Shown here piece by piece: positions 1-64,000 of a stretch of DNA of 64,000 bases. Each line of letters starts with the position of its first letter. Positions within the stretch are counted from its first letter, which is position 1. The notes beneath the pieces were generated by a model. It had not been told where the DNA came from and ran no database searches. It worked only from the letters and a program-made list of their open reading frames with translations. The DNA is from a virus, in UHGV virus genome UHGV-0218015. One strand, given 5' to 3'. The translations under genes and the position numbers were made by a program.

Positions 1-16
1 AAAGACTCCTACTTTT

Positions 17-54
17 AAATAAAATGGATACCCCTCCCCATTACAGGGAGGGGT
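17..54 (-). terminator. rho-independent terminator-like hairpin downstream of the first tail fibre gene
   Basis: Stem CCCCTCCC / GGGAGGGG at about 31-53 with an A/T-rich run on the 3' side of the minus strand; sits just past the stop of CDS 92..4276. Confidence 0.45.
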
Positions 55-91
55 TACCTACGGACACACAACTGCCCGCAGGCAGTCTGTC

Positions 92-3000
92 CTAAGTACG
101 ATCCCCTAACTGCTTCCCGTTAAGTTCTCGTTTCAGTACAGCCAGAATCCACTTCCACGCTTTACTCGTGATGTGGTACGGGTTGCGTTTCTCCATTAAG
201 AACTGACTTTCGCCGCTACGGAGTTCGAAACTCTGTGCATTGAGTTGATCTTGACGGACACTTTTCTCGTCAGTGACATCTAACGAACAGGTAAAGTTAA
301 GTTCATAACCTTCCGGATTATTGCCGGGCGGTTCTAAGACAATATAAATGTCCTGACCTACACGTAAGTCCTTTGGCGTAAGAGTAATCGCTTTACCTGT
401 ATCAGAGGCGGTCGAAAGCGCAAAAGATACGCTATCAATAGCCGATACATACGGGTCCTTCCCGGCATCACCGATAATCACTTTACCCGGCCAGTTAGAC
501 TTCACCGTCCCGGCCACTTTTGCAACGCGATACTGCTGTTTATCAGCACCTTGTGCAAAGCGTAGAATGAGTTTATGGCGATAACGACTCGCAGCAGCTT
601 TAGTCGTGCTCCACTCATTATTCCAGGAAGCGTTGAGTTCACCTTTCTTGGCCATCAAGGCACCACGAGACAGCTTACGGTCAAAGAACTGCGCAGGCAA
701 CTGACCGTCATGTGAAACAGCAACACTTCCCTGGCCGGTTGGCAGCGCGATGCTTTCTGTAACGCGGTATTTCTGACTAATCTCATAAGTCGCGGGGTCA
801 ATCACAGTCTGACTAAAATCAACGTCTTTGGTATCAGCCAAATACCCAACGGACGAATCCAGATACGATTCGAACAACGAACGTAAGTAATGGTACTTAT
901 CAATGTCGACGTTACTCGTAGCCGGATCAATCAGCGCGTGACTAATCGTTACACGGCATTTCGCAGACAGTTCTTTAAACGACAATCCCACACCGTCGCC
1001 AGTGAAATAATCCACTAAATCGAACGGGAATTGAATCTCCAGCTGTCGATGTTTAACTGTTGTCGTTCCGAACTGTGAGAACGTCAGTGCTAAACGTAAT
1101 ACCCGACTGTTTACGTTGTAACGATAGCGAATCATGCCACGAGGTGCATGGTTTGCAGAAATTTTATCTCGGCTGGCACCCCAACCTATCAAGTCGAGCG
1201 TCGCCGCGTTGGTTTCCTCACCGTTGAACAACACATCCTTAAACGTTGCGGCCACTGCCGTTTCCCCAGACTCCTCCATCACTAACGGAATATCCGTAAC
1301 AGCAGAATCTGAACGGGAACCAATCCCCAACTTACAGGTTTTGGTAGTTAGGTCAATGCGCAGATAGCGACGTTTAACGCTGCTACCTTGCGTTGACGTG
1401 CATAGAACCAAATCCGGCGCAGCAGCAAGGGCTTGCGTTCCACCAACATCGTCAACATCGAACGCAAACGAGCCTTCGAATGTCGGTGCGTTGTTTTCTT
1501 TCGGGTTAAATGGTGTAAACCAACAATACGGCGTAGCACCTTCAGGTATCACAACGTATTGAAGACTCGACTTCACGTTTTGGTTGTGTGCGTAAGTATA
1601 AAGACCACGACTGACAAGATGGAAAACATCCCCTGTAGCGGTTGCTAACGGTTTCCTAAAGATACACGCTCTTGGTTCGGCAATAGCACGGTTTAATAAC
1701 GGCAACCGTGGGTTATCCGTCAGTGACCAGTCCGCAGCGTTGAGACCGTGTGCCTTACGAATACTATTATGCTCGCTAACTTCCGCACTTTTCCCGAAAT
1801 CAAACGTGGTTTCAAATCCCACGGTTTTATTCGCGTAAGACTGACCAGGAACGATATCAACATAACCGATATATCCGCGTTCTGGATCGACCTCAAATCC
1901 TTGAACTGGTTCAGCACGCGAATACAGAGAGCCTGTGAGCATGTTAACGTACAAATAATGACGAATACCTACATGCGTTGTGACAAACTCCTGGAGAAGC
2001 TCTACACGCGTTTCAGGACCACTGAAATAAACGGGGTAGTCACCATCGTAAACTTCGAACTGTACCGCTGCAGATTTAGCCGTGTCACTACACTCTGCTT
2101 TAACAGCAATTGTGTAGTTTTCAACATCTGGAGACGTTCCATAGTTCATTAACAATGGCGACGCACCAGTAGCGCCTACAACACCATTTACATAAACGGT
2201 TATTGTCCCACCGCCAGCGGCATAAACAAACAGCCTTTTCTGACGAGCTTTGACGCGCGTTTTAGCCAGTACCGATACAACGGACTGAACGCCCATCTGG
2301 GTGGCGCTTTTACCTACCGGAACTGACTGAAACCCCATTGTTGGGGGATCAACAATTCCATCCCAACTAATCCCGGTACCTTTACTCACCTTACCCGTAG
2401 GCCAAGTCAGCTCAAGTTGGTTGTTCGGTGAGAACCAGTTAAACATCGGAGTGGTTTGCAGGTCAATCGCACCGGTAACGGTACTGTCACCTTTCGTGCC
2501 GTCCAGCAAATAGAAATATTTCAAATCCTGAACGGAGATTGCCGTACCCTGGCTATTAAATCGCCAGTCTGCGCCTTTTACAGCAGCGAAATCCGTGACT
2601 GTTCCTTCTTTCGCATTTGCAATTGCCGCAGCGACCACACTTAAACGTGCCGAAAGCTCTTTTAGGATGTTCGGTACCACTGCACGGTTTTCAACCAAAC
2701 CGTTCTGGTTAGTTGCATAACGACCAATACCGTAAACAGATTGAGAAGCTTTATAAATACCTAACTCCGACCAATCGTGATGATGGCCCACATCTGCTAG
2801 ACCGCTAACCGCCTCAGTTAACTTGGTTGACAACGGTTTGTCAAGATCTGCGGTATTATCCGCTTGCCCTAACCCCAGGTCAGCTTTCGTGATTGTCCTG
2901 GAGCCGTCATTCATTGGCTTACCGTTAATCATGGTCGTTTTAGCCACATACCCCGATAGGTCGGTCGCATATGGCGCTAACGAAGCCGGAGTTGCTGCAA

Positions 3001-4276
3001 CCCCAACGATTTCTGTACCTTTACCAGTTTTAAGCTTAACAACACCTTTTTCAGTGGTTGTCGCTTTCGTCGGGTCGATAGTACCCACGATAGGATCGGT
3101 CCGAGAGCCTTTACCGGTGAAGCTAATCCCATTACGGCCTTCGATGTACACCTTTGAGTCGTCGGGGTCACCGCCACCGCTCCCGCCAGCATCAGGATCT
3201 TGTTGGTATTCCATCAATGCTGTGGTGGTCAGTAACGGGTTACCGTTTAGGGTGAGTTTGTTCATCCCTAAAGCATCGCCTGTTGACTCGATACGTAGGA
3301 TGTTTTTACCAGCACGCCAGTTAATGTAACGTCCTGCACCCGTTCCTTCCAGATGCCCTACCGATAACACTACAGAACCGTTGGATTTTAACGTAAAGCC
3401 ATCATTCGCAAAAATGATTTCTGACTCACCGTTTTTTGAGCGGAACTGTGCACGGTTTCCTGACACCGTACAGTTAAACACACCCCGTACTTCTGAAGAA
3501 ATCCAGTGGGAGATATACGTGTCAATAACTGACTGTGGTAAACGAAACGCTTTCAGCTCATCCGTCAATGCTTTCAACTTTAACCCGTACGCCATAAAGG
3601 TGTCGGGTGTTTTCAAGTTAACAGGATGTGCGTTAATCTGTGCAGAAGTGGTTTGGTGCGGGTTGGTTTCCGCGATGTGTGCCGGGTAGTTAAATGTCTC
3701 GATTTCTTTACCCAGCGCGGCGACTAACGCTTTAACTTCGGCTAATTTATCTTTAATTAACTGGTTAGCGTCATCGGTTTTCAATTCAACATCGTGGACT
3801 GCCGACGCTAAATATTTTTTGTTTAGCAAATCCGCCCAAGACGTTGCCGCAGGCGTAGCCGGGTATAACGACGGTCTGCCTTCTAATAACAACCAGTCAG
3901 CGCTGACTGGGTTATTCAAATATTTCACCAGCTCATCGAGAATATCAACAAACGGGTCGTAGAACGTACCGCCGAGCATTTGTCCTTCAAAGGTTACGAT
4001 GCCTTTGATGGAAGGGTTGATAAGGTGTACCCCACAATACACGTTGGCTGCTACCGAGTCATCCAGTTCCGTCAGCTGATATTGCAGTTCGTAGTCCACC
4101 CCACGACTCAGTGGGGTGGTTGAACCTGGTTGTCTGACGACTAAATCTTCAAAGAACGGGCGATGGTCTAAAATCACCACCCGATCGTTGTTGTTTTCTG
4201 ACCCGATGATACGCTCCTCTAAGAAGTGATTCTCGGTTTTCGTCCCCCGAGGATCGTAAGGATACGCTTTCATCAA
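92..4276 (-). CDS. large tail fibre-like virion protein (1394 aa)
   Basis: Uninterrupted 1394-aa ORF; N-terminal region shares a module with the adjacent 1440-aa protein (PFF..LVV..G...DY); Gly/Thr/Ser-rich repetitive segments typical of fibres. Track start is TTG; an in-frame ATG follows one codon later, with an AAGGAG-like RBS. Confidence 0.6.
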   Translation of the reverse strand: MMKAYPYDPRGTKTENHFLEERIIGSENNNDRVVILDHRPFFEDLVVRQPGSTTPLSRGVDYELQYQLTELDDSVAANVYCGVHLINPSIKGIVTFEGQMLGGTFYDPFVDILDELVKYLNNPVSADWLLLEGRPSLYPATPAATSWADLLNKKYLASAVHDVELKTDDANQLIKDKLAEVKALVAALGKEIETFNYPAHIAETNPHQTTSAQINAHPVNLKTPDTFMAYGLKLKALTDELKAFRLPQSVIDTYISHWISSEVRGVFNCTVSGNRAQFRSKNGESEIIFANDGFTLKSNGSVVLSVGHLEGTGAGRYINWRAGKNILRIESTGDALGMNKLTLNGNPLLTTTALMEYQQDPDAGGSGGGDPDDSKVYIEGRNGISFTGKGSRTDPIVGTIDPTKATTTEKGVVKLKTGKGTEIVGVAATPASLAPYATDLSGYVAKTTMINGKPMNDGSRTITKADLGLGQADNTADLDKPLSTKLTEAVSGLADVGHHHDWSELGIYKASQSVYGIGRYATNQNGLVENRAVVPNILKELSARLSVVAAAIANAKEGTVTDFAAVKGADWRFNSQGTAISVQDLKYFYLLDGTKGDSTVTGAIDLQTTPMFNWFSPNNQLELTWPTGKVSKGTGISWDGIVDPPTMGFQSVPVGKSATQMGVQSVVSVLAKTRVKARQKRLFVYAAGGGTITVYVNGVVGATGASPLLMNYGTSPDVENYTIAVKAECSDTAKSAAVQFEVYDGDYPVYFSGPETRVELLQEFVTTHVGIRHYLYVNMLTGSLYSRAEPVQGFEVDPERGYIGYVDIVPGQSYANKTVGFETTFDFGKSAEVSEHNSIRKAHGLNAADWSLTDNPRLPLLNRAIAEPRACIFRKPLATATGDVFHLVSRGLYTYAHNQNVKSSLQYVVIPEGATPYCWFTPFNPKENNAPTFEGSFAFDVDDVGGTQALAAAPDLVLCTSTQGSSVKRRYLRIDLTTKTCKLGIGSRSDSAVTDIPLVMEESGETAVAATFKDVLFNGEETNAATLDLIGWGASRDKISANHAPRGMIRYRYNVNSRVLRLALTFSQFGTTTVKHRQLEIQFPFDLVDYFTGDGVGLSFKELSAKCRVTISHALIDPATSNVDIDKYHYLRSLFESYLDSSVGYLADTKDVDFSQTVIDPATYEISQKYRVTESIALPTGQGSVAVSHDGQLPAQFFDRKLSRGALMAKKGELNASWNNEWSTTKAAASRYRHKLILRFAQGADKQQYRVAKVAGTVKSNWPGKVIIGDAGKDPYVSAIDSVSFALSTASDTGKAITLTPKDLRVGQDIYIVLEPPGNNPEGYELNFTCSLDVTDEKSVRQDQLNAQSFELRSGESQFLMEKRNPYHITSKAWKWILAVLKRELNGKQLGDRT

Positions 4277-4286
4277 AAAATTCTCC

Positions 4287-7200
4287 TTAATCGCGAATGA
4301 TTACCGCCTGCACTTTATTGTCGGTGTCGATAAACGACATTACGCGCTCCTTGTTAAGATAAGGAGGTATCGGTAACGCAGCGTAATCTGCCAGGTTGTT
4401 ATTAAATTCAGTTGCCACTAACGCATTAAGCGTTTCGGGGTCTGAGCTGACACCGGACAATTCCATGACGCGTACTCGATTTAATGAGGAATAGTTGCTA
4501 ACATAGTCCAACAACGTACCGTAGACTTTGTTCGCAGTTGCGCTGTCTGCTGTAGAGCGGATGTTGGCACGAACCTCATCCTCATAAAGTCCCCCTAAAC
4601 CGTAGTAAATAGGGGTATACGGATCATTAACGATAGGTTCGATATTGAACCCGGTTAAACGGTCGGCTAATGGGATTTTCTGCGTAGTTCCCCCTGCCGC
4701 CGTACAGCTTACGTATTTATCTGTCGCGGATAAAAACACCACGATAGTATACACAGTGCCAGCTAAAGTCAGCGATGCATTAAACGTTATTGCGTTGTTT
4801 GCACCACGGGTGTGGGTAAACGTTACGTCAGGTCGTAATGAACTCCACGGTGCAGGCGTAACACGCTTCGTTGGTGTGAAACCTACCACTACCGATTTCC
4901 CGCTACCGAAGTTCAAACCGAACCCTGCGTAACAATATTCACCGTTACTGTCAGTTAAACGATAACCGCGAGTGATAAGTAATGACAACCGCATAAACTC
5001 GCCGTCGGTGTTCTTCCAACAACCTAAAACAGTTTCTAACACTGTTCCGGTTTTTGCGTTGCTTTCTGTTTCCCAACTTACCCGCATTCCTGCGTTTTTG
5101 AAAGTCGGGAATAAGTTGTGAATAAACCCGTGAACGTTGTCACTTACCCCTTTCGCATCGAAAATCCACTTTGATGCGATCTGGTCGTATTTCACCCCGT
5201 CTAAGGCTTTATACTGTCCACGAACAACATAACGCCAATCTGCTTCACCACGCACTACTGCCTGGAGTCCAGAAGCCCAGCAAGGTGCACCTACTGTTAA
5301 ATCACTTAACCCCAATACTGCACGCGAAGCAGAACGTTGAATGTGTGCGTTGTCATTAGCGATGTGGTCTTTCAGCTCGTGGAATTCGCCTAATCGTGTC
5401 ACGTTACGCAATTCCACTACGTCCACTTCGGAAAGCTCATTGACAACGAGTCTTCCCACGCGCGTCATGGTATCCGTTTCAGCCTGATTGTAGCTGTCGT
5501 GGATAACATACTTCGCTTTGTTGTCAACAATATCAACAAAAATTCCTGCGTAGATCAACGTTTTCGGATTCGGGAAACGTTCAGTGACGTTAACCGACAT
5601 TAACGGTACGTCATACGTCTCACCACCAACAAAGTACGTTGAAGCGGGGAGCATAGCCAGAATTTTGTCTTTAACCGTAACGTTAATTAAGTCGTCACCA
5701 GACTTGCCGAAACGAATAATGTCAACGCGAGCACCCGAGTCAACGCCACCGACAGCATTTTCCAATTTTTCAATCTGGGAAGTCTGCGCCATTACCACAC
5801 TCCCATCGAGTGCTAAAGTCGCATCATCCACATCCAGACCAAATTTAATCAGACCACGTTTCGCTGTGGTTGCGTTCCCAGTACCAAAAGCGGTAAACGG
5901 GTGTTGGTGAACTTTAGGCGAGTATTTATCTAACTCCGCACGTTGTGCTGTAGAAATCGGTAAATTGACATCGGGTGTATTCGCAACGTTACCTAAACCA
6001 AAGGTAATTTTGTCGATAGTGACCGAGCTGGTAAGTTGCATGTCGTTAATGTACGATTTAACCGCAACTAATTTACCGGTGAACTCCGCATCTAGTTTTT
6101 CAATCAGTGCTGGCGTTGCTGCAAGGTTTTCAGCGGTACCAAACTCATCGGTCAACTGCCAAGCTGCCAGGGCTGTTGTATCTGTCGCGGTAGGGAGAAT
6201 AAAAGTCGCTACGAACGGCGATGCTTTTATCCCGCTACCGGTAAGCTCTACCGTGGTTGTAGATGTACCGTAGAATAATCCCGTACCGCCCGCGGTATTG
6301 CCTGGCAGATACGGAGCCACGGTAGTGGGGTCTAAGAGTTTCTTACCACGCCACTGTAACCCACGATCATCAGGATACAATATAAGTTGGTTAGTACCTG
6401 CTTGAAACGTTACAGGGTTATTCCCCGCATTAACCTCGGTTGAACCTTGTCCAATAAACTTAATGGATTTCGGGTCAACGACAAACTGGGCACCTAAACG
6501 GGTCCCGTCAACGACGTCGGGCGCTTTCTTAATGGTAACCGTGTTACCTTTATTCCCCGAGCTAATAGTGACATTGTCAGCAACATTACTGATCAATGAT
6601 TTAAAGTGGTGGCTATTCTCCAATGCTTCTAGTGCAGCGTCCATGTTAGTGAAGTTAACACGTGCACTGTATGTCTTGCCGTTTATGGTAATAACGACAT
6701 CAAACACGTTCCCTGTGCGTTTCAGTTGAAAACGCAGCGTAAAATCCCCATCCGGTATTGCTGGATTAGGAGCTTGGGAAAGATACTGAACTTCAGGTGT
6801 GGGATTCGAAAAACCGTTCAGTTCCAACTTAACGCCGACTTTACCCGCAGAAATTTCACCTGTAAGCTGGATAAATTTTCCAGAGTTAGTACCAGGTTTC
6901 TGATAGAAACGTAGGCTAACCGTACCGACAGCTTCATTACCAGACGCTGTTTTACGTCCGGTAACAATAAAGTCAATATCTTGCAGGTTAGCAGGTACCG
7001 CATTAAAAGAAGTGGCGAATCCACTCTTCGTTCCTGTGTAACGAAGCGCACCGTGATACCTGTGACCATTACTAACGTAGCTTTCGCTAAAACGAGGACT
7101 CACGTATTTCGACATTGACACCGGGTCAACTTCCGTCGTGAACGAAGTAAAACCGGGCAGCGTTCCAATAGTTCCGTTAGCCGTTTTCGTAGCTGACGTG

Positions 7201-8609
7201 CGCAATAGTTTCTTTTGTGCTGTCAGCGTCGCTTGTGTTGGATACTTAGCATTAACATAATCCGTTAACTGCGGCTTCGTTTTTCCGTAAGCTAATGCTG
7301 CATCCGACGCAATACCGTTCAACTCTAACGCACGGATCGGACCCCACGTATCTGTGTGTGGGTTGTCCTTACGTGTAACGTGTTCGTGCGCAGGCGCATT
7401 ACGATACAGCTGCTCAACCAACTGATGATACTTAACTATTAACTGGTAAACATCGTTATCAACGTCAGGCTCCGGCGCACCGGGTAAAGAACGAATTTGA
7501 ACATTATCGTTTTCAGCCGCATACCAGTTCAGGTTAATGTTCGTTTTAGACTTCAACCATTTGGCTACATCCGTTTTCGAATACCCTGCCGAGAACTCAT
7601 CAGGTGGCGTATCGACGTTGAACGTATAATCCATGGTCTGTTTATTTGTTTTTACTACGATTACGTAAACGCCGTTTCCGGGTTGTCGGGTTACACTAAA
7701 ATCGATATCGTTTTTTAACTCATCGTCAGTTAAACCGTTGATTAAAGTATAATCGTAGTTTGATGAACCGCTTCCAATAGCGACAGTTAAGACCAGTGAG
7801 ATTTTGCGCTGTTTTAGCTGCAACCGTAGAATGCTTGCACCACCGTTGGCATAACAGAGCATCCAATCGATCTGCTCGTTCGGATTCAACTTTGTCATGT
7901 CCGGCAGAATAGCAGGAATTCTGTGTTTCACCGACAGGGAATAGTTGTTAAAGGTTGTCGCTTTATAACTCAGGCTATAACGGTGGCGAGCTGTGTTGTA
8001 GGTGAAACCGCCTTTATTATCGTACGCAGCATACTGCTCGGAAGTGATAACCTTGCTATTAGCACGATATTCCAAATCCAGTGTATTGCGTGCGATTGGG
8101 TTAAGACGACTCACGACTTCCCCTAACGAATCGCCTACCCCAGCAATGGCCTGCATTAGCTCCAGTTCACCTTTCCAATTCTCCCAATCGAACTGGATAT
8201 CGACCGGTGGAAAGTAAACGTCTCCGATGACGGTGTCCCACTGACACGCGGAGGGGTATTTACCTTTATTAAGCTCGCGCTCTGCGGTAATCTGCTCTTG
8301 GGTTGCTTCACCACAACCAACGGCATGGTAATCTACAGTAAAGTTCGATTTGTATTTGTCATTAACAATCCAAATCATCCCGTGAATGAGATAGGCTGTG
8401 CGCAACATACCAGTCTCGTACGGGTGTGTAATAACGTAATCGTCGCCTAAGGTCAGTATTTTGCCGCCGCTCTTGACCACCAGGGATGTGGTGAAAAAAG
8501 GGGCGTGGGCAGGTACCAACATTCGGTATTTCGTACCAATGACGGCGACCGCTTCACCGGTTATTTTATTCCCCGGTTTTTTGAAGTGTGGGTCTAAGAC
8601 GACAGCCAT
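4287..8609 (-). CDS. large tail fibre / tailspike-like virion protein (1440 aa)
   Basis: 1440-aa ORF with ATG start at 8609, 10 nt upstream of the next gene; N-terminal module shared with the 1394-aa protein; long beta-rich, Gly/Thr/Asn-rich sequence. Confidence 0.6.
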   Translation of the reverse strand: MAVVLDPHFKKPGNKITGEAVAVIGTKYRMLVPAHAPFFTTSLVVKSGGKILTLGDDYVITHPYETGMLRTAYLIHGMIWIVNDKYKSNFTVDYHAVGCGEATQEQITAERELNKGKYPSACQWDTVIGDVYFPPVDIQFDWENWKGELELMQAIAGVGDSLGEVVSRLNPIARNTLDLEYRANSKVITSEQYAAYDNKGGFTYNTARHRYSLSYKATTFNNYSLSVKHRIPAILPDMTKLNPNEQIDWMLCYANGGASILRLQLKQRKISLVLTVAIGSGSSNYDYTLINGLTDDELKNDIDFSVTRQPGNGVYVIVVKTNKQTMDYTFNVDTPPDEFSAGYSKTDVAKWLKSKTNINLNWYAAENDNVQIRSLPGAPEPDVDNDVYQLIVKYHQLVEQLYRNAPAHEHVTRKDNPHTDTWGPIRALELNGIASDAALAYGKTKPQLTDYVNAKYPTQATLTAQKKLLRTSATKTANGTIGTLPGFTSFTTEVDPVSMSKYVSPRFSESYVSNGHRYHGALRYTGTKSGFATSFNAVPANLQDIDFIVTGRKTASGNEAVGTVSLRFYQKPGTNSGKFIQLTGEISAGKVGVKLELNGFSNPTPEVQYLSQAPNPAIPDGDFTLRFQLKRTGNVFDVVITINGKTYSARVNFTNMDAALEALENSHHFKSLISNVADNVTISSGNKGNTVTIKKAPDVVDGTRLGAQFVVDPKSIKFIGQGSTEVNAGNNPVTFQAGTNQLILYPDDRGLQWRGKKLLDPTTVAPYLPGNTAGGTGLFYGTSTTTVELTGSGIKASPFVATFILPTATDTTALAAWQLTDEFGTAENLAATPALIEKLDAEFTGKLVAVKSYINDMQLTSSVTIDKITFGLGNVANTPDVNLPISTAQRAELDKYSPKVHQHPFTAFGTGNATTAKRGLIKFGLDVDDATLALDGSVVMAQTSQIEKLENAVGGVDSGARVDIIRFGKSGDDLINVTVKDKILAMLPASTYFVGGETYDVPLMSVNVTERFPNPKTLIYAGIFVDIVDNKAKYVIHDSYNQAETDTMTRVGRLVVNELSEVDVVELRNVTRLGEFHELKDHIANDNAHIQRSASRAVLGLSDLTVGAPCWASGLQAVVRGEADWRYVVRGQYKALDGVKYDQIASKWIFDAKGVSDNVHGFIHNLFPTFKNAGMRVSWETESNAKTGTVLETVLGCWKNTDGEFMRLSLLITRGYRLTDSNGEYCYAGFGLNFGSGKSVVVGFTPTKRVTPAPWSSLRPDVTFTHTRGANNAITFNASLTLAGTVYTIVVFLSATDKYVSCTAAGGTTQKIPLADRLTGFNIEPIVNDPYTPIYYGLGGLYEDEVRANIRSTADSATANKVYGTLLDYVSNYSSLNRVRVMELSGVSSDPETLNALVATEFNNNLADYAALPIPPYLNKERVMSFIDTDNKVQAVIIRD

Positions 8610-8678
8610 TATCTACTCCTATAGTCCGTGGGCGTCGAAGTTCATACTATGACTTGAATCTATAGAGGAAAAAGAGCT

Positions 8679-9941
8679 GTGACTACTGCTTATCAAGTGC
8701 GACCCGACAGCGCTTTTGGCTTCTCTCGAGAGTCCCGTACCTGGGGAGCCATCGATGTCACGCAACCTTTAACTACGTTGTGTTCAGACTACCACACCTT
8801 TGAGATCGGTTTAAGTGCACTTGGTAAAGACTATACGTTAGTCAGTCAATACCATCTTGCCGAACTACAAAACCGAACAGACACTTTACAAGATTGGTTA
8901 AACGAAAAAGCCGGAAACGTCATTCCCACTCTAAAGACCGGATTGCCGAAACTGGAATTCAGTTGGGCACATTACCAATCAATTAATGCCGATGTACCTG
9001 TCGAAACATATCTGTGTCCACCAGGGTACCATCACAGTCAAGATTTCAGCTTAGACGATGCTGATGACGTTGTCGTCGTTTGTGAGGACAAGTGGAAAGA
9101 CAAATACCGTAATAGTGTGCTGTACAACATTAACGGTCAATGGGTACCACACCAGACGGATACCGTAGGTGTGCGATTGCCTGGGGCCGGTAAAATCGTA
9201 CGGAGAGCATGTACGCCAGATATTGGCTGTATGGTTTTTGGTCAGCTAGGGAATGTTAAAACCTATCCAATCGCCAACCTTACGCTAAACAAGCTCGACA
9301 CTACACGCGACTATTACTCCACGTTAATGATATCGCTGCCTGAGTCTATTACGGGGAAAACCGTGGGTTTCGTCATAGGCGGATTGCTACGTTGGTTGCC
9401 ACCGGACGGTTATTTCTCTGACCGTGCGATCATGATTTCTTTACCGAATTTTGATCTTGCACGGACCGTTCTGGAGACCCGACGTTATTACGACTGGGAT
9501 AGCATCGGTGTGGGGGATTTATCATCGCCTACCAACGTTCAACGTATTCGTAACCCTGAAACACTGAAAGCGCTTTTACTGCACGAATCCTCTTTTATCT
9601 TTACGGTAGATAATCCGTATTTAGAAGAAGAAGTTGTGGGTGTTTCGCATAACGCAGTTTGGGGACGTTGTTATCTCAAGGACCCCACCGATCCTGATTC
9701 TGAAAAACCATTAGGGTACTTAAATAATCGATTTGGAAAGACGGTAGGTTATTGGCCTACGTGGGAGGAAGGTGAGTGGGTATTTAACACCACCGAATTC
9801 GACAGTCAAAACTACGTCTTTCGTGAAGCCCGGTGGTATAATCAGAAGAAGATTAACGATGCTCAAGCAATCGTTGGTCCATTCGGTCCCTGGGAAAAAG
9901 TGTATTTAGAAATGCATCGCTTTAGAGCACGAAAAAAATAA
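8679..9941 (+). CDS. hypothetical protein (420 aa), possibly fibre-associated
   Basis: Complete ORF with GTG start, divergent from the fibre genes and followed by a strong terminator hairpin; no recognisable catalytic motifs. Confidence 0.5.
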   Translation: MTTAYQVRPDSAFGFSRESRTWGAIDVTQPLTTLCSDYHTFEIGLSALGKDYTLVSQYHLAELQNRTDTLQDWLNEKAGNVIPTLKTGLPKLEFSWAHYQSINADVPVETYLCPPGYHHSQDFSLDDADDVVVVCEDKWKDKYRNSVLYNINGQWVPHQTDTVGVRLPGAGKIVRRACTPDIGCMVFGQLGNVKTYPIANLTLNKLDTTRDYYSTLMISLPESITGKTVGFVIGGLLRWLPPDGYFSDRAIMISLPNFDLARTVLETRRYYDWDSIGVGDLSSPTNVQRIRNPETLKALLLHESSFIFTVDNPYLEEEVVGVSHNAVWGRCYLKDPTDPDSEKPLGYLNNRFGKTVGYWPTWEEGEWVFNTTEFDSQNYVFREARWYNQKKINDAQAIVGPFGPWEKVYLEMHRFRARKK

Positions 9942-9946
9942 AGTAA

Positions 9947-9988
9947 CCTCCTACCCTCTTAGAGGGTAGGAGTAGCACGTTTTTTTTT
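9947..9988. terminator. bidirectional rho-independent terminator
   Basis: Hairpin CCTCCTACCCTCTT / AGAGGGTAGGAG followed by a T8 run; lies between convergent genes 8679..9941 (+) and 9992..10219 (-). Confidence 0.7.
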
Positions 9989-9991
9989 CGC

Positions 9992-10219
9992 TTAGTCTTT
10001 TTTGTAGACAATCGCGTTACCGTGCAGTTTGTTGTTGCCGGAAATACCGATAACTTTGAATGCGTCGCCGCCAATTTTTTCGGCTTCAGCAGCCAGTTTA
10101 CCAGTTACATGATCAACGGTATCGCCGAAAGCGCTAACGTTACCGATTTTCTTAAACTCTTCTGGAATATGCTCAGCAGAAGAGAACTCTTTAATAGACA
10201 TAACAGCTCTCCATTTCAA
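9992..10219 (-). CDS. DUF1471 (BhsA/YdgH/McbA-like) domain protein lacking a signal peptide
   Basis: C-terminal ...KIGNVSAFGDTVD...KLAAEAEKIGGDAFKVIGISGNNKLHGNAIVYKK matches from memory the enterobacterial BhsA/YcfR C-terminus (...ITSVTGPNTLHGTAVIYK); no hydrophobic leader at the N-terminus. Probable ATG start at about 10201. Confidence 0.7.
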   Translation of the reverse strand: MKWRAVMSIKEFSSAEHIPEEFKKIGNVSAFGDTVDHVTGKLAAEAEKIGGDAFKVIGISGNNKLHGNAIVYKKD

Positions 10220-10407
10220 AAGGTTAGTGGTCTAAGACCGACGTGTGTTACAACCGAAGCATAAGATAGCTCCTCCCCGTAGGGAGGAGTAGAGTGCGCG
10301 AAAAAAGTGGCCTGCTTAACTAAACGATGGGTTTAAGAAAAGTGTTGATAAAAAGTTTTACCAACGTCAGGTCACAATATATAAAAACAACGTAAGAAAA
10401 AGGGGAA

Positions 10408-11373
10408 TTATTGCGGAGGCGATGTCGGGCCATGTTTACCTTGGTGAATGTGAACGCTAAAGGTAATACCAGAAATAACGGCATCTTTAACCGTAAAGAC
10501 ACCGACGCCTTTGCCCGTACCACCGTATTTGAAGTTCTTAGCGACTTCCAGATTACCGGTGAACATCGCTTCCTTCCCTTCTTGTTTAAAGTTCGGCGTT
10601 TTAAATGTTGTCGAACTCCCTGCTTCCGTTAACCAGGTTTGTGTTTTAAACGTAACGGATTTCGCTGCTTCCGTATTGCGAACTTCGCATTTTTCATTAA
10701 TCGTTTTCGTTTCCAGGTTAATAGAACGCTTTGAATAAATGAACGCATCTTCTTTGTTGATGTTCACTTTTGAGAGCATCGCATTCTCAAAACCTAAATC
10801 GTCTTCCACCGAGTTAATGTAATACTTATTCCCTTTGTGGTCAACACACTGCCACGTGCCATTTGCATTATCAAACTGAAATAACCACGCCGCTTTCTCA
10901 CCGTTCACCATACTTGTTCTTAGCGTGATATGTTTGTCAATCGTCGAGATATTCAACACATACGCATTGGACAGGTCATCCGCCATCTGGTTTTCAGGGT
11001 CAGCAGACCACGCGTAAACCGCATCCTCTAATCGCTTAACGTTAGCGAAGTTCAGATCAATCCAAAAATAAATATCGGTTTTCCCCAAACGTAACAAGAT
11101 AACGTAATCTTCTCGTTTAACGTCAGGGGAATTAATTCGGTTGGAGTTAAACTTCCACCACTTTGCTGTTATCGTGTTACCCGTCTTAATGGTTAGGTTA
11201 TCTGTTGCACCAGACGTTTCATGCGTCTTTTCAGTTGCTGAAGAAACAGATTGCACCACGGTAGGGTTAGCAAAGTTGGTTTCAATTGGTATCACTTTTA
11301 CCCGATCTGTACCACGGGGTTTGTCTTCCGCGACGATACCAACTGAGAAAAAATCAACACTGGATTTCTCCAT
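10408..11373 (-). CDS. hypothetical protein (321 aa), possibly structural
   Basis: Complete minus-strand ORF downstream of the promoter-like region at about 11400; beta-rich, Thr/Asn-rich composition. Confidence 0.5.
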   Translation of the reverse strand: MEKSSVDFFSVGIVAEDKPRGTDRVKVIPIETNFANPTVVQSVSSATEKTHETSGATDNLTIKTGNTITAKWWKFNSNRINSPDVKREDYVILLRLGKTDIYFWIDLNFANVKRLEDAVYAWSADPENQMADDLSNAYVLNISTIDKHITLRTSMVNGEKAAWLFQFDNANGTWQCVDHKGNKYYINSVEDDLGFENAMLSKVNINKEDAFIYSKRSINLETKTINEKCEVRNTEAAKSVTFKTQTWLTEAGSSTTFKTPNFKQEGKEAMFTGNLEVAKNFKYGGTGKGVGVFTVKDAVISGITFSVHIHQGKHGPTSPPQ

Positions 11374-11393
11374 CGGGACGTTCCTTAGATCGG

Positions 11394-11425
11394 AATTGAT
11401 TTCAGATATATATTACTTAAGTGAA
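11394..11425 (+). promoter_or_regulatory. phage promoter-like motif TTTCAGATATATATTACTTAAGTGA
   Basis: 20-nt core identical to a second copy at about 15788-15812; contains TATATTAC, which I recall as the phiKZ early promoter consensus; sits in a divergent intergenic region. Confidence 0.45.
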
Positions 11426-11506
11426 TAGGGACTGAAGTACCAGTTCAGCCCCTACGGACACGTTTCATTCGAAACGGATTGATTAAACCATTTGGGGAGA
11501 CAGATC

Positions 11507-11587
11507 ATGTCTACTAAAAAGAAAGAAAGTCTCAATGAGCTGCTCAAACGGCTTAAAGACTACACTCCATTTAGTACCTTCCGATAA
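11507..11587 (+). CDS. possible 26-aa basic peptide (MSTKKKESLNELLKRLKDYTPFSTFR)
   Basis: ATG preceded by a GGGGAGA RBS-like sequence, downstream of the promoter-like motif; too short to be sure it is coding. Confidence 0.25.
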   Translation: MSTKKKESLNELLKRLKDYTPFSTFR

Positions 11588-11794
11588 CAGGTACTAAAAT
11601 TTTACAGTCTGCCCCTTTATTCTGCTACTCGGGATACCGGTAGGGGGTAGGGGGCATTATGTATACGGATATAAATAGCGGAGGTATACGTAGTATACCG
11701 ACATACTCTTCCCAGAGGAACGTAGTGACTTCCTTATACCTCTTTTACAATCCATAATAATAGACTTCCCTTTATTGAGATTAGCGAGTAAATC

Positions 11795-12532
11795 ATGAGA
11801 GAATTATTAGACGATATCTTTACTAACACCAGTTTAGAACTTTCTTCTACTGTTGTTAACGAACTAATAAAACAATACCAACCTGCTAAGTTAATCGATG
11901 CTGGAACAATTAAACCTGAAGATTATCCAGACAGTGACGTTATCGACTGTATGATTGACGAATACGTGATAGGCAGTTACGCCAACCGCGTCTTCTTCGT
12001 TATTAATACCGAAACCAGTGTCATGTTAATCTATAAGTTGATCAGTGATGCCGAACTTGAAGTTGTGGCTGACCACATTCGTCTTCTTGCGAACACGCCT
12101 ACTAGTATCGATGATGTGCTTATTGGGAACGGTTGGGCTTTACCACCACTATTCTCTTACTTCCCTCTGTTTAGAAATGGGATAGGGTTACTCCGAAATG
12201 CAGAAAACCTTCCCGATAACGTCGAGTTATCACTGCTTGGACCCGGCATCGATCTTTGTCCATTAGAAGACGAGGGCACGCTATATGGTTTGCGCATCTA
12301 TGTTTCTGTGTTAAAGGGTTACCGCGTTATTGAACTGATTGCATCCGACTTAGCAAAACAGATCCCAGATGTGGAAACGATTTCTAAAGCCACCCACCTG
12401 GTTGAGATTAACTCAGACGATCCCTTATTGAAATATCACGAGAAAATTGATCTTCGTAAAATCGCCACGATGAGAGGGTGGAGTTGTGCTGAGATTACGA
12501 AGGACTATCTGCTGTTAATTAAAACCGCGTAA
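11795..12532 (+). CDS. hypothetical protein, member 1 of tandem paralog family (C-terminal GW module)
   Basis: 245 aa; N-terminus M.ELLDDIF resembles 14367..15140; C-terminus RGWSCAEITKDYLLLIKTA resembles the GW...QLLF ends of the next three genes. Confidence 0.55.
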   Translation: MRELLDDIFTNTSLELSSTVVNELIKQYQPAKLIDAGTIKPEDYPDSDVIDCMIDEYVIGSYANRVFFVINTETSVMLIYKLISDAELEVVADHIRLLANTPTSIDDVLIGNGWALPPLFSYFPLFRNGIGLLRNAENLPDNVELSLLGPGIDLCPLEDEGTLYGLRIYVSVLKGYRVIELIASDLAKQIPDVETISKATHLVEINSDDPLLKYHEKIDLRKIATMRGWSCAEITKDYLLLIKTA

Positions 12533-12563
12533 TTAAGAAAACCGAAAAAAAGGAGAATATACC

Positions 12564-13118
12564 ATGTTTCAAACTGAACTGAAAAATGAAATTATCCAAA
12601 CCCTTGAAAAAGGCGTAGGCGAACATTTCTTTGTCCGTCCTTATACCGTACTGACCAATACCATTATCCAGCCAGGTGCGATGATAGTAGGGGTAAGTGT
12701 ACAAGCTGTAGAGGAAACCCCGCTGCGTCGTAACATCACACGTAAAACCCATATCCTGTTTAGAACAGGTTTTACAGATTACTTTCAGAGCTTACTGAAA
12801 GATAGCGTTTGGAAAACAGGCAGCTTCTTCCACGAAGGGAAGACTTCCACGCTGGTTTATAAAGAGAACACCAAGTATCTGGTTGATTTTCTCTTAGCGC
12901 GTCAATACGATTTCTTTCCAACCCCTACCGGCACCACCCATGATAATCCAGGTAAGTTATTAAACCAAGACGAAGCCGAAGCACTCTTTACAAAACTTCG
13001 GAACGAGCACTGTGATGTTGATGACTGGGAAACGCTGATTGCTGTCGCTAAAGCACACGGTTGGTATACCGTACGTAAAATCGGCCAGCAGTTATTATTC
13101 TTAGCTTACCCTGCTTAA
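12564..13118 (+). CDS. hypothetical protein, member 2 of tandem paralog family
   Basis: 184 aa; C-terminus ...AKAHGWYTVRKIGQQLLFLAYPA; strong RBS AAGGAG. Confidence 0.55.
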   Translation: MFQTELKNEIIQTLEKGVGEHFFVRPYTVLTNTIIQPGAMIVGVSVQAVEETPLRRNITRKTHILFRTGFTDYFQSLLKDSVWKTGSFFHEGKTSTLVYKENTKYLVDFLLARQYDFFPTPTGTTHDNPGKLLNQDEAEALFTKLRNEHCDVDDWETLIAVAKAHGWYTVRKIGQQLLFLAYPA

Positions 13119-13147
13119 GTAACGAAAAAACCTAAAGGAGAGTAAAA

Positions 13148-14299
13148 ATGCGAAATATTATTTCTAAACCAAGACGTGGCAAGTACCTAAAAGAACTGAT
13201 GGACAGATGCTATAATCGGACTTGGCCACTACCAAGCTTAACCCTCGACTATTTTTTACAACATACGTTGTTTGGTTATAAATTGGGCTGCTGTGTACTT
13301 AGTGAATACAATGAGATTATCGCGCCTGTCGATGTCTGTACTTTCGATGAAGAAATTGAAGGTTACCAGTTCACGTCTTACACAAATTGTGGACTAAATT
13401 ACCGTAAACTTGTTGTTAGGGAAAAGAGTAGCAATCGGGAGATTATGTTTAAGGTCTTCCCAAATGGTGAAGTCACTAAGTTATGTTTTCAGCTTGAACA
13501 AGTGCCCTTTCACGGTGTAGCTATTTTAACTAAACCAGAACTCGCGTTATTAAGCGAGTTAATCGGCTTTGAAGCAAAAACCATCAAAGTTGAGCAGGAG
13601 CTTACACAAAACGATTTCGGCTCAAGTTGGTACGAAAGTTTCTTCCGCTACGAAATATTAAGTGATAAAGCAATCAAGCTCACTTACCGTTCTACTGACG
13701 ATCTCGTTTACCACATTTTAATTAGCGGCGAACCCCACCTGATTATTGAAGACAAAGGAGAAAATCAAGTGTCTACCTTAAAAGATGAATTAACTGATTT
13801 TGTTAACAAAATTGATAACGTGGGTATCAGTGAATTATTGTTCCCGATACAGCATCCAGAGTTGCTTGACGAGAAATCTGAAAACGTGGTTATGGGCGTA
13901 CATTTACTTCCTGAACATCTTGCTATTTACCGTACAGTTTCTAAGAACCAACTTAAAGTGTGGTGTCTGTTAAAAGACCTTTTAACGGAGGCGGGATGGT
14001 CGTGTAGTGTAGATGCTAACTGTGAAGGAGTTGCGTTCATCGCCAGAATAGACAATCGTAATTTTTCTGTCGATTTACCTACTCGCAGCTATTACAGTTT
14101 CTTCCCGACTGCAGAAGGACGTACTGAAAAAGAGCCAGCATTACTCCTCAGTGCTGAGGAGTCCAATGCGTTAATGGCGAAACTAAAAGCGAAAGACGAG
14201 AAGCTGGATATTTTACATCTACCTATAATCGGAAAAGACTACGGTTGGGCGGACGTACAAAAGTACGGCTGCCAGCTGTTGTTTGTTGCTGACCTCTAA
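13148..14299 (+). CDS. hypothetical protein, member 3 of tandem paralog family
   Basis: 383 aa; C-terminus ...GKDYGWADVQKYGCQLLFVADL, plus an internal GWSC copy of the module. Confidence 0.55.
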   Translation: MRNIISKPRRGKYLKELMDRCYNRTWPLPSLTLDYFLQHTLFGYKLGCCVLSEYNEIIAPVDVCTFDEEIEGYQFTSYTNCGLNYRKLVVREKSSNREIMFKVFPNGEVTKLCFQLEQVPFHGVAILTKPELALLSELIGFEAKTIKVEQELTQNDFGSSWYESFFRYEILSDKAIKLTYRSTDDLVYHILISGEPHLIIEDKGENQVSTLKDELTDFVNKIDNVGISELLFPIQHPELLDEKSENVVMGVHLLPEHLAIYRTVSKNQLKVWCLLKDLLTEAGWSCSVDANCEGVAFIARIDNRNFSVDLPTRSYYSFFPTAEGRTEKEPALLLSAEESNALMAKLKAKDEKLDILHLPIIGKDYGWADVQKYGCQLLFVADL

Positions 14300-14366
14300 T
14301 AAGTAAAAATAGACTTTCTCTAACTGCCGCGCTTTAGTCGCGGCTTTTGTTAAGAGGGAAATAGAA

Positions 14367-15140
14367 ATGAAAATCCATCTAGATGATATCTTTAAAACCG
14401 AACCGTATTTGATCGAAGGTCCGCTAACATCACTACTATTCGCCGATAGATTAGATCGTACGTTGCAATTACAATCGATCGAATCTGCGCCCGTTGACGA
14501 TGTAGAGCGTTACGAGCGCATCAACTATACGCGGGGTGAGTATCGTCGCTATAAGCCGAATTCACTAAGCGTTAAACTTTGGAAAGTAAGCACAGGTAAG
14601 GTATTGACTTATCGCACCGTTGGTAGTTATTACATACAACAAGCCAAAGAATGGCTAGAGAAAGTTAAAGAACTGAACTTCGATCTACTGAGCAAAAAAC
14701 TGCGCGATCATAACGCCAGTTTACCGATACGTAATTATTTCTCCATGGTTGAAAATAGTCGTTGTTTTGTTTCTCGCGAATCCACGATATTACCTGGGAT
14801 TGATGTTCAGACGACGCTAAAAGATGTGGTTGTGAAAAAAGTCTTTCATGAGTCTGAACACGTTGGGTTTCGTATTTATTTAACCCACAAAAGACCATTT
14901 ACCGTGATTCATGTTGTTACCGTACCCGAAGGCTCAGCAGTCTCTCGGGAACTTCCTGATGCACGCGACCGTTGCCCCAACGAGCCGCTTTACTTAATGT
15001 CAGGAACAAAATCAACCGCGTTGATGTCTCGTTACAGCATGATAGATGTTGTTGACGCTGCTATGAAGCTAGGTTGGAAAGAAGTGCAGCAACACGGTAA
15101 ACAGTTGCTGTTTATTGCCGATGTAAAACTTAATTATTAG
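14367..15140 (+). CDS. hypothetical protein, member 4 of tandem paralog family
   Basis: 257 aa; C-terminus ...AMKLGWKEVQQHGKQLLFIADVKLNY; N-terminus MKIHLDDIF. Confidence 0.55.
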   Translation: MKIHLDDIFKTEPYLIEGPLTSLLFADRLDRTLQLQSIESAPVDDVERYERINYTRGEYRRYKPNSLSVKLWKVSTGKVLTYRTVGSYYIQQAKEWLEKVKELNFDLLSKKLRDHNASLPIRNYFSMVENSRCFVSRESTILPGIDVQTTLKDVVVKKVFHESEHVGFRIYLTHKRPFTVIHVVTVPEGSAVSRELPDARDRCPNEPLYLMSGTKSTALMSRYSMIDVVDAAMKLGWKEVQQHGKQLLFIADVKLNY

Positions 15141-15152
15141 TGAGGTGGAACC

Positions 15153-15731
15153 GTGTACCGATTAATAGAAATGCGAAAAGACGTTTGGTTAGAAAATCTC
15201 GTCGATGGGGAGCTTGAGGGAATAGAGCTTTCCTTACCAGAAAGAGCGGACACGGTATTAGCCTTTCTGATAAAGCGGGCAGCGAATGAACCTGTGGGGA
15301 TTTTCGACGTGGATTACAAAGATCCGCGCGGAATTCGTTTACGTAACATCTGTTGTGGTTTAGATAACTTGACGGCAAGTCCTTTCGTAAACTACGCAAA
15401 ACGTAAACTCCAGCCAGGGCAACATCTCTGGGTAGTTCTAGCGCCAGATATTCGCATTATGCGAGACGACCTGACTGCGTTTGTGCAAGCAACGAAAGTC
15501 AGTTTGTACAATCCTAATGCGGAACGTACCGATATGCCGTTTACAATCACCTTAGAAGACGATGGAACGCAAGAGGGCATTGAGGCGATTACGGAATTAG
15601 TAAACTCTTATCCGGTTGCATCTATCGAGTTAGAAAACCCAAACCGATTACCGTTGGGGGATTTACTCGAATGGATTGAGCTGAATACTGAGTTCCTCAT
15701 TAACTCCCGGCAGTATCGGTTCGATGTATAA
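15153..15731 (+). CDS. hypothetical protein (192 aa)
   Basis: Complete ORF with GTG start directly after the paralog cluster, followed by a terminator hairpin. Confidence 0.5.
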   Translation: MYRLIEMRKDVWLENLVDGELEGIELSLPERADTVLAFLIKRAANEPVGIFDVDYKDPRGIRLRNICCGLDNLTASPFVNYAKRKLQPGQHLWVVLAPDIRIMRDDLTAFVQATKVSLYNPNAERTDMPFTITLEDDGTQEGIEAITELVNSYPVASIELENPNRLPLGDLLEWIELNTEFLINSRQYRFDV

Positions 15732-15732
15732 C

Positions 15733-15768
15733 GTCGGTGGGGGTTTACCCCCACCTTTTATTTTTTGT
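15733..15768 (+). terminator. rho-independent terminator
   Basis: Hairpin GGTGGGGGT / ACCCCCACC followed by a T-rich run (TTTTATTTTTTG). Confidence 0.7.
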
Positions 15769-15785
15769 TCGTCAACATTAAAAAT

Positions 15786-15833
15786 AATTTCAGATATATA
15801 TTACTTAGGTGAGAGTTCAGTTACTCTCACTTA
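15786..15833 (+). promoter_or_regulatory. phage promoter-like motif TTTCAGATATATATTACTTAGGTGA with downstream stem-loop
   Basis: Second copy of the motif at 11394-11425; immediately followed by the inverted repeat GTGAGAGT..ACTCTCAC; about 48 nt upstream of the ATG at 15861. Confidence 0.45.
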
Positions 15834-15860
15834 ACGAAAACCATTTTAGGAGAACTAAAG

Positions 15861-16232
15861 ATGAAAAGCGAATTATTTAAAGACCCGTTTGTTGCATTAC
15901 TGATCGTTACACGCGCCGCCACTAACCCAGAAGACCTGAAACGTTTACTTACCAACGAAGCATACCTTCTCGAGCAACGTGACGTGCAGTTAGACAAACC
16001 ACACGCTGAAAGCCAGGTGAAAGACCTTATCTCTATTTTCCGTAACGAAGAATGGCGTAAAAACAACGAGCTGTCCGATAACCTGACGGTTTCGATTGCA
16101 AAACTCTTAACATTGTTCAATCTTGACAAAGACATTAATCAATGCCTTTCTACAGAAGAACGCCTGGAAATGATAAGAGGTATCGGAGATAGTTATACAC
16201 AGATTCAGGCATTACGCAACGCTCTCATTTAA
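15861..16232 (+). CDS. hypothetical protein (123 aa)
   Basis: ORF with AGGAG RBS, downstream of the promoter-like motif. Confidence 0.5.
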   Translation: MKSELFKDPFVALLIVTRAATNPEDLKRLLTNEAYLLEQRDVQLDKPHAESQVKDLISIFRNEEWRKNNELSDNLTVSIAKLLTLFNLDKDINQCLSTEERLEMIRGIGDSYTQIQALRNALI

Positions 16233-16263
16233 TTCCTCGGTTTATAGGGCCCCTTATTTTTAG

Positions 16264-16662
16264 ATGGTGAAATCAATGAATATCAGAACAATACTTTATA
16301 CTATCATTATTTTCTGTGCGGCAGGCATCACCGCTACTTATGCTTTTGGGGAGTCAGATATCCACTACTACGACCCAGCACCAGACTCCCCAATTATTAA
16401 TCCTGATGAAACACCAACACTAATGCGAAGCTTCGGTAAACTAGAGGTGTACCGTCTGGTGCGTGCCGACGTGTGTACTGGTTTGATTATCGCCGATAGC
16501 AGTGCACATGTTTATCAGCGTCTAACCGATATTGCTTGCGAACAACCAAAAGTAATGTCGGTTAGCATACATCCGTTATCTGTTGGTAACTATACCGCTG
16601 TGGACTTCTTTCATAACGCCGAATTAATTGGCCGAGTTACTTTAAATCGTCCTGCTGAATAA
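16264..16662 (+). CDS. small secreted or membrane protein (signal peptide)
   Basis: N-terminal hydrophobic leader NIRTILYTIIIFCAAGITATYA; 132 aa. Confidence 0.5.
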   Translation: MVKSMNIRTILYTIIIFCAAGITATYAFGESDIHYYDPAPDSPIINPDETPTLMRSFGKLEVYRLVRADVCTGLIIADSSAHVYQRLTDIACEQPKVMSVSIHPLSVGNYTAVDFFHNAELIGRVTLNRPAE

Positions 16663-16680
16663 TCTAAAGGAGTAGTCACA

Positions 16681-17166
16681 ATGAAACGTTTACATACACT
16701 GATGTTCTTTCTGGTTTTCTTGTTTATCGGTGCCACACCTACTGTAGATGCGGCCCCCGTAGACGAATTACTTACCTGCGATGGGAACGCTCGGGAAGGT
16801 CAGCCAAATGCGTGTCCAAACATCAACGACTTGTACGATACCGATAAGTCATTTAAAGGTGTTGTTGATAAAACACTAGATCCGGTGGGACTGGATGGAA
16901 TGTTCGGCTCTAAAGGTTACATGGATGGCCCTGGCGGTAACATGTATCCGGTAAATATCAACAACAAAATCTGGATTGAAAGTGGTGGTTGTAAAGCTAA
17001 CGCTTGTGGCTGGGAATATATCGTAACGCTATACAACCCACACACCAAGAAACTCGTCGGTTATTATTACAACATCGACCCCGGTTATCTGATTTGGTTC
17101 GGCGAAATCGGCGTTGCTGAATTCGGTTATCTGGTTAAGAAGTACGTAGAACAATCTAAATACTAA
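16681..17166 (+). CDS. secreted cysteine-containing protein, possible Ivy-like fold
   Basis: Sec-type leader MKRLHTLMFFLVFLFIGATPTVDA; GGCKANAC loop reminiscent of the Ivy CKPHDC loop as I recall it; 161 aa. Confidence 0.4.
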   Translation: MKRLHTLMFFLVFLFIGATPTVDAAPVDELLTCDGNAREGQPNACPNINDLYDTDKSFKGVVDKTLDPVGLDGMFGSKGYMDGPGGNMYPVNINNKIWIESGGCKANACGWEYIVTLYNPHTKKLVGYYYNIDPGYLIWFGEIGVAEFGYLVKKYVEQSKY

Positions 17167-17176
17167 GGAGTTTATC

Positions 17177-17587
17177 ATGAAAACTATCATCAACACTCTT
17201 CTCATTGCAATTGCTATTCTGTTCTCTGTTAACGTATCAGCAAAAATAACACAGTTGCCAGCTGGAATTAAGTACGTCAATAGTACCGACGATTTCTACT
17301 GTACAGAAATTGACGGCCTGTACTGTCAGGCGAAGAGCCTGTTTAAATACAAAGGTAGCAGATACGTGTTCATCGTTGAGCAGGGCGGGGCCTGGTGCTA
17401 CGACAGCCCTATGTCCGTACTCAACCTCGAAACGTGGAAAGCACAGCGCCTTGAATACAACGACAAACGTTTGTGCTCTGGCAATAACAAACCATTCTTC
17501 GAAGTCGTAGATGGTGTACCGATGGTGGGGATATTAGACACTTCGGAAAAACCTATCGTTGTAGCTATGGATAAACTTAAAATTTAA
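17177..17587 (+). CDS. secreted cysteine-containing protein
   Basis: Leader MKTIINTLLIAIAILFSVNVSA; GG..C motif (EQGGAWCYD) shared with neighbours; 136 aa. Confidence 0.5.
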   Translation: MKTIINTLLIAIAILFSVNVSAKITQLPAGIKYVNSTDDFYCTEIDGLYCQAKSLFKYKGSRYVFIVEQGGAWCYDSPMSVLNLETWKAQRLEYNDKRLCSGNNKPFFEVVDGVPMVGILDTSEKPIVVAMDKLKI

Positions 17588-17597
17588 GGAGTAACTC

Positions 17598-17987
17598 ATG
17601 CGTCTCATCTGCGCTTTAGCATTCTTCTTCTCCCTGAGTGTAGCGGCATCTACCCAGGTTAATGATTTACTGCTAACCTCAAACAACAATACCGATTATC
17701 AGTACAATCCCCCGGGGTTTGAAGTTTGTGAAGTCGGTGAAACAATCTGCCAAGAAGTCGGCGCAGACGGGCGCTATATTCTGGTAAAAGCTGATGGTGG
17801 CACAATGTGTCCCGCAGGTTATTACTTTCTACTCGATTCCGTTGCAAGAGAGGTTCTTCCTATCACCACGAAAACGTGCGACCCTACTGTTGTCTTAACT
17901 CTCGCTAAAAGCAAATCTCGCGACCGTTATCTGATCGTTATCGAAGAACGGGGCAAGATGGCTGGCGCTATCGAATTAGATCATTGA
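17598..17987 (+). CDS. secreted cysteine-containing protein
   Basis: Leader MRLICALAFFFSLSVAAS; GG..C motif (ADGGTMCPAG); 129 aa. Confidence 0.5.
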   Translation: MRLICALAFFFSLSVAASTQVNDLLLTSNNNTDYQYNPPGFEVCEVGETICQEVGADGRYILVKADGGTMCPAGYYFLLDSVAREVLPITTKTCDPTVVLTLAKSKSRDRYLIVIEERGKMAGAIELDH

Positions 17988-17995
17988 GTGTAGTC

Positions 17996-18025
17996 TTGGC
18001 CCCGGAACGTCCGGGGTCCTTTTTA
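17996..18025 (+). terminator. rho-independent terminator
   Basis: Hairpin GGCCCCGGAACGTCCGGGGTCC followed by TTTTT. Confidence 0.65.
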
Positions 18026-18054
18026 CGACATGTTTTACCTAAAGGAGTATTAAA

Positions 18055-18531
18055 ATGCAATTATCTAACGTCTATCAAGCTGCGCAATTTCATCATGACC
18101 TGTCGGCTAAACCTGAACAAATTCGCCACAACTTAACGGTGGCCTGGAAACTGCTGCGTATCGCAGAGGCCGCACGCCTTAACGATCAGTCGACGATTAT
18201 CGACACTGTGCGCACATTACACCCAGTTGACCTGGAAACAATCTGGACATTTGATTTAACCCGAATTTATCATCGCCGTTTTAATGCGGCGGTTGACGCA
18301 ATCCGGCCTTACTTTCACCACCTGCGGACAACACGCGAAAATGACACCGCGCTCGAATGGGTATTGGTACAAAGCGTATGGAGCGACTACATTTATCTCC
18401 TTTCTTTAGAGACGGGTGAATGTATCGTTGCTAACGAAGTTTTTTCAAGTAACGCAGAAATGTATCGTTCCTTCGCGACGATTAAAGGTGAAACACAGCC
18501 TATTTTATCACTCACGCACTTAGGGCTATAA
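18055..18531 (+). CDS. hypothetical protein (158 aa)
   Basis: ORF with CTAAAGGAG RBS, followed by a terminator. Confidence 0.5.
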   Translation: MQLSNVYQAAQFHHDLSAKPEQIRHNLTVAWKLLRIAEAARLNDQSTIIDTVRTLHPVDLETIWTFDLTRIYHRRFNAAVDAIRPYFHHLRTTRENDTALEWVLVQSVWSDYIYLLSLETGECIVANEVFSSNAEMYRSFATIKGETQPILSLTHLGL

Positions 18532-18533
18532 TT

Positions 18534-18566
18534 AGCCCGGCCCCGTTTATTCGGGGCTTCTTTTTT
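18534..18566 (+). terminator. rho-independent terminator
   Basis: Hairpin AGCCCGGCCCCG..CGGGGCT followed by a T7 run. Confidence 0.65.
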
Positions 18567-18587
18567 TGATCTAAAAGGAAAGACCAG

Positions 18588-19196
18588 ATGAACGAAATTA
18601 CATTAGTTCGTTTTCTTGAAGCGATGCAAAATGCAGAGCGTTTTTCGCATACGCCTTTATTCATCGACTTAATGGAAGAGGAAGTAGAGGGCTTCCTGGC
18701 GTATCCACGCTTACGGGAGTATTTTAAACGTAAAACGCCGACTGCTTACGAAAAATTGGTTTACGCACTTGAGAACAGTTCAACATTGTTAACGACGCCT
18801 TTCAAGGCGTTGGAGGCTTTAGACCCGGCTGGTACCACAAGTATCCCGCAACGTGTCGTGTTCTACTATATCGACCACGACCGAATTAAAGCCGATGTTG
18901 TTAACTGGATCTCTGAAAACGCAGTTCCAGAAACACGTACGTTTAATCTCTGTCCTGTAGAGGAAGGGTGGAAGGTCGGCAATCACTATTCTTATCCGTA
19001 CCAATCCATTAAATCACCGTTTTTATACCCGGTTTATCTGGACGACGTTACGCCAGGAAATTGCATTCCGGTAACAAACCTGATCTGTGCACTGACAATG
19101 GAAGTCTTGGCCACAAAAGCGGGACAGGTTTGGGTAGAAAACACAAAGAACATCGATTATTGGACTTCAATGGGTTATCACCCATATACCAAATAA
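18588..19196 (+). CDS. hypothetical protein (202 aa)
   Basis: ORF with AAAGGAAAG RBS; no Mre11-type phosphoesterase motifs seen. Confidence 0.5.
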   Translation: MNEITLVRFLEAMQNAERFSHTPLFIDLMEEEVEGFLAYPRLREYFKRKTPTAYEKLVYALENSSTLLTTPFKALEALDPAGTTSIPQRVVFYYIDHDRIKADVVNWISENAVPETRTFNLCPVEEGWKVGNHYSYPYQSIKSPFLYPVYLDDVTPGNCIPVTNLICALTMEVLATKAGQVWVENTKNIDYWTSMGYHPYTK

Positions 19197-19201
19197 CGTT
19201 T

Positions 19202-19240
19202 GGGAGAACCTTCGGGTTCTCCCTTTCTCTATTTTTTTTC
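19202..19240 (+). terminator. rho-independent terminator
   Basis: Hairpin GGGAGAACCTTCGGGTTCTCCC followed by a long T-run. Confidence 0.7.
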
Positions 19241-19263
19241 TTTTTACACCACACTCCGTCTTT

Positions 19264-21780
19264 ATGGAGGTGGGTATGCTAAAAGTTGAACGCATTATAC
19301 TCAAAGGTTTTACGGGGATGGGATTACATGAAATTGAAACTTTCGATTTCACTATCCAGTCTCCAACAACAATTATCCTAGGTGGGAACGGTTGCGGGAA
19401 AACCAGTCTACTGTCTGTATTCTTACCCTTAGCACCGGCTAAAACTGAATTCAGAGACGGCGGTTCTTACACGAACTACTGTTTAGTTGGTGATCAACGG
19501 TATCGATTCAAAGTTGCCCGTAAAGGTAACTCTTTGGTTTGCGATATTGAAAATCTGACCACGGGAGCAAAGATCGTCGAGCAAGGTAATGCGAAGGTCT
19601 ACAACTCTCGTGTTGAAGAAATCACGGGTATTACGAAAGAAATTAAAGAACTATTAAATGGTGAGGTTTTGTTAACCGAAGCGGGAACCGAATTACGCCG
19701 TAAATGGTTTTACCGTTTAAGTACCTCTGATCTCACATACGCGTTAGGGTTTTATCAACGTTTGCGTAAAAACCTTACCGCCTTAAATGGAGGTATTGAA
19801 ATCACCAGTCGCAAGATTGCCGAATTACGGACGCGTGTTATTGAGAACGAGGAAGAACGACAACAATTAGCAACGAGATTAAAAGGTCTGGAATCGGATT
19901 TACGTGAACTGAACCGAGAAATCGAACAGTTGCCAGGATTAAATCGTGCTGTCACGATCGAAACAATCCAAGCGTTATTAAACGGTTTGGGTCCAACCAT
20001 CGACGCAATATTACAACATCGTGGTGGGTTGCCTACTGATGAACAGATACTGGTCGCCCGACAAAATGAAGCGACAGCCCGCGAAGCCGTCGTTTCTACC
20101 GAAACAGAGGTATCGATGTTGAATAAAGATTTATCGCTATTGATGGATGAGTCAACACGACAAGACTACCTGATGCGGAACCACGAAGGTCTCAAGAACA
20201 CACTGGCACGTTTACGTGAGTTACTTACCAAGTGGGACACCGAACATCTCTTTCCAGGTTTATTTAACGATAACGTTAATTTAGACCAACTTCGTGCGTC
20301 TACCGATGCGCGTATTTGGGGACAACGGTTGGGGACAACACTGGACGCTATTCATTCAACCGAGAAACTCAATGTTTTGGAAGAACGTCTTCTGGTGATG
20401 GATCAAAAAACCGCAGGATTACGGGATAGACTCCAGCGAGTGGAGAACGTTTTACAGAATTTAAATCACGAGCGTAACCACTACTTAGAAACGGCAGAAG
20501 TGGATTGTCCGCAGTGTCGGTTTAAGTTTCGGCCAGGTGTTACGCGTTCTTTACCTGAACTCGAGTCATCGATTCGTGGTCAACAGCAGCAACGGACGGA
20601 ACTTCAAACACAGCTAGAGACCTTATTACGCGATCGTGTTGAATTAGAATCTGATGTAACTTATATGCGGCAGGTTCGTGAGATTGTACTGACGTATTCA
20701 AAGGACCCTGTATTGAGTATGTTCTTTAAGCGTTTGCAAGAACGTAACGTTTTCACAGAGTCTCGCGAGCAGTTCGGGAGTCTATGCGCAGCGTTTGACG
20801 GTGAGTTGTACTCTGCTATTGAGTACCATGAAACCCGACAACGGTTAGTGAAAGCGGAAAAAGAATGGCAGGATGTCGTGGCGGCCGTTGGTAACGTCGA
20901 TGGTGCTTTACAACAAAAGATCGCCTTCCAACAGTCGAGATTAGGTAAAGCCACAGAGATGCTCTCAATGCATCGTAGAGAGCACGAACTGGCTAACACG
21001 ACACTTACCTATCTAGTGAATTTTAAACGTGCTGTAGATGATTTCAGTGCGTTATTCGAACGGTTAGAGAGTGATGTTAAGGTTACGTTGACAAATACGG
21101 TCGTCGAGGAGCTCTTACGAGCGCGGGAAGGGAAGCTGGATGCTTTTACAACTGCACGCGAACGTTATCGTCAGATGGAAAATGAATTGAACCAGCTCAA
21201 CAGTTTGGAGCGCGAACTTACAGACTTACAAGCCCAACAGTTCAATAACAAACTGATGATTCAAGCCTTCTCGCCAGAAAAGGGTGTACTTAGAAAGTAT
21301 TTTTACAACGCTATCGTTAGAATCACAGAGTTAATGACGCGTTATATCGAACAGGTCTGGACGTACCCCATGCGTGTTATGCCCTGTGATCTCACTGACG
21401 GTGATTTGGATTATACTTTTCCTGTCCAGCTAAAAACGCACCCTGAGCCTGTTCCTGACGTGCGTAAAGGGTCTAAGGCACAGCGTGCTATATTTAATCT
21501 GATGTTCAGACTGACTGCGTACAAAGCGCTGAAGTTGCATCAGTTTCCGTTGCTTTTGGATGAGCCTTCGGAAGGCATGGACGAGGAGCACCGTAATAAC
21601 CTGGTCGGCTTTATTAAAACGTTAGCAAACTCGGGAGAATTTTCACAACTGTTGGTAGTCTCCCACGAAGCCGAGGTTCATTCTAAACTTAATGAAGCAT
21701 CGTACTGTGTCATCGAACCGGAAGGAGTGACATTGCCTGCGGTGTATAACGAAGGAGTAAAAATTGTTTATGCAAACTGA
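19264..21780 (+). CDS. Rad50/SbcC-like ATPase with zinc hook
   Basis: N-terminal P-loop GGNGCGKTS; long predicted coiled coils; central CPQC (zinc-hook-type CxxC); C-terminal Walker B / H-loop LLLDEPSEGMD...VVSHEAE; 838 aa. Confidence 0.7.
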   Translation: MEVGMLKVERIILKGFTGMGLHEIETFDFTIQSPTTIILGGNGCGKTSLLSVFLPLAPAKTEFRDGGSYTNYCLVGDQRYRFKVARKGNSLVCDIENLTTGAKIVEQGNAKVYNSRVEEITGITKEIKELLNGEVLLTEAGTELRRKWFYRLSTSDLTYALGFYQRLRKNLTALNGGIEITSRKIAELRTRVIENEEERQQLATRLKGLESDLRELNREIEQLPGLNRAVTIETIQALLNGLGPTIDAILQHRGGLPTDEQILVARQNEATAREAVVSTETEVSMLNKDLSLLMDESTRQDYLMRNHEGLKNTLARLRELLTKWDTEHLFPGLFNDNVNLDQLRASTDARIWGQRLGTTLDAIHSTEKLNVLEERLLVMDQKTAGLRDRLQRVENVLQNLNHERNHYLETAEVDCPQCRFKFRPGVTRSLPELESSIRGQQQQRTELQTQLETLLRDRVELESDVTYMRQVREIVLTYSKDPVLSMFFKRLQERNVFTESREQFGSLCAAFDGELYSAIEYHETRQRLVKAEKEWQDVVAAVGNVDGALQQKIAFQQSRLGKATEMLSMHRREHELANTTLTYLVNFKRAVDDFSALFERLESDVKVTLTNTVVEELLRAREGKLDAFTTARERYRQMENELNQLNSLERELTDLQAQQFNNKLMIQAFSPEKGVLRKYFYNAIVRITELMTRYIEQVWTYPMRVMPCDLTDGDLDYTFPVQLKTHPEPVPDVRKGSKAQRAIFNLMFRLTAYKALKLHQFPLLLDEPSEGMDEEHRNNLVGFIKTLANSGEFSQLLVVSHEAEVHSKLNEASYCVIEPEGVTLPAVYNEGVKIVYAN

Positions 21781-21949
21781 TTGGTTCCGTCGTTTTATGG
21801 ACGCGGCGGGGTTTGGTTTCATGTCCATTCTAGCGGTTCTTTATGTCATGTTTTGCGTGGTGATGATTTTATGGGTAGTTTCATCTTATCTGATTAAACT
21901 ATCTTGGGGTTCAATTTGGCGTCAACGTGAATGCGAATGGCGGAATTAG
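21764..21949 (+). CDS. small membrane protein (61 aa)
   Basis: Hydrophobic segment FGFMSILAVLYVMFCVVMILWVVSSYLI; start overlaps the end of the Rad50-like gene. Confidence 0.4.
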   Translation: MFMQTDWFRRFMDAAGFGFMSILAVLYVMFCVVMILWVVSSYLIKLSWGSIWRQRECEWRN

Positions 21950-21960
21950 GAGAAGGGAAT

Positions 21961-22059
21961 ATGGTTGAAGGGGTTCTGTTAACACTTGGTGCGATGTGGT
22001 TAATCGGTAAAGGTTTAAACTTGCTGGTTAAACAACACAGATGGGCGTTTGAAGATTAA
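21961..22059 (+). CDS. small membrane peptide (32 aa)
   Basis: ATG preceded by AGGAGAAGGG; hydrophobic VEGVLLTLGAMWLIGKGL. Confidence 0.3.
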   Translation: MVEGVLLTLGAMWLIGKGLNLLVKQHRWAFED

Positions 22060-22116
22060 ACACCCAAATAATCCGGAAAATACCCTCCGACGTGAGGGTA
22101 TTACTAGGAGCAGAAA

Positions 22117-22245
22117 ATGACCTCGATAAACACTACGAATGTAGCGATATCCGCATTATACGATGCGGAACTTTCATGGGGTGGATTGATAATCACCACG
22201 GCCGTATTAGCCGCTGCGGCATTCGTCATCGCGCGTTGGTTTTAA
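22117..22245 (+). CDS. small membrane peptide (42 aa)
   Basis: ATG preceded by an AGGAG RBS; hydrophobic LIITTAVLAAAAFVIARWF. Confidence 0.3.
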   Translation: MTSINTTNVAISALYDAELSWGGLIITTAVLAAAAFVIARWF

Positions 22246-22276
22246 TTTTACTTTTTTGCGTCTCTAAGGTTTGCAA

Positions 22277-22720
22277 ATGGAAATTTATTTGTTGAACGCA
22301 TCTTCTAAAGTCGGCGAACGACAAGCTGCCGATTTACTCAAACTACACTACCGTTACTTAGACCACCAGGCTACATTACTAAAAATCAAAGCGTCGGTAC
22401 CGATGTTAAAAGCTCGGCAACTGATCGAAGGTAACTGCATAGTTCTGGTGTATCAGGATGATGTAGCGGTAGGATACTGTAGTTATCGGAATCGTAACGG
22501 TTCACTTAAGATACGTTCGGTATACGTGCTCCCAGACTATCGTCAGCGGGGTGTAATGAAAGAGATTTTCAAAGCAATTGCCGCTGATGAAGTTTTCGGT
22601 GAAATTGTTACTGGCATGTATGCGAAATGTAAAGAAGCAAAAGAGTATTTCATCCGACGCGGCTATCAGGCGATTTACTCACACGATCGTGAGTGGGTCG
22701 ATTTTAGCAAAACATTCTAA
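22277..22720 (+). CDS. GNAT-family N-acetyltransferase
   Basis: GNAT motif-A-like segment VGYCSYRNRNGSLKIRSVYVLPDYRQRGVMKEIFKAI (V-x-P-x-Y-R-x-x-G fits the acetyl-CoA-binding loop pattern); about 148 aa from the ATG at 22277. Confidence 0.55.
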   Translation: MEIYLLNASSKVGERQAADLLKLHYRYLDHQATLLKIKASVPMLKARQLIEGNCIVLVYQDDVAVGYCSYRNRNGSLKIRSVYVLPDYRQRGVMKEIFKAIAADEVFGEIVTGMYAKCKEAKEYFIRRGYQAIYSHDREWVDFSKTF

Positions 22721-22787
22721 AAACAATAAAAGCTCTCTTGGCGTACCTCACTATGAGTGTGAGAAATTTACGTCAGGAGAGCTAATT

Positions 22788-23033
22788 ATGTTAAAATCGT
22801 ACGGAGTGGGTGGTTTGGATACGAGTATTTGTTGGAAAGAATACGAACGTGCAAAAGCGTTCTTACAACATCCCAATGTAGGGACAATAGGTAAGGTCTG
22901 TTTCGGCAAACCTTCATTGACGGCTTGTATCCAAGGGGCTTTAGGGACGTTGCCACCCGAAACACATTTCGAGCCTGAGGAGAATACGAATGTTCACAGA
23001 GAACCCATCAATTTACGGCATACCGTTGAATGA
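22788..23033 (+). CDS. hypothetical small protein (81 aa)
   Basis: ATG with AGGAGAG RBS; the longer track ORF 22578..23033 overlaps the GNAT gene in another frame, so the shorter start is preferred. Confidence 0.4.
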   Translation: MLKSYGVGGLDTSICWKEYERAKAFLQHPNVGTIGKVCFGKPSLTACIQGALGTLPPETHFEPEENTNVHREPINLRHTVE

Positions 23034-23358
23034 AATTGACATTCTACAAATTTGTTATCAGTGCGACGACTTTGGTAAGACGCAGGTAACAGAGCTAGTT
23101 AAGCTTTTAGGTTACTTACCTGAAATCGAGCTACCTTTTGTTAAACCCAGCTTGGTTCGTCGTGCATCGTGTCGCGAAGCTTATTTGCTGTGGAAACACA
23201 ATATTTCAGTAGAGAAGGTCTGGGACCGCATGAACGATCATCAGTTCCGTGAACAGGTTGTGCACACGCTCAACTTGGCACTGACTATGCAACGCCTGGG
23301 CTTACAACACGAAGGTTTAGAAGCGGCGGTCAAACAATGGATTACAAAAAATCGCTAA
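22990..23358 (+). CDS. hypothetical protein (122 aa)
   Basis: ORF lying between the GNAT and macrodomain genes. Confidence 0.45.
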   Translation: MFTENPSIYGIPLNEIDILQICYQCDDFGKTQVTELVKLLGYLPEIELPFVKPSLVRRASCREAYLLWKHNISVEKVWDRMNDHQFREQVVHTLNLALTMQRLGLQHEGLEAAVKQWITKNR

Positions 23359-23445
23359 TGGGTAAAACATATATCGCTATACTTGTCGAGCTATCAATCG
23401 GCGGTACACGTTTTAATACTACACATCAACTATGGCCGATTCGTT

Positions 23446-23943
23446 ATGTTAACGGTACGTAAAGAATCTAAAATTGGTAACGATCTTTTTAATGCGCCCG
23501 AAGACTATAAAGTCGTTACCATTAACTGTGTAGGAGCAATGGGTCGCGGTATTGCACTGGCGTGCCGTGAACGCTACTCCAACCTTTATCAAGATTACCG
23601 TAAGCGGTGTCGCGAAGACGAAATTAAGATTGGAAGTGTTTACGTTTACCCGGATGAAAAGTGCATCTTGCTCCCCACGAAAACACACTGGCGTTTAAAG
23701 TCCCAGGTTTCTTATGTTACTGCGGGCATTACCGCATTAGCAGATTGTGTTGAGGAACTGGATACCAGCGTTGCTATCCCTCCACTGGGAATGGCAAATG
23801 GGTGGTTAGATTCCTGGGAAAGACAAGAAATCTTCTTGTGGCTTTACAAAAAACTTGAACCGAGGAGGCAACACTACACGTTATACTTACCCGATAAGCT
23901 GTACCGAGAAGCAGAGTCATTAATTCCAAACTCTTTTAAATAG
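23446..23943 (+). CDS. macrodomain protein of the TARG1/OARD1/DarG type (putative ADP-ribosyl hydrolase)
   Basis: GNDLFNAPEDYKVVTINCVGAMGRGIA matches from memory the human TARG1 segment [27 protein letters not shown]; C-terminal IPPLGMANGWLDSWE matches TARG1 MPRIGCGLDRLQWE. Track ORF begins at a TTG at 23383; the first ATG is at 23446. Confidence 0.7.
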   Translation: MLTVRKESKIGNDLFNAPEDYKVVTINCVGAMGRGIALACRERYSNLYQDYRKRCREDEIKIGSVYVYPDEKCILLPTKTHWRLKSQVSYVTAGITALADCVEELDTSVAIPPLGMANGWLDSWERQEIFLWLYKKLEPRRQHYTLYLPDKLYREAESLIPNSFK

Positions 23944-24016
23944 ATATCATCATTAGGGCACACAACAAAGGAGTATTAGCTGTCCGCGCCGTCATTTCGT
24001 CTTACGGAATACGGAA

Positions 24017-24742
24017 ATGTATAAATCCAACTGGAGAAACAAAATGTTTCGTATCTTCTTTCTTTTACTGGTAACACTTTTCGCGTTTAACGCACAGGCG
24101 TCAACGTCAACGCCACAAACTAAACATCAGCGTGAGTTTACACAAATCCAACATCGGTTCGAAAAAGTCAGTCCGTTAATTGTGGAAATCTCACGAAAGC
24201 AAGGCGTTGATCCTAAGCTGATGATTACGCTGATTTATCGTGAATCGCGTTTTGATCCCAAGGCTTACAACAAAAGCTCACGGGCACACAGCCTGGTACA
24301 GATGCTTCCAAGTACCAAGCGTAGTCTGCTAAAGCTTTATGGAAAAGAATTAGGTCTTAGTCAGAACGCCGATTTGTATAATCCGCGTAACGCTGTTTTG
24401 CTGGCTACCGCGTATGTTAAACATCTTGAGAAGGGGTTAACCAAACGACTCAAACGCAAGCCCACCATGGCTGAAGTTGCGTTAGCTTACCACTGGGGTG
24501 AAAGTGGTGCTCACACGCGAATCAAAAGCAAATCTCGAGCAGCACAACGAGAAATGGCAGGCTTTATGAAAGATGCCTCGTTCTATAGCGCGAAAATCGA
24601 TGTGTCTGTTGTTGTGGGCTCGGCCCCACGTCAGCTTGCGTTTGCGAAGAAAACATCACGTCAGATTCAATTGGCGGAAGTTAGTAAAATTTGGGATACG
24701 ATAAACACGAGTTTTCCAATCAATAGAGGAGTTACCCTTTGA
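24017..24742 (+). CDS. secreted lytic transglycosylase (SLT-domain; possible signal-peptide endolysin)
   Basis: Sec leader MFRIFFLLLVTLFAFNAQA; SLT family-1 motifs ...YRESRFDPKAY...AHSLVQMLPST...; 241 aa. Confidence 0.7.
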   Translation: MYKSNWRNKMFRIFFLLLVTLFAFNAQASTSTPQTKHQREFTQIQHRFEKVSPLIVEISRKQGVDPKLMITLIYRESRFDPKAYNKSSRAHSLVQMLPSTKRSLLKLYGKELGLSQNADLYNPRNAVLLATAYVKHLEKGLTKRLKRKPTMAEVALAYHWGESGAHTRIKSKSRAAQREMAGFMKDASFYSAKIDVSVVVGSAPRQLAFAKKTSRQIQLAEVSKIWDTINTSFPINRGVTL

Positions 24743-25248
24743 GCATCGTTGTAACCGATTGGTATAAAGGCATTACAAAAGCCGCACAACTAACCGCGAA
24801 AGACATTTACGGTATCGTCCGAAGCAGCATCGAAGACGAGATTAAATCGGATGAAGAGTTCGCAGAGAAGCACGAATTTTACGATGCTTTACCTACAGCA
24901 TTCGGTGATGACGAAGAGGAAGGTTTAGAGTTTGACTGGAACGTCAACCTTGCCTTGCTGTGGATTTGTGGTTTACGTCCAACGGTAAAAGAAACCGAAG
25001 AAGGGAAAGTCTTGCTTTGGAATTTTACCGGACAGTATAACCGTAGCCTAGTCTTTAAACAGGCGTATATGGACGCTACTGTAGAACTTCAGAAACTGCT
25101 ACTTGGCGAAAACACATACTGCCAGCGTAGTTTTCTAACGATTCTGGAAAAACTTGTGTTAACGCACAAAGTCTGGCGTAAAGAAGACGCCCCAGAACAC
25201 ATGTTCATTTTAGAGTACGCTGTCATTCCAAATCAGCCGTTCTTCTAA
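24739..25248 (+). CDS. hypothetical acidic protein (169 aa)
   Basis: ORF overlapping the SLT stop by 4 nt; followed by a terminator. Confidence 0.5.
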   Translation: MSIVVTDWYKGITKAAQLTAKDIYGIVRSSIEDEIKSDEEFAEKHEFYDALPTAFGDDEEEGLEFDWNVNLALLWICGLRPTVKETEEGKVLLWNFTGQYNRSLVFKQAYMDATVELQKLLLGENTYCQRSFLTILEKLVLTHKVWRKEDAPEHMFILEYAVIPNQPFF

Positions 25249-25252
25249 TCTC

Positions 25253-25290
25253 TACCCCTTACCCTTTACGGAGTAAGGGGTAATTTTATT
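25253..25290 (+). terminator. rho-independent terminator
   Basis: Hairpin CCCTTACCCTTTACGGAGTAAGGGG followed by a T-rich run. Confidence 0.65.
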
Positions 25291-25314
25291 TTCATTCCCT
25301 AAAGGAACAGAGAT

Positions 25315-25794
25315 ATGATAAAATTCATTTGGCGTTACCCAACACGTTTTTGGTTTGTGGTGCTTGAACTGTGTATGGTTCTTGTAGCGGTTACTTTTAT
25401 CGATGCACCTGCCTCACAGTTGACCATTTTCTGTCTTTTCGTGGCAGTTCCTGTATGGGTTATTGCGAAGGCTATTAAGTTCGCCATGGTGAGTTGGGCG
25501 AATTATACGTGTCCGTATAAACCCAGACAAATCATGAACTGGCTAATGTTTATTGAAGAACGTTTACCGGCGCAACGTAAATTACTGGGCTGGTCGTCTA
25601 TGTTGGATATTGCGCTAGAAACCAATGCAAAGTTCCCCGGTGCGAAAAACCCGTATTTGCTGTTGGCGGTAATTGTTGCGCAACAAAAACTGGTAGGCGA
25701 TCGTTGGTTGCCAGAAGAGGCGAAAGCGTATATCCGTAAACATCCAAAAGCTTTTTACTCAGTAGGTCAATGGCGTAACTTGCCATTATTTTAA
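25315..25794 (+). CDS. membrane protein with two N-terminal transmembrane helices (holin-like topology?)
   Basis: Hydrophobic segments FWFVVLELCMVLVAVTFI and LTIFCLFVAVPVWVIAKAI; 159 aa; lies near the secreted SLT. Confidence 0.45.
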   Translation: MIKFIWRYPTRFWFVVLELCMVLVAVTFIDAPASQLTIFCLFVAVPVWVIAKAIKFAMVSWANYTCPYKPRQIMNWLMFIEERLPAQRKLLGWSSMLDIALETNAKFPGAKNPYLLLAVIVAQQKLVGDRWLPEEAKAYIRKHPKAFYSVGQWRNLPLF

Positions 25795-25848
25795 CTTTTT
25801 TACATAACCCTTAGTTGATTTGAACAAACCTAAAAGAGGACTATTAAA

Positions 25849-26784
25849 ATGACTTTTCCATCTGAAGTAATTTACGAACTGGCTAACACTCTACGTCGTT
25901 ACCATAGCAGCAAGACGATGCAAACCAATGTGGGTGCGACCGCCGACTTTTTACGTGGTTATTTCCTAGGCAGAAATCCAACGTCGATTACACAGGAAAC
26001 GGTTTTCTCTATCGAACGTACCTCCTTAATCCTTCCAATTGATAATTTCACTGCCTTTCAAGAAAGGAATACGTTCAACTTCTCTATGGGAATGCTGTAT
26101 TCGACCATCGCCATTAATCCCATCATGAGAGATGACCCATCTTTCGTGCCTTACCAACATACAACGGATCATGGTAATTGGTTCGTTGTGGTAGAACAAG
26201 GCGCGAATCAGTATGATGTTGTTGCGGCTCGTGACGAAGCTTTCTTTGATTTAGGACAGATTTATCGCCGTCAAGAAATTGCGTTTGACCTACGTCAAGG
26301 TAATATCGGATTAAGTGGGGCTGCTGTCTATTTCATCCTGAGCAGTTGGTCACATGTAGGTTTTGTGCTGATGAAAAACGGAGCGTTGTTCAACTCACCG
26401 TTGGTAAAATACCATAGCCTTGAGGAAGGAGATCGTGACGAAGAAGAAACGGTACCTGGCACAGAAGTCGCCGTCTGTGAAAACTACGATGATCTGAAAT
26501 CTGTGCTCGTTAAACGCGATGTTTTCGAATCGTTAAACCTGGATTTCCCTGGTGACGAAAATGAAATATCCGTAGCTGATCTGGTAGAAGCGTTGTGTCA
26601 GAAAGACCAAGCTAACGAAATTAGCGACGAAGAAGCAGAACTCTTCCAAGTTCAACAACTCGTCAGCAAGGTTATCGGTGGCCAGGAAATCGTTGACACA
26701 CTTATGGCTTTACCACCGAAGAAACGTACTCAAAAGTACATTCGTGAACTGGTTCTTGAAAAGCTGGGCCAAACCAAAAAATAA
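25849..26784 (+). CDS. hypothetical protein (311 aa), paralog of 26846..27394
   Basis: N-terminus MTFPSEVIYELANTLRRY...FLRGYFLG resembles MFPSSEYLTHLAYGIRRG...FLANFLYNHFG of the next gene. Confidence 0.5.
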   Translation: MTFPSEVIYELANTLRRYHSSKTMQTNVGATADFLRGYFLGRNPTSITQETVFSIERTSLILPIDNFTAFQERNTFNFSMGMLYSTIAINPIMRDDPSFVPYQHTTDHGNWFVVVEQGANQYDVVAARDEAFFDLGQIYRRQEIAFDLRQGNIGLSGAAVYFILSSWSHVGFVLMKNGALFNSPLVKYHSLEEGDRDEEETVPGTEVAVCENYDDLKSVLVKRDVFESLNLDFPGDENEISVADLVEALCQKDQANEISDEEAELFQVQQLVSKVIGGQEIVDTLMALPPKKRTQKYIRELVLEKLGQTKK

Positions 26785-26790
26785 TCTAAG

Positions 26791-26825
26791 ACCCCTACTC
26801 CTCCGGGAGTAGGGTTAATTCTTTT
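26791..26825 (+). terminator. rho-independent terminator (CCCTACTCC hairpin family)
   Basis: CCCCTACTCCTCCGGGAGTAGGG followed by TTAATTCTTTTT. Confidence 0.7.
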
Positions 26826-26845
26826 TCCATCTTAGGAGTATTAAA

Positions 26846-27394
26846 ATGTTTCCATCGTCTGAATATTTAACTCATCTGGCTTACGGTATTCGCCGTGGTT
26901 CTGTTTTCCGCTCACGTTTAAAGGATATAAATTTCCTGGCTAATTTCTTATATAACCATTTTGGAGATGGAACTAACGTTTACAAAAAGATCACCTCAAC
27001 ACAACTTTATTCCCTTATAGCGGCGTCTGAAATCGTACCTACAGATATTTGGCGATTCAAGCGTTATAATGGTGATATTACAATCAGTTTTCTTGATCAT
27101 TCCCCTATTACCGTTGAAATCGCCGATCGTATTGACATTAATAGTGAAATGTCTGGTTGGAAGATTCTGTTTGATTGTGGCAATCGTTATGCGGTACTTG
27201 GCTCCTCTGATGAACGCGACTTCCCATTCGACAGGCCCTACTATTACCTTAGCGAAGATGATTTCCCGGATAAAGAATCCAATATCTATTTAAACGGGGA
27301 TACCGTTTACTTCATTTTTCGTACTTGGAACGATGTTGCTGCTATGATTGCTCAAGGCGTCATCGATTACCGTAAACTAGAAGTCGACATTTAA
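26846..27394 (+). CDS. hypothetical protein (182 aa), paralog of 25849..26784
   Basis: Shared N-terminal motif with the preceding gene. Confidence 0.5.
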   Translation: MFPSSEYLTHLAYGIRRGSVFRSRLKDINFLANFLYNHFGDGTNVYKKITSTQLYSLIAASEIVPTDIWRFKRYNGDITISFLDHSPITVEIADRIDINSEMSGWKILFDCGNRYAVLGSSDERDFPFDRPYYYLSEDDFPDKESNIYLNGDTVYFIFRTWNDVAAMIAQGVIDYRKLEVDI

Positions 27395-27403
27395 AATAAA
27401 AGC

Positions 27404-27436
27404 TACCCTACTCCTTCGGGAGTAGGGTAATCTTTT
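27404..27436. terminator. bidirectional terminator (CCCTACTCC hairpin family)
   Basis: CTACCCTACTCCTTCGGGAGTAGGGTA flanked by A-rich and T-rich runs, between convergent genes. Confidence 0.7.
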
Positions 27437-28060
27437 TTAGTTAACTAACCCGTTAGCTTTAAGAATCTCTAACATTTGGTTGTTTAACTCTTTTAATTTT
27501 TTGTTTTCTTCTGTCAACGCAGCAACTTTCTCGCCCAACGGAATAGACTCACGAATTTTATTTTTTCGTGCCGCTTCCATCTGCAAGTGTTGTTCCTCCG
27601 TTACCTTCCCCTCATACTCGAGAGTTGTAATTTCAACTTTCGGTTCAATTCCCAGAGTATGCGTGAGAATATCTGAAACGTCTTTTGTTATAGACGACAC
27701 TTTCACGTAATCCGGTACTAGTGCCAAATCTACCACTAACACATTTCGTTGATACGTGATCCCGGATAAACCTGGGTACGATTCCAGGTAGGTGTCAGGT
27801 ATGTATACAACTTGACCATCACGAGATTTAAATGTCAAAATCGACGCACTAACATTCGCATCTGCTAAATATTCTTCACGCCCTAGCCCTGCTGGCTGGT
27901 AATACGAATTATAAACGTCGATATTCTGACGTACTAAATCTGGGAAGGTACGCGATGCCTCTACCGTATAAATGACTGTCTCGGCTAAAGTAAATGGTGT
28001 TTTTACTTTAAACAGACCCGTGGTGTTGACTGGTACCTGTAGTGGTAAACGCGTAGCCAT
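27437..28060 (-). CDS. hypothetical protein (207 aa) with C-terminal coiled coil
   Basis: Minus-strand ORF 4 nt downstream of 28064..29437; C-terminal EENKKLKELNNQMLEILK coiled-coil-like segment. Confidence 0.5.
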   Translation of the reverse strand: MATRLPLQVPVNTTGLFKVKTPFTLAETVIYTVEASRTFPDLVRQNIDVYNSYYQPAGLGREEYLADANVSASILTFKSRDGQVVYIPDTYLESYPGLSGITYQRNVLVVDLALVPDYVKVSSITKDVSDILTHTLGIEPKVEITTLEYEGKVTEEQHLQMEAARKNKIRESIPLGEKVAALTEENKKLKELNNQMLEILKANGLVN

Positions 28061-28063
28061 TCA

Positions 28064-29437
28064 TTACTCCTCGTCTAACTCGCTGTACCATTTCGCTTTC
28101 CGAGACAGGATTCGATATTCCACATTATCGTACTCAAATACCCAGAAATAGTTATCGGGGTCTGCCTCATCGACCAGTTTTACAATGTCTAAGCTAGTTT
28201 GATACGGGTGGTATTCTTCCGCAGCAATAAGTGCCTGGAAGAATAACGCCAACCATTCGGTCGTTGTTTTCGACATACGTGCAATATCAGGGTTAGTCGT
28301 CGCAATTAACGCATAATCCGGGATAGTTTCGTGTAAGGTCGCTTTCCGCGTATCATTTTCCGGCCCACTGATTACAACACAGTTTAATGATTTATAAACG
28401 GTTGGTAAGTCAGTTACATCTGTCGTAGGCTTACTGATCGTTTTAGTATTTCTTTCTGCTACCGTCAGGTCTGCCCATTCTCCAAACCGACTGATAGCTT
28501 TGACCCAGAAATCATATGGAAGGATAGGGGAATAAAGCGCCGCTACGTCTTCCTCATTAGGTATTCCACGAATTTTCCATCCAGGAACAATTGTAAATTT
28601 CGTGGTAGTGAAAATTTCAGGAAATACCTTTACCCCGACGGGGACAGTAAAGCTAGAATTAGCGAGAATATGTTCACGCAACGCTTGCTTTATTTTCGTT
28701 GGGTTTTTTCCCGCACGGCCGTAAATAATAACCGACATTGGGACAACTAGGGTGGACTCGTAGTTTTCTTGATCGTGCCAAGTATAGTAGTTGGTTTGGA
28801 TAGCGGTGTAAGGAAATCCTGCCATTAACTCATTGATTTTCTTATGGTGTTCGGTAAGGTTAAACCCTTCCATCGCCTTTTCAACGACTGACTTGGTCGA
28901 CAAAAATGTGTCGATTGGTGAAATCGGCATCTGCACTTCGATTTCGAACCCTGTGTAATCTTGATCGAAGTCTTCATCCGAGAACCAAACAATGATCTGA
29001 TTATCTACATCAGTGTCATCTTGTACTTGATCTGCTGTTGCTTCATATTTCCAGCTCACCCAGCGTGGGAACCAATTACTGTTCGTCTGAATCATCGCAC
29101 CGGACTGAACGCCAGAAATGGTTGATTGGAATTGTCCTAGTAACAGGCGCTGGAATTCAAGTTCGTCATTTCTCAGATTCCCCAAGATGGCTTGCTGGTA
29201 TATCCATTGAGAAACGGTTAGAATATGATCAGAAAATTCGGCTGGTACAACAACCGTCTGTTTTTCTCGTTTAGACGTAAAAGTCACCAATTGAACTTGC
29301 AAATTGGTTTTGGTAAACGTCTGTTTACTCTTCGCGTACGAGAGTGTCAAATCCGACAGCTCGCCCACCGGAGCGGTGACGCCGTCCTGATTGTCAAACA
29401 GTGCCGGTATCTGAATAAAACCTTGTAAGTCTAACAT
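28064..29437 (-). CDS. hypothetical protein (457 aa), possibly structural
   Basis: Minus-strand ORF with RBS; forms a two-gene inverted cassette inside the plus-strand block. Confidence 0.5.
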   Translation of the reverse strand: MLDLQGFIQIPALFDNQDGVTAPVGELSDLTLSYAKSKQTFTKTNLQVQLVTFTSKREKQTVVVPAEFSDHILTVSQWIYQQAILGNLRNDELEFQRLLLGQFQSTISGVQSGAMIQTNSNWFPRWVSWKYEATADQVQDDTDVDNQIIVWFSDEDFDQDYTGFEIEVQMPISPIDTFLSTKSVVEKAMEGFNLTEHHKKINELMAGFPYTAIQTNYYTWHDQENYESTLVVPMSVIIYGRAGKNPTKIKQALREHILANSSFTVPVGVKVFPEIFTTTKFTIVPGWKIRGIPNEEDVAALYSPILPYDFWVKAISRFGEWADLTVAERNTKTISKPTTDVTDLPTVYKSLNCVVISGPENDTRKATLHETIPDYALIATTNPDIARMSKTTTEWLALFFQALIAAEEYHPYQTSLDIVKLVDEADPDNYFWVFEYDNVEYRILSRKAKWYSELDEE

Positions 29438-29462
29438 AATTAAAAATACTCCGAGGTGAGCA

Positions 29463-29966
29463 ATGGGTTCATTTTTTAAAGTGCTTCCGTTCTTCCTTCA
29501 GATGTTAATGGAAGCATTTAAACCAGGAGAAGGAGAAAACGTATCAAGAGCAAGCAAGATAATGACTTTAATCATCACGATCTTGTTGTCGTATTCTGGC
29601 TTCGTCTCCTACGCCTATGTACAACAGTTTCACGCGCTCGTTGCAGTGCAGTCTCATGACACTTATATGTCACAGTCTTACCAAGAGATGAAACAAGATC
29701 GAGATAAACTAAAAGAAGATAATGATAAGTTATACGACAGACTCTTCGTTTGCCTAGGCCAGAAACCGCCATATGAAAGCACGTTTAATTCATCGAAAGC
29801 GAGCGGTACGACGAAGGATCTGTCCTCGGCAAAACCAGAAACTCCTGTTAATCCGGCTTCAACACCAGAACAACGTAAAGAGGCTTCGGCGAGACCTGTT
29901 GGTAATTTAAACGCGAACAGTTTTCGACAGGAGATCATAAATACGCTATCGTCTTCTAAGGAGTGA
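29463..29966 (+). CDS. membrane protein with transmembrane helix and coiled coil
   Basis: Hydrophobic MTLIITILLSYSGFVSYAYV followed by charged coiled coil EMKQDRDKLKEDNDKLYDRL; 167 aa. Confidence 0.45.
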   Translation: MGSFFKVLPFFLQMLMEAFKPGEGENVSRASKIMTLIITILLSYSGFVSYAYVQQFHALVAVQSHDTYMSQSYQEMKQDRDKLKEDNDKLYDRLFVCLGQKPPYESTFNSSKASGTTKDLSSAKPETPVNPASTPEQRKEASARPVGNLNANSFRQEIINTLSSSKE

Positions 29967-30425
29967 TTGATGAAAATGCTATTATTCATCATGGTAGTGT
30001 TCGTGGGGTTGGTGAGTAATAGCTACGGTGACGAAGTTAAACGTCCAGCTTATAGACCACTGGAACTTCCTCCTGAACCGCCAATAATGGTGAATTGGAA
30101 AATTGACAAGAATGCAATGCGTGAGTATGTTGCAGATGTCAACACCTATGCTTATTACGTTTATGTCTACACACGAAATTTAAACCAGCAAGCCGCTAAA
30201 CGTGGCTGGAGTCCACCAATGTTGGCTCCACTTTGTGAACGCTATGAGTTACCGAAATTACACGTTGTACCTGAGCGCATGTTTCTTGATGAGAGCTCTT
30301 TAACGGCCCAGGAGATTAGCCGTGATTTATCGCGTAAACTCAATAATTTGTTGTGGAATTACCGTTCCGACCGTCAGGCACTGCTCGATTCGTATAACCA
30401 ATACTTGACATCGTGTTTGTACTGA
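29967..30425 (+). CDS. secreted protein (signal peptide)
   Basis: Leader MMKMLLFIMVVFVGLVSNSYG with no lipobox cysteine; 152 aa. Confidence 0.45.
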   Translation: MMKMLLFIMVVFVGLVSNSYGDEVKRPAYRPLELPPEPPIMVNWKIDKNAMREYVADVNTYAYYVYVYTRNLNQQAAKRGWSPPMLAPLCERYELPKLHVVPERMFLDESSLTAQEISRDLSRKLNNLLWNYRSDRQALLDSYNQYLTSCLY

Positions 30426-30428
30426 CAC

Positions 30429-30472
30429 TCCCTCCTGTACCCTTCGAGGTACAGGAGGGCCTTTCTTTTTAA
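30429..30472 (+). terminator. rho-independent terminator
   Basis: Long hairpin CCCTCCTGTACC..GGTACAGGAGGG followed by CTTTCTTTTT. Confidence 0.7.
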
Positions 30473-30514
30473 CGTTTACGACTATTTTAATGTAGACTAA
30501 CAGGAGAATTCAAC

Positions 30515-31249
30515 ATGACCTACCCAAAAATTATCACCCCGTACACACCGACGTTGGTTATTGGTGCCGATGCAGAAACCAAATCGTTACGTCCCGACGC
30601 TTATCTGTTGAGTGCAGGTTTAGTGGCGTTTGACGTCCCTACCTTGAAAATGGTTGGTTCCTCATACATCCGTATCGATCCTAACGATCCTAAAGCAAAA
30701 GCTATTTTCCACGAAGACCCACAAACGGTGGGATGGTGGGAAGGTAAAGGCGAACCTGAATACGCACCGTCTCGTGAAGCCTATGCGGAAGCATGGGGTG
30801 GAACAACAGCATTGCCTGATGCACTGTGGGCGATGCAAAAATGGCTCGGGGAGATCACCGCAAAACATGAGTTTGTTATTACCATGCGCGGTCCCGACTT
30901 CGATGCGCCGATTTTCATGAACGCCTTCGCACAGTGCGATATTCCGCCCGGGAAGTTCCGTAAATTTAGTGCGTTGGATAGCGATCGCACCGCAGAGCGT
31001 TTAGCTTTTGCGTTTGGTTTCGAACCCGACTTAACGGTAGAGCAAGTTTATTGGACGCGCGGTAAGCCCGCTTTTGAGCACCACGCAATGTGGGATGCAG
31101 CAAAAGAAGCCTACACCACGGCACGTATTTATCACCTCGCTTTGGTCACCCGCCAATACGGGTTTGAACGCGCCAAAGCCTGTCACGAAGAACTGAAAAC
31201 TGGCGAGTATGTTGCGCCGCAGATTCGTGATCAATTAACCAGGGATTAA
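30515..31249 (+). CDS. DEDDh-type 3'-5' exonuclease (DnaQ-like)
   Basis: Exo I-like LVIGADAETKS (D-x-E), central GPDFDAPIF, C-terminal HHAMWDAAKEAY (H-x4-D); 244 aa. Confidence 0.6.
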   Translation: MTYPKIITPYTPTLVIGADAETKSLRPDAYLLSAGLVAFDVPTLKMVGSSYIRIDPNDPKAKAIFHEDPQTVGWWEGKGEPEYAPSREAYAEAWGGTTALPDALWAMQKWLGEITAKHEFVITMRGPDFDAPIFMNAFAQCDIPPGKFRKFSALDSDRTAERLAFAFGFEPDLTVEQVYWTRGKPAFEHHAMWDAAKEAYTTARIYHLALVTRQYGFERAKACHEELKTGEYVAPQIRDQLTRD

Positions 31250-31251
31250 GA

Positions 31252-32772
31252 ATGAAGAACGTTGATGTTGCAGTAATTTACACGGACGGTAGCCATTTGA
31301 CCTCCCCGCTCGGTACAGGGGCGGGGATTCATGGATACTTATTTAATCGTGAAGCGATTGAGGATGGTCGGGTTTACCGCCATCCCACTATTCCCGAGGG
31401 GATTACGACGTCAGGATACCGCCAGATAAACAAGGATGAAAAACTTCCGCCTTTACCAGAAACCGTGGAGTTTATTGACGGCGTTGTTCCTGTACCAAAA
31501 ATGTCACACTCCGACGTTGCAGAACTCGTGGCTTTCCTGACCGTCTTCGAACACGCCCCCTTCGTTGCCAAAAACTACGTTATCTATATCGACGCATCTT
31601 ACGTTGTCAACACGTATAACGACTGGATTGATGGTTGGGCAGCACGTGGTTGGCGTCGTGCGGACGGTACACCTATTGCGAATCTGGAATTAATCCAACG
31701 GATGTGGGAGGTTAAACAGCGCTTAAAGAAAGAAGGGAAAGGTGTTCGTGTCCTTAAAATTAAAGGTCACTCTGGACGTTATGGAAACGAACGCGCAGAC
31801 GAGTTAGCGCGGAAAGGCTCAATTATCTCTGCCCGAGGGGAGGGCTTAGACTATACACCGTATTGGTCAAAAGACGAACTGCCTGAGGAAGAACAGCAAC
31901 CGGAAGTTGTTGGTGAGGGTGTCAATTTGTCCGCTTTCCCCGATATCTGTGTTACGAAGTTCTGTTACCCGATGGTGAACGAACCCCATCCCACTGTTAC
32001 AGTTAACGGTAATAAACTTTATTACATGTTCGGTGGAAACCACGCAAAACAGAAGGACGATATCGTCTTCGTTGGTAAGTACATTCCAGATGCACAATTC
32101 TGCGTAATGTTTACCAAAGAACCATGGGATAACGTATACGAGTTGGTAAATACCCATTCTGCGAAAGCGTGGGAAGGGGTGCCCCGTTTACGTCAATTTG
32201 ATCCAATCGCCGTTGTTTTTAACTTATTCGTAAAGCGCAAGAAGTTCGCAGAAGCCGCTGCTAACGGCATTCCTATCGATCGGATGCATTTTAGTGAAGA
32301 CAAAAACCTGTGGATGTTTGAAGATCTTTCGATTACACGAATTCTTCGTCCTGCGCTATTATCTTATCGTTGTATTGCGATTCGTGATGAGCTTGCAGGT
32401 TGGTTACGCGATGCCATGGAAGGGAAAAACTCAGTAGTGTTGAACGACATTACTGACCTGCTTTACGATGAGAAAGGTAAGCCGAAGAAAGATTTTTATC
32501 GTAACGTAGATAAAGGTTTTGACGTAACCATCCAGATCCCTGGTAGTAAAAACAAGGTTAAAGCTATCCTTACTCGAGGTATCGACATACCGACGCGTAC
32601 GGAAATCAACCGTATCAAAGAACCGGAAGGGCGGTTCTACGTGGCTGTACGTCGTCCAGAACGGCAGTATATCGAATACGCGTTGGTTTATATCGGGGAA
32701 AAATATCATGGTTTGTGGTGCGGCTATTATTCAAACAAACGAATATTGACGGATAAGGAGCTTGAATGCTGA
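31252..32772 (+). CDS. RNase HI domain fused to a ~300-aa C-terminal domain of unknown function
   Basis: N-terminal RNase H type 1 motifs VAVIYTDGSH, ELVAFLTVFEHA, YIDASYVVN, WIDGWAARGW, IKGHSGRYGNERADELARKG; start 3 nt after the exonuclease stop; 506 aa. Confidence 0.7.
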   Translation: MKNVDVAVIYTDGSHLTSPLGTGAGIHGYLFNREAIEDGRVYRHPTIPEGITTSGYRQINKDEKLPPLPETVEFIDGVVPVPKMSHSDVAELVAFLTVFEHAPFVAKNYVIYIDASYVVNTYNDWIDGWAARGWRRADGTPIANLELIQRMWEVKQRLKKEGKGVRVLKIKGHSGRYGNERADELARKGSIISARGEGLDYTPYWSKDELPEEEQQPEVVGEGVNLSAFPDICVTKFCYPMVNEPHPTVTVNGNKLYYMFGGNHAKQKDDIVFVGKYIPDAQFCVMFTKEPWDNVYELVNTHSAKAWEGVPRLRQFDPIAVVFNLFVKRKKFAEAAANGIPIDRMHFSEDKNLWMFEDLSITRILRPALLSYRCIAIRDELAGWLRDAMEGKNSVVLNDITDLLYDEKGKPKKDFYRNVDKGFDVTIQIPGSKNKVKAILTRGIDIPTRTEINRIKEPEGRFYVAVRRPERQYIEYALVYIGEKYHGLWCGYYSNKRILTDKELEC

Positions 32773-33434
32773 TCGTTTATAGTGAGGTCTTGTCAAAAGC
32801 CCCTCGGTTTTTACAAACTCACTTTATGTATAACGCACGGCAGTATTGGGGCTTTAAAGCCCCTTACTCCGAAGATTGGGAAGTTGTGGAAAAGTTGGCA
32901 TTTGTGTTTTCTCTTTCGTTGTTGTGGGAGATCATTGCACTATACAACGCGGGTTGTGATATCCCTGAGAACGGCTTTTTCCAACAACACCTATTCCAAA
33001 AATTCACAGCATCGATAGAAAATCATGAAGTACGCAAGGAGTGTATCGGCTACGCAGAGCATTCTGAAGAATTGAGAAAGATTTCCAAATTAGTTATCAC
33101 GCGGGCATGGGCTGAATTCGAAACTTACCCCGAAAAAATAATTTGGTTTAATCGTGAACAGTTTATTAAAGAGGCAGTCAGTCAACATCCCGTTCGATTA
33201 ATCGTGTTAAAGCCATCCGATCTTGCCTTACGCCGTGTCTATTCGTTTCCAGAGGAAATCATTTTTTCCGCAGGAACAGCAGATTATGGTATTTTTAAGC
33301 AAGGCGATTCTTGGATTCTTCCGCACGACTTAGACCAGTATTTGCTCAGTAGCGATCAAATACATTCGGGTTATGACTCACAAGTGAAGGAGTTTACAGC
33401 CGATCCTTTTTTCATTAAAAATATTCTTAGATAG
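32766..33434 (+). CDS. hypothetical protein (222 aa)
   Basis: ATG overlaps the RNase H stop (ATGCTGA). Confidence 0.5.
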   Translation: MLIVYSEVLSKAPRFLQTHFMYNARQYWGFKAPYSEDWEVVEKLAFVFSLSLLWEIIALYNAGCDIPENGFFQQHLFQKFTASIENHEVRKECIGYAEHSEELRKISKLVITRAWAEFETYPEKIIWFNREQFIKEAVSQHPVRLIVLKPSDLALRRVYSFPEEIIFSAGTADYGIFKQGDSWILPHDLDQYLLSSDQIHSGYDSQVKEFTADPFFIKNILR

Positions 33435-33453
33435 ATATTATCCAGGTGTAACA
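33434..33453 (+). promoter_or_regulatory. promoter-like motif variant AGATATTATCCAGGTGTAAC
   Basis: Resembles the motif at 42551-42570 and, more loosely, the TATATTAC motifs at 11394 and 15786; about 18 nt upstream of the ATG at 33471. Confidence 0.3.
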
Positions 33454-33470
33454 CCATTGGAGTTATTAGA

Positions 33471-34211
33471 ATGCTAAAAGTTTATGTCCCTCAATTACAA
33501 CGTATCAATCCCTCGTTGTTCGAGGGAATCTTTTATAAAATTTGGCCACAATACTTCAATGAACGTTTGAAAGACCCGAGGTGGTCGACCGTACAAGGAG
33601 AATTCTTTTATACCGCACAAACCGCCTGCACAGGTATTTTCACTCAGTTCATTGGAGAAATTATTAACGCCGTCAACACTAACCGAACTGTCGACCTACG
33701 TGACGTTACAGTAGACCTTTCTGCAATCTACGATAACTACGATTGTGATGATGCTGTGTTCGAACACTTTTCTGTTGAAGACGTTTGGGAAGCAGTGTAC
33801 CAGTGGTTAGAGTATTACGTGAATTACCTACTCTCCCCAGAGATGTTAGAAACCTTCAACAAAGCACTCTTTCCTATTTATAACGACTTACTCAACGTTA
33901 AACAAACAAAGAACCTGGTTGGGTTCTGGTATTCGACCTACGACGCCGAATGTAAGTTGTGGGAAAAAGAAATGATTGCTTACGGGATAGAACGGGGAGA
34001 CTATGTTGAGATTCACTGTGGTTTCTGGCCTTTCAGTCACTACGAGAACGCACGGCTTGGTATTTCACGATTGTGGTCGTTTTATCTCTGTGAAGCTACG
34101 GGCGTTATTTACCTTGAAGACAGCGGCGAACAAATCCCTAACGGTACTGTTGTAACATACTGTCAGATTCGAGAAGATCGGGGTCGGCCAATTTATCAGG
34201 AGTACGTATAA
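33471..34211 (+). CDS. hypothetical protein (246 aa)
   Basis: First of four tightly packed plus-strand ORFs with overlapping or abutting stops and starts. Confidence 0.5.
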   Translation: MLKVYVPQLQRINPSLFEGIFYKIWPQYFNERLKDPRWSTVQGEFFYTAQTACTGIFTQFIGEIINAVNTNRTVDLRDVTVDLSAIYDNYDCDDAVFEHFSVEDVWEAVYQWLEYYVNYLLSPEMLETFNKALFPIYNDLLNVKQTKNLVGFWYSTYDAECKLWEKEMIAYGIERGDYVEIHCGFWPFSHYENARLGISRLWSFYLCEATGVIYLEDSGEQIPNGTVVTYCQIREDRGRPIYQEYV

Positions 34212-34753
34212 TGAAAATACTTATCGATTTCTCACTCAGCGAGTCACGGGACAAATTAAACAAAGTGTTAAGTGAGATGCGTAGTCGCGTTGCGTTTGAA
34301 TTACACGATGCGATAGCAGTGCATGAGAATAAGATTTCTGAAGAACACGATGGAGCTGATATTACTATCCTGGATTCAGAAGCGATGGTGAATAACCTCG
34401 TTGAGCAGTTAGTGATAAAAATCAGTTCGGCTATGACATACCCGCATTTAGTACGGGTAACTGATCCCGATACGGATATTCAGCTGATTCTTGAGAAAGC
34501 CTTTCTACATGCCGCGCATTACTTACAGAATAATGCTCCAGATACCCTCGACGAAGTATACGTCGCAATATTGCAGCGCCAATCTTCAACGACAGATATA
34601 ATAGACACAACGTGTTGGAGCGATATTCTTACCAACGAAACGATGTCCCGTATCCGGGATATTTTCCTTGAGACACTCGGGTTAGTTGAGAAAATCTGCC
34701 ATGCTGAGCTCATCTACCTATCGTCAAAATACGGACAACCTAAAGGAGTATAA
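34211..34753 (+). CDS. hypothetical protein (180 aa)
   Basis: Complete ORF; start overlaps the previous stop. Confidence 0.5.
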   Translation: MKILIDFSLSESRDKLNKVLSEMRSRVAFELHDAIAVHENKISEEHDGADITILDSEAMVNNLVEQLVIKISSAMTYPHLVRVTDPDTDIQLILEKAFLHAAHYLQNNAPDTLDEVYVAILQRQSSTTDIIDTTCWSDILTNETMSRIRDIFLETLGLVEKICHAELIYLSSKYGQPKGV

Positions 34754-34755
34754 TC

Positions 34756-35280
34756 GTGGATATTTTAATTCAGCTTCGTAAGAAAACAACCATTGCCACG
34801 CCGATAGAGTTAGAGGAGAAAATCTCTGGCGCGGTTGCACGCAAGCTCTGTGGTGCTCACGGCTTTAGCAGTCATCAGGAACAGGTCGTTACTGCCGCTA
34901 CATTACACAACTTACGGCACGCAGTTCATTACTGTTTAGTTGACAACGTCACCATCACTCTTGATGATAACGTAAAAGTCGACCAACTGCGACGCGAAAT
35001 TGTCCACAAGATCGAGGCTTACAATAGACGTTTCGATCGTGTGTGCGCGCGTTTAACTGGTGACGAGGCTCTACGAAAACGTTTGAAACTTGAAATTGAG
35101 TATGCTGCGCAGCGTTACGGGATTGGCGGCACCGAACCGTGTCTGGCTGAACAAGAAATCGATTTAGCAATCGAGGTTTATACCATTCTCTGCTGCGCCA
35201 TCCTAAAAGAGACCAACCACGAAATTACAAAAGCATTGTTAGACACCGCAGACAGACTCACCCCAATTTTAGGACAATAA
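34756..35280 (+). CDS. hypothetical protein (174 aa)
   Basis: Complete ORF with GTG start and AAAGGAG RBS. Confidence 0.5.
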   Translation: MDILIQLRKKTTIATPIELEEKISGAVARKLCGAHGFSSHQEQVVTAATLHNLRHAVHYCLVDNVTITLDDNVKVDQLRREIVHKIEAYNRRFDRVCARLTGDEALRKRLKLEIEYAAQRYGIGGTEPCLAEQEIDLAIEVYTILCCAILKETNHEITKALLDTADRLTPILGQ

Positions 35281-35281
35281 A

Positions 35282-35770
35282 ATGAACTTAAATCATATCT
35301 TCGACATTCGTAACTGCGATATCGTACATGAATTTCTCAATAACGAAACACGTGTACGAAAAGAAATTGAAGAAAAGTTGACTCCGTTGGTTGCAGACAC
35401 TCCTTGGATGGCGGCTTACGCCGCGTCCTACTTTTCTTCTCGGTGCCTAACGCAATACATATTTATCCTATTTGACTTCTCCGATCTATCAAGCAAGCGC
35501 ATAACAGAAACAGACGTTCGGCAACGCCTACGCCATGGTCGCGACGAGTTCTTAAAGAAAGTTTCTGATGCGTACCACATGGAGCGATTCCCTACTCCAC
35601 TAGTCCCCTACACAGAACCGGAATGGGAAAAATTTTATACCCGGATTTGGGTTGAAGATTCTCACTTGGACGAAATCATGGAAATCATCGAACGTAATGA
35701 AAACCTACTTTCCTTACAGCTATGGGAGTGGCTAAAAGCTAATTATCCTGATTACGTCAAAATCGACTAA
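35282..35770 (+). CDS. hypothetical protein (162 aa)
   Basis: Complete ORF followed by a terminator. Confidence 0.5.
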   Translation: MNLNHIFDIRNCDIVHEFLNNETRVRKEIEEKLTPLVADTPWMAAYAASYFSSRCLTQYIFILFDFSDLSSKRITETDVRQRLRHGRDEFLKKVSDAYHMERFPTPLVPYTEPEWEKFYTRIWVEDSHLDEIMEIIERNENLLSLQLWEWLKANYPDYVKID

Positions 35771-35774
35771 TAGA

Positions 35775-35808
35775 CACCCTAGCTTCGGCTAGGGTAACTT
35801 TATTTTTA
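35775..35808 (+). terminator. rho-independent terminator
   Basis: Hairpin ACCCTAGCTTCGGCTAGGGT followed by AACTTTATTTTT. Confidence 0.65.
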
Positions 35809-35829
35809 ACCATTTTAGGAGAATATACC

Positions 35830-36756
35830 ATGTATTTGTACAAAAGTAAAAAAGTAAAAGGTATTAAAGACTGCCTTAGACAAATGGGGAGTCAGCATCT
35901 AGAAAATGTCATGGAAGAAAATCAAACAAAAGAAAATCCCGTCTCGAAATGGATAAAAAAGAATCGTAAGCATTTAACTAATGCCTTTATACCCTACGAC
36001 GCTGAGTTAGGTCTCAAAGATCCCCGTTCCCTTCACGCTCAAACATTGGCAATTGGATGGCTATACGGGGGTGCTTCCTTAATATCCAATCGAGCACTTA
36101 GAGAACTTGTTTTCGAGACTGAGATACCCACTAAATTCCCTGAAGAGTGGTTAGACTTTATACCTACTTGGACTGTAGCAATCGATGTAGGTAAAGAAGA
36201 TGAGACTTTCTTTCTCGGTTATCGAAAAAATAGGAATAGAAGGTTTATTATAATTGCTACAAATACTGATTACGGGTTAACAGAAGGCGTTACCACAATC
36301 GCCACCTGCTCGTTAGAGATATGTAGTGTTGGAAACGGGCTTGTTGAAATCGATTATACAACTGACGTACAGACCGAACAAGAGAAGACGTTATGGCTAT
36401 CACTGGCCAAAACCGCCATATCGTTGATATTTCTCTGTACGCTAATCCCGCCCAATCTCAGAGGGTCTTTCAATGACATTAAGTTCAAAGAAATCAAAAA
36501 GAATGGTAGTATAAGTCACGAAATCAAACCTCGTGAACGTGACGTTAAAATAGACATCACGCCAGGACAAGTGAAATATCTAAAGGGATTTAACACCGAC
36601 TTGAAAACCATGGAAGGTATCAAACACGCCAAGGCCGCACATATTCGTCGCGCGCACTGGCGCAGATATTGGGTCGGTCCAAGAGATGGGGAAAGGAAGA
36701 GAAAACTTTACTGGATTCCGCCTACATTTGTCCGTGGCTACGTACCCCACAATTAA
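35830..36756 (+). CDS. hypothetical protein (308 aa), paralog A with C-terminal HIRRAHWRR motif
   Basis: C-terminus AKAAHIRRAHWRRYWVGP...WIPPTFVRGY and internal LAIGWLYGGASLIS are shared with the next gene. Confidence 0.5.
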   Translation: MYLYKSKKVKGIKDCLRQMGSQHLENVMEENQTKENPVSKWIKKNRKHLTNAFIPYDAELGLKDPRSLHAQTLAIGWLYGGASLISNRALRELVFETEIPTKFPEEWLDFIPTWTVAIDVGKEDETFFLGYRKNRNRRFIIIATNTDYGLTEGVTTIATCSLEICSVGNGLVEIDYTTDVQTEQEKTLWLSLAKTAISLIFLCTLIPPNLRGSFNDIKFKEIKKNGSISHEIKPRERDVKIDITPGQVKYLKGFNTDLKTMEGIKHAKAAHIRRAHWRRYWVGPRDGERKRKLYWIPPTFVRGYVPHN

Positions 36757-36781
36757 GCTAAAAGTGTTTAGGAGCATTAAA

Positions 36782-37681
36782 ATGATAGCGAATAATAGAC
36801 TTTACGGGAAAGCGCTAAGACGCATGAGCGAACAGATAGAAAAAGCGCACCAAACAATTCACGGATTAGACCAGTGCCGTTTTATTCGGTTCATTAACGA
36901 GCATAAACGACAAATACCCGTAACGTTTATGCCAGTTAAAGATCCGACCTATCGAGAGTATGGCGTTACGGAACAGATTCCCAGACTGATTAAACAGTCC
37001 CTGGGCCTAGGATGGCAATACGCTGCTGTTGAAATCATCTCAGACGAAGAACTGATGGCGCTCTTAGCAAAAACTGAGAGACTAAAAAATATCCCGTACT
37101 TCTGGATAGAAACCATCCCTTCATTTACTTTCTCGGTTACCGTAAATCTCGACGAAAGCCCAATCACGTTATTTATCGGAAGACGTCTTTACGAAGGCGA
37201 AGAAGTTCTCTTCGTAATGTCATGCGAAGAACGTGAAGAATCGGTATACATGGAGTTTGAGATTTACAAAATCGATAAAAGCGAAGATGATTTCGTCGTG
37301 CTAAAGCCGCTTCTTACTTCGGTTAAGGAGAATCAACGACTACTCGACGCCGTCTACATCGGGCTATATCTTTCGTCACGAATTAAACGTACTGAACGTG
37401 AAAAGAAAGAATTTCGTGGAAGAACGATTCGTTATGTTCCTGATACAGAGATTCGCCCACGTAGTGAAGCAGTCGTTTTAGACGTAAGTCCGGTACAATG
37501 GGAAGATATAGAGCAGCAACGCAAGGAAGGACACGAAGTTTGTTTGGCAATTTATTGCGCAGCACATATCCGCCGTGCTCATTGGAAGCGTGTATGGTGT
37601 GGTAAAATGTCAGAAATGCGCTGGCGCGAATGGCGATGGATAGCGCCAAGCTACATCTCTGGATTTTATCGTGGGAAATAA
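36782..37681 (+). CDS. hypothetical protein (about 299 aa), paralog B with C-terminal HIRRAHWKR motif
   Basis: C-terminus AAHIRRAHWKRVWCG...WIAPSYISGFY; start taken at the first ATG after the upstream stop (track ORF begins at 36686, overlapping the previous gene). Confidence 0.5.
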   Translation: MIANNRLYGKALRRMSEQIEKAHQTIHGLDQCRFIRFINEHKRQIPVTFMPVKDPTYREYGVTEQIPRLIKQSLGLGWQYAAVEIISDEELMALLAKTERLKNIPYFWIETIPSFTFSVTVNLDESPITLFIGRRLYEGEEVLFVMSCEEREESVYMEFEIYKIDKSEDDFVVLKPLLTSVKENQRLLDAVYIGLYLSSRIKRTEREKKEFRGRTIRYVPDTEIRPRSEAVVLDVSPVQWEDIEQQRKEGHEVCLAIYCAAHIRRAHWKRVWCGKMSEMRWREWRWIAPSYISGFYRGK

Positions 37682-37687
37682 ATAGTT

Positions 37688-37730
37688 TACCCCTAGACCA
37701 CACGGTCTAGGGGTAGCTTTACTTTTTTTA
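37688..37730. terminator. bidirectional terminator
   Basis: Hairpin CCCCTAGACCACACGGTCTAGGGG followed by a long T-run; between convergent genes. Confidence 0.7.
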
Positions 37731-38483
37731 TTTTTTGTTTGCCTTAAGCGCTTTTAAGCGTTCGGCAGTAACGTTCAGGCATTCGATTAATTCGTTAACC
37801 TGTTTCATGAACAAACCAAACAGCTCCACCCAATCGGAAGCAAAATCTAACATCATCGTCAGTTCTTTTGCTACATTCGGATGAATGTTTTGTTCGGACA
37901 AGATTTCTGACGTAGTGCGAATAGACTCGATTGACTTGTCGATATTCGTCCGTAGACGTTTTGTGATTTCAACGTTCAGTGCCTTAGCGCGATTGAACGC
38001 AACATCAATTTCGGACGCGCTGTGATACGTCTTCTCAATTGGTCGCTGGTCAATAACGTTGTTAGTGTACGATTTCGCTAACAAGTTAACCAGATCTTTC
38101 GGGTTAACGTTACGTAAAGGTATATTAACATTTTTGTAACGGAAACCAATCGGTAATGACAGTACACCCACATCATGTGTAAGGGCCGAAAGTTGTTTAT
38201 CGACCGGCAACAGAATACCCGTATAAATGTTTTGCAGTGAACTCCATACGGATTCTAAGCGGTTCAAATGATCCATCACGTAGGTATTAAACCCAGGTGG
38301 AACGATAACCAACATTCCCGCAAAGTGAAGGAATTTTTCTTGTTGCATCCACTTGGAAACGTCCGACATCTCGTCATAAGTGGTTAATGCAATCTCTTGT
38401 TGAGGGCCACTAAAGCCTTTCGGTAAGATTGCAGACGCTTTAGCGGCGAAGCTAGATAACGCTGCAAGTGGATTTACATTCAT
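37728..38483 (-). CDS. hypothetical protein (251 aa)
   Basis: Isolated minus-strand ORF bounded by a terminator and an intergenic region. Confidence 0.5.
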   Translation of the reverse strand: MNVNPLAALSSFAAKASAILPKGFSGPQQEIALTTYDEMSDVSKWMQQEKFLHFAGMLVIVPPGFNTYVMDHLNRLESVWSSLQNIYTGILLPVDKQLSALTHDVGVLSLPIGFRYKNVNIPLRNVNPKDLVNLLAKSYTNNVIDQRPIEKTYHSASEIDVAFNRAKALNVEITKRLRTNIDKSIESIRTTSEILSEQNIHPNVAKELTMMLDFASDWVELFGLFMKQVNELIECLNVTAERLKALKANKK

Positions 38484-38581
38484 TCTAAAACCTCGGATTA
38501 TAAGTCAGGGTTACATAGTAAAGTCTTTTTACAGTTCACCCAAACCTTATGACCGAGACAATTCCATAAAGGTAAAGCTCG

Positions 38582-38881
38582 ATGAAAATCAAATTACTGA
38601 CTCGAAACACCACACCGCGTTTAGAACCGGAAATTTATCTGAGCCCTGTTAAAAAAGGTCAGAACGGTAAGCCTATTCAAGTTGGAAAAGTCTTGAGCGT
38701 AACGTCGTGCCCGAGCGGTAAACGTGTTATGGAACTGGAAATTGACGAGCGTAACAAACGCCGTTTCGAGTCTATTGAAAACCCTTATCCTGAAAATGCG
38801 GAAGAAGTTACTGAGTGGGTAGAGACCTACTTTGAATTCTGGCACAACCGCCGTCTTCTTCTTCCGACCAAGAATCGTTAA
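38582..38881 (+). CDS. hypothetical protein (99 aa)
   Basis: Complete ORF. Confidence 0.45.
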   Translation: MKIKLLTRNTTPRLEPEIYLSPVKKGQNGKPIQVGKVLSVTSCPSGKRVMELEIDERNKRRFESIENPYPENAEEVTEWVETYFEFWHNRRLLLPTKNR

Positions 38882-38896
38882 TTATCGGAGCGCTAA

Positions 38897-40393
38897 ATGG
38901 CAGGCCCAACTAAGCAAGTTATCGGTGAAGTAATTCGTCCACGTTTTAACGTTTACACCATCATGGATCATGCCTTAGGTAACTACGAAAAAGGTGAAGA
39001 TGGTTTGTACTACCTTAACGGTGGTTTTGCCCACATCATGGGTTTCGCAGGTCGCGGTAACACCTTTAAATCTACCTTGTTAGATTTCTGTATCTTCCAA
39101 ATCCTGCAACGTTATAAAGCAGAGTGGGGTTCTAAGTACGATACAGAAGTGTCCGCCGCCCTCGATCGTTTAGAAACTGGGTACATCTCTGCCATGAACG
39201 CCAACGGTATCGACGACGGAACGTCCGTATTGGAACTCATCCACGAAGGTCGTTATAACCTGGTCGGTTCTGATGTAATGCCTGGGGAACAGTATTACAG
39301 TGATTATATTCGTGATGAAGTTGAAAAACGCTTCAAGCAGTATATGTCTGGTAAAACCCGCGTAACGCCGTTCCCCGATCCGGTTCGTCGTAAGTTAAAA
39401 GAAATCCTGGACCCCTGGCTCTATTCTATCGACTCTTTGTCAGAGTGGCATTCCAGTTCGCTGGAAGACAAACACGCAAAAACGGATATCGGTGATTCTG
39501 ATCAGAACATCCTGAACGCCCACGATGCACTGCAAAAATCGAACATGATGAGCCGCTGGCCGTCTGCGTTTGCACGCGGTGGTTTCTATATGGGTTTCGT
39601 GGCACAGATGGCCGATGACTCTGGGAAAGCGATGGCAGGTGGTCGTCAGGCACAAAAAGCAAATGCGAAAATTCTTGACGATGCCAACGACGATTTAAAA
39701 TTCGCAGGTATTCCTCGCCGTCAGCTTAGCTTTTTAACAAACTCTTTTATCGTCGCGACGAAATCAGGGGAGTTGAAGAAAGACCAGAGCTATAACGCAC
39801 AGACCGGTGTTAACGAAGAACTTTATCCGACGTCACGTTCTAAAGCGATGAATGCTTCGGTAAACGACTTGAAGATTATCACCTTTACTCAGTATCGTGC
39901 GAAGGGTGGTCACACCGGTGTGAAATTCCAGATGATCTTCTCTCAGGAAATGGGTCTGTTATATCACCTGAGCCTGTGGCACTATTTAAGTGACACGCTG
40001 AAGAAATCAGACTTTGGTTTTACGTCAAGCGGAAGCGGCGGCTCCATCAAAGAACTGGACATTTTACCTGGTGTGAAATTCCAACGCACGACAATCCGTG
40101 ATATGATTTCTGATAACGCACGCTTACGTCGCGCTTTAGAAATCACGGCGGCAATCGCGTATATGCAAAACAACTACCACCGTCTTGAAATGAAGTATCA
40201 TCTCAGCATGGGTGAGATTTACAAACTGATTGACGAGAAGTGGGACTGGAATGAAATTCTGGATAACACGGTAGAATACTGGATGTTTAAAGACCAGGAA
40301 ACCAAAGGTGGTAAACGTACACTGACTGCACGTACTATTCTGGGTATGGCTGTCGATGGACTAGAACCGAAGTTCCTGACGAAAAAGAAATAA
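38897..40393 (+). CDS. hypothetical protein (498 aa) with P-loop-like GFAGRGNTFKST segment
   Basis: Glycine-rich loop followed by FKST loosely recalls UvsX/RecA-type P-loops, but no clear Walker B was found; function not assigned. Confidence 0.45.
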   Translation: MAGPTKQVIGEVIRPRFNVYTIMDHALGNYEKGEDGLYYLNGGFAHIMGFAGRGNTFKSTLLDFCIFQILQRYKAEWGSKYDTEVSAALDRLETGYISAMNANGIDDGTSVLELIHEGRYNLVGSDVMPGEQYYSDYIRDEVEKRFKQYMSGKTRVTPFPDPVRRKLKEILDPWLYSIDSLSEWHSSSLEDKHAKTDIGDSDQNILNAHDALQKSNMMSRWPSAFARGGFYMGFVAQMADDSGKAMAGGRQAQKANAKILDDANDDLKFAGIPRRQLSFLTNSFIVATKSGELKKDQSYNAQTGVNEELYPTSRSKAMNASVNDLKIITFTQYRAKGGHTGVKFQMIFSQEMGLLYHLSLWHYLSDTLKKSDFGFTSSGSGGSIKELDILPGVKFQRTTIRDMISDNARLRRALEITAAIAYMQNNYHRLEMKYHLSMGEIYKLIDEKWDWNEILDNTVEYWMFKDQETKGGKRTLTARTILGMAVDGLEPKFLTKKK

Positions 40394-40437
40394 ATAGGAT
40401 CGGGTAGGGTAAACCCTACCCGACCTAAGGAGTCATC

Positions 40438-40737
40438 ATGCGTTATCAAACGGAGATTGTGGAACGCTTAAGTGAAGGATTGGCAAGTGTTAATTTAGAA
40501 ACAGCGGCCGAATTTCGTGAAGCCTTCACTCTTCCGTTTCCCGATCTGGAATCCTTTTGTTTAAAGGTCGCTGAGTATTACTCGAATCTATTAGTACGTT
40601 ACGGGTATGCGCCAGTACGTTCCGAACTTCCTGAAAACACGGAAGCTATCAGCTACTGGATTGACCTGCTTGAAGCAGAAACGTTATCCAATTTACGTAA
40701 GGCGGTAGACAATGAAACTCGAACCAGCGCGGCGTAA
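40438..40737 (+). CDS. hypothetical protein (99 aa)
   Basis: ORF with AGGAG RBS, preceded by the stem-loop CGGGTAGGGTAAACCCTACCCG. Confidence 0.45.
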   Translation: MRYQTEIVERLSEGLASVNLETAAEFREAFTLPFPDLESFCLKVAEYYSNLLVRYGYAPVRSELPENTEAISYWIDLLEAETLSNLRKAVDNETRTSAA

Positions 40738-41380
40738 AAAGGCGGAAGCCTACGCCTTACAAATCTTAAAGTTGGTAGACCCTTCTGGCATTAATGCCGA
40801 AGCCGCGAAGAAAGCCTTCGCACGAATGACCGACGAACAGTTTAACCGACTTCGTAACGGTTTACCTATTTACAACCCGGTGGGAAGTAAAGTCGAAATT
40901 GACCACCTGCGCAATATCGAGGTGTGCAAAATCCTAGGGGTAAACCTGGAGCAACGGTTGTGGCTAACAGAACCAAAAACAGGTGTTTATCACCGTACTC
41001 GTTACCCTCACTTGGTCTTACGCTTGCCTGTCCGTCGTCAGACGCAGATGCAAGAGAAGAAAATGGCGGTTGCGAAGAACGACAAAGTTCGCGATAAACT
41101 CTCCGGTCAAGTTGTCGGTCCTTCCAAAGCATCCGGGGTCTCCTTCCCAGAAGCATACATCATGTATTCCGATGGTCACGACTGGACACTGAAAGAGTTC
41201 TTGTGGGCGCGTGGTGGTAACGACGCACTACAACGTGCTTTCTATCAGTCGCTGCGCCAAACCGGTAAAGGACGTATCGATTTGCCTGGAGCTGAGCGAA
41301 CGAGTTCTAAAGCAACACGGACGTGGTCAGCGTACCTCAAAGCGATGCATATCGGTAACAACATAGGCCATCCGTCATGA
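40712..41380 (+). CDS. hypothetical protein (222 aa)
   Basis: Complete ORF overlapping the previous gene by 26 nt. Confidence 0.5.
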   Translation: MKLEPARRKKAEAYALQILKLVDPSGINAEAAKKAFARMTDEQFNRLRNGLPIYNPVGSKVEIDHLRNIEVCKILGVNLEQRLWLTEPKTGVYHRTRYPHLVLRLPVRRQTQMQEKKMAVAKNDKVRDKLSGQVVGPSKASGVSFPEAYIMYSDGHDWTLKEFLWARGGNDALQRAFYQSLRQTGKGRIDLPGAERTSSKATRTWSAYLKAMHIGNNIGHPS

Positions 41381-42099
41381 GATTATCTCGACGTTTCTTA
41401 ATCGATATTGATACGTTATTTGATACGCGTTTAGGTTGGGTAAAAGCCATTAAGCCTGAAAGCTTAGCCTTACTAGACTACGATGTTTATCGGCGTCGCT
41501 ATACAGAAGCATGGGCGGGTGTACTCGGGTTTGAAAAATGGGATGAAGAGTGGCGGAAGCGGGATAAGCGCGCTTTGATTAATGCGCAGCCTACTGAATT
41601 ATTGGCAACGATGAAAAACGAATTCGAGTGTATGATGCTTGAAATCGAAATGCATTCGCCAATTGAAAAACCTACTCTGACCATCAATACATGGCCTTAT
41701 ACGGATTTAACAGGCGAAGAACTTCAAGCCTTTTTGAATCTGTTTCGGATGTATTACAATAACGTACAAGTCGAATTGGTGTCTTGGTCGTTAGAAGACC
41801 TCACACCGGGGAGATTATCATTGGCGTGGGATTGCTGGATAATGTACGATTGGTTCGAGTGGATTAAGCTTAACGCTTCGCACTTGAAAAAACCGATTCC
41901 AAGCTTTACCATCACACACCCTGCCATGCTCACACCAGAATTGACCGGCGTGTTGGTTGAACAAATCAAACAAGACGGCGTTAACCCGTTTAAGGAACAT
42001 ATCCGGTTTATGGCAGAGTGGGTCGGTGTCGACCCACGGGATGCTGCTTTATTTAGTCTTGCTCGTCCTGTTCAGGACGTGCAAACGCCGCCATCATAA
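41377..42099 (+). CDS. hypothetical protein (240 aa)
   Basis: Complete ORF; start overlaps the previous stop. Confidence 0.5.
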   Translation: MRLSRRFLIDIDTLFDTRLGWVKAIKPESLALLDYDVYRRRYTEAWAGVLGFEKWDEEWRKRDKRALINAQPTELLATMKNEFECMMLEIEMHSPIEKPTLTINTWPYTDLTGEELQAFLNLFRMYYNNVQVELVSWSLEDLTPGRLSLAWDCWIMYDWFEWIKLNASHLKKPIPSFTITHPAMLTPELTGVLVEQIKQDGVNPFKEHIRFMAEWVGVDPRDAALFSLARPVQDVQTPPS

Positions 42100-42517
42100 T
42101 GGACTTAACATCGATTTGTTCACCTACTGGTGCCAGCTCCCCTTCTGTTACCTCAACATTGGGAATAGCAGGAACGGGGGGCTGGTAGCCCTGGGTTTCT
42201 TCGATTTCCTCATCATGACGTCGTATTTTGATATTACCACGTTGCATGAGGATGCTATTAAGTGCATTCGCCAAATCTTGGTTAGCTTCGCTGTTTTTCT
42301 GTGCAGCGGCGACACGACGTTTGGAAATGATTTGTTTATCAACGTCGTTAAGCAAAGACCCTAGACGGTCTACCGTTTTCAAGTCTTTGTGTGCTTGTGG
42401 ATCGTCTAAGATGAGGTTCACAATCCGTACACGGGCTTGTTGCGTTTGGCGGAGAAGCGATTCTTCGTCGTCCACATCTCCATCAAACGCCTGATATTTC
42501 ACTTCTTCGTCAGCCAT
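42053..42517 (-). CDS. hypothetical acidic protein (154 aa)
   Basis: Minus-strand ORF with Asp/Glu-rich termini; its 3' end overlaps the 3' end of 41377..42099 by about 47 nt. Confidence 0.45.
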   Translation of the reverse strand: MADEEVKYQAFDGDVDDEESLLRQTQQARVRIVNLILDDPQAHKDLKTVDRLGSLLNDVDKQIISKRRVAAAQKNSEANQDLANALNSILMQRGNIKIRRHDEEIEETQGYQPPVPAIPNVEVTEGELAPVGEQIDVKSIMMAAFARPEQDEQD

Positions 42518-42550
42518 TCTTACTACCTCAATTTCAAAAAGAAGTCAGAC

Positions 42551-42570
42551 AGATATTATCTACGTGAGAC
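42551..42570 (+). promoter_or_regulatory. promoter-like motif variant AGATATTATCTACGTGAGAC
   Basis: Resembles the motif at 33434-33453; about 19 nt upstream of the ATG at 42589. Confidence 0.3.
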
Positions 42571-42588
42571 ATTCTTTAGGAGTGAATT

Positions 42589-43137
42589 ATGTTAACAGGA
42601 ATAATAACTCGTTTTAAACAACGGTTAGAGAATAACCGTTTAAAAGCCCTCAGAGAGTCTTTGAAGCAGGAGTTCCATAAGAACACCCACAACCCCTATG
42701 TCAGAGTCTTTACCGGCTTACAATTGCTTACATTGCCTTTAAACATAAATGAAGAACCCTTTCGCCCCAGCCTTCGCGGTTTCCTCGAATTGCGCGTTAA
42801 TAACATTGACATTCTTTATCAACGTTTAGCATTTCTCATTAACGAATACCAACGAGCAATTAACAGGAGTTCAATTGAATGGCTACCATTGCCCGATGCT
42901 TTAAATAAACGAAACGACTTGGCAGAATACCGATGGCTAGACACTTATTTTGGGACGTCCAGTCCTGAGGTTGCCGCTTATAAATTGGGTAAATTACTCG
43001 CGCTAATTCAACCTTATGAATCGACGTTCCTTAAACCGGAGTCCGACGAAGACAAAGCGTTGGTAAACCAAACAGCGCATTTATTCCGGGAGTTGGAAAC
43101 ACTGATCGAACACTACCTTTTAGAACGCCCTATTTAA
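42589..43137 (+). CDS. hypothetical protein (182 aa)
   Basis: Complete ORF with AGGAG RBS. Confidence 0.5.
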   Translation: MLTGIITRFKQRLENNRLKALRESLKQEFHKNTHNPYVRVFTGLQLLTLPLNINEEPFRPSLRGFLELRVNNIDILYQRLAFLINEYQRAINRSSIEWLPLPDALNKRNDLAEYRWLDTYFGTSSPEVAAYKLGKLLALIQPYESTFLKPESDEDKALVNQTAHLFRELETLIEHYLLERPI

Positions 43138-43167
43138 CAAACCAGTAACCCCTTGTAACAAGGTGAT

Positions 43168-44013
43168 GTGATGGATAGCAAAAAAGTAAGTGTGGTCGTG
43201 GACGCTGAAGACGAACGTGCTGGCGGACCACTTCAAACGCTTTATTGGAATTATAAAGAATTGATCGGATGGAAGCCTTCGGATTACAAACTCGCCGTCG
43301 CCAAACATATTCTGTCTCCAGAATTTAAAACACGTTCAAAAGCAACGATGGACGATCGAATACAACGTATCTCCACGAAGCTGAGTTCAGGTAACATCCC
43401 TGCACTACCTGTCGATCTTACCTGGCGAGGTTTTACAGAAGGGTTGGTGATTACCGGAGTGGAAACACTGCGGATTTGTGTAACCACTTACCGAGGACAC
43501 TTCAAAACAAAAACCGTATCTGAAGTTACCACACGCGTGCGTGAAGATCTCGCTCGGGATTTGTTCGAAGATAACGACGAACGACCTAAGGAGTCTGCAA
43601 CGGCGCAACTGAACCGTTATTTCCAGAACTGTGGTGAGACCGCAAAGATGATGGTACATCCGTTATCTCGGTTAACTTGGACTATCTTCGCAAACATGAA
43701 AATGAATGCGGATTGGTGGTACCGTCTTTCCACAAACTTCGTTAACGATCCCGCTAACTGTGAGCAGACGCCGTCGAAACGAAATGATTTGCGGCACAAT
43801 ATGCAGCACAATCTAAGGTTAAAAAAGAAGTTTTCCTGGAAATGGTTTATGAGGGTACTCAAGGCAATTGATGTTCGTAGTTTCGAAATCCTTTTGACCT
43901 TAAGGCGTCAGAAAGACAATAAGATCTACGAAGTTCAGGTCACGGTAAACCTTGACGAATACCAAATTGGAGACCAGAATGAAAATCGACCAAATAACCA
44001 GTCAGATAAATAA
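43168..44013 (+). CDS. hypothetical protein (281 aa)
   Basis: Complete ORF. Confidence 0.5.
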   Translation: MMDSKKVSVVVDAEDERAGGPLQTLYWNYKELIGWKPSDYKLAVAKHILSPEFKTRSKATMDDRIQRISTKLSSGNIPALPVDLTWRGFTEGLVITGVETLRICVTTYRGHFKTKTVSEVTTRVREDLARDLFEDNDERPKESATAQLNRYFQNCGETAKMMVHPLSRLTWTIFANMKMNADWWYRLSTNFVNDPANCEQTPSKRNDLRHNMQHNLRLKKKFSWKWFMRVLKAIDVRSFEILLTLRRQKDNKIYEVQVTVNLDEYQIGDQNENRPNNQSDK

Positions 44014-45253
44014 AGGTCAGTCGGCAATCGATAATTCCGTTAATACGGCAAAGAGCGCCACAAACCGCGTACAAACAACAGTGGAAAATGCGGAGCGTGG
44101 TATTAAGAACACGGTCGATAGCGTCAGCCGACTATCAGACCGCGCTGGTGAAACTTTCAACAAACTCATTAGCGGCGGCAACGAGCTGACCAGCAAAATT
44201 GGTAACCTTTTTGGCGGTAGCGATACCGCCAGTGTTGGGGGAACTAAGACTGCGGGGAGTTCAGCCTCCGGGGTGTCGCCAGGACAAAAGGTTCCCGGTT
44301 TTGCATCTAATACCAAAGAAACGCTTCCTGTCCTCGACCCACAAAAGCGTGACGTTTCTGAACCCTTTAAGAAAAAGGATGAAGATGGCCTAAAAGCACT
44401 AGACTACCTAAGTCCAGGTGGGATGGGGAAGCTGTTAGGTAAAGGGTGGGATAGTATCGGCAGCTTAACCGACTCCGTTTTATCCGGTATCGGTACTGAC
44501 TTTAACTCGGTGAAAAAACGTCTCGAAGGGACGATGAACATTGCTGGGCAATTGGCTAAACTCCCCTCGGAAGTTAGTCAAGAAGTCAACGGGTTTATGT
44601 CCGAAGTCAACAGTATGCGTTATCAAATCACCTCGATCGTTGATGACGTACAACATACTTTCGACAGCTACAAAGACTTAGACGACTTCTTAGCCATCGA
44701 TAACCTGATTAACAGCTTTAAAGGCAGCGACAGTTTCTCCACGTTAGACATTAATACCTCTTCAGCACTGATTTATGGCCTATCTACCAAACTGAACAGT
44801 TATGGTTTACCGGCTAAAATCGAACCGATGCTTCAAGCGATTACCGACACACAAGCAAAAGAGGTACTGTACGGCGAGTTGATGATTCAGGCGGCAGCGA
44901 CAGGTAATCTGGATTCAACGGAATACTATCTGGATAAACTCCAACCAGGACAAGGAACCCAGATCGCAACCACCGTTATCCAAAACCTCATGGCTAACCT
45001 TCGGGTTGAACCTGGTGTCAGTTTCAAAACGTATGGTACTCGCCTATTAACGCTATTTAAAGGATTAGATGCAAAGTGGGACAAAGCGAAGAACATCACG
45101 CCGGAGATGACTGAACTTAAACTTTACACCTACGCGGGCGTAAATGCGATTCAGGCACTACTGACCACTGAGAAACGTAATTACGTGATTGCTGCAGGCA
45201 GTGTAAGTTACCAGTCTACCGATAAAATCGTGGAAGACTATTTTGCAATTTAA
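43979..45253 (+). CDS. hypothetical Gly/Ser-rich coiled-coil protein (about 424 aa), possibly virion-associated
   Basis: ATG at 43979 with GGAG RBS (track ORF begins at 43952); low-complexity Gly/Ser/Thr segments. Confidence 0.5.
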   Translation: MKIDQITSQINKGQSAIDNSVNTAKSATNRVQTTVENAERGIKNTVDSVSRLSDRAGETFNKLISGGNELTSKIGNLFGGSDTASVGGTKTAGSSASGVSPGQKVPGFASNTKETLPVLDPQKRDVSEPFKKKDEDGLKALDYLSPGGMGKLLGKGWDSIGSLTDSVLSGIGTDFNSVKKRLEGTMNIAGQLAKLPSEVSQEVNGFMSEVNSMRYQITSIVDDVQHTFDSYKDLDDFLAIDNLINSFKGSDSFSTLDINTSSALIYGLSTKLNSYGLPAKIEPMLQAITDTQAKEVLYGELMIQAAATGNLDSTEYYLDKLQPGQGTQIATTVIQNLMANLRVEPGVSFKTYGTRLLTLFKGLDAKWDKAKNITPEMTELKLYTYAGVNAIQALLTTEKRNYVIAAGSVSYQSTDKIVEDYFAI

Positions 45254-45263
45254 GAGGCCGGTT

Positions 45264-46085
45264 ATGACCGAACCACAATTACTGCGTTCCGTATTAAAGA
45301 AGATCAAAAGTCAGAGCGAAGACAATCAAGCATTGGCTTTAACGCTGGGTTATCAACCTGGCCGAAATAATCCTAATACATACGTTAACGCGTCAAACAT
45401 TGTGCTTACTCCTGATGAGCGCTTTGTTTATGTCCTATACCTTCGTCGTTTAGGCTACGTTTGTGCGTTACCCGAAAAACTCCCTTTTACCGACGGTATC
45501 AACCACCTTAACCTTTACTCTAACGGTCGTACTACCGTAGGGAAAATGATCAGTAACTTCTACGCGCAACCTAACGGTGCTAAATTCGACACAATTCACG
45601 GTCAGTTTTTAACGTTGGAAGGTTACTATCATTATTTAAGGATCGTAGACTATCTGTTCTACAAGGGCTACGGAATAAACGCGTTGGGTCGTTTGGAAAC
45701 TGAATATCCAGACATTCGTTTATTACGAACCCTGACTGGGGCTGAATGTATACAACACGGTCGGCGATTAAAGGCGAGTATCTACGGGGGCACGGATTAT
45801 CGACCTGGCGAGTTTAGCAATTACGCGAACGGTGCATTTCAAAACGCATTGCTGCGTAAGCTCCGACTCTTGAAGTTTGACGGGAGTTGCTTAGGTAATG
45901 TGTTATCGTACTGCCATTCGATGGGACTACCGTTCTTGCATTACTACGTTATGAACGGTCGGGTTATTACACCACCTCATTCAGAATGGCTTCCTAATCT
46001 GGTGGTTTCTATTGTAGAAAACATCGACTTTAACGACACAACGTTCGACATTACGAGCGTCAGTGAAAGTATGGGATTAATCTAA
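45264..46085 (+). CDS. hypothetical protein (about 273 aa)
   Basis: ATG at 45264 with AAGAGG RBS (track ORF begins at a TTG at 45243). Confidence 0.5.
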   Translation: MTEPQLLRSVLKKIKSQSEDNQALALTLGYQPGRNNPNTYVNASNIVLTPDERFVYVLYLRRLGYVCALPEKLPFTDGINHLNLYSNGRTTVGKMISNFYAQPNGAKFDTIHGQFLTLEGYYHYLRIVDYLFYKGYGINALGRLETEYPDIRLLRTLTGAECIQHGRRLKASIYGGTDYRPGEFSNYANGAFQNALLRKLRLLKFDGSCLGNVLSYCHSMGLPFLHYYVMNGRVITPPHSEWLPNLVVSIVENIDFNDTTFDITSVSESMGLI

Positions 46086-46744
46086 TGGGATTATTCGATA
46101 CCCTTGCGCAATTGGAAAAAGCGCAGGAAGAAGAGGTTATTCGCGTTGCAGGCGAATCCATTAAACGTGAAGTGGAAAAGGAATATTGCGTTTGGGTAAA
46201 ACCCACGCAAGCGGGATGGGATTGGCTACACGCACAGTCCACTAAGATGTTCATGGACATTCTCATGCCGGTAGAAGGTGGGCGTCGTCGTATCCGTATT
46301 AAAGAAGACGGTACAGCACAGCTAACGCTTAAGCGTAAATTCCTGGACGGAAAGGTTGAAGAGAATTCGGATATCGGTATTAGTTCTGCACTCTCTTTTT
46401 ACAAGGACGGTTATTTGGCTCACCTGGTGAAACGTATCCACTTAGAACCGGGCGAATTAGCCGATAAAGGCGCTAAGCATTGGGATATTGATATTTTCAC
46501 TATCACCACCGGACACCCTGCAATTGAAGTTTCGGCTGACTTTAACGATCTCCTCACCGAGATGCGTAGTAGTACCAGCGTCGGTGACTGGGTGAAAGTT
46601 GAACTGGAAGTCGAGCGGTACGAGATTGCGGATGTGCTGTCTGTAATTCCGTTTGAGTTTGACGGCCATATTCCTGCTACACCGAAAGACCCAGAAGACC
46701 AAGAATACCTTCGTGACTATTGGGATTCTGTTACTCGTGTTTAA
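46085..46744 (+). CDS. hypothetical protein, possible CYTH/triphosphate-tunnel-like fold
   Basis: Alternating charged beta-strand-like motifs REVEKEY, RIRIKEDGTAQLTLKRK and VKVELEVERYE resemble CYTH signatures (ExExK, RxR...LTxK, ExExE); the N-terminal match is imperfect. Confidence 0.3.
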   Translation: MGLFDTLAQLEKAQEEEVIRVAGESIKREVEKEYCVWVKPTQAGWDWLHAQSTKMFMDILMPVEGGRRRIRIKEDGTAQLTLKRKFLDGKVEENSDIGISSALSFYKDGYLAHLVKRIHLEPGELADKGAKHWDIDIFTITTGHPAIEVSADFNDLLTEMRSSTSVGDWVKVELEVERYEIADVLSVIPFEFDGHIPATPKDPEDQEYLRDYWDSVTRV

Positions 46745-46748
46745 TACT

Positions 46749-46780
46749 TGCCCTACTCCTTCATAGGAGTAGGGTATTTT
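46749..46780 (+). terminator. rho-independent terminator (CCCTACTCC hairpin family)
   Basis: GCCCTACTCCTTCATAGGAGTAGGG followed by TATTTTCATTTTT. Confidence 0.7.
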
Positions 46781-46806
46781 CATTTTTACCCTAAAGGAGA
46801 ATTATC

Positions 46807-47175
46807 ATGCAAGCTCAGTTTTTTAGTACACCCAAAGGTTTCGGTTTTAAATTCCCTGAATTTGTTTTACCAAAACAAGTTATTGAAGTACCCTTTCCCA
46901 GTTATGTGCGATTAGGACTACGCACCGTACTTGCCAACTTTTCGGGAAAGACTGTGGAAATTCGTGTGTGGGAAGGTTCGGGAAGTCCTGGTGGTGTTAT
47001 GTTTGTTGATTACAATTGGATTAAAAGAACAGGTTTTCCGCTTGTACGAATAGTTGAGGCTGCTCGTGGATTACCCTTCCACGCTCTACTGGGAGATATA
47101 ACGTTACCTGAAGCTGGCGATTATTCTTCTCCTGCTGATGACGAATACCAAATTCATCTTGTTTTGTTGAAATGA
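46807..47175 (+). CDS. hypothetical protein (122 aa)
   Basis: ORF with CTAAAGGAG RBS. Confidence 0.5.
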   Translation: MQAQFFSTPKGFGFKFPEFVLPKQVIEVPFPSYVRLGLRTVLANFSGKTVEIRVWEGSGSPGGVMFVDYNWIKRTGFPLVRIVEAARGLPFHALLGDITLPEAGDYSSPADDEYQIHLVLLK

Positions 47176-47235
47176 TTTTTACAGTTGGGAACAGACTTAT
47201 GTCTCCCAAGACTGCGTTTAAGCGGAGAAACAATT

Positions 47236-47700
47236 ATGCGTGGATATATTCTCGATCTTGCAATTTCTGTAGAAGAACTTGTGGAAAAACTCGGCGGTAC
47301 CGGTCATGGGCTTCATGGGAAGACCAAAAGCATAGCTCATCTTCTCGAACCAAAATACGAACGGAAACTCCACATGATTGCTTCCGTTCGCAACAAAGCC
47401 GCTCACAGGAGAATTCTTCCCGAACGCATAGACGTCTATGAACAAGCTGTGGAAGAAACGAGGCTCTATTTAGAAGAACTGGTTAGGGAAGAAGAGCGGA
47501 AACGTCGTTGTGAAGAGGAAATAAATCCCAGCTGTCTGGAACGCGAAGCGATGTGGAGAGAACGGGCAGACGAGGCCAAACGACGTAACGAAGAGAAAAG
47601 ATGGGACGATATGAGTGTAATAGAAAAGATAGGTTGGGGCGCCGGTATTGCAATCGTGGGAGCTGCGGTTGCGTACCTTAAAATAAAGTCTCGTGACTAA
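47236..47700 (+). CDS. HEPN-like (Rx4H) helical protein with C-terminal transmembrane anchor
   Basis: Motif IASVRNKAAHRR (R-x4-H) within a predicted all-helical domain; charged linker; C-terminal hydrophobic IGWGAGIAIVGAAVAYL; ATG at 47236 with GGAG RBS (track ORF begins at 47185). Confidence 0.3.
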   Translation: MRGYILDLAISVEELVEKLGGTGHGLHGKTKSIAHLLEPKYERKLHMIASVRNKAAHRRILPERIDVYEQAVEETRLYLEELVREEERKRRCEEEINPSCLEREAMWRERADEAKRRNEEKRWDDMSVIEKIGWGAGIAIVGAAVAYLKIKSRD

Positions 47701-47714
47701 ATCGGGTATCGGAA

Positions 47715-48260
47715 ATGAAACAAATACAGTTAACTGATCACGTTAATGCGTTTAAACACTTTCTGGATAACGCGGGTATAAAACCCGGCGAACAGACAGA
47801 CGCATGGACTGCACGTGTTTATGGAAGTATTGGCAAAGTCTGTGAATCCACGACATCACACGACGGGTTGTTTGTTGCTAAAGCGGTGGGTAACGCCTTG
47901 TGGGATATTGCTGCTCTAGTTTACGTGATGAATAACGGGGATTTACGTCCCCTTGAAAAATCACTACACCGACTACTAGCCATTAAGAAATGGAAAAACG
48001 AACATCCTGAGTCAATCGCGGTTACGTTGATGCCAGAAGCGGTACTTGCTATCAAAGCGGTACGAAGTTGTACCGCTCGCGCACAAATGGAGCGTCGTCT
48101 ACATCTCGCGACACTCTTTTATCAATTGGCCAGAATTGTAAAGATGAACGGCCTAATCTTCGACCGGGTTCTACAGAACGGACGTATAAGTTGGACAGAA
48201 GAACTAAGTAGTTCTCCGTTCTATACAAAACTAAAACTTAAAGACATTTTGAAGGATTAA
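47715..48260 (+). CDS. hypothetical protein (181 aa)
   Basis: Complete ORF; predicted helical. Confidence 0.5.
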   Translation: MKQIQLTDHVNAFKHFLDNAGIKPGEQTDAWTARVYGSIGKVCESTTSHDGLFVAKAVGNALWDIAALVYVMNNGDLRPLEKSLHRLLAIKKWKNEHPESIAVTLMPEAVLAIKAVRSCTARAQMERRLHLATLFYQLARIVKMNGLIFDRVLQNGRISWTEELSSSPFYTKLKLKDILKD

Positions 48261-48261
48261 C

Positions 48262-48570
48262 ATGGAAAACTATTCGGGTTGGGCAATTTCGCAGTGCATT
48301 GGCTATTCTTTACGTTCTTTAGTGCGTACACTTTATAACAAAAACTCAGGTGAAAGCATTACACCACAGTTACTGGGCAAATTGGAAGTTGAAGTTAACC
48401 ACAAATTAAAACAGTTACTCGACAGCCACGTAAGAACAATGCGTTGGGAGTTCTTGCTACGTGGTAAGAAGCCTTTAATTACTGTTGTAGCAGAAGGCAG
48501 TGAAATCGTACTGCAGTCCAACGCAGACCTGTTTGAAATTTTAACTGAACTCGAAAAGGACAAAATCTGA
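48262..48570 (+). CDS. hypothetical protein (102 aa)
   Basis: Complete ORF; starts 2 nt after the previous stop. Confidence 0.45.
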   Translation: MENYSGWAISQCIGYSLRSLVRTLYNKNSGESITPQLLGKLEVEVNHKLKQLLDSHVRTMRWEFLLRGKKPLITVVAEGSEIVLQSNADLFEILTELEKDKI

Positions 48571-48887
48571 TGACTGTGAACGACAATATAAAGAAAAAGA
48601 TTGACGAAATCATAAGCGTCAGTTTAGATAGGATCGAATTAATTCCCGAAACTAAGGAAATCAAATACTACGTTCCTGCAGACGAACTATTTCCAGGTCT
48701 TCTTAGAATCTCACCAAAAAAGGTTGAAGAGGCTAAACGGCAATTCGAAGTTCGTGGCCTTAAGGTTGAGATTGTTAACAAAAAACATTTCCATGTAACG
48801 TATAGCCAGGAAAACATTATTTTTAGTCCTGAGCAAGCGCAACGTAATTTAGACATTTTAACGAAACGTATGGAGAATAACAAATGA
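48570..48887 (+). CDS. hypothetical protein (105 aa)
   Basis: Complete ORF overlapping its neighbours at both ends. Confidence 0.45.
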
Positions 48888-49918
48888 AACAGTATTTAGC
48901 GTTAATGCAAGACATTCTAGATAACGGTGTTGTCAAGAAAGACCGTACAGGCGTAGGGACACTTTCTGTATTTGGTCGCCAACTACGTTTCGACCTAAAA
49001 GAAGGTTTCCCATTAGTTACTACGAAAAAGGTTCACCTGAAAAGTATCATTCATGAACTGCTGTGGTTCTTAAATGGTGACACTAACGTGAAGTACCTGC
49101 AAGAGAACGGGGTAAAAATTTGGAACGAATGGAGTGACGAGGAGGGGAACTTAGGACCAGTTTATGGTAAACAATGGCGTGAATGGCGCGACTGTAAAGT
49201 TGTGGAGTGTCATGACGTAAGACGTACACAACAACTAATGCAGCGGGGTTACAAGTATATTGGGAATATGAAGGAAGACGGTACGACGTATTTGGTCTAT
49301 GAAAAAGCACATGACCAGATCAGCAAAGTTATCCAGCAACTTCGTGAAGACCCTGACTCCCGTCGTATTATTGTTAGTGCCTGGAATGTAGGTGACCTGG
49401 ACGATATGGCACTTAACCCATGCCACAACTATTTCCAATTCTACACAACGGAAATGACGTTGCTTGAACGACTGGATTGGTACGAAGTAAACGAACCGGA
49501 AAAATTTGCGAGCGCACCGCTTATTAATCACGAAGATATTGATGATGAAGAGCGACTTCATGAAATTTTAGATCGTGAGGACATTCCACGCCGTAAGCTT
49601 TCATGTTTTTACATGATGCGGAGCAACGACGTCGCATTAGGAAAACCGTTCAACATCGCGTCATACGCTCTGTTAACTCATATGGTTGCCCAACAAGTGA
49701 ATATGGTTCCCGATGAGTTAGTTTATAGTGGAGTCGATGTGCATTTATATCTGAACCACCTCGATCAAATAAAACTCCAGCTGACTCGTGAGCCGTACCC
49801 GTTACCTAAATTGGTTATTAAACGTAAACCCGAATCTATCTTCGACTACAAATACGAGGACTTTGAAGTAGTCGGTTACCAATCTCACCCACACATCGCC
49901 ATGCCTGTTGCGGTGTAA
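48884..49918 (+). CDS. thyA: thymidylate synthase (ThyA family) with two insertions
   Basis: Near-collinear with E. coli ThyA as I recall it (MKQYL.LMQ..LD.G..K.DRTG.GTLS.FG...[27 protein letters not shown]; [23 protein letters not shown]; [11 protein letters not shown]; [15 protein letters not shown]), with extra segments of roughly 35 and 45 aa. Confidence 0.95.
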
Positions 49919-49947
49919 ACTACCACTTAACTAAAAGGAACGATAAA

Positions 49948-50394
49948 ATGTCTAAAACTCATGTTAACTATAACATCGTAGTAGAAGAATTATCAAAAGG
50001 TTTAACTGAACTGGATTCTAAAGATAATCCGTTTACCGATCGTTACGGAGCCAAAGCTTTATCTGAGTTCCGTACTATCCGCTACGGTACAGGTAGACAG
50101 ACAGGACTTACTGACTTTGCTGTCGAGTTAGCTAAGAACCATAAAGGGAAAGTATTGTTCGTTAATCCAAAAGGGTTCTTAGAGGACGATGTGCTATTCC
50201 GTTTGGGTCTCGAAGACTTGCCGGAGAATATCACGCAAATCATCGGTTACCAAATGGGTACAGAAAAAGAAAAATACAGTCTTGTTATTGTAGATAACGC
50301 TGGGGTTTTCTTTAGCATTTTCCGTTACATGAAGTTCTTTCGCTTACTGGCAAACTCAGTAACTAAAGACGTTGTAATACATTTAATGGGTTAA
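49948..50394 (+). CDS. hypothetical protein (148 aa)
   Basis: ORF with AAAGGAACG RBS; not recognisable as DHFR. Confidence 0.5.
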   Translation: MSKTHVNYNIVVEELSKGLTELDSKDNPFTDRYGAKALSEFRTIRYGTGRQTGLTDFAVELAKNHKGKVLFVNPKGFLEDDVLFRLGLEDLPENITQIIGYQMGTEKEKYSLVIVDNAGVFFSIFRYMKFFRLLANSVTKDVVIHLMG

Positions 50395-50411
50395 TCAGTG
50401 GGGTTAGTTCT

Positions 50412-50582
50412 ATGGAAGAATTAGAGGCGGTTCCCTGTTACATTCCTAGAAGACGTGTTATAAAAGAATGTTACATCGATCGTATTTTGATCTCTCGTAT
50501 CAAGAAAGGTCCAAGAAAACATCAAAACAAGAAGGTATTTATTTATAAATACTTCGAAAAGGTTATAATCCGACCTTACTGA
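50412..50582 (+). CDS. small basic protein (56 aa), KGPRK paralog A
   Basis: MEELEAVPCYIPRRRVIKECYIDRILISRIKKGPRKHQNKKVFIYKYFEKVIIRPY; shares the KGP(R/G)K basic/aromatic motif with the ORFs at 51022 and 51192. Confidence 0.4.
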   Translation: MEELEAVPCYIPRRRVIKECYIDRILISRIKKGPRKHQNKKVFIYKYFEKVIIRPY

Positions 50583-50610
50583 TTAAATTAACTCAGGGAG
50601 TAAATTCATT

Positions 50611-51000
50611 ATGTCAATCGATATCTACGTTTATTCATACTCAAAATCCGCTGTAAAAGAATCCGTGCGTCAGGCTTGGGACAACCAACAATTTGTCGAT
50701 CATGTTGACGACATACACGGCGAAATATCTGATCAGGGTGAGTTGGTGTGGACAGAAAGGCTGTCGTTTTGTTGGAACGCGTTTAACAAACTTAAATCCG
50801 AATTCAATATAACGACGGTATGCGGTAGCAGTGAGTTCGCAATCAATAAAGAACAACTCACCGCTTTTAAACAATATATTGAAGAATTGGATCAGCTCAT
50901 TCCACGCGATGAATGGAAACAGCGCGCGTTGGAAGAATTGCAAAAACTAATCGAAACTTTCGATTTTGAAAGCAATTATCTCACTATCCACACCGATTAA
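50611..51000 (+). CDS. hypothetical protein (129 aa)
   Basis: ORF with GGGAG RBS. Confidence 0.5.
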   Translation: MSIDIYVYSYSKSAVKESVRQAWDNQQFVDHVDDIHGEISDQGELVWTERLSFCWNAFNKLKSEFNITTVCGSSEFAINKEQLTAFKQYIEELDQLIPRDEWKQRALEELQKLIETFDFESNYLTIHTD

Positions 51001-51021
51001 GGTAACCTGTGGGGAATTGAT

Positions 51022-51195
51022 ATGTTGGACGATGTTCTTAATTTCACGATAACGTATTTCGAGCCGAAGAAGTTCCGTACCATTGTTACACGTTGGTGCA
51101 AAGGGCCACGTAAAGGACGTAAACGTTTCCAAGTAATTCAATTTTCTTATTCCAAGTTCCTTGAAGCTAACCCATTCGAGAAGGAGGAACAATGA
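51022..51195 (+). CDS. small basic protein (57 aa), KGPRK paralog B
   Basis: ...TIVTRWCKGPRKGRKRFQVIQFSYSKF...; stop overlaps the next start (ATGA), suggesting translational coupling. Confidence 0.4.
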   Translation: MLDDVLNFTITYFEPKKFRTIVTRWCKGPRKGRKRFQVIQFSYSKFLEANPFEKEEQ

Positions 51196-51374
51196 AGAAG
51201 CCATATTTTCATAACCTCAGATTCTTTACAGGTACTCTATATTTTATTGGCTACAACCGCGTACGTAAGGGACCTGGTAAATCGAAAGTACGCACTGTGC
51301 AGTATAAAAAGGCAATGACAGCGACAGTTCCATTACGGATGGGCCTGCTTCTGTCTCACATTCGCCATCGTTAA
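51192..51374 (+). CDS. small basic protein (60 aa), KGPGK paralog C
   Basis: ...FIGYNRVRKGPGKSKVRTVQYKKAMTA...; AAGGAGG RBS. Confidence 0.45.
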   Translation: MKKPYFHNLRFFTGTLYFIGYNRVRKGPGKSKVRTVQYKKAMTATVPLRMGLLLSHIRHR

Positions 51375-51416
51375 ATCAAAACTGCTAACACCTTTGTAAG
51401 AAATTTGGGAACTAAA

Positions 51417-51560
51417 ATGACTGAAGAAGTTAAAGTAGAAACCGTTAAAGAAACTGACAAATTTGCAATCCCTGGCTTAGACCCAGAAGCAACCGTAGAG
51501 AAGGGTGCTGACCCAACTACGGAAGACGATAACTGCTCAGGCGGGGCTTGCAAAATTTAA
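51417..51560 (+). CDS. possible small acidic peptide (47 aa) ending CSGGACKI
   Basis: ATG after a GGGAACTAAA RBS-like sequence; followed by a terminator hairpin; too short to be sure it is coding. Confidence 0.3.
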   Translation: MTEEVKVETVKETDKFAIPGLDPEATVEKGADPTTEDDNCSGGACKI

Positions 51561-51565
51561 CAGTT

Positions 51566-51610
51566 CACGGGGTGCTTATGTAGCACCCCTAATCCTTATT
51601 CTTTTTTGTT
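51566..51610 (+). terminator. rho-independent terminator
   Basis: Hairpin GGGGTGCTTATGTAGCACCCC followed by a T-rich run. Confidence 0.65.
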
Positions 51611-51617
51611 TAATCTA

Positions 51618-52463
51618 ATGGAGTTTAAAATGGGCGAACGTTTTGACATCAACACTATTTACAACATCGTGGTTAATCCTGGTCAACACCTGGAAGAAGT
51701 TAACGCGCAACTGCGCGCTCTGAATGAGAATGCAGTACAGTTCGATGCTATTTACACAATTGGTGTAAACCCTGGTACCAACCGTATTCGTGTAGAAGGT
51801 AAACGCCACACCGGTAATCAAGAACTGGATATTGAAACGATTGTAGCGCCTATTAAGCTTACCGATGCCGTTTATAACGGTACGGTAATGCATACAGAAT
51901 CTGTTCTAGTTTGCACGATCGCAAAATGTGTAAAACTCGTTAAAGGTTGGTCTAAAGAACGTGGGATTCTCGATAACGGCAAACTGGAAACCCAAATCAC
52001 GAAGTTCTTTGAAGAGTTAGGTGAAATTGCGGCGGGCATCAGTAAAAACAAACCTGAAATGATCATGGATGGTATCGGCGATGCGTTGGTGGTTCTGGTA
52101 AACATCATCGAATTAGGGGATGCGAATTCTGGTTACCTTACAGTGGCAGAAGACTGCATCGAGTCTGGTCTACGCTTAGACGTGGAAGATGTAGCTGAAG
52201 TTGAAGAAAATTTAAACAACGCTGGATACCCACATCAACAATACCTTCACGCTATTGAAAGTTTTGCCACAACCTTTATGGAAGGTAAAGATCATGGTTT
52301 CGATTTCGTTAGCCTGGGTTTAGCCCATCTTGCTCGTATCGCCTTGTATTATAAATTGGATATTCGCCATTGCTTCTCTTTAGCCTGGCATGAAATCAAA
52401 GACCGTAAAGGTTACCTGAACGCCGACGGCATCTTTGTAAAAGAAGCAGACTTGGCGAAATAA
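51618..52463 (+). CDS. MazG-like nucleoside triphosphate pyrophosphohydrolase with ~110-aa N-terminal extension
   Basis: MazG-type helical core LETQITKFFEELGEIAAGISKN...IMDGIGDALVVLVNIIELGD (EExxE ... DxxGD); start at ATG 51618 or 51630 (track ORF begins at a TTG at 51606). Confidence 0.65.
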   Translation: MEFKMGERFDINTIYNIVVNPGQHLEEVNAQLRALNENAVQFDAIYTIGVNPGTNRIRVEGKRHTGNQELDIETIVAPIKLTDAVYNGTVMHTESVLVCTIAKCVKLVKGWSKERGILDNGKLETQITKFFEELGEIAAGISKNKPEMIMDGIGDALVVLVNIIELGDANSGYLTVAEDCIESGLRLDVEDVAEVEENLNNAGYPHQQYLHAIESFATTFMEGKDHGFDFVSLGLAHLARIALYYKLDIRHCFSLAWHEIKDRKGYLNADGIFVKEADLAK

Positions 52464-52469
52464 ATAAAA

Positions 52470-52519
52470 GCACCTACCTCCCTTCGGAGGTAGGTTAACT
52501 TTCTTATTTTTTTCTTTTT
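52470..52519. terminator. bidirectional terminator
   Basis: Hairpin CACCTACCTCCCTTCGGAGGTAGGT followed by a long T-run; separates the plus-strand block from the minus-strand virion genes. Confidence 0.7.
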
Positions 52520-53083
52520 TTAAGCGCCAGGAACAATCCCAGAAGAGATATACGTTAAACCGTCAAGTTCGGTGACTTTAATCAACTTCGAAATATCCTT
52601 ACCGTCGGACGGTAGCTCTGTCAAGTACACCTCCAACCGCCCCGTCCACGCCAAAGATCTCCCATTCATGATAATGATGGTTTTATCTTTGCTGTCTGGT
52701 GCAGCTGTTGGGTTCTCAACTTCATCGTCGGTAATCTGCAAATTGTACTTAGTGCGAAAAAGCTGTAGTACCTCAGATACCGTAGCCGCATTAACACCCG
52801 CAACAGAAACTACAAAATCACCTAAGAGGTGCTCTAAATCCAACCGACGATAAATAACGTCAATTTTACCAAACGTTTTCTGTTCAATAATTCCCTGGAC
52901 GCTAAGTTGGGTATTTAATCGCGTAAATTGAGTTTCTGGTGTTTCTACCGCGGGAATATGTGACGGTGTGCCAAAATTCAACTTATCGATTGTAATACCT
53001 TTCTCTACCAAACCTGGATTCTTTTTTACTAATAACTCATAAACCAGTTGTTTTCCTGATTTACCTAATAGCGTATTAGCCAT
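52520..53083 (-). CDS. hypothetical virion-associated protein (187 aa)
   Basis: Minus-strand ORF co-oriented with, and 16 nt from, the downstream large virion genes. Confidence 0.5.
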   Translation of the reverse strand: MANTLLGKSGKQLVYELLVKKNPGLVEKGITIDKLNFGTPSHIPAVETPETQFTRLNTQLSVQGIIEQKTFGKIDVIYRRLDLEHLLGDFVVSVAGVNAATVSEVLQLFRTKYNLQITDDEVENPTAAPDSKDKTIIIMNGRSLAWTGRLEVYLTELPSDGKDISKLIKVTELDGLTYISSGIVPGA

Positions 53084-53099
53084 TATTTCCTCTCAAACA

Positions 53100-55271
53100 T
53101 TAACGTGCTTGCGGCAAGAAGATGTTCGCGATCTGACGGGCTGGGATAACATCCAGTGCCGAGTTAATAAAACTACCCTGTGACCACGCAGATGCCCAGT
53201 TTTGTGCCCAGATGCTCGCATTAATCTTGGCACGTGCAATACCGTTAGTACGCTCGTACAACGTAGCACCGCCTAAACACGCCATAAATTCACTGAATTT
53301 GTTATCATCATCCCACACACCTGTGTCAGTAACAATGGGCATGTACATAACGCGAGTCAAATCACGAATAGTAACAGAGATGTCGCAAGACAGTGGGACG
53401 GAATCACCTGGCCGCCAACCTAAACCACCCACACCGAACTGTAACGACATCGACGTCACCATCGCGTTACGGAAAGAAAAGCGTCCTTGTGAGTAACACT
53501 CTAAGTAGAACGGGTGAGTAAAAGATTGTTTACCTGTAGCCAGGGGACAGACCGCAGCGATCCAGAATGACAGGGGAACGAGCAGGTCTTGGAAGATATC
53601 CAAGTCGTTGCCAGACCAACAACGTAACGGTATCGTTAACGTAATGTCATCTCCCGATGCATCCGAACTATCCCACACCTCCGGAAAGTCAATTACCGAA
53701 GAGTTGTACAACGACATGATCCCTGTCAAATGTAAGGTGTCGGCAACGCCACGCATCGCGGACTTAATCCCGGAAACTAAAGCATCTACGGCGCTGAAAC
53801 CCGTTTGACCGCCGGAAAGGTTGACTTCTAACGAACGTGCTTTCGCGGTTAACGAGTTAACGGTGCCTGAAATCTCTGGCTCTTTTGTAGAGTTGGAGAA
53901 CGAACGAGAAACCGTGTCTTTAGCGTCGATACGCCACGACACCCATTGTGAGCCGTTACGGATTTCAGAAAGCGCATTTTCCTTAATACCATCGATATAG
54001 TTTTTACCCATTTCGACGAAATCTTTAAAGAAGGTCCCTACGTTTTCTTTAGAACCCGTATCTGCCCATTCTTGTATCTTAGCTATATCGGGGACATCCT
54101 CACCACCGATTTCATTTTCAGCTTTTTCCGCCGCAGCCATGTTTGCTGCCATCGATTCTCGAAGTTTCTTTGTGTTCGCATCGATTTCATCTGCGGTACC
54201 GCCAGCGGTTAGTGTGCCAGTGATCCCTTCAACCAACTTAGACTCTTGATCGTTAATATTTTCAAAAGGCGCTTTATAAGCGTTGTCTTTTTGAGCAACC
54301 GTTTCTAAGTCATGCAATGAAACTTCGAAACTACCCGCATCATTAATAACGCGTTTGGAGTACATCCCTTCGTTATAAAACGCACGTAGTTTTCTTGCAA
54401 ATGCTTCTTCGTCCCCACCGCTTTCAACGCGCATTTGCTCTATGGCTTTGGTCTGATAATTCGCTAATGTTTGATAGCGGTTTATCATTCGGTAGACGTC
54501 AAACTCCCCATTATCTTTCCAGATAGTAGGCAACGAAGCATACCAGTCTTGTTTATCATTGCTGTATGAATTTGTACCATCATCGGTATTTTCTTGTAGT
54601 TTGAAATTACCGAGCACGCCTGTGGGAACCAAACGACGATAAATGAGTTGCGTGTTTAGAATGTTTTGCACGGCACGTAAATACAAATGCATCGTTGGCT
54701 TAACGTAATAGTAACGTGAAGTTTGTTTATTCAATACCGCTTTTAGAATTCGCGGCGTAATAAGAATAACCGCAAAAGCAACGGTACCTACAGTGGCCCA
54801 TATTGCCGCTGCACCTAAATACGAAACCATCGTTCTCATCATACCTGGATAGTCCCCAGTACGGGCCAAGTACGCTAGGTTGGAGTCGTACATGTTCGCA
54901 AAGAACGCGGCCATACCCAGATATTTCGGTTTACCAAACCGACAATGAACATAAAACGAATTCTGATTAATACTTTCGTAGAAATAGGTACCGAGTTTAT
55001 ACGAACCCGTTTCTCGGTTATTAGAGAATGATTTGGTTTCGGCTCTCGGGTTGTCAGGTTGTGCAAATGCGCCAGTCGACGGCGGATCTGCAAACCATGT
55101 AAATTGGGGCGGCGTGTTAATCGCTTTACTGCCACCTAACGTGGTGTCCTCGAACGATAACATGCCGTTGGAGTAGCGTCGCAAGGCCAGGAAACGTTCA
55201 TCTCGGCCATCCAACACGCCGTTAAAGAGGCTTTTGACCCAGCTTGAGTCGTTAGCTGTTCTAGCGTCCAC
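53100..55271 (-). CDS. large virion protein (723 aa) with internal transmembrane segment
   Basis: Hydrophobic stretch MVSYLGAAAIWATVGTVAFAVILI; lies immediately downstream of the giant SLT-containing protein. Confidence 0.55.
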   Translation of the reverse strand: MDARTANDSSWVKSLFNGVLDGRDERFLALRRYSNGMLSFEDTTLGGSKAINTPPQFTWFADPPSTGAFAQPDNPRAETKSFSNNRETGSYKLGTYFYESINQNSFYVHCRFGKPKYLGMAAFFANMYDSNLAYLARTGDYPGMMRTMVSYLGAAAIWATVGTVAFAVILITPRILKAVLNKQTSRYYYVKPTMHLYLRAVQNILNTQLIYRRLVPTGVLGNFKLQENTDDGTNSYSNDKQDWYASLPTIWKDNGEFDVYRMINRYQTLANYQTKAIEQMRVESGGDEEAFARKLRAFYNEGMYSKRVINDAGSFEVSLHDLETVAQKDNAYKAPFENINDQESKLVEGITGTLTAGGTADEIDANTKKLRESMAANMAAAEKAENEIGGEDVPDIAKIQEWADTGSKENVGTFFKDFVEMGKNYIDGIKENALSEIRNGSQWVSWRIDAKDTVSRSFSNSTKEPEISGTVNSLTAKARSLEVNLSGGQTGFSAVDALVSGIKSAMRGVADTLHLTGIMSLYNSSVIDFPEVWDSSDASGDDITLTIPLRCWSGNDLDIFQDLLVPLSFWIAAVCPLATGKQSFTHPFYLECYSQGRFSFRNAMVTSMSLQFGVGGLGWRPGDSVPLSCDISVTIRDLTRVMYMPIVTDTGVWDDDNKFSEFMACLGGATLYERTNGIARAKINASIWAQNWASAWSQGSFINSALDVIPARQIANIFLPQAR

Positions 55272-55285
55272 TTTATACCTCTAAA

Positions 55286-55312
55286 AAGTAGGGGGTAGTT
55301 ACCTACCCCCGA
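55286..55312 (-). other. intergenic stem-loop between two minus-strand virion genes
   Basis: Inverted repeat GTAGGGGGTAG..CTACCCCC; no clear U-run, so more likely an RNA processing or attenuation element than a terminator. Confidence 0.35.
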
Positions 55313-55318
55313 TTACTG

Positions 55319-58300
55319 TTACGCCCGTTTACGACCAACGTCGAGTTGGCGGGCAGGTTGTTCAACCGCGATGTTACGTGATGCTGACCCCGGGGCAGAA
55401 GCCGCCGAACTAGCTGGGGAGGACTGCATAGCCTGTGGTCGCTGACGAAGAATTGTAACAATCTCTCTCAGATAACCCGCAGACTCTTTTGCAACCGCCA
55501 GCTGCTGTACGCTAATCGGATCACCGCTGTTCACCGTTGGCGCAGTCTGTGCATCAGACGTTACCGTTGGCGCAGGACGAGCTGTTTTCTCCATTTGCTG
55601 TCTAGCACCTTCTTTTACTTTGGCAACTTCCTCTTCGCCCAGGCCATCAGCACGCGCATTTTGACCCACCGTTTCAACAACGACAGACGCATCACTTGGC
55701 GTGACGTCACCGCCAGGACTCGGCACAGCTGGACCACCCCCAGTTGCAGCTTTAATATCTTCAGCGCCCATCGCTCCTTTGTCTGCTAAAGCGGAGTCAC
55801 GATTCGCCTCGTTCGCGGCTGGCAGGTTATCTGCCGGACCAGAAATAGACGGATCGTTAGCTGCGCCAGCAGCAATTGCAGGAGACGATGGAACTGGCGA
55901 TAACCCTTTTGTCATGTTTTTCGCAGACGCAGGATTTGCCGCAATCTCGTTAGTTCCAACCGCGCCCATACGGCGGTTCAGTTCCTCGACAACCTCACCG
56001 ATCGTACGCATCCTAACGCGTTTCTTCCCGTTCATGATATAGAAAACACCTTCGTTGCCGTTAAGAACAGCAGGTGTAATATACTTCACTTTGTCGGGCG
56101 ACCCGTTAGGATTGGTTTTCCAGGCTTTAAGGAACTCAGCACCACCACCTGGACCTAAGAAGTGGTATAGGTACGCTACTGCCGGAGGTGGGGCAATTCC
56201 ACCCAGATCCTTTTGTGCGGTCTTGATGTTGTCTCTAATGAAGTTAACACCTAAGATTGCGTTAGCCCACGGGTCGAACTGGTCGGTTTGTGGGATACCG
56301 TATCTTCGGGCGTACTGCTTCATAACCCCGTTCCAAGTACCATTGGTAAATTGGAACAGTCCAGCGGCAGACATCTTATTACTTCTCGGTCTACCAGAGG
56401 ATGCGCCAGGGTAGTTGCCATACTGTAAGCCAGATTCTGCTTGTGCCATTGCAATCGCAACGGATGGCGGAACACCCACCATGTTTGCCGCGTCAATAAT
56501 CAATGACTTAATGGCTTCGGTATTTGACTGCATCGGTTTGCCAAGCATTTCCCTTGGGTATTTAGTCACTAACGATTTGTAATCACCGTCTTGTAACTCA
56601 CCGAGGGTGATACCAGATTGTCCAGTGGAATACTTCGCATAGTTCCCTATACCCATATCGCCAACAACTTGTGATAAGTCACCTGGCGTACCGTAGTACT
56701 GACCACCTTTTGGTAAGTATCCGTCGTTTGAAGCTTCGCCGTAGCTGTTAATTCCCTTATAACGCTCTTTGCTATCTTCATTCGTCTGATGGACACTGGA
56801 GTTTGTCGCTGGTGATTTCCATGTCATACGCTTAGGCGTGCTCGGTGTTTCTTTGAGCATATTCCTTACAGCCAGATCAGGTTCTTTAGACAACTCTTTC
56901 AACGTTGCTAATTCTTCCTTCACCGAACCCGCGTCAGTATTCGCATCGCCTCCTAACGGGTTAAATGCGATTTCCCACACAGACTGACGGATACCCCCTT
57001 TCATGTTGTAAGCACCACGCATCATCAGTGCCAGCTCATAGAGGAAACCCCCCGTGAGTTTCAAATCCAACGGATCGGCATGAGGTACGTAACGTTTTAC
57101 ACCATAAACGTAGGTCATGAATACTGGTAAGAATCGATTATAGAACCAGTTCTTGTAACGCTCCTCTTTTGGACCGCCAATTGCATCAGGCGCAATCGCA
57201 GAAATTGCTTTCTTCCAATCACCCTTATAAATGCAATTTTTGATATCCGTGTCTTTCAACACTTCTTTCTCAAGCAACCTAAAGAGGGTACGTGTTGTCT
57301 CATTAACAGATTTCACACCGTAAGATTTCCAACGGACGGATTCCATCGCGTCCAAATCTTTCTTCTCAGGTAATACTCTCCAGTCAACTTGAATTTGAAC
57401 CTGTTCAGTACCGTCTTCCCAACCCTCAGCTTTAGCAACGGTTTCGTTACGTTCGGTATCGTTCTTCGCGAGTACCTGCGAAGATTCTGCCACAGAAGCA
57501 ACCTTATGTCCTTCAGGCACAGCACCGGCTCTAGTTGTTTTCTTACGCTTATCATCGCGGCGCATGTTGATCGAACGGAAAACACGATCTTGTGCCTCAA
57601 CAACTTCTTCGCCTGACAAAAATTCTGCCGGTGTGAAGGTCACGAAATCCCACGCTTTAGAGAACCAACCTTGGTTAACTTTACGGGGGTCTGTCAGCGA
57701 TTTAAAAGCAGGTGCATCTTTTGTCATCTTCATTTTGTTAAAGATGGTAAGCATGTCTGCTTTTGATACCTTCGACGGATTACCGACGTCAGCTAACGCG
57801 ATATCGTTATCCATTGAACGTAACGCTGTAATCCAACGTAAATAGATCGGCACAAAACGTTGTAGCATAAACGCACTAAACGCCAGCATTTCGCCTTTGT
57901 CTTCTACGTTAGTACCAAACCCTTCGGCCAGTTTCTTCACATCGTCACCGGACAAACCACGCAGCTGCGCTTGACCGTTCTCTGTATAAGAGATATACGG
58001 TTTCAAGTTGTCTTCTAAATAACGTGCTTTTGCACCGTCGTCGGAAGACCATTCATCGTGGTCTCTAAAACCGTACTGTGCCAATCGCATGTTATCCAGA
58101 TACTGGGCATTTACACGATCTTTAGTTTTATAATAAAACCACGTTAACCCTGCGCCAGCGGCTACCAAACCGATAATCGGCCAGCCAACCGCAGTTACCA
58201 CTGCAGATGCAGCTGTCGCGACAGCACTAACCGCAGGGACAGCCAAACGGGTCACGGCAAACTTACCAACGTTCCACAACGCTTTGCCTGCAAATCCAAC

Positions 58301-61300
58301 CGGCTTGAAGATTCCCCATTTTGCAAGTTTACCTAAGATTGAACCCACTGTGCCTAAAATACTCACGATTGGTCCTACCAACGGCAATCCTTTAAGGAAA
58401 TCCATTACCCCACGTTTACCACCTTTCTTCTCAGCCTCTTTCTTAGCCTTTTCCTCTTCCTTAGAACGCCGACGGCGTCGGAAGAACTGGAAGTAATCGC
58501 GTTTTTCATCACTGGCAGGCGGCTTATTGCGTTGGCCGAACTTACTGAACATAGTTCTTAACAAACCTTCCGAAGCACCTGCTTTTTCCGCAGAATCACG
58601 CATGGTGTTAAACCATGACATTTCCTGAAGATTAACCATTCGGTTCAGGCGTTCCAGTAAAGCTGACCCAACGCTACGGGCTTTCTGTTTCCCTTTATTA
58701 ATCACACGTCCAGCGCTATCCGTTACGGTGTCTAAGTCTTCTTTTGCCGCATCGATGATACGTGTTTTAGACACCTTGCCTCTTGCGTAGATGTGCTGAC
58801 GATAAAACTCAGCAACATCGTCATCGCGTCCTGCTAAACGACTCTCCATTCGATAACGTGTGCCGATATCGTAACGTGGGTCTCGGAAAGTATCGACCAT
58901 ATCGCTTGCACGGCCACGGAAACGATCAAACCAACCACGTGCGGCACCGCCCCAACGAGAAAGACGACCACCTACCGCATTGCGATAACGGGACATTCTG
59001 TCACGCATCCGACCGCGCCAATCCCGGAACCCCTGAAAATGTTCACGGAACCCTTCACGTATGTCCTTAGCACGTTGGAATAATCCTTTAACTGAGCTGG
59101 CTCCCGTATTCCGTTCCATCTGTTCTGTCCAGGTATCATCTTCTGGTTCACCTGGCAATCTCCGGTTAAGGAGTTTGTAGATACGGATTAAGATGTGGTT
59201 AGTTTTACGGCCGTTCGACCATGAGAACACACTAAACCCACCACCAGAACCCCCTTCCTTACGGTTCTGCCACCAACGTGTCAGAGGGTTATCAGAAGCC
59301 AACTCTTTGAGCTTCTCAAACCCGCGTTTTGCATTGTTCCACAAACGCGCTGGCATTCCCGTTACACGGGAAATCATGCTTTGTAAACGGGTTTTCTCTG
59401 CGCCCTCTGGAACCTCATTTAGCCACTCGCGTGCTTTCTCGAACAACGAAGCCGCTTTAGGTGAAATGAAGCCCAGAAGTTTCTTCGGTAAAGTCACAGC
59501 TTTGTTTACCGCCGTTCCTGCTTTCCCAGAAATGTACTGGAAAAGCGCTTGAACTTTACCACCTTTGTAGAAGCGCAGTTTACCTGCGGCAGCCAAATCA
59601 GCAGCAGCTAAGATTAAATTACCCGCTTCATCGACAATATCGCGTCCCAGTTTAATATCGTCGAGGGTTTTAAGTTGAATCAGCTTCTCAGTTTTCGGGT
59701 CAGCCTGGTAATATTCCCCAGCTTCTAAACGACTTCCTTGTAATACGACGTTGCCACGTTCATCGTAAATATCACGAACACCTAAAACGCCTTTACCGAA
59801 AGCTACAGCAGAATTCCAACCTGTCGATAGAGTACCTGTTACTAACCCTTTCAGTCGGCTAAATACACCGGGTCCTTCGGAGGGGCCGCCTGAGAATTTC
59901 CCACGGATAAAACCACCTAAAGCCTGCAGACGATCTTTCCCACGTAGGAACAGATTCTTACCAAACCGCCCTACACCTGAACCGGTATCCCAAAGCACCC
60001 CAGCCCAACGGCGTAACAAGCCTGTCTCGCCTAGCACAATACGTTTGCGTTTACGACGACGTTTACGACCCGAGTCACTCGAACTTTCAGATTCGTCACC
60101 GTCATCACGACTACCGCCTAAACTGGCTAGGAGAATACCTTCCTCATCCATGTTCTTAACGTGTTTGAGGATATCTTGCACTGTGCTAGATTCGGGCTGT
60201 TTACGTACAGCATCAATCAAACGGTCGAATTGGTGCTCCAACCCGGCGTTCGTGTCTGGACGACTGCTTAATAGTTCAACAAAGTTAGTGGATTTCTCTC
60301 CATAAAGTACCGCAGCGAGTTGGCGTGCGCTTAAACCGCGACCACGACCTCCTTTTCCACCGCCACGTACATTGGACAGTTCTTTGTCTTCAAAGCTCGG
60401 CTCTGCGCCTGCACCCATCCGACGCAAGTAATCACCCAGCGCAGAACCGTTTTGCAATTTACGCTGAATCTCTTGCTCACGGGTTAACGAACGTCCAGAG
60501 CGGGTCTTACCCATCGACAGGTCATTAAATAACGTATAGGGATCGTTAATGTCCTTATCAACCTCGAAAATGTCATTCTTCGCATCGTATTTAAAAATAC
60601 CGGAATCACGAAGTGCATTCTCGCCGTAAATCACAGACGCAGCATCAACAGTGTCCTGACGTGCGCGAATCGTTGACTGGATAGCGGCGATTTTGTTTGA
60701 AATCGCGTTGCTCAGTTCATGGTGCCCACCAACCAGTTCCGCAGAACGGGCTTCTAAAACACCCTGAATCGCTTCCACAGCGTTTGCGTTCATGTACCGA
60801 TACATGTGCATCGGGTCTTTCAATAAAGACCCTACGTCGAACGCTTTCCCTTCTGAGGCACGAGATTCGATGTAGTCCGCTAATGCTTGACGTGTTTTAT
60901 TATCGAGCGTTTTATCTTTATCGATAAAGTCAACAGTGTCGTTGATGTAAGTCTGTAAACGTTTACGCTGATCGTCATTAGCGACCGCTTTACGAACACG
61001 ATTACCAATAACTTTACGATCCACCATACCGCGTGTGGTCAGGTCATAAACCTGATCGTGGTGTTCCCCATATCCACGACGAATAGATTTGTTAATCTCG
61101 GACAGTAACGTCGGAATAACTTCAGTGATGCTGAGGTAAGCTTTACGATCGAATTTCGCCGCCGCAGAAAGAGATTCCGCAGAGCGATCGTCTAATGCTA
61201 ACGTTTCGCGACGTAGCGGGTTAACCAATCCCAAATCGTGCATTAGGCGAAACAGATCAGCTAACGGGCCGCTTGTTTCTCCTGCTATTGCTGAGTTAGA

Positions 61301-62485
61301 GATGGACGACAAATTTCCAAAACCATACTTCGCCAACTGAAGGCGTTTCATGACTTCTGGATTTTTCTCTAACTCGCCACGAGTCCAGTTTTGTAGACGT
61401 TCGATCTGTGGTTGTAAGAGTCGTTTTGCTAACCAACCACCTGCAAAACCTGCCGCTTTATTACGCGAGTTTGTATTACGACGGTCAGGAGACAACGATG
61501 AGCTGTCCGACATGTCAAAGTCGTCTTCCTGGGCCATCCCTAGAACTTGTTCTAGAATCCCACGACCATCGCTAAAGACGTTCGAGATTTTCTTCTTCGC
61601 GTTCTCACGAATCTGGCTAATGAAATTGTCTGCGTAATGTAAGGGGTTCATCCACTCCGCAGCTTTACGTTTTACATTAGCCCAACGAATTTCAGAAAAC
61701 TCTTCCTTCGCGTAGTCTGGCAGTGCTGTATTCTTAACGATAGCTTCTAATGCCGGTGTATTGCGTGCAAACTCGTCTTGTTTGAGTTTCGCAATATCCT
61801 GCAAAGCAAACAATGTCCGATATTGCAGCTCTAACTGCTTACGCTGAACATTCAACAACACGCCACGACTTAAGCTAGTCGTTAAGTTGACGTCTTTTGC
61901 AATACCGATTACTGTCTGGAACAGTGCGTCGGACTTCATGTCCTTAATCGTGTCACGCAAGCGGTCTTCAACCATCCCTTCTTGCGTTTCGCGTTGTTGG
62001 TCCGCTGTTTGCGGTGCACCTGAGAACACGCTATCCAGCTCACGATCCATCAACGCTTGTTTAGGATCGTAATTCCCGTAGTCGACTTGATCGTTACGTG
62101 CCCACTTGTCGATTTTCCGTGTTACGGATTCCGGTAAATACCGTTTCAGTGTTGGGCCTAACTGTCTCGCTTGCATCTTAACGACGCGAGACGTCTTTTC
62201 AATCTCGTCTTTCGTATGGGCCAGAATGTCTTGACCTGCAGCTTTAACGTTTTGATAGCCTTCGTAGGCTTCTGCCGCAGGTTTAGGCATCCCTTTTAAA
62301 ATAACCTGATCACGTTTGTTTTCGGGCCAGATAGTCGACAACGCCGACTTACGGGCAGCACGAAATGTGTCCATGACCGGGTTACGCGATTGGTCTTGTT
62401 GACGAGGGGGCTCATCAAAATCGTCCCAGTCGTCCATGTTATCAAGATCGATTTCATCGAAATCATCTTTACCTTTTTTAGCCAT
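55319..62485 (-). CDS. giant virion protein (2388 aa) with transmembrane block and lytic transglycosylase domain
   Basis: Acidic N-terminus; hydrophobic helices around aa 1290-1385 (at about nt 58330-58615); SLT family motifs VAIAMAQAESGLQYG...AAGLFQFTNGTW...AYLYHFLGPGG near the C-terminus (at about nt 56000-56400). Size and domain placement resemble phiKZ gp181 as I recall it. Confidence 0.8.
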   Translation of the reverse strand: MAKKGKDDFDEIDLDNMDDWDDFDEPPRQQDQSRNPVMDTFRAARKSALSTIWPENKRDQVILKGMPKPAAEAYEGYQNVKAAGQDILAHTKDEIEKTSRVVKMQARQLGPTLKRYLPESVTRKIDKWARNDQVDYGNYDPKQALMDRELDSVFSGAPQTADQQRETQEGMVEDRLRDTIKDMKSDALFQTVIGIAKDVNLTTSLSRGVLLNVQRKQLELQYRTLFALQDIAKLKQDEFARNTPALEAIVKNTALPDYAKEEFSEIRWANVKRKAAEWMNPLHYADNFISQIRENAKKKISNVFSDGRGILEQVLGMAQEDDFDMSDSSSLSPDRRNTNSRNKAAGFAGGWLAKRLLQPQIERLQNWTRGELEKNPEVMKRLQLAKYGFGNLSSISNSAIAGETSGPLADLFRLMHDLGLVNPLRRETLALDDRSAESLSAAAKFDRKAYLSITEVIPTLLSEINKSIRRGYGEHHDQVYDLTTRGMVDRKVIGNRVRKAVANDDQRKRLQTYINDTVDFIDKDKTLDNKTRQALADYIESRASEGKAFDVGSLLKDPMHMYRYMNANAVEAIQGVLEARSAELVGGHHELSNAISNKIAAIQSTIRARQDTVDAASVIYGENALRDSGIFKYDAKNDIFEVDKDINDPYTLFNDLSMGKTRSGRSLTREQEIQRKLQNGSALGDYLRRMGAGAEPSFEDKELSNVRGGGKGGRGRGLSARQLAAVLYGEKSTNFVELLSSRPDTNAGLEHQFDRLIDAVRKQPESSTVQDILKHVKNMDEEGILLASLGGSRDDGDESESSSDSGRKRRRKRKRIVLGETGLLRRWAGVLWDTGSGVGRFGKNLFLRGKDRLQALGGFIRGKFSGGPSEGPGVFSRLKGLVTGTLSTGWNSAVAFGKGVLGVRDIYDERGNVVLQGSRLEAGEYYQADPKTEKLIQLKTLDDIKLGRDIVDEAGNLILAAADLAAAGKLRFYKGGKVQALFQYISGKAGTAVNKAVTLPKKLLGFISPKAASLFEKAREWLNEVPEGAEKTRLQSMISRVTGMPARLWNNAKRGFEKLKELASDNPLTRWWQNRKEGGSGGGFSVFSWSNGRKTNHILIRIYKLLNRRLPGEPEDDTWTEQMERNTGASSVKGLFQRAKDIREGFREHFQGFRDWRGRMRDRMSRYRNAVGGRLSRWGGAARGWFDRFRGRASDMVDTFRDPRYDIGTRYRMESRLAGRDDDVAEFYRQHIYARGKVSKTRIIDAAKEDLDTVTDSAGRVINKGKQKARSVGSALLERLNRMVNLQEMSWFNTMRDSAEKAGASEGLLRTMFSKFGQRNKPPASDEKRDYFQFFRRRRRSKEEEKAKKEAEKKGGKRGVMDFLKGLPLVGPIVSILGTVGSILGKLAKWGIFKPVGFAGKALWNVGKFAVTRLAVPAVSAVATAASAVVTAVGWPIIGLVAAGAGLTWFYYKTKDRVNAQYLDNMRLAQYGFRDHDEWSSDDGAKARYLEDNLKPYISYTENGQAQLRGLSGDDVKKLAEGFGTNVEDKGEMLAFSAFMLQRFVPIYLRWITALRSMDNDIALADVGNPSKVSKADMLTIFNKMKMTKDAPAFKSLTDPRKVNQGWFSKAWDFVTFTPAEFLSGEEVVEAQDRVFRSINMRRDDKRKKTTRAGAVPEGHKVASVAESSQVLAKNDTERNETVAKAEGWEDGTEQVQIQVDWRVLPEKKDLDAMESVRWKSYGVKSVNETTRTLFRLLEKEVLKDTDIKNCIYKGDWKKAISAIAPDAIGGPKEERYKNWFYNRFLPVFMTYVYGVKRYVPHADPLDLKLTGGFLYELALMMRGAYNMKGGIRQSVWEIAFNPLGGDANTDAGSVKEELATLKELSKEPDLAVRNMLKETPSTPKRMTWKSPATNSSVHQTNEDSKERYKGINSYGEASNDGYLPKGGQYYGTPGDLSQVVGDMGIGNYAKYSTGQSGITLGELQDGDYKSLVTKYPREMLGKPMQSNTEAIKSLIIDAANMVGVPPSVAIAMAQAESGLQYGNYPGASSGRPRSNKMSAAGLFQFTNGTWNGVMKQYARRYGIPQTDQFDPWANAILGVNFIRDNIKTAQKDLGGIAPPPAVAYLYHFLGPGGGAEFLKAWKTNPNGSPDKVKYITPAVLNGNEGVFYIMNGKKRVRMRTIGEVVEELNRRMGAVGTNEIAANPASAKNMTKGLSPVPSSPAIAAGAANDPSISGPADNLPAANEANRDSALADKGAMGAEDIKAATGGGPAVPSPGGDVTPSDASVVVETVGQNARADGLGEEEVAKVKEGARQQMEKTARPAPTVTSDAQTAPTVNSGDPISVQQLAVAKESAGYLREIVTILRQRPQAMQSSPASSAASAPGSASRNIAVEQPARQLDVGRKRA

Positions 62486-62514
62486 AACGTTTAATCCGTA
62501 TCAGGAGATTTAGC

Positions 62515-64000
62515 GTGAATAAACTTAATTGGGTTGACTTTTATCTGCTCAATGTAAACAAGTCTCTTGTGTCGCGATTACGACCCGTCACGACCACGGA
62601 TACTTTCCAGGGGTTAACAAAAAACTTTCACCCCGAAGGTCTTTACTCTACAGAGATTTTTGGACTCACGGGTAGTGAAGCGCGAGACTCTACATTCTCT
62701 TATATCGATATTAAGCTCGATATCATTTCGCCGACAGTGTGTTTGGCGTTATTCCAACTCAAACAACTCTACGAAGAAATTTGTTCTGGAAAACGCTACG
62801 CAACGTGGAGCGAAAAAGAAAAAGATTTCGAACCGGCCTTGCCGGGAGACCCAGGCGCAGATACCGGTTTTAACTTCTTCCTCAGTCACTATAACGATTT
62901 AAAACCTAAGCGTAACGAGTCCCTACAACGTGACGAAACCGTGGATTTCTTTTTGAAATTCCGCCCCGTCAGTCTTAGTCGATACGTTCTCGTGTTACCC
63001 GCGGGTTTACGCGATTTAGTAATTCGGCAAGATGGCAGAGAGCAAGAAGAAGAAATCGGTGGGATGTATCGTCGGTTGGTATCTCTCGCCAGGGCAATCC
63101 CTGACCGAGCAACCCGTGTCGAATTAACTAACCCCGTACGCTGGAAACTTCAACAAACCTTCAATGACATCTGGATGTATTTCTTTAACATCCAAGACGG
63201 TAAAGGGGGTTTCCAACGTCGTAAAGTGACGTCTCGTAAATTAATGAACGGGACACGTAACGTATTGTCCTCGTTCTCGACGGGGTCTAAATGCATGGGT
63301 CGTGAAGACGCTATTCGTCCTACCGACACCAAAATTGGTTTATACCAGGGTTTAAAAGCATTACTCCCTGTTGCGCAGTACCAAATACGTGAACGTTACC
63401 TCGGTAACATCCGTGCTGGTGATGGCAACCTTTACGGCGTAAACACCAAAACCCTTAAACGTGAATTCTTGGAAGTAGGTGGTCGTGTATACGACACCTT
63501 TACCACCGACGATGGGATTGAATCCTTAATCAACCGAATGGAAGCTCGCGAGCTTCGCCATCAGCCGATTATGTTGGATGACACCCACTACATTGCGTTG
63601 GTTTACCAAGACACCAAACATTTTAAGGTGTTCTACGATATTGAAGAACTTCCTAAAACGTTTGACCGAAAATTCGTTCACGGTATGACACTCGTCGAAT
63701 TGCTTTATTTGTCGGGCTACGAACTTTGGAACGATTATTTCGGTTTCGTTACACGTTATCCCGTTACAGGCCGAGGCTCGACGTATTCATCGACCATAAG
63801 ATTGGAGACCACCACGTCATCTTTATATTTAAAAGAACTGGAAGATGACTGGGAAACTGAAAAACCCCGAGGGGCTATCAGCTACCCTGACCGGTCGGTT
63901 CCTACCTTCGTTGAGTCTATGGCACCACACCCTTCACGCTTAGGTGGCTTAGGGGGTGACTATGACGGTGATACCGGCTCGTTTAACGCGCCTATGTCCC
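62515..64000 (+). CDS. RNA polymerase beta-prime-like subunit, N-terminal part (partial; runs off the window)
   Basis: GTG start after a CAGGAG RBS; open frame to the window end (about 495 codons); GKGGFQRRKVTSRKLMNGTRNV resembles the beta-prime GRFRQNLLGKRVDYSGRSV segment and the final GGDYDGDTGSF resembles the catalytic NADFDGD loop. Confidence 0.4.
   Translation, partial: MNKLNWVDFYLLNVNKSLVSRLRPVTTTDTFQGLTKNFHPEGLYSTEIFGLTGSEARDSTFSYIDIKLDIISPTVCLALFQLKQLYEEICSGKRYATWSEKEKDFEPALPGDPGADTGFNFFLSHYNDLKPKRNESLQRDETVDFFLKFRPVSLSRYVLVLPAGLRDLVIRQDGREQEEEIGGMYRRLVSLARAIPDRATRVELTNPVRWKLQQTFNDIWMYFFNIQDGKGGFQRRKVTSRKLMNGTRNVLSSFSTGSKCMGREDAIRPTDTKIGLYQGLKALLPVAQYQIRERYLGNIRAGDGNLYGVNTKTLKREFLEVGGRVYDTFTTDDGIESLINRMEARELRHQPIMLDDTHYIALVYQDTKHFKVFYDIEELPKTFDRKFVHGMTLVELLYLSGYELWNDYFGFVTRYPVTGRGSTYSSTIRLETTTSSLYLKELEDDWETEKPRGAISYPDRSVPTFVESMAPHPSRLGGLGGDYDGDTGSFNAPMS

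What the first reader, a model, noticed from the sequence alone, without database searches (positions are those of the whole stretch)
30515..32772. DEDDh exonuclease translationally coupled to an RNase HI with a 300-aa C-terminal extension
A DnaQ-like 3'-5' exonuclease ends 3 nt before an RNase HI whose catalytic domain occupies only the first ~190 of 506 residues. The remaining ~300 aa have no recognisable motifs and are unlikely to be a linker. The pairing suggests a dedicated nucleic-acid processing module.
Basis: partly seen in the sequence, partly recalled or inferred. Interest (0 to 1): 0.5.

Follow-up and report, generated by a model that had tools for sequence, protein, structure and literature searches.

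The report
Jumbo-phage polymerase clamp-RNase H plus exonuclease
The long "RNase H" is the ortholog of a recently described subunit of the DNA-copying machine of nucleus-forming giant phages: its extra 300 residues are a sliding-clamp-like domain, and the exonuclease gene in front of it is a T4 DexA-type add-on found in only one branch of these phages.

Summary
The window is part of a ~225-kb nucleus-forming jumbo phage (Chimalliviridae, SPN3US/Asesino branch).

The 506-aa protein is the end-to-end ortholog of PhiKZ gp155 (Nlp2). It has an intact RNase HI domain (residues 1-195), a flexible acidic linker, and a compact C-terminal domain.
- An October 2026 preprint describes this architecture in PhiKZ as "Rhc", a clamp-derived processivity subunit of the split B-family DNA polymerase.
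- A 2025 Nature paper showed gp155 is essential for genome amplification, independently of RNase H catalysis.

So the "unexplained extension" is already explained.

The upstream 244-aa protein is a DEDDh 3'-5' exonuclease of Pfam PF16473, the family of T4 DexA. It is not a DnaQ-type protein.

The exonuclease-rhc adjacency is strictly conserved wherever this exonuclease subfamily occurs (28 of 28 loci, down to 31% identity). It is absent from PhiKZ and three other chimallivirus lineages. It is therefore a lineage-specific accessory gene, not an obligatory partner. Two lineages keep an intact copy with a degenerate active site, which is unexplained.

Overall this is a new member of a known kind, of low-to-moderate interest.

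The parts
30430..30469 (+). A 12-bp GC-rich hairpin followed by a T-run (intrinsic-terminator-like), directly upstream of the exonuclease gene. It likely separates the gp156-like genes from the exo-rhc unit.
   Evidence: Sequence read. It is the strongest terminator-like site in 29300-35900 (12 pairs, 8 of them GC, tail CCTTTCTTTT).
30515..31249 (+). DexA-family (Pfam PF16473) DEDDh 3'-5' exonuclease, 244 aa. It is the ortholog of SPN3US gp206 and Asesino gp225.
   Evidence: PF16473 at 1.9e-11 and 44.4 bits, above the cut-off of 27. phrog_255 at 2.5e-44. 64-68% identity to the Asesino and SPN3US genes. DEDDh residues conserved. hhalign against T4 DexA gives probability 92.8%. The best PDB profile hit is T4 DexA 8KEL, E=0.0036.
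31252..31836 (+). rhc ortholog, N-terminal RNase HI domain (residues 1-195). Catalytic residues are D12, E91, D114 and D183, plus H173. There is a structured insertion at residues ~31-80.
   Evidence: PF00075 at 7.2e-21. PDB RNase HI hits down to 8.6e-12. Catalytic residues invariant in 51 homologs. pLDDT above 90. D114 aligns with the PhiKZ155 D102 that was mutated in the Nature 2025 study.
31837..31938 (+). Acidic, low-confidence linker between the two domains (residues ~196-229, including EEEQQPE).
   Evidence: pLDDT falls to 47 for residues 211-220, and the segment 210-217 is below 50. This region varies in length and is gapped in the family alignment. It agrees with the 'flexibly-linked RNase H domain' of the preprint.
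31939..32772 (+). rhc ortholog, C-terminal sliding-clamp-related domain (residues ~230-506), followed by the stop codon.

Best explanation
**What the 506-aa protein is.** It is the ortholog of PhiKZ gp155 (Nlp2), the protein I infer to be 'Rhc'. In that family, the C-terminal clamp-derived domain docks as a single subunit on the split B-family DNA polymerase (DNAP-N plus DNAP-C). Together with the polymerase thumb it grips the duplex leaving the active site and boosts synthesis. The RNase HI domain hangs on a flexible acidic linker, where it can remove RNA (primers or R-loops) from the template. These steps were shown for PhiKZ in the literature and are inferred here by orthology.

**What the upstream gene is.** It encodes a T4-DexA-family DEDDh 3'-5' exonuclease. 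It was inserted once, directly upstream of rhc, in the ancestor of the SPN3US/Erwinia/Vibrio branch of Chimalliviridae. It is co-transcribed with rhc, and very probably co-translated.

**Most likely role of the exonuclease (inferred, about 30% confidence).** It is an accessory 3'-end trimming enzyme for replication or recombination intermediates, or for the RNA and DNA fragments left after RNase H action. It is not an obligatory partner of Rhc, because most chimalliviruses do without it.
For: **Orthology.**
- BLASTP against PHIKZ155 aligns residues 5-494 with 3-476, E=1e-32.
- phrog_3265 matches full-length at 2.8e-170.
- Synteny with the PhiKZ gp157 <-| |-> gp156.1, gp156, gp155 block is conserved. 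The gp157 ortholog scores E=8e-49, and orthologs of gp149, gp152 and gp165 lie nearby.
- PHIKZ199, the only other PhiKZ RNase H, is 143 aa. gp155 is therefore the only two-domain RNase H in PhiKZ.

**Clamp relation, obtained here independently.**
- PCNAs top the Foldseek list.
- Clamps recur among the weak BFVD hits.

**Literature.**
- The Rhc preprint, PMC13648687.
- PhiKZ155 is essential for nucleus maturation and genome amplification, and the catalytic mutant D102N still complements, PMC12571901.
- gp155 is a nuclear cargo imported via Imp1/PicA.
- PhiKZ-group phages lack a classical clamp.

**Exonuclease.**
- PF16473 membership and conserved DEDDh residues.
- Relation to T4 DexA.
- Adjacency to rhc in 28 of 28 loci, with stop/start overlap or a spacer of 15 nt or less in every locus where gene boundaries were read.
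- Absence from four other Rhc-bearing lineages that share the same synteny.
Against: - Only the abstract of the Rhc preprint is held, and it gives no gene number. Equating Rhc with gp155 is an inference by elimination.
- Identity to PhiKZ155 is only 25%, so the polymerase-binding interface may differ.
- No DNA polymerase gene lies in this window, so the presence of the partner was not checked.
- Nothing here tests the substrate or location of the exonuclease, or whether it binds Rhc.
- The whole block is syntenic in these phages, so conserved adjacency may reflect vertical inheritance rather than functional coupling.
Confidence: 0.8

Rival explanations
1. Dedicated two-protein module. The exonuclease is a physical partner of Rhc, docking on the clamp-derived domain much as the epsilon proofreader contacts the beta clamp in E. 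coli Pol III. It would supply 3'-end editing or primer and flap trimming to the replisome of the SPN3US-branch phages.
For: - Adjacency is strictly conserved, with overlapping or near-abutting stop and start codons, in 28 of 28 loci down to 31% identity.
- Both enzymes act on nucleic-acid ends relevant to replication.
- Two lineages retain an intact, full-length exonuclease with a degenerate active site: L029 has D19V/E21K/D130H and L014 has E21A/D194E. That would be expected if the protein also has a structural role.
- A C-terminal segment conserved within this branch (GFER...TGEY, G230 nearly invariant) has no aligned counterpart in the partial hhalign match to T4 DexA.
Against: - PhiKZ, PA_ZH1, SPLA10, Xoo-sp14 and L015 carry Rhc in the same syntenic slot without any exonuclease. 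Rhc function therefore does not require it.
- The flanking genes are equally syntenic, so adjacency is weak evidence.
- The B-family core polymerase may already carry its own proofreading function on a separate protein.
Confidence: 0.15
2. DexA-like scavenger. As in T4, the exonuclease degrades host DNA or oligonucleotides to feed nucleotide pools, or resects 3' ends in recombination or homing. On this reading its position in front of rhc merely reflects shared middle-gene timing.
For: - It belongs to the same Pfam family as T4 DexA.
- A 'putative exonuclease' of the chimallivirus RAY is cytoplasmic, although its homology to this protein was not tested.
- Nucleotide-metabolism genes (thymidylate synthase, MazG) lie in the same window.
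Against: - A scavenger would not be expected to stay glued to rhc in every lineage.
- Copies with a degenerate active site are retained intact.
- Identity to DexA is very low; the PDB profile hit is only E=0.0036 and covers only the N-terminal half.
Confidence: 0.25
3. The C-terminal domain is mainly a nuclear-import or scaffold module (a PicA/Imp1-binding cargo domain, or a platform at the nuclear shell), and its clamp-like fold is incidental.
For: - gp155/Nlp2 import depends on specific Imp1 surfaces.
- GFP-gp155 forms a punctum at the nuclear periphery.
- Knock-down blocks nucleus maturation.
- My fold scores are modest.
Against: - Cryo-EM structures and primer-extension assays in the preprint place the domain on the polymerase and on duplex DNA.
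- The two roles are not mutually exclusive.
Confidence: 0.1

Closest known systems
PhiKZ gp155 = Nlp2, inferred here to be the 'Rhc' of Basu et al. (bioRxiv, Oct 2026, PMC13648687). Also studied in Gerovac et al., Nature 2025 (PMC12571901) and Kokontis et al. 2024.
   Same: - Same two-domain architecture: RNase HI, linker, then a ~290-aa clamp-related domain.
- End-to-end alignment, E=1e-32.
- Same catalytic residues.
- Same syntenic slot next to the gp157-like virion protein.
- Same phage family (Chimalliviridae).
   Different: - Only 25% identical, and 506 aa against 482 aa.
- Here it is preceded by an exonuclease gene and a strong hairpin terminator. In PhiKZ, gp156.1, gp156, gp155 and gp154 are reported to be co-transcribed and there is no exonuclease.
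- No biochemistry exists for this branch.
SPN3US gp207 and Asesino gp226 ('putative ribonuclease H'), and SPN3US gp206 and Asesino gp225 ('putative endodeoxyribonuclease')
   Same: - Direct orthologs at 64-68% identity (Rhc 64-67%, exonuclease 64-68%).
- Same gene order and tight spacing.
   Different: - The database names are uninformative or wrong. 'Endodeoxyribonuclease' does not fit a DEDDh exonuclease.
- The window phage is a distinct species known only from metagenomes, with no megablast hit among isolates. It is 99-100% identical to two IMG/VR genomes.
Monomeric or C-shaped viral processivity factors with the clamp fold (HSV-1 UL42, HCMV UL44, KSHV PF-8, ASFV E301R) and canonical clamps (PCNA, 9-1-1, beta clamp, T4 gp45)
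   Same: - They work with a B-family polymerase to hold duplex DNA.
- According to the preprint a single subunit acts, rather than a closed ring, as with UL42.
   Different: - There is no detectable sequence similarity, and global superposition is poor (TM 0.2-0.3).
- The domain is fused to an RNase H.
- No clamp loader is implied.
- It is not a family member in the strict sense.
T4 DexA (exonuclease A; PDB 8KEL) and M. tuberculosis Rv2179c, both in Pfam PF16473
   Same: - Same Pfam family.
- Same DEDDh catalytic set, with all five positions aligned.
   Different: - Very distant: the PDB profile E-value is 0.0036 and covers only the N-terminal half.
- It has a conserved C-terminal tail of its own.
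- It is fixed upstream of rhc.
- Its substrate (DNA or RNA) is unknown.

Membership tests
Rhc / PhiKZ gp155 (Nlp2) family of chimallivirus RNase H-clamp proteins | N-terminal RNase HI domain with the catalytic carboxylates | tested here: met
   PF00075 at 7.2e-21. PDB RNase HI hits. D12, E91, D114, D183 and H173 are conserved in 51 homologs.
Rhc / PhiKZ gp155 (Nlp2) family of chimallivirus RNase H-clamp proteins | [quoted passage not shown] | tested here: met
   [not shown]
Rhc / PhiKZ gp155 (Nlp2) family of chimallivirus RNase H-clamp proteins | Full-length sequence homology to PhiKZ gp155 | tested here: met
   BLASTP E=1e-32, 25% identity, residues 5-494 aligned with 3-476. phrog_3265 matches full-length at 2.8e-170.
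Rhc / PhiKZ gp155 (Nlp2) family of chimallivirus RNase H-clamp proteins | Conserved position in the chimallivirus core gene block | tested here: met
   The gp157 ortholog is divergently transcribed upstream (E=8e-49). The same layout is seen in PhiKZ, PA_ZH1, SPLA10 and Xoo-sp14.
Rhc / PhiKZ gp155 (Nlp2) family of chimallivirus RNase H-clamp proteins | Flexible tether between the RNase H and clamp-like domains | tested here: met
   pLDDT is below 50 for residues 210-217. The full-length pTM of 0.59 against 0.90 for the C-terminal domain alone points to an undefined inter-domain orientation. This is in silico evidence only.
Rhc / PhiKZ gp155 (Nlp2) family of chimallivirus RNase H-clamp proteins | Binds the DNAP-N/DNAP-C core and stimulates primer extension; imported into the phage nucleus via PicA/Imp1 | not testable with these tools
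   Known only for PhiKZ from the literature. No DNA polymerase gene was found in this 64-kb window among the ORFs scanned.
Canonical sliding clamps (PCNA, beta clamp, T4 gp45) | Clamp fold with good global superposition and a family sequence signature | tested here: inconclusive
   [not shown]
Canonical sliding clamps (PCNA, beta clamp, T4 gp45) | Closed ring oligomer loaded by a clamp loader | not testable with these tools
   The preprint reports a single Rhc subunit per polymerase. PhiKZ-group phages are reported to lack a classical clamp. I do not file the protein as a canonical clamp.
PF16473 (Rv2179c-like / T4 DexA) DEDDh 3'-5' exonucleases | Pfam match above the gathering threshold | tested here: met
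   44.4 bits against a cut-off of 27, over residues 19-203. T4 DexA itself scores 79.9 bits on the same model.
PF16473 (Rv2179c-like / T4 DexA) DEDDh 3'-5' exonucleases | DEDDh catalytic residues (Exo I DxE, Exo II D, Exo III H-x4-D) | tested here: met
   D19, E21, D130, H189 and D194 all align with T4 DexA. They are conserved in 26 of 28 orthologs.
PF16473 (Rv2179c-like / T4 DexA) DEDDh 3'-5' exonucleases | 3'-5' exonuclease activity on ssDNA or RNA | not testable with these tools
   No biochemical data exist for this subfamily. Literature searches for SPN3US gp206/gp207 found nothing relevant.
DnaQ / epsilon-type proofreading exonuclease (Pfam RNase_T, PF00929) | Match to the DnaQ/RNase T family model | tested here: not met
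   Only PF16473 is reported at E of 0.1 or below. There is no NCBIfam hit. RNase T structures appear only at E=0.05-0.23 with the profile. It shares the DEDDh superfamily but is not a DnaQ member.

The most novel reading that the evidence does not exclude
In the SPN3US/Erwinia/Vibrio branch of nucleus-forming phages, the DexA-like exonuclease may be a genuine additional replisome subunit. It would dock on the clamp-derived domain of Rhc, giving a polymerase / clamp-RNase H / exonuclease assembly with trans-acting 3'-end editing. This would also explain why intact copies with degenerate active sites are kept: the protein would have a structural role as well.
Probability: 0.15. Interest if true: 0.55.

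Novelty: new member of a known kind. Interest (0 to 1): 0.3.

Why it matters
- It shows that a gene annotated only as "putative ribonuclease H" in SPN3US-, Asesino- and CR5-like phages, and in many metagenomic jumbo phages, is the clamp-derived processivity subunit recently defined in PhiKZ.
- The clamp relationship can be recovered independently from a predicted structure at only 25% identity to PhiKZ gp155. This supports the idea that the Rhc mechanism is general to Chimalliviridae.
- The new element is small. One large branch has fixed a DexA-type exonuclease immediately upstream of rhc, sometimes with a dead active site.
- If that exonuclease turns out to join the replisome, it would add a component to a still poorly understood replication machine that lacks an identified primase and classical clamp.

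Tried and rejected
- **Megablast** of the 2.3-kb region against isolate phages gave no match. Protein-level searches were needed.
- **Sequence-only searches of the C-terminal domain** found nothing meaningful. These were Pfam on 23 members at E up to 10, a PDB profile search and NCBIfam. Hits such as spindlin, DUF7552 and rotavirus VP7 are noise.
- **The AFDB libraries** were not available.
- **A stand-alone C-terminal domain.** An exhaustive HMMER search found 135 clusters, almost all 480-550 aa with the domain at the C-terminus. The short hits look like fragments, and two very long proteins with multiple short matched stretches look spurious.
- **The idea that the exonuclease is the missing proofreader of the split polymerase**, the 'exonuclease encoded elsewhere' of Iyer et al. 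2021, is rejected as a general explanation. PhiKZ-like phages lack this gene at tblastn E of 1e-5 or below. I did not run a profile search of the whole PhiKZ genome, so a very divergent PF16473 member there is not excluded.
- **The 'DnaQ-like' label** is rejected in favour of PF16473/DexA-like.
- **Literature** on SPN3US gp206/gp207 and on Asesino protein localisation held nothing on these two genes.
- **Sigma-70 promoter scan** was no better than shuffled sequence, as expected for a phage that uses its own RNA polymerases.
Full report
**1. Observation**

The two ORFs are present exactly as described: 30515-31249 (+, 244 aa) and 31252-32772 (+, 506 aa). The first ends with TAA at 31247-31249. 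Two bases (GA) separate it from the ATG of the second, and an AGGGA motif sits just upstream inside the first gene. The second gene overlaps the next ORF (start 32766) by 7 nt. A 12-bp GC-rich hairpin with a T-run lies at 30430-30469, directly upstream of the first gene. Both proteins have many homologs at very strong E-values, so these are real genes.

**2. Where the window comes from**

- Neighbouring ORFs match PHROG families of jumbo-phage virion and replication proteins.
- The closest isolates are Erwinia phage Asesino and Salmonella phage SPN3US and its SPFM relatives, at 64-68% protein identity, with identical gene order.
- More distant full-length matches are PhiKZ-like Pseudomonas phages.
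- Asesino is a demonstrated nucleus-forming phage of the Chimalliviridae (abstract of PMC11724907).
- There is no megablast match among isolate genomes. Two IMG/VR metagenomic genomes of 221-225 kb encode 99-100% identical proteins.

**3. The 506-aa protein**

*RNase H domain.* Pfam RNase_H covers residues 81-190 (7.2e-21), and solved RNase HI structures align to 86-190. The first catalytic Asp is in YTDGS (D12). E91, D114, H173 and D183 are invariant, and D12 nearly so, in an alignment of 51 homologs. A confidently modelled insertion (about residues 31-80) interrupts the domain.

*The extension by sequence.* phrog_3265 ('ribonuclease') matches the whole length at 2.8e-170, so the extension is a family trait. 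An exhaustive HMMER search with residues 200-506 found 135 clusters. Almost all are 480-550 aa with the match at the C-terminus, which means the domain essentially always sits behind an RNase H. It has no Pfam, NCBIfam or PDB sequence match.

*The extension by structure.* The AlphaFold2 model of the full protein has pLDDT 92.0 and pTM 0.59, with a disordered acidic stretch at 210-217. The C-terminal 289 residues alone give pLDDT 92.9 and pTM 0.90. The picture is two rigid domains on a flexible tether.
- Foldseek against PDB also ranks PCNAs first, but without significance (best E=5e-3, TM 0.2-0.3).
- Against BFVD, the domain matches jumbo-phage 'ribonuclease H' proteins at TM 0.66-0.93. Beta clamps, PCNA and herpes accessory factors appear again among the weak hits.

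I read this as a genuine but distant clamp-fold relationship.

**4. What is known**

- The protein aligns end to end with PHIKZ155 (E=1e-32, 25% identity). It occupies the same slot next to the divergently transcribed gp157 ortholog (E=8e-49).
- The PhiKZ155 residue D102, mutated in the published catalytic mutant, aligns with D114 here.
- Gerovac et al. (Nature 2025, PMC12571901) showed that PhiKZ155 (Nlp2) is a core chimallivirus protein. It is a bona fide RNase H, it is essential for nucleus maturation and genome amplification, and D102N still complements. [quoted passage not shown]
- Kokontis et al. showed that it is a nuclear cargo imported via Imp1.
- Iyer et al. (2021) noted that this phage group lacks a classical sliding clamp and that all its members carry RNase H1.
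- Basu et al. (bioRxiv, 1 Oct 2026, PMC13648687; only the abstract is held) report that the PhiKZ split DNA polymerase (DNAP-N plus DNAP-C) binds 'Rhc'. [quoted passage not shown] A single Rhc subunit cooperates with the polymerase thumb to hold duplex DNA and strongly boosts primer extension, while the RNase H domain is flexibly linked.
- The only other PhiKZ RNase H, gp199, is 143 aa. Rhc must therefore be gp155; this is an inference by elimination.

The '300-aa extension' is thus already explained, and my fold search reproduces the published relationship independently on a 25%-identical ortholog.

**5. The 244-aa protein**

- It is a member of Pfam PF16473 (44.4 bits against a cut-off of 27) and of phrog_255 'exonuclease'.
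- T4 DexA belongs to the same Pfam family (79.9 bits).
- A profile of 26 orthologs matches T4 DexA by hhalign at 92.8% probability. Its best PDB hit is DexA 8KEL (E=0.0036), followed by RNase T.
- All five DEDDh positions (D19, E21, D130, H189-x4-D194) align with those of DexA and are conserved in 26 of 28 orthologs.
- It is not a DnaQ-family member. There is no PF00929 or NCBIfam hit.
- The public label 'putative endodeoxyribonuclease' is misleading.

**6. The pairing**

- In isolates, the exonuclease is followed immediately by rhc in Asesino (15-nt spacer), SPN3US and SPFM19 (1-nt overlap), CR5 (14-nt overlap) and Vibrio phage pVp-JHP1101 (8-nt overlap).
- The same holds on metagenomic contigs whose Rhc is only 30-46% identical to the window protein.
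- It also holds in 19 of 19 IMG/VR loci retrieved with the exonuclease profile, giving 28 of 28 loci overall.
- PhiKZ, PA_ZH1, SPLA10, Xoo-sp14 and a metagenomic lineage keep the same syntenic block without the exonuclease.
- tblastn finds the exonuclease in only 65 phage records, while 172 records carry a full-length Rhc.
- A distant relative occurs alone in a small temperate Vibrio phage.

The simplest history is a single insertion in the ancestor of the SPN3US/Erwinia/Vibrio branch, followed by vertical inheritance. The neighbours are just as syntenic, so adjacency alone is weak evidence of a physical partnership.

One observation points the other way. Two lineages keep an intact, full-length exonuclease that still abuts rhc but has a degenerate active site. 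L029 has D19V/E21K/D130H, and L014 has E21A/D194E.

**7. Mechanism and verdict**

- *Shown for PhiKZ, inferred here.* The clamp-derived domain docks on the split polymerase and grips the product duplex. The tethered RNase HI removes RNA from the template.
- *Inferred, low confidence.* The exonuclease is a co-expressed accessory 3'-end trimming enzyme.
- *Rivals.* A dedicated Rhc-bound editing subunit (about 0.15), or a DexA-like scavenging and recombination nuclease whose position is incidental (about 0.25).

This is a new member of a recently characterised family, with a lineage-specific exonuclease linkage as the only new angle.

Noticed in passing
L029:2935-3705 (IMGVR_UViG_3300011741_000001) and L014:2468-3193 (Logan ERR11042179 contig): These are intact, full-length orthologs of the exonuclease that still abut or overlap the rhc start, but their active sites are degenerate. 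L029 has D19V/E21K/D130H and L014 has E21A/D194E. All 26 other orthologs keep DEDDh. This suggests either a non-catalytic role or ongoing decay.
   Followed up: partly
window 30430-30469: A strong hairpin terminator (12 bp, 8 of them GC, followed by a T-run) lies between the gp156-like ORF and the exonuclease gene. In PhiKZ, gp156.1, gp156, gp155 and gp154 are reported to be co-transcribed, so the transcription unit may be organised differently here.
   Followed up: partly
window 30515-32772 versus L018 and L020: The window's exonuclease and Rhc are 99-100% identical to two IMG/VR metagenomic genomes (3300029126_000001 at 225 kb, and 3300045988_113438 at 220.8 kb). No isolate phage gives a megablast hit, so this appears to be an uncultured species of the SPN3US/Asesino branch.
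   Followed up: partly
BFVD entries I1VX43 (233 aa) and G4KKB4 (247 aa): Two stand-alone viral proteins of PCNA-like size match the Rhc C-terminal fold (Foldseek E=9e-9 and 9e-4). They may be free-standing relatives of the clamp-derived domain.
   Followed up: no
window 31342-31491 (Rhc residues ~31-80): The RNase HI domain carries a ~50-residue insertion after the first beta-hairpin. It is confidently modelled (pLDDT above 94) and conserved across the family, including PhiKZ155. Its role is unknown.
   Followed up: no
window 35830-36756 and 36686-37681: Two adjacent ORFs that overlap by 71 nt both match phrog_6160 (unknown function). They look like tandem paralogs.
   Followed up: no
window 92-4276 and 4287-8609 (minus strand): Two adjacent giant virion structural proteins (1394 and 1440 aa) share several PHROG families (8078, 7557, 7449, 2163). 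They appear to be paralogs.
   Followed up: no
window 19264-21780, 28064-29437, 38897-40393, 40712-41380: These ORFs fall in the PHROG families annotated for PhiKZ gp165 (SbcC-like), gp152 (UvsX/RecA-like recombinase, Nlp1) and gp149 (RNA polymerase beta fragment); the fourth, 28064-29437, was compared directly with gp157 (virion protein, E=8e-49). Together they indicate a conserved gp147-gp165-like core block. No DNA polymerase gene was seen among the larger ORFs scanned.
   Followed up: partly
window 32766-33434: The ORF downstream of rhc (222 aa, overlapping it by 7 nt) matches phrog_9472 only over its C-terminal half. The gene in the same position in Asesino and SPN3US is 244-246 aa. Its function is unknown.
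   Followed up: no

What the first reader, a model, noticed from the sequence alone, without database searches (positions are those of the whole stretch)
35830..37681. Adjacent paralog pair ending in a conserved HIRRAHW(R/K)R...W.(P)P...GY tail
Two ~300-aa proteins share a near-identical basic/aromatic C-terminal segment (AHIRRAHWRRYW / AHIRRAHWKRVW) and an internal LG.GW.Y motif, but otherwise differ. A recent duplication followed by divergence is implied; the His/Arg/Trp-rich tail suggests nucleic-acid or metal binding.
Basis: seen in the sequence. Interest (0 to 1): 0.4.

Follow-up and report, generated by a model that had tools for sequence, protein, structure and literature searches.

The report
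Tandem AcrVA2/FinQ-like genes in jumbo phage
The two adjacent genes are real but ancient paralogs in a jumbo phage, and both belong to the already described AcrVA2/FinQ family, whose conserved His-x-Arg-x-x-His-Trp tail is the part that, in the studied anti-CRISPR AcrVA2, is needed to destroy the mRNA of a specific target protein.

Summary
There are two + strand genes, P1 (35830-36756, 308 aa) and P2 (most likely 36782-37681, 299 aa). They are homologous over about 280 aa (24% identity, E=6e-19), not only in the tail.

The interpretation needs correcting.
- The duplication is old. Each paralog has much closer orthologs (63-99%) in six related phage contigs that carry the same pair.
- The family is already characterised. 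Close homologs of both carry Pfam PF26125 "AcrVA2-like".
- An HMM built only from distant members scores P1 at 118 bits and P2 at 72 bits (shuffles reach at most 8.6).
- A 140-sequence profile matches the AcrVA2 crystal-structure sequence end to end (E=2.9e-48).
- The flagged tail holds the equivalents of AcrVA2 H286/R288/H291, which are essential for Cas12a mRNA down-regulation and invariant in 140/140 members. The LGxGWxY motif holds the W79 equivalent.

The genome is a relative of the nucleus-forming Asesino/SPN3US jumbo phages, and its host is probably Enterobacter. Those relatives carry a single copy at the same site.

New details: the tandem pair is rare, and the P1 alleles are shuffled by recombination in the N-terminal and middle region while the tail stays fixed. 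Targets are unknown and are unlikely to be Cas12a. This is a new member of a known kind, of modest interest.

The parts
35776..35795 (+). Terminator-like hairpin (8-bp stem, then a T-rich tail) upstream of P1. It marks the 5' boundary of the two-gene unit.
   Evidence: sequence read
35817..35821 (+). Shine-Dalgarno AGGAG of P1
   Evidence: read directly
35830..36756 (+). P1: AcrVA2/FinQ-like protein, 308 aa, 35.6 kDa, pI 9.5. Positional and closest sequence counterpart of the single-copy gene in Asesino (gp235) and SPN3US-type phages.
36046..36066 (+). P1 residues 73-79, LAIGWLY. W77 is the equivalent of AcrVA2 W79 (W in 137/140 family members).
36637..36738 (+). P1 residues 270-303, the C-terminal effector motif AHIRRAHWRRYWVGPRDGERKRKLYWIPPTFVRG. 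H271/R273/H276 are the equivalents of AcrVA2 H286/R288/H291.
36770..36774 (+). Shine-Dalgarno AGGAG of P2, 7 nt before the ATG at 36782
   Evidence: read directly
36782..37681 (+). P2: second, more divergent AcrVA2/FinQ-like protein, 299 aa, 35.6 kDa, pI 8.5. The alternative ATG at 36686 is rejected.
37001..37021 (+). P2 residues 74-80, LGLGWQY. W78 is the equivalent of AcrVA2 W79. D88 (nt 37043-37045) is the equivalent of AcrVA2 D89.
37562..37663 (+). P2 residues 261-294, the C-terminal effector motif AHIRRAHWKRVWCGKMSEMRWREWRWIAPSYISG. H262/R264/H267 are the equivalents of AcrVA2 H286/R288/H291.
37687..37716 (.). Bidirectional terminator-like hairpin (12-13-bp stem) between P2 and the convergent 251-aa gene. 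It marks the 3' boundary of the unit.

Best explanation
P1 and P2 are two anciently diverged members of the AcrVA2/FinQ protein family (Pfam PF26125, 'AcrVA2-like'). They are encoded as a two-gene unit bracketed by terminators in a jumbo phage related to the nucleus-forming phages Asesino and SPN3US. The host is probably Enterobacter.

By analogy with AcrVA2, each protein most likely acts in the host cytoplasm. It would recognise a specific target polypeptide through its variable N-terminal and middle part, probably while that polypeptide is still being translated. The invariant C-terminal H-x-R-x-x-H-W motif would then trigger loss of that target's mRNA, so the target is never made.

The two paralogs differ most in the presumed recognition part and keep the effector motif, so they most likely silence two different targets. 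These are more likely host defence or competitor-element proteins than Cas12a. Within the lineage, alleles of the recognition part are exchanged by recombination while the tail stays fixed.

Shown here:
- paralogy
- family membership by sequence profile (P1 and P2) and by fold (P1 only)
- conservation of the mutationally defined residues
- synteny
- rarity of the tandem arrangement
- the mosaic allele pattern

Inferred, not shown:
- the mRNA-silencing activity
- its coupling to translation
- cytoplasmic localisation
- the identity of the targets
For: Paralogy:
- BLASTP gives 24% identity over about 280 columns, E=6e-19.
- Both proteins hit phrog_6160.

Family membership:
- Homologs 89% identical to P1 and 99% identical to P2, and both genes of the pair in L003-L007, carry PF26125 'AcrVA2-like' at E<=1e-5.
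- phmmer of P1 hits the AcrVA2 chain 7ci1_A at the tail (E=4.7e-4).
- A profile of 140 family members found from the window lineage matches AcrVA2 residues 5-319 at E=2.9e-48.
- An HMM built only from 134 distant members scores P1 at 117.8 bits (residues 58-304) and P2 at 72.0 bits (residues 64-294). The best of 1000 shuffles scores 8.6 bits.

Fold:
- The AF2 model of P1 has pLDDT 85.9 and pTM 0.81.

Functional residues:
- AcrVA2 W79 maps to W77 (P1) and W78 (P2).
- D89 maps to N87 and D88.
- H286/R288/H291 map to H271/R273/H276 and H262/R264/H267. These three are invariant in 140/140 members.
- In AcrVA2, the H286A, R288A and H291A mutants lose mRNA down-regulation but still bind Cas12a. Homologs occur on plasmids and megaphages, mostly without Cas12a (bioRxiv 10.1101/2022.11.29.518452).

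Variable recognition part with a fixed tail:
- P1 and P2 share 10-20% identity in residues 1-60 and 13-17% in residues 121-180, against 50% in residues 271-300.
- L004 and L088 are near-identical phages (flanks 96-100% aa). Their P1 proteins are 71% identical overall, 40-43% in residues 121-180 and 100% in residues 241-310.
- That region has dS 1.24 against 0.04-0.22 in the flanks, which indicates allele exchange.

Context:
- The locus is syntenic with the single-copy Asesino gp235 and the SPN3US-type MGA_211.
- Asesino forms a phage nucleus (PMC11724907).
- Terminator-like hairpins bracket the pair.
Against: - No functional data exist for any jumbo-phage member of the family. The activity is extrapolated from one studied protein (AcrVA2) that shares about 11-17% identity with P1.
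- The mechanism of AcrVA2 itself is incomplete: how the mRNA is destroyed is unknown, and the main source is a preprint.
- FinQ, the other studied homolog, was described as causing premature transcript termination, so coupling to translation may not be general.
- P1 has N instead of D at the AcrVA2 D89 position (N occurs in 15/140 members).
- Foldseek TM is only 0.42, which suggests different domain orientations.
- P2 was not modelled.
- The Pfam model itself could not be run on the window proteins, because it is absent from the local Pfam copy.
- The gene sits at the same position in several jumbo-phage genera, among replication and recombination genes. That would also fit a housekeeping role in the phage's own gene expression.
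- dN/dS is below 1 everywhere, so positive selection on the variable part is not demonstrated.
Confidence: 0.6

Rival explanations
1. They are true anti-CRISPRs against Cas12a (type V-A), like AcrVA2 itself.
For: - They belong to the same family and fold as AcrVA2.
- The effector motif is intact.
- Huge-phage proteins clustering with AcrVA2 have been proposed as possible Acrs (PMC7162821).
Against: - Most family members occur in bacteria without Cas12a (bioRxiv 10.1101/2022.11.29.518452).
- Hosts of the related phages are Erwinia, Salmonella, E. coli and Enterobacter. From general knowledge, not tested here, Cas12a is not typical of these genera.
- Of the AcrVA2 residues that contact the Cas12a peptide in the crystal (E98/D129/D195), only E98 is alignable and kept.
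- The region equivalent to the target-binding part is the least conserved.
- A phage nucleus already shields DNA from DNA-targeting CRISPR (PMC7162821 text; PMC11448039 abstract).
Confidence: 0.06
2. They act like FinQ, as inhibitors directed against rival mobile elements (co-resident plasmids, prophages or co-infecting phages). They would truncate the rivals' transcripts, not necessarily through nascent-peptide recognition.
For: - FinQ is a family member that lowers F tra mRNA and was described as terminating tra transcripts at multiple sites.
- One Erwinia jumbo-phage homolog is already annotated 'putative protein FinQ'.
- The family is abundant on plasmids: 260 plasmid records with a central member as query.
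- Recombinational allele shuffling fits conflict between elements.
Against: - No target is known.
- The FinQ mechanism was never resolved and may be the same as that of AcrVA2, so this rival differs from the main explanation mainly in the class of target.
- A lytic jumbo phage gains less obviously from inhibiting conjugation.
Confidence: 0.18
3. They have a housekeeping role in the phage's own programme. For example, they might clear a class of host or early phage mRNAs, or regulate phage gene expression in the cytoplasm of a nucleus-forming infection.
For: - A single copy sits at the same position, between the RNase H-like and UvsX-like genes, in Erskinevirus, Seoulvirus and this lineage, despite only 28-44% identity. 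Such stable position is unusual for counter-defence genes.
Against: - The family is spread over unrelated small phages and plasmids.
- Alleles are swapped between near-identical genomes.
- Copy number varies between one and two. These features suggest an accessory, conflict-driven gene.
- From reading of abstracts only (PMC11724907), no AcrVA2-like protein is mentioned as part of the 68-gene chimallivirus core. This was not checked gene by gene.
Confidence: 0.1
4. One reading: a recent duplicate pair of generic nucleic-acid-binding or metal-binding proteins.
For: - The tail is strongly basic (pI 10.6-11.6) and rich in His, Arg and Trp.
- The activity of the motif is unknown, so direct RNA, ribosome or metal binding is not excluded.
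Against: - The duplication is not recent.
- The family has a described, target-specific function.
Confidence: 0.06

Closest known systems
AcrVA2 (Moraxella bovoculi prophage anti-CRISPR; PDB 7CI1/7CI2; Pfam PF26125 AcrVA2-like)
   Same: - Similar length (about 300-320 aa).
- The family profile aligns to it end to end at E=2.9e-48.
- The HIRR[AG]HW..W.G...W.P tail is the same, with the H/R/H triad and the W79 equivalent conserved.
- It is also carried by a phage.
   Different: - Only about 11-17% identity to P1 in the structural alignments.
- The N-terminal 57-75 residues lie outside the family profile match.
- The Cas12a-contact residues D129 and D195 have no equivalent.
- P1 has N at the D89 position.
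- The gene is in a lytic jumbo phage of Enterobacteriaceae, not a Moraxella prophage.
- It is present as a tandem pair, and there is no neighbouring AcrVA1-like partner.
- The target is unknown.
FinQ (fertility-inhibition protein of IncI1/F-like plasmids such as R820a)
   Same: - Reported to be an AcrVA2 homolog with the same conserved HxR motif and a similar C-terminal domain.
- It lowers the mRNA of specific target genes, the F tra operon.
- A jumbo Erwinia phage homolog is annotated 'putative protein FinQ'.
   Different: - No FinQ sequence was compared directly here.
- tblastn of P1 against 72,556 plasmid records found no plasmid-borne relative at E<=1e-3. The only hit was a misfiled jumbo-phage genome.
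- FinQ is plasmid-borne and acts against another plasmid.
Asesino gp235, the SPN3US-type MGA_211 and phrog_6160 (hypothetical proteins of jumbo phages)
   Same: - Same genomic position and orientation, upstream of the convergent 251-aa gene and the UvsX-like gene.
- 28% identity to P1, the same length, and the same motifs.
   Different: - These phages carry one copy and the window lineage carries two.
- No sequenced phage in the collection has a separate P2-like gene.

Membership tests
AcrVA2-like (Pfam PF26125) | Significant match to the family profile | tested here: met
   - Precomputed PF26125 hits (E<=1e-5) on homologs 89% identical to P1 and 99% identical to P2, and on both genes of the pair in L003-L007.
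- Independent HMM from 134 distant members: P1 117.8 bits, P2 72.0 bits, shuffles at most 8.6 bits.
- Caveat: the Pfam model itself is missing from the local Pfam copy, so it was not run on the window proteins.
AcrVA2-like (Pfam PF26125) | Homology to AcrVA2 over the whole protein, not only the tail | tested here: met
   - The 140-sequence profile seeded from the window lineage aligns to AcrVA2 chain residues 5-319 at E=2.9e-48.
- Family matches cover P1 residues 58-304 and P2 residues 64-294.
- The first 57-63 residues are lineage-specific.
AcrVA2-like (Pfam PF26125) | AcrVA2 three-dimensional fold | tested here: met
   - Met for P1 only. The AF2 model has pLDDT 85.9.
- Foldseek E=9.4e-9, but TM only 0.42.
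AcrVA2-like (Pfam PF26125) | Conserved C-terminal H-x-R-x-x-H motif (AcrVA2 H286/R288/H291), essential for activity | tested here: met
   P1 has H271/R273/H276 and P2 has H262/R264/H267. The three positions are invariant in 140/140 aligned members.
AcrVA2-like (Pfam PF26125) | Conserved N-terminal-domain residues W79 and D89 (moderate effect when mutated) | tested here: met
   - W77 in P1 and W78 in P2.
- D88 in P2. P1 has N87, a variant seen in 15/140 members.
AcrVA2-like (Pfam PF26125) | Activity: specific down-regulation of a target mRNA, dependent on translation of the target | not testable with these tools
   Needs expression, RNA-seq and pull-down experiments.
Anti-CRISPR type V-A (functional class) | Inhibits Cas12a and recognises the Cas12a N-terminal LSKT peptide | not testable with these tools
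   Indirect evidence argues against it.
- The crystal-contact residues D129 and D195 have no equivalent.
- The family occurs mostly without Cas12a.
- The host group is Enterobacteriaceae.
FinQ fertility inhibition | Direct sequence similarity to FinQ and inhibition of F-plasmid transfer | not tested
   - The relationship rests on the statement in bioRxiv 10.1101/2022.11.29.518452 and on one phage annotation.
- tblastn of P1 against plasmids did not reach plasmid homologs.

The most novel reading that the evidence does not exclude
In nucleus-forming jumbo phages, AcrVA2-like proteins may form a position-stable but allele-shuffled module that silences selected host genes at the translation stage. 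Phage transcription is enclosed in the nucleus, but all translation happens in the cytoplasm. A factor that reads nascent peptides could therefore remove induced host defence proteins, for example RNA-targeting or abortive-infection systems that the nucleus does not protect against. The tandem P1/P2 pair would be two specificities, with the middle domain acting as an exchangeable specificity cassette on a fixed effector tail. If so, the natural alleles (window type, L004 type, L088 type) would be a ready-made series for working out how target recognition is encoded in this family.
Probability: 0.2. Interest if true: 0.65.

Novelty: new member of a known kind. Interest (0 to 1): 0.33.

Why it matters
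AcrVA2 is so far the only bacterial example of a protein that reads a nascent polypeptide and destroys its mRNA. Its roughly 1,800 or more homologs mostly occur where Cas12a is absent, so their targets are an open question.

This locus adds three modest but useful points.
- The family is stably placed in several genera of nucleus-forming-type jumbo phages of Enterobacteriaceae. These genes are annotated only as hypothetical (PGAP, and PHROG 'unknown function').
- One lineage carries a conserved tandem pair of very divergent paralogs.
- Near-identical phages differ by swapped alleles in the N-terminal and middle part, while the effector tail stays 100% identical. This points to where specificity lies.

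None of this changes what the family is understood to be. It mainly corrects an annotation gap and offers a natural allele series for experiments.

Tried and rejected
- **Local profile libraries.** The local Pfam-A, NCBIfam and PADLOC scans gave nothing for either protein. The weak AAA_19 hit on P2 (E=0.09-0.3, below cutoff) is noise. The local Pfam copy lacks PF26125, so these negative results did not mean the family is uncharacterised.
- **P2 start at 36686.** Rejected. It overlaps P1, has no RBS, and homologs start at the equivalent of 36782.
- **First AF2 model.** The model from an 8-sequence alignment was poor (pLDDT 56.5). Its Foldseek hit to AcrVA2 (TM 0.28) was treated only as a hint, and the model was replaced by one from a 140-sequence alignment.
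- **Third copy.** None was found in the window by motif scan or by HMM on all ORFs of at least 120 aa.
- **Separate P2-like gene in sequenced phages.** None was found. P2 hits the same single locus as P1 in each phage.
- **Positive selection.** Not supported. dN/dS is at most 0.29 in every segment, and the high dS indicates recombination. dS between the window and L004 is saturated for P2, so no inference is possible there.
- **Direct link to plasmid FinQ by tblastn with P1.** Not reached.
- **Promoter scan.** Sigma-70-like hits are no more frequent than in shuffled sequence (6 against 6.6 expected). These phages also use their own RNA polymerases, so no promoter is claimed.
Full report
**1. 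What is in the sequence**

The interval holds two + strand genes.
- P1 runs from 35830 to 36756 (308 aa) and has an AGGAG ribosome-binding site at 35817-35821.
- For P2, the mechanical ORF list gives a start at 36686 that overlaps P1.
- The ATG at 36782 is preceded by AGGAG at 36770-36774. It gives a 299-aa protein that matches the gene models of its homologs (P0004 299 aa, P0005 294 aa). I use 36782-37681.
- Terminator-like hairpins lie just upstream of P1 (35776-35795) and just downstream of P2 (37687-37716, readable on both strands). The pair therefore looks like a unit of its own.
- The tail motif H[ILMV]R.[AGS]HW occurs only twice in all six frames of the 64-kb window, at these two genes.
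- An HMM scan of all ORFs of at least 120 aa also finds only these two family members.

**2. Is the similarity real?**

- BLASTP aligns about 280 columns at 24% identity, E=6e-19.
- Identity peaks in residues 61-120 (30-40%), the region holding the LxxGWxY motif, and in residues 271-300 (50%), the tail. It is lowest in residues 1-60 and 121-180 (10-20%).
- The tail is basic (pI 10.6-11.6) but is not low-complexity.

**3. Genome context**

- The window is a divergent relative of the jumbo phages Asesino, phiEaH2 and Stratton (Erwinia) and the SPN3US-type phages (Salmonella, E. coli). Identity is 73-75% at the nucleotide level, and only in the most conserved genes.
- Neighbouring genes encode large virion proteins, SbcC-like, RNase H-like and UvsX-like proteins, thymidylate synthase and a 2388-aa tail-fibre-like protein.
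- Asesino gp235 and the SPN3US-type MGA_211 are single-copy homologs at exactly the syntenic position. They lie upstream of the convergent 251-aa gene and the UvsX-like gene.
- Asesino is an experimentally shown nucleus-forming chimallivirus (PMC11724907). That the window phage also forms a nucleus is an inference from relatedness.
- tblastn against plasmids found a 222,441-bp circular 'plasmid' of Enterobacter ludwigii with the same gene order. This is evidently a related jumbo-phage genome, and it points to Enterobacter as a host genus.

**4. What the proteins are**

- PHROGs places both in phrog_6160, unknown function.
- The local Pfam, NCBIfam and PADLOC libraries gave nothing.
- The large protein database, however, carries a precomputed Pfam hit, PF26125, on all close homologs. 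The gene tables name it 'AcrVA2-like', and it is present on both genes of the pair in five related contigs.
- phmmer of P1 against PDB sequences hit only AcrVA2 (7ci1_A) at the tail, E=4.7e-4.
- An exhaustive HMMER search with a profile of the window lineage found 2,664 cluster representatives at E<=1e-3 and 659 at E<=1e-10. Most are 300-350 aa long and match over most of their length.
- A profile of 140 of these aligns to AcrVA2 residues 5-319 at E=2.9e-48.
- To avoid circularity, I built an HMM from the 134 distant members only. P1 scores 117.8 bits (residues 58-304) and P2 scores 72.0 bits (residues 64-294).
- With the jumbo-phage clade also removed, the scores are 88.1 and 45.8 bits. The best of 1000 shuffled sequences reaches 8.6 bits.

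**5. Structure**

- With 8 sequences the AF2 model was poor (pLDDT 56.5).
- With the 140-sequence alignment it is confident (pLDDT 85.9, pTM 0.81).
- Foldseek against the PDB finds a single significant match, AcrVA2 7ci2_A (E=9.4e-9, prob 1.00, TM 0.42).
- The fold is therefore specific to this family and resembles no known enzyme. This agrees with what the AcrVA2 authors reported.

**6. Functional residues**

Marino et al. (bioRxiv 10.1101/2022.11.29.518452) showed the following.
- AcrVA2 lowers Cas12a mRNA and protein by recognising the N-terminal polypeptide of Cas12a.
- The H286A, R288A and H291A mutants abolish this while keeping Cas12a binding.
- W79A and D89A have moderate effects.
- FinQ is a homolog.
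- About 1,800 homologs sit on plasmids and megaphages, mostly without Cas12a.

Adding the AcrVA2 sequence to the 140-member alignment gives this mapping.

| AcrVA2 residue | P1 | P2 | Family column |
|---|---|---|---|
| W79 | W77 | W78 | W in 137/140 |
| D89 | N87 | D88 | D in 99/140, N in 15/140 |
| H286 | H271 | H262 | invariant, 140/140 |
| R288 | R273 | R264 | invariant, 140/140 |
| H291 | H276 | H267 | invariant, 140/140 |

Of the residues that contact a Cas12a peptide in the crystal (E98, D129, D195), only E98 has an equivalent.

**7. Age of the duplication and evolution of the locus**

- The tandem pair (310-311 aa plus 294 aa) is conserved in L003-L007 and L088.
- In a neighbour-joining tree, P1 and its orthologs are sister to the single-copy genes of other jumbo phages, and the P2 clade branches outside.
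- P1 is 27-29% identical to those single-copy genes, and P2 is 21-24% identical.
- The duplication, or the acquisition of P2, is therefore old.
- Tandem pairs are uncommon elsewhere. Of 80 unrelated viral loci fetched with 4-kb flanks, only L084 has two copies. No sequenced phage has a separate P2-like gene.
- The locus is a mosaic. Between the window and L004, P1 is 89% identical, P2 is 63%, and core neighbours are 93-97%.
- Between L004 and L088, which are near-identical phages (flanks 96-100% aa), P2 is 98% identical but P1 only 71%. The P1 differences are concentrated in residues 61-210 (40-60%), and residues 241-310 are 100% identical.
- Nei-Gojobori estimates show this is allele exchange and not only fast protein evolution. 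For L004 against L088, dS is 1.24 in P1 codons 61-210 against 0.04-0.22 in the flanks, with dN/dS 0.29.
- Between the window and L004, P1 (dS 0.53) and the upstream g174 (dS 0.33) are less diverged than the background (dS 1.1-3.1).
- No segment has dN/dS above 1.

**8. Mechanism proposed**

By homology, each protein would bind a particular target polypeptide through its variable N-terminal and middle part. Through the invariant HxRxxHW tail it would cause loss of that target's mRNA. Two very different recognition parts imply two targets.

Cas12a is an unlikely target, for four reasons.
- The family's general distribution is mostly in bacteria without Cas12a.
- The hosts here are Enterobacteriaceae.
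- The AcrVA2 contact residues are lacking.
- A phage nucleus already protects against DNA-targeting CRISPR.

Host defence proteins or genes of competing elements (as for FinQ) are the most plausible targets. All of this is inference and nothing functional was tested.

**9. Comparison with what is known, and verdict**

- This is a member of an already described and curated family.
- Homologs in megaphages were noted before, and at least one jumbo-phage homolog is annotated FinQ-like.
- The new points are descriptive: the conserved tandem pair of deeply diverged paralogs, the stable position across jumbo-phage genera, and the recombinational swapping of the recognition part against a fixed tail.
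- The finding is real, and it is explained by a known family. Interest is modest.

Noticed in passing
window 92-4276 (-) and 4287-8609 (-): Two adjacent giant virion structural protein genes (1394 and 1440 aa) cross-hit the same PHROG families (8078, 7557, 7449, 2163). This is a second adjacent paralog pair in the window.
   Followed up: no
window 35282-35770 (+), the 162-aa gene just upstream of P1: The gene has no PHROG or PADLOC hit. It is only 42-45% identical to its counterparts in L004 and L006, and those two counterparts are only 60% identical to each other although the two contigs are otherwise 97-100% identical. It is a hypervariable gene next to the AcrVA2-like pair, and PGAP left it unannotated in L088.
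   Followed up: partly
window 34756-35280 (+), 174-aa gene, together with P1: Between the window and L004, this gene (dS 0.33) and P1 (dS 0.53) are much less diverged at synonymous sites than the surrounding genes (dS 1.1-3.1). This suggests a recently exchanged segment spanning g174 to P1.
   Followed up: partly
L088 = NZ_CP134650.1 (Enterobacter ludwigii 51A:C 'plasmid unnamed1', 222,441 bp, circular): This RefSeq 'plasmid' has the gene order of the window (exoribonuclease, RNase H, ..., AcrVA2-like pair, UvsX-like).
   Followed up: partly
L084 1226-2308 and 3305-4345 (+) (IMGVR_UViG_3300007802_000022, 30.9 kb): This is the only other viral locus, of 80 sampled, with two AcrVA2-like genes close together. 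The two genes are about 1 kb apart on the same strand, in an unrelated, smaller viral contig.
   Followed up: no
window 55319-62485 (-): A 2388-aa ORF matches a tail-fibre PHROG (3201) and has a transglycosylase-like segment at residues 1986-2181.
   Followed up: no
window 37728-38483 (-), 251-aa gene convergent with P2: The gene is highly conserved across the lineage (92.8-100%) and syntenic in Asesino and SPN3US-type phages. It belongs to phrog_4682, unknown function. There is also a weak, sub-threshold PADLOC hit to candidate system PDC-S15 (E=0.0028), which is probably noise.
   Followed up: no

What the first reader, a model, noticed from the sequence alone, without database searches (positions are those of the whole stretch)
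46085..46744. Possible CYTH / triphosphate-tunnel enzyme
The 219-aa protein shows alternating charged motifs at positions expected for a CYTH fold (EVEK, RIRIK...LTLKRK, ELEVE). CYTH enzymes include nucleotide cyclases and triphosphatases, so a phage copy could act on signalling nucleotides or RNA 5' ends. The N-terminal ExExK match is imperfect.
Basis: inference. Interest (0 to 1): 0.4.

Follow-up and report, generated by a model that had tools for sequence, protein, structure and literature searches.

The report
Capsid-packaged triphosphate-tunnel enzyme of jumbo phage
This 219-residue jumbo-phage protein does have the triphosphate-tunnel (CYTH-like) enzyme fold with an apparently intact two-metal active site, and because its counterpart in Salmonella phage SPN3US is known to be trimmed by the head protease and stored in the capsid, the phage probably carries a triphosphate-cleaving enzyme inside its head, whose substrate is still unknown.

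Summary

The protein is the ortholog (59% identity, no gaps) of SPN3US gp225. Published mass spectrometry shows gp225 is a low-abundance head protein cut by the prohead protease at ARE-24. Here the same site reads V-A-G-E24|S25. Residues 1-24 are poorly modelled (pLDDT below 50 for most), and E24/S25 are invariant.

Verdict: a divergent, probably active TTM phosphohydrolase that is made late, targeted to the prohead, and probably delivered with the genome. Substrate unknown. Moderately interesting; a new variant of a known kind.

The parts
46073..46076 (+). Shine-Dalgarno-like GGGA, 8 nt upstream of the ATG. The ATG (46085-46087) overlaps the TAA stop (46083-46085) of the upstream gp224-like ORF, which suggests translational coupling.
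   Evidence: Read directly from the sequence; ORF table.
46085..46744 (+). Complete coding sequence, 219 aa plus stop. It is the ortholog of SPN3US gp225 and a member of PHROG 7768.
   Evidence: PHROG E=9.3e-97, full length; 59% identity, no gaps.
46085..46156 (+). Residues 1-24: predicted N-terminal propeptide, or capsid-targeting segment, removed by the prohead protease.
   Evidence: pLDDT is below 50 for residues 2-5 and 10-24. The segment is poorly conserved except at the site itself. The SPN3US ortholog loses a 24-residue propeptide (PMC10052503).
46145..46159 (+). Predicted prohead-protease site V21-A22-G23-E24 | S25. It fits the A-x-E motif with V at P4 and S at P1'.
   Evidence: The motif and its P4/P1' preferences come from PMC10052503. 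It aligns without gaps to ARE-24 of gp225. E24 and S25 are invariant and A22 is at least 90% conserved in 37 sequences. An [ASG]-x-E lies within 16 residues upstream of the ExE[Y/F] motif in 65 of 68 family members.
46157..46741 (+). Residues 25-219: mature TTM/CYTH-fold domain. Strands at about 24-40, 54-63, 66-73, 78-86, 89-97, 111-120, 130-139, 166-176 and 192-197; helices at 42-49, 99-107, 123-128, 150-161, 184-187 and 203-216.
   Evidence: model; fold searches.
46169..46189 (+). Strand 1 motif E29-V-E31-K-E33-Y-C35. E31 and E33 are the predicted metal-site-2 glutamates (= YgiF E4/E6). C35 occupies the position of the canonical ExExK lysine.
   Evidence: Invariance. Register from hhalign. 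Roles of E4/E6 from PMC4641920.
46286..46297 (+). R68-R69-I-R71: basic tunnel residues. R69 aligns to YgiF R56 (proposed proton donor) and R71 to R58.
46325..46333 (+). T81-L-K83. K83 aligns to YgiF K69, which binds substrate and orients the first glutamate.
46358..46363 (+). E92-E93. E92 is the invariant acidic-patch residue and aligns to YgiF E83.
46433..46435 (+). R117, a nearly invariant basic residue on strand 6. It is a putative phosphate ligand.
   Evidence: The role is inferred.
46481..46492 (+). W133-D134-I-D136 on strand 7. W133 is invariant and D136 nearly invariant.
   Evidence: The role is inferred.
46595..46615 (+). K171-V-E173-L-E175-V-E177 on strand 8. E173 aligns to YgiF E160 (metal site 1, invariant in characterised TTMs) and E175 to E162 (metal site 2). 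K171 sits where YgiF has E158 and is the candidate replacement for the missing strand-1 lysine.
   Evidence: The K171 relocation is an inference from antiparallel strand register; it was not measured.
46749..46786 (+). Intrinsic terminator: 12-bp stem (6 G-C pairs), 4-nt loop, T-rich tail. It closes the late/structural transcription unit 5 nt after the stop codon.

Best explanation
The gene encodes a divergent triphosphate tunnel metalloenzyme, a phosphohydrolase packaged into the phage head. It is transcribed with virion genes and translationally coupled to the upstream ORF. A 24-residue N-terminal propeptide takes it into the prohead. The prohead protease removes that propeptide at V-A-G-E24|S25. 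The 195-residue mature enzyme is kept in the capsid at low copy and probably leaves with the DNA and the virion RNA polymerase at infection. The chemistry is most likely the two-metal mechanism described for YgiF and AtTTM3. A triphosphate-Mg/Mn complex binds in the tunnel against R69, R71, K83, R117 and K171, with E173 completing metal site 1. E31, E33 and E175 hold a second metal and a water molecule that attacks a terminal phosphate. I favour a small triphosphate-bearing substrate (inorganic tripolyphosphate, an NTP or dNTP, or a triphosphorylated nucleotide analogue or alarmone) met in the first minutes of infection. What is shown: the ORF, the fold, the conservation pattern, orthology to gp225, and conservation of the cleavage motif. 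What is shown only for the ortholog: head location and cleavage. What is inferred: catalytic activity, ejection, the substrate class, and the K171-for-K swap.
For: Fold:
- AlphaFold2 model pLDDT 87.7, pTM 0.81.
- Foldseek top PDB hits are the CYTH proteins 3sy3 and 2gfg.

Sequence signal:
- The family profile finds only 3sy3 (E=0.013) and 2gfg (E=0.1) in the PDB, aligned on the RxR / TxK / E motifs.
- hhalign against a YgiF profile scores 26.0, against 16.3 reversed and at most 17.5 shuffled.

Active site:
- Eight of the nine invariant columns are charged residues spaced i, i+2 on strands.
- In the hhalign register they map to YgiF E4, E6, R56, R58, K69, E83 and E160, and nearly invariant E175 maps to E162. 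The roles of E4, E6, R56, K69, E160 and E162 are established in PMC4641920.

Packaging:
- SPN3US gp225 is retained in tailless heads (PSM ratio 1.09) and cut at ARE-24 (PMC10052503).
- 59% identity with no gaps.
- E24/S25 invariant.
- The cleavage motif recurs in 65 of 68 members.
- The N-terminus is poorly modelled.

Operon:
- The upstream ORF 43952..45253 is 63% identical to the tail protein gp223.
- A terminator follows directly after the gene.

Against: - No Pfam, NCBIfam or PDB sequence hit at conventional significance.
- The hhalign probability is only about 8%.
- The canonical ExExK lysine is absent.
- I could not read the model coordinates, so tunnel closure, the inward orientation of the residues and the K171 position were not measured.
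- Head location and cleavage are shown only for a 59%-identical ortholog. The prohead protease gene is outside this window.
- Ejection of gp225 into the cell has never been shown.
- Nothing here discriminates between substrates.
- Gene neighbourhood is not conserved in distant members: the gene follows DNA polymerase B in Vibrio phage pVa-21, so context gives no functional partner.
Confidence: 0.5

Rival explanations
1. It is an RNA 5'-triphosphatase that works with the co-packaged virion RNA polymerase. It would remove the gamma-phosphate from the 5' ends of early phage transcripts (or of host RNAs). This could be the first step of a cap-like modification or a way to change RNA stability or recognition. 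Poxviruses, mimivirus and baculoviruses likewise carry a TTM triphosphatase alongside their own RNA polymerase.
Confidence: 0.18
2. It is a cytoplasmic nucleotide-pool enzyme. As a CYTH NTP/dNTP triphosphatase it would sanitise or reshape the nucleotide pool during replication, and the copies found in the head would be incidental.
For: Iyer et al. 2021 propose this role for the CYTH and MazG triphosphatases scattered across jumbo phages (PMC7824862). Thymidylate synthase lies about 2.1 kb downstream. In Vibrio phage pVa-21 the homolog directly follows DNA polymerase B.
Against: The ortholog carries a dedicated propeptide and a specific protease site, and it is retained in purified tailless heads in three replicates. 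The site is conserved family-wide. A terminator separates the gene from the nucleotide-metabolism genes, and it is co-oriented and coupled with virion genes.
Confidence: 0.1
3. It is a non-catalytic structural or assembly protein of the head or inner body. It would merely retain the TTM fold, as Mediator Med18/Med20 do, perhaps binding a polyanion such as DNA through the basic tunnel.
Against: Residues at seven of the eight aligned YgiF positions (six of which have characterised roles) are invariant, and E175 is nearly invariant, across sequences only 20-30% identical. Almost nothing else is invariant. That pattern is typical of purifying selection on an active site. Abundance is low, which is unlike a scaffold.
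Confidence: 0.1
4. It is a class IV (CyaB-type) nucleotide cyclase that makes cAMP or another cyclic nucleotide in the host on arrival.
Confidence: 0.04

Closest known systems
Salmonella phage SPN3US gp225 (SPN3US_0225, AEP84058.1); PHROG 7768
   Same: Full-length ortholog: 59% identity, 219 aa against 219 aa, no gaps. Same position after the gp223- and gp224-like genes and before the thymidylate synthase block. Same protease motif at residues 22-24. gp225 is experimentally a low-abundance head protein with a 24-residue propeptide removed by prohead protease gp245 (PMC10052503).
   Different: gp225 is described only as 'head, unknown function'. The TTM fold and active site are not mentioned in the papers I could search. 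The window phage is a different lineage: no megablast match to any GenBank phage. The P2 residue is G rather than R.
Stand-alone bacterial and archaeal CYTH proteins BH2851 (2gfg), GBAA_1210 (3sy3), PH1012 (2dc4), PH1819 (2een)
   Different: Only 10-17% identity. Those proteins pass Pfam CYTH and have ExExK; this family does neither. This family has an extra helix (150-161) between strands 7 and 8, a C-terminal helix, and an N-terminal propeptide. The biochemical function of these PDB entries is itself mostly unknown.
Tripolyphosphatases E. coli YgiF (5a61), Arabidopsis TTM3, Nitrosomonas NeuTTM (3typ)
   Different: K8 of YgiF corresponds to C35 here, and E158 of YgiF corresponds to invariant K171. 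There is no CHAD domain. These are cellular cytoplasmic enzymes, not virion components.
TTM-type RNA triphosphatases of viruses that encode their own RNA polymerase (vaccinia D1, mimivirus capping enzyme, baculovirus LEF-4) and yeast Cet1
   Different: Lower structural similarity than to CYTH enzymes. Those enzymes are fused to, or complexed with, guanylyltransferase and methyltransferase, and no such partner was seen here. RNA substrate not tested.
T4 internal proteins IPI-IPIII and other head proteins with a cleavable capsid-targeting sequence
   Same: A short N-terminal segment is removed by the prohead protease after a glutamate, and a low-copy protein is kept in the head and injected. This is established knowledge for T4 and is an analogy only.
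   Different: No sequence or fold relationship. The T4 internal proteins are not TTM enzymes. Targeting by residues 1-24 is inferred here, not shown.

Membership tests
Triphosphate tunnel metalloenzyme (TTM / CYTH-like) superfamily, fold level | Antiparallel beta-barrel 'tunnel' fold of about eight strands with flanking helices | tested here: met
Triphosphate tunnel metalloenzyme (TTM / CYTH-like) superfamily, fold level | Acidic patch: two Glu on strand 1 and Glu-x-Glu on the C-terminal strand, forming metal sites 1 and 2 | tested here: met
   E31, E33 and E173 are invariant and E175 is at least 90% conserved in 31 sequences. They align to YgiF E4, E6, E160 and E162. Roles from PMC4641920.
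Triphosphate tunnel metalloenzyme (TTM / CYTH-like) superfamily, fold level | Basic residues (Arg/Lys) on alternate positions of inner strands that bind the triphosphate | tested here: met
   R69, R71, K83 and K171 are invariant and R117 nearly invariant. R69 aligns to YgiF R56 and K83 to K69.
Triphosphate tunnel metalloenzyme (TTM / CYTH-like) superfamily, fold level | Divalent-metal-dependent reaction on a triphosphate-bearing substrate | not testable with these tools
   Needs an enzyme assay.
Pfam CYTH (PF01928) sequence family | Match to the family HMM at or above the gathering threshold | tested here: not met
   No hit for the window protein at E<=10. None for any of 37 close members or 31 diverse members. 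NCBIfam is also silent. For comparison, YgiF relatives all carry PF01928.
Pfam CYTH (PF01928) sequence family | N-terminal ExExK signature | tested here: not met
   E31-x-E33 is present, but the lysine position is C35 in close relatives and S/V/T/Q/C in distant ones.
Cet1-type RNA 5'-triphosphatases (Pfam mRNA_triPase) | HMM match, or closest structural similarity to Cet1 / D1 / LEF-4 | tested here: not met
Cet1-type RNA 5'-triphosphatases (Pfam mRNA_triPase) | Hydrolysis of the gamma-phosphate of 5'-triphosphate RNA | not testable with these tools
   Needs an assay with gamma-labelled pppRNA.
Class IV adenylyl cyclase (CyaB) | Match to CyaB family models; formation of cAMP | tested here: not met
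SPN3US gp225 group of protease-processed head proteins (PHROG 7768) | Full-length sequence homology to gp225 | tested here: met
   PHROG 7768 E=9.3e-97, positions 1-219 of 219. 59% identity with no gaps.
SPN3US gp225 group of protease-processed head proteins (PHROG 7768) | A-x-E prohead-protease site after a short N-terminal propeptide | tested here: met
   V21-A22-G23-E24|S25 aligns to V-A-R-E24|S of gp225. It fits the published logo of A at P3, E at P1, V at P4 and S at P1'. E24/S25 are invariant.
SPN3US gp225 group of protease-processed head proteins (PHROG 7768) | Physical presence in the head and cleavage in this phage | not testable with these tools
   Shown only for SPN3US. The prohead protease gene is not in this window.

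The most novel reading that the evidence does not exclude
The head-packaged TTM enzyme could be a bacteriophage counterpart of the TTM RNA triphosphatase that poxviruses, mimivirus and baculoviruses use alongside their own RNA polymerase. Ejected together with the virion RNA polymerase, it would remodel the 5'-triphosphate ends of the first phage transcripts, as the first step of a cap-like mark or to evade or exploit host 5'-end-dependent RNA decay or sensing. An equally novel alternative is that it destroys a triphosphorylated antiviral nucleotide before that nucleotide can poison the virion RNA polymerase. Examples would be chain-terminating ddhNTPs made by prokaryotic viperins, or an alarmone. 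Either would be a new kind of enzyme delivered from a phage capsid.
Probability: 0.15. Interest if true: 0.85.

Novelty: new variant of a known kind. Interest (0 to 1): 0.45.

Why it matters
SPN3US-type jumbo phages pack more than 50 different proteins into their heads. Apart from the virion RNA polymerase and the protease, almost none of these has an assigned activity. This result assigns a defined enzyme fold and a complete-looking active site to one of the nine known substrates of the prohead protease. A 'head protein of unknown function' becomes a testable enzyme. Clear experiments follow: assays with PPPi, NTPs and pppRNA; active-site mutants; amber mutants; and 5'-end mapping of early transcripts. 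If the enzyme is ejected, it is a catalytic payload acting before any phage gene is expressed. That is the window in which host defences and the early-infection compartment of nucleus-forming phages operate. For TTM enzymology, the family is a natural variant in which the signature ExExK lysine is lost and an invariant lysine appears on the neighbouring strand. The practical limit is that the substrate, and therefore the biology, is still unknown. Database pipelines already label a few homologs 'CYTH domain-containing'.

Tried and rejected
- **Sequence libraries.** Pfam, NCBIfam and phmmer/hmmsearch against PDB with the single protein and with the close-family profile gave no CYTH hit. Only the widened profile A2 reached 3sy3 (E=0.013) and 2gfg (E=0.1).
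- **hhalign.** A2 against the single YgiF sequence gave only a 33-column match at 2.6% probability. Global mode failed outright. Local mode against a 13-sequence YgiF profile gave a full-length, correctly ordered alignment that beats the reversed and shuffled controls. The probability is only about 8%, so I use it for residue register, not as proof of homology.
- **Model coordinates.** I looked for them to measure the tunnel and the K171/C35 geometry. They are not exposed in the sandbox, so this remains inference.
- **Gene-neighbourhood inference.** The gp223/gp224 context holds in SPN3US-like phages. It does not hold in Vibrio pVa-21 (after DNA polymerase B) or Ralstonia RP12, so there is no conserved partner.
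- **Upstream gp224-like ORF.** By eye it looked NADAR-like. There was no Pfam hit at E<=10 and no PDB hit, so I dropped the idea.
- **P0053 extension.** The 180-residue N-terminal extension of the 400-aa homolog P0053 has no Pfam match and no similarity to the gp224-like protein.
- **Exact-sequence contig look-up.** The window protein is not on record.
- **Supplement of Iyer et al. 2021.** It would list which jumbo-phage proteins they called CYTH, but it is not held.
- **Promoter scan.** Sigma-70-like sites are no more frequent than in shuffles, as expected for a phage that uses its own polymerases.
- **Antisense ORFs.** 46060..46266 and 46457..46783 have no support and are treated as spurious.

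Full report
**Observation.** It has an SD-like GGGA 8 nt upstream. Its ATG overlaps the stop codon of the upstream ORF (TAATG). A strong intrinsic terminator (12-bp stem, T-rich tail) follows at 46749-46776, 5 nt after the stop. The quoted motifs are at residues 29-32 (EVEK), 69-73 (RIRIK), 80-85 (LTLKRK) and 173-177 (ELEVE).

**Where the window comes from.**
- tblastn finds full-length homologs in 62 jumbo phages of Salmonella, Erwinia, Escherichia, Cronobacter and Proteus. The best is SPN3US at 59% identity.
- There is no megablast-level DNA match in 50,697 phage records.
- Proteins 95-99% identical sit on 222-226 kb contigs filed under Salmonella Enteritidis.
- Gene order matches SPN3US gp218-gp229. 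The window's homologs of gp218 and gp223 are 83% and 63% identical.
- The protein is therefore the ortholog of SPN3US gp225: 219 aa against 219 aa with no gaps, and PHROG 7768, unknown function, E=9e-97.

**Is it a CYTH/TTM protein?**

*Sequence methods alone say little.*
- Pfam gives no hit even at E<=10 for the protein, for 37 close relatives or for 31 diverse relatives.
- NCBIfam gives no hit.
- phmmer and the close-family profile find nothing meaningful in the PDB.

*The family is small.* An exhaustive profile search of 1.84 billion representative proteins finds only 28 at E<=0.001. The distant ones trace to other phiKZ-like jumbo phages (Vibrio pVa-21, Ralstonia RP12/RP31).

*Widening the profile helps.* Adding those distant members (alignment A2) brings up the CYTH proteins 3sy3 (E=0.013) and 2gfg (E=0.1) as the only two PDB matches. 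They align on the RxR / TxK / E block.

*Structure prediction is decisive.*
- The AlphaFold2 model has pLDDT 87.7 and pTM 0.81, with nine strands and flanking helices.
- Foldseek's best PDB hits are 3sy3 and 2gfg. They are followed by plant HpAC1, PH1819, the vaccinia capping enzyme, Mediator Med18 and human thiamine triphosphatase.
- Against viral models the best hit is the Ralstonia phage RP12 family member, which UniProt already calls 'CYTH domain-containing protein'. The Erwinia phage Wellington homolog and one JGI homolog carry the same name.

**Is the active site intact?**

Across 31 sequences that fall to about 20% identity, only nine columns are invariant: E31, E33, R69, R71, K83, E92, W133, K171 and E173. 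Y34, T81, R117, D136, L174, E175, V176 and P189 are nearly invariant. Eight of the nine invariant residues are charged and spaced i, i+2 on predicted strands. That spacing is the pattern of residues lining a TTM tunnel.

A local hhalign of A2 against a 13-sequence YgiF profile gives an ordered alignment covering residues 28-199. It scores 26.0, against 16.3 for the reversed profile and 8.0-17.5 for 30 column-shuffled controls. The probability is only about 8%, so I use it for register only. In that register:

| This protein | YgiF |
|---|---|
| E31 / E33 | E4 / E6 |
| C35 | K8 |
| R69 / R71 | R56 / R58 |
| T81 / K83 | T67 / K69 |
| E92 | E83 |
| K171 / E173 / E175 | E158 / E160 / E162 |

Martinez et al. 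2015 (PMC4641920) give the roles of the YgiF residues:
- E160 completes metal site 1 and is invariant in all characterised TTMs.
- E4, E6 and E162 hold metal 2 and a water molecule next to a terminal phosphate.
- R56 is essential and is the proposed proton donor.
- K69 binds substrate and orients E4.

Each of these has an invariant (E175: nearly invariant) counterpart here.

The one departure is the ExExK lysine. It is replaced by C35, while an invariant lysine (K171) sits where YgiF has E158. In TTMs strand 1 and the C-terminal acidic strand run antiparallel side by side. In Cet1, E305/E307 and E496 share one metal (quoted). Position 35 and position 171 should therefore be neighbours. I infer that the lysine has moved to the adjacent strand.

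**What the literature adds.**

Scheuch et al. 2023 (PMC10052503) analysed purified SPN3US virions and tailless heads by mass spectrometry. They report the following about gp225:
- It is a newly recognised substrate of the prohead protease gp245. It is cut at ARE-24 to give a 22.3 kDa 'head, low abundance' protein of unknown function.
- It is retained in tailless heads at a PSM ratio of 1.09, whereas gp223 disappears and is classed as tail.
- The protease motif is A-x-E, with V preferred at P4 and S at P1'.

The window protein reads V21-A22-G23-E24|S25 at the aligned position. E24 and S25 are invariant and A22 is at least 90% conserved among 37 relatives, while the rest of residues 1-23 varies. 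Most of residues 1-24 (2-5 and 10-24) have pLDDT below 50. An [ASG]-x-E lies within 16 residues upstream of the ExE[Y/F] strand in 65 of 68 family members, including the distant Vibrio- and Ralstonia-phage types. These sequences are related, so the count is not a probability.

I conclude that residues 1-24 are a propeptide, and plausibly a capsid-targeting sequence by analogy with T4 internal proteins. The mature enzyme would start at S25, just before strand 1.

[quoted passage not shown] It also notes that gp225 has no homolog in phiKZ or 201phi2-1.

None of the papers retrievable with 'CYTH' or 'triphosphate tunnel' plus phage terms connects gp225 with this fold. Iyer et al. 2021 only remark that CYTH triphosphatases are scattered across jumbo phages and might degrade unmodified NTPs.

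**Mechanism proposed.**
1. The gene is the last of a co-oriented block that includes a tail protein gene. It is translationally coupled to its upstream neighbour and closed by a terminator. It is therefore made with virion components.
2. The propeptide directs it into the prohead, and the protease trims it at E24.
3. The low-copy mature enzyme stays in the head and probably leaves with the DNA.
4. In the cell, or in the early infection compartment, it binds a triphosphate-metal complex in the tunnel and hydrolyses a terminal phosphoanhydride by the two-metal mechanism.

Steps 1-2 rest on sequence plus ortholog data. Step 3 (ejection) and step 4 (activity and substrate) are inference.

**Rivals.**
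- **RNA 5'-triphosphatase partnering the virion RNA polymerase.** The poxvirus analogy is attractive, and crude spectral counts per kDa resemble those of gp218. Against it: no capping partner was identified, similarity to Cet1-type enzymes is lower, and the family is absent from phiKZ.
- **Cytoplasmic nucleotide-pool sanitiser** (Iyer et al.). This fits the nearby thymidylate synthase and the DNA polymerase neighbour in pVa-21. It does not explain a conserved propeptide and retention in the head.
- **Catalytically dead structural protein.** This is possible because Med18/20 share the fold. It is disfavoured by the selective invariance of the catalytic set.
- **Class IV cyclase.** This is the least supported.

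**Comparison with known families.** The protein works like a TTM phosphohydrolase and belongs to the TTM superfamily at the fold and active-site level. It is not a member of Pfam CYTH by sequence, and it lacks the ExExK lysine. It is a member of the gp225/PHROG 7768 group of processed head proteins.

**Novelty and score.** I rate it a new variant of a known kind: a TTM enzyme with a relocated lysine, a cleavable N-terminal propeptide and a capsid address. The fold call itself is not new to automatic annotation. Linking it with the head proteomics gives a concrete, testable function for one of the many unknown jumbo-phage head proteins. Interest is moderate (0.45). It would be much higher if the RNA-end or antiviral-nucleotide scenario proved true.

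Noticed in passing
window 47715-48260 and 48262-48570 (+): Two adjacent ORFs (181 aa and 102 aa, separated by one stop codon and 1 nt) match the N-terminal and C-terminal parts of a single PHROG (10269) and of the single 289-aa SPN3US gp228. The gene is therefore split, or carries a nonsense or frameshift change, in this phage.
   Followed up: partly
window 48884-49918 (+): The thymidylate synthase is 344 aa and spans a 266-position Pfam profile end to end. This implies an insertion of about 80 residues relative to typical ThyA.
   Followed up: no
window 45243-47700 (whole window by implication): No megablast match in 50,697 GenBank phage records. Even so, 95-99% identical proteins occur on 222-226 kb contigs labelled Salmonella enterica serovar Enteritidis, and one cluster has 373 member sequences. 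This appears to be an undescribed jumbo phage of about 225 kb that is common in Salmonella sequencing data and is related to, but distinct from, SPN3US.
   Followed up: partly
L003 6001-7203 (metagenome contig SRR26596551_53272; protein P0053): This 400-aa family member carries an extra 180-residue N-terminal domain in front of the propeptide and AQE site. The extra domain has no Pfam match and no similarity to the gp224-like protein. If the protease cuts there too, the extra domain would be released in the prohead.
   Followed up: partly
window 46071-46079 and 46085-46093 (+): The 9-nt string ATGGGATTA occurs twice, 14 nt apart. The first copy encodes the last residues of the upstream ORF (...M-G-L-I-stop). 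The second encodes the first residues of the TTM gene (M-G-L...). It may be chance or a trace of how the overlapping junction arose.
   Followed up: no
window 45243-46085 (+): The upstream, translationally coupled gp224-like ORF (280 aa, PHROG 652, unknown function) looked NADAR-like to the eye (SNFY...EGYYHY). It has no Pfam hit at E<=10 and no PDB sequence hit. SPN3US gp224 does not appear among the virion proteins in the portion of the supplement I saw.
   Followed up: partly
L004 4995-5678 (Vibrio phage pVa-21) and L005 4920-5564 (Ralstonia phage RP12): Distant family members sit in quite different neighbourhoods. In pVa-21 the gene directly follows, and shares a junction base with, the B-family DNA polymerase gene. 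In RP12 it lies among small hypothetical genes downstream of a RuvC-like gene. The gp223/gp224 context is therefore specific to SPN3US-like phages.
   Followed up: partly
window 47185-47700 (+): This 171-aa ORF has a highly charged Glu/Arg-rich central region and a hydrophobic C-terminal segment (GWGAGIAIVGAAVAYL) that looks like a membrane anchor. The only family match is a weak DUF4145 hit (E=0.046), and there is no PHROG match.
   Followed up: no
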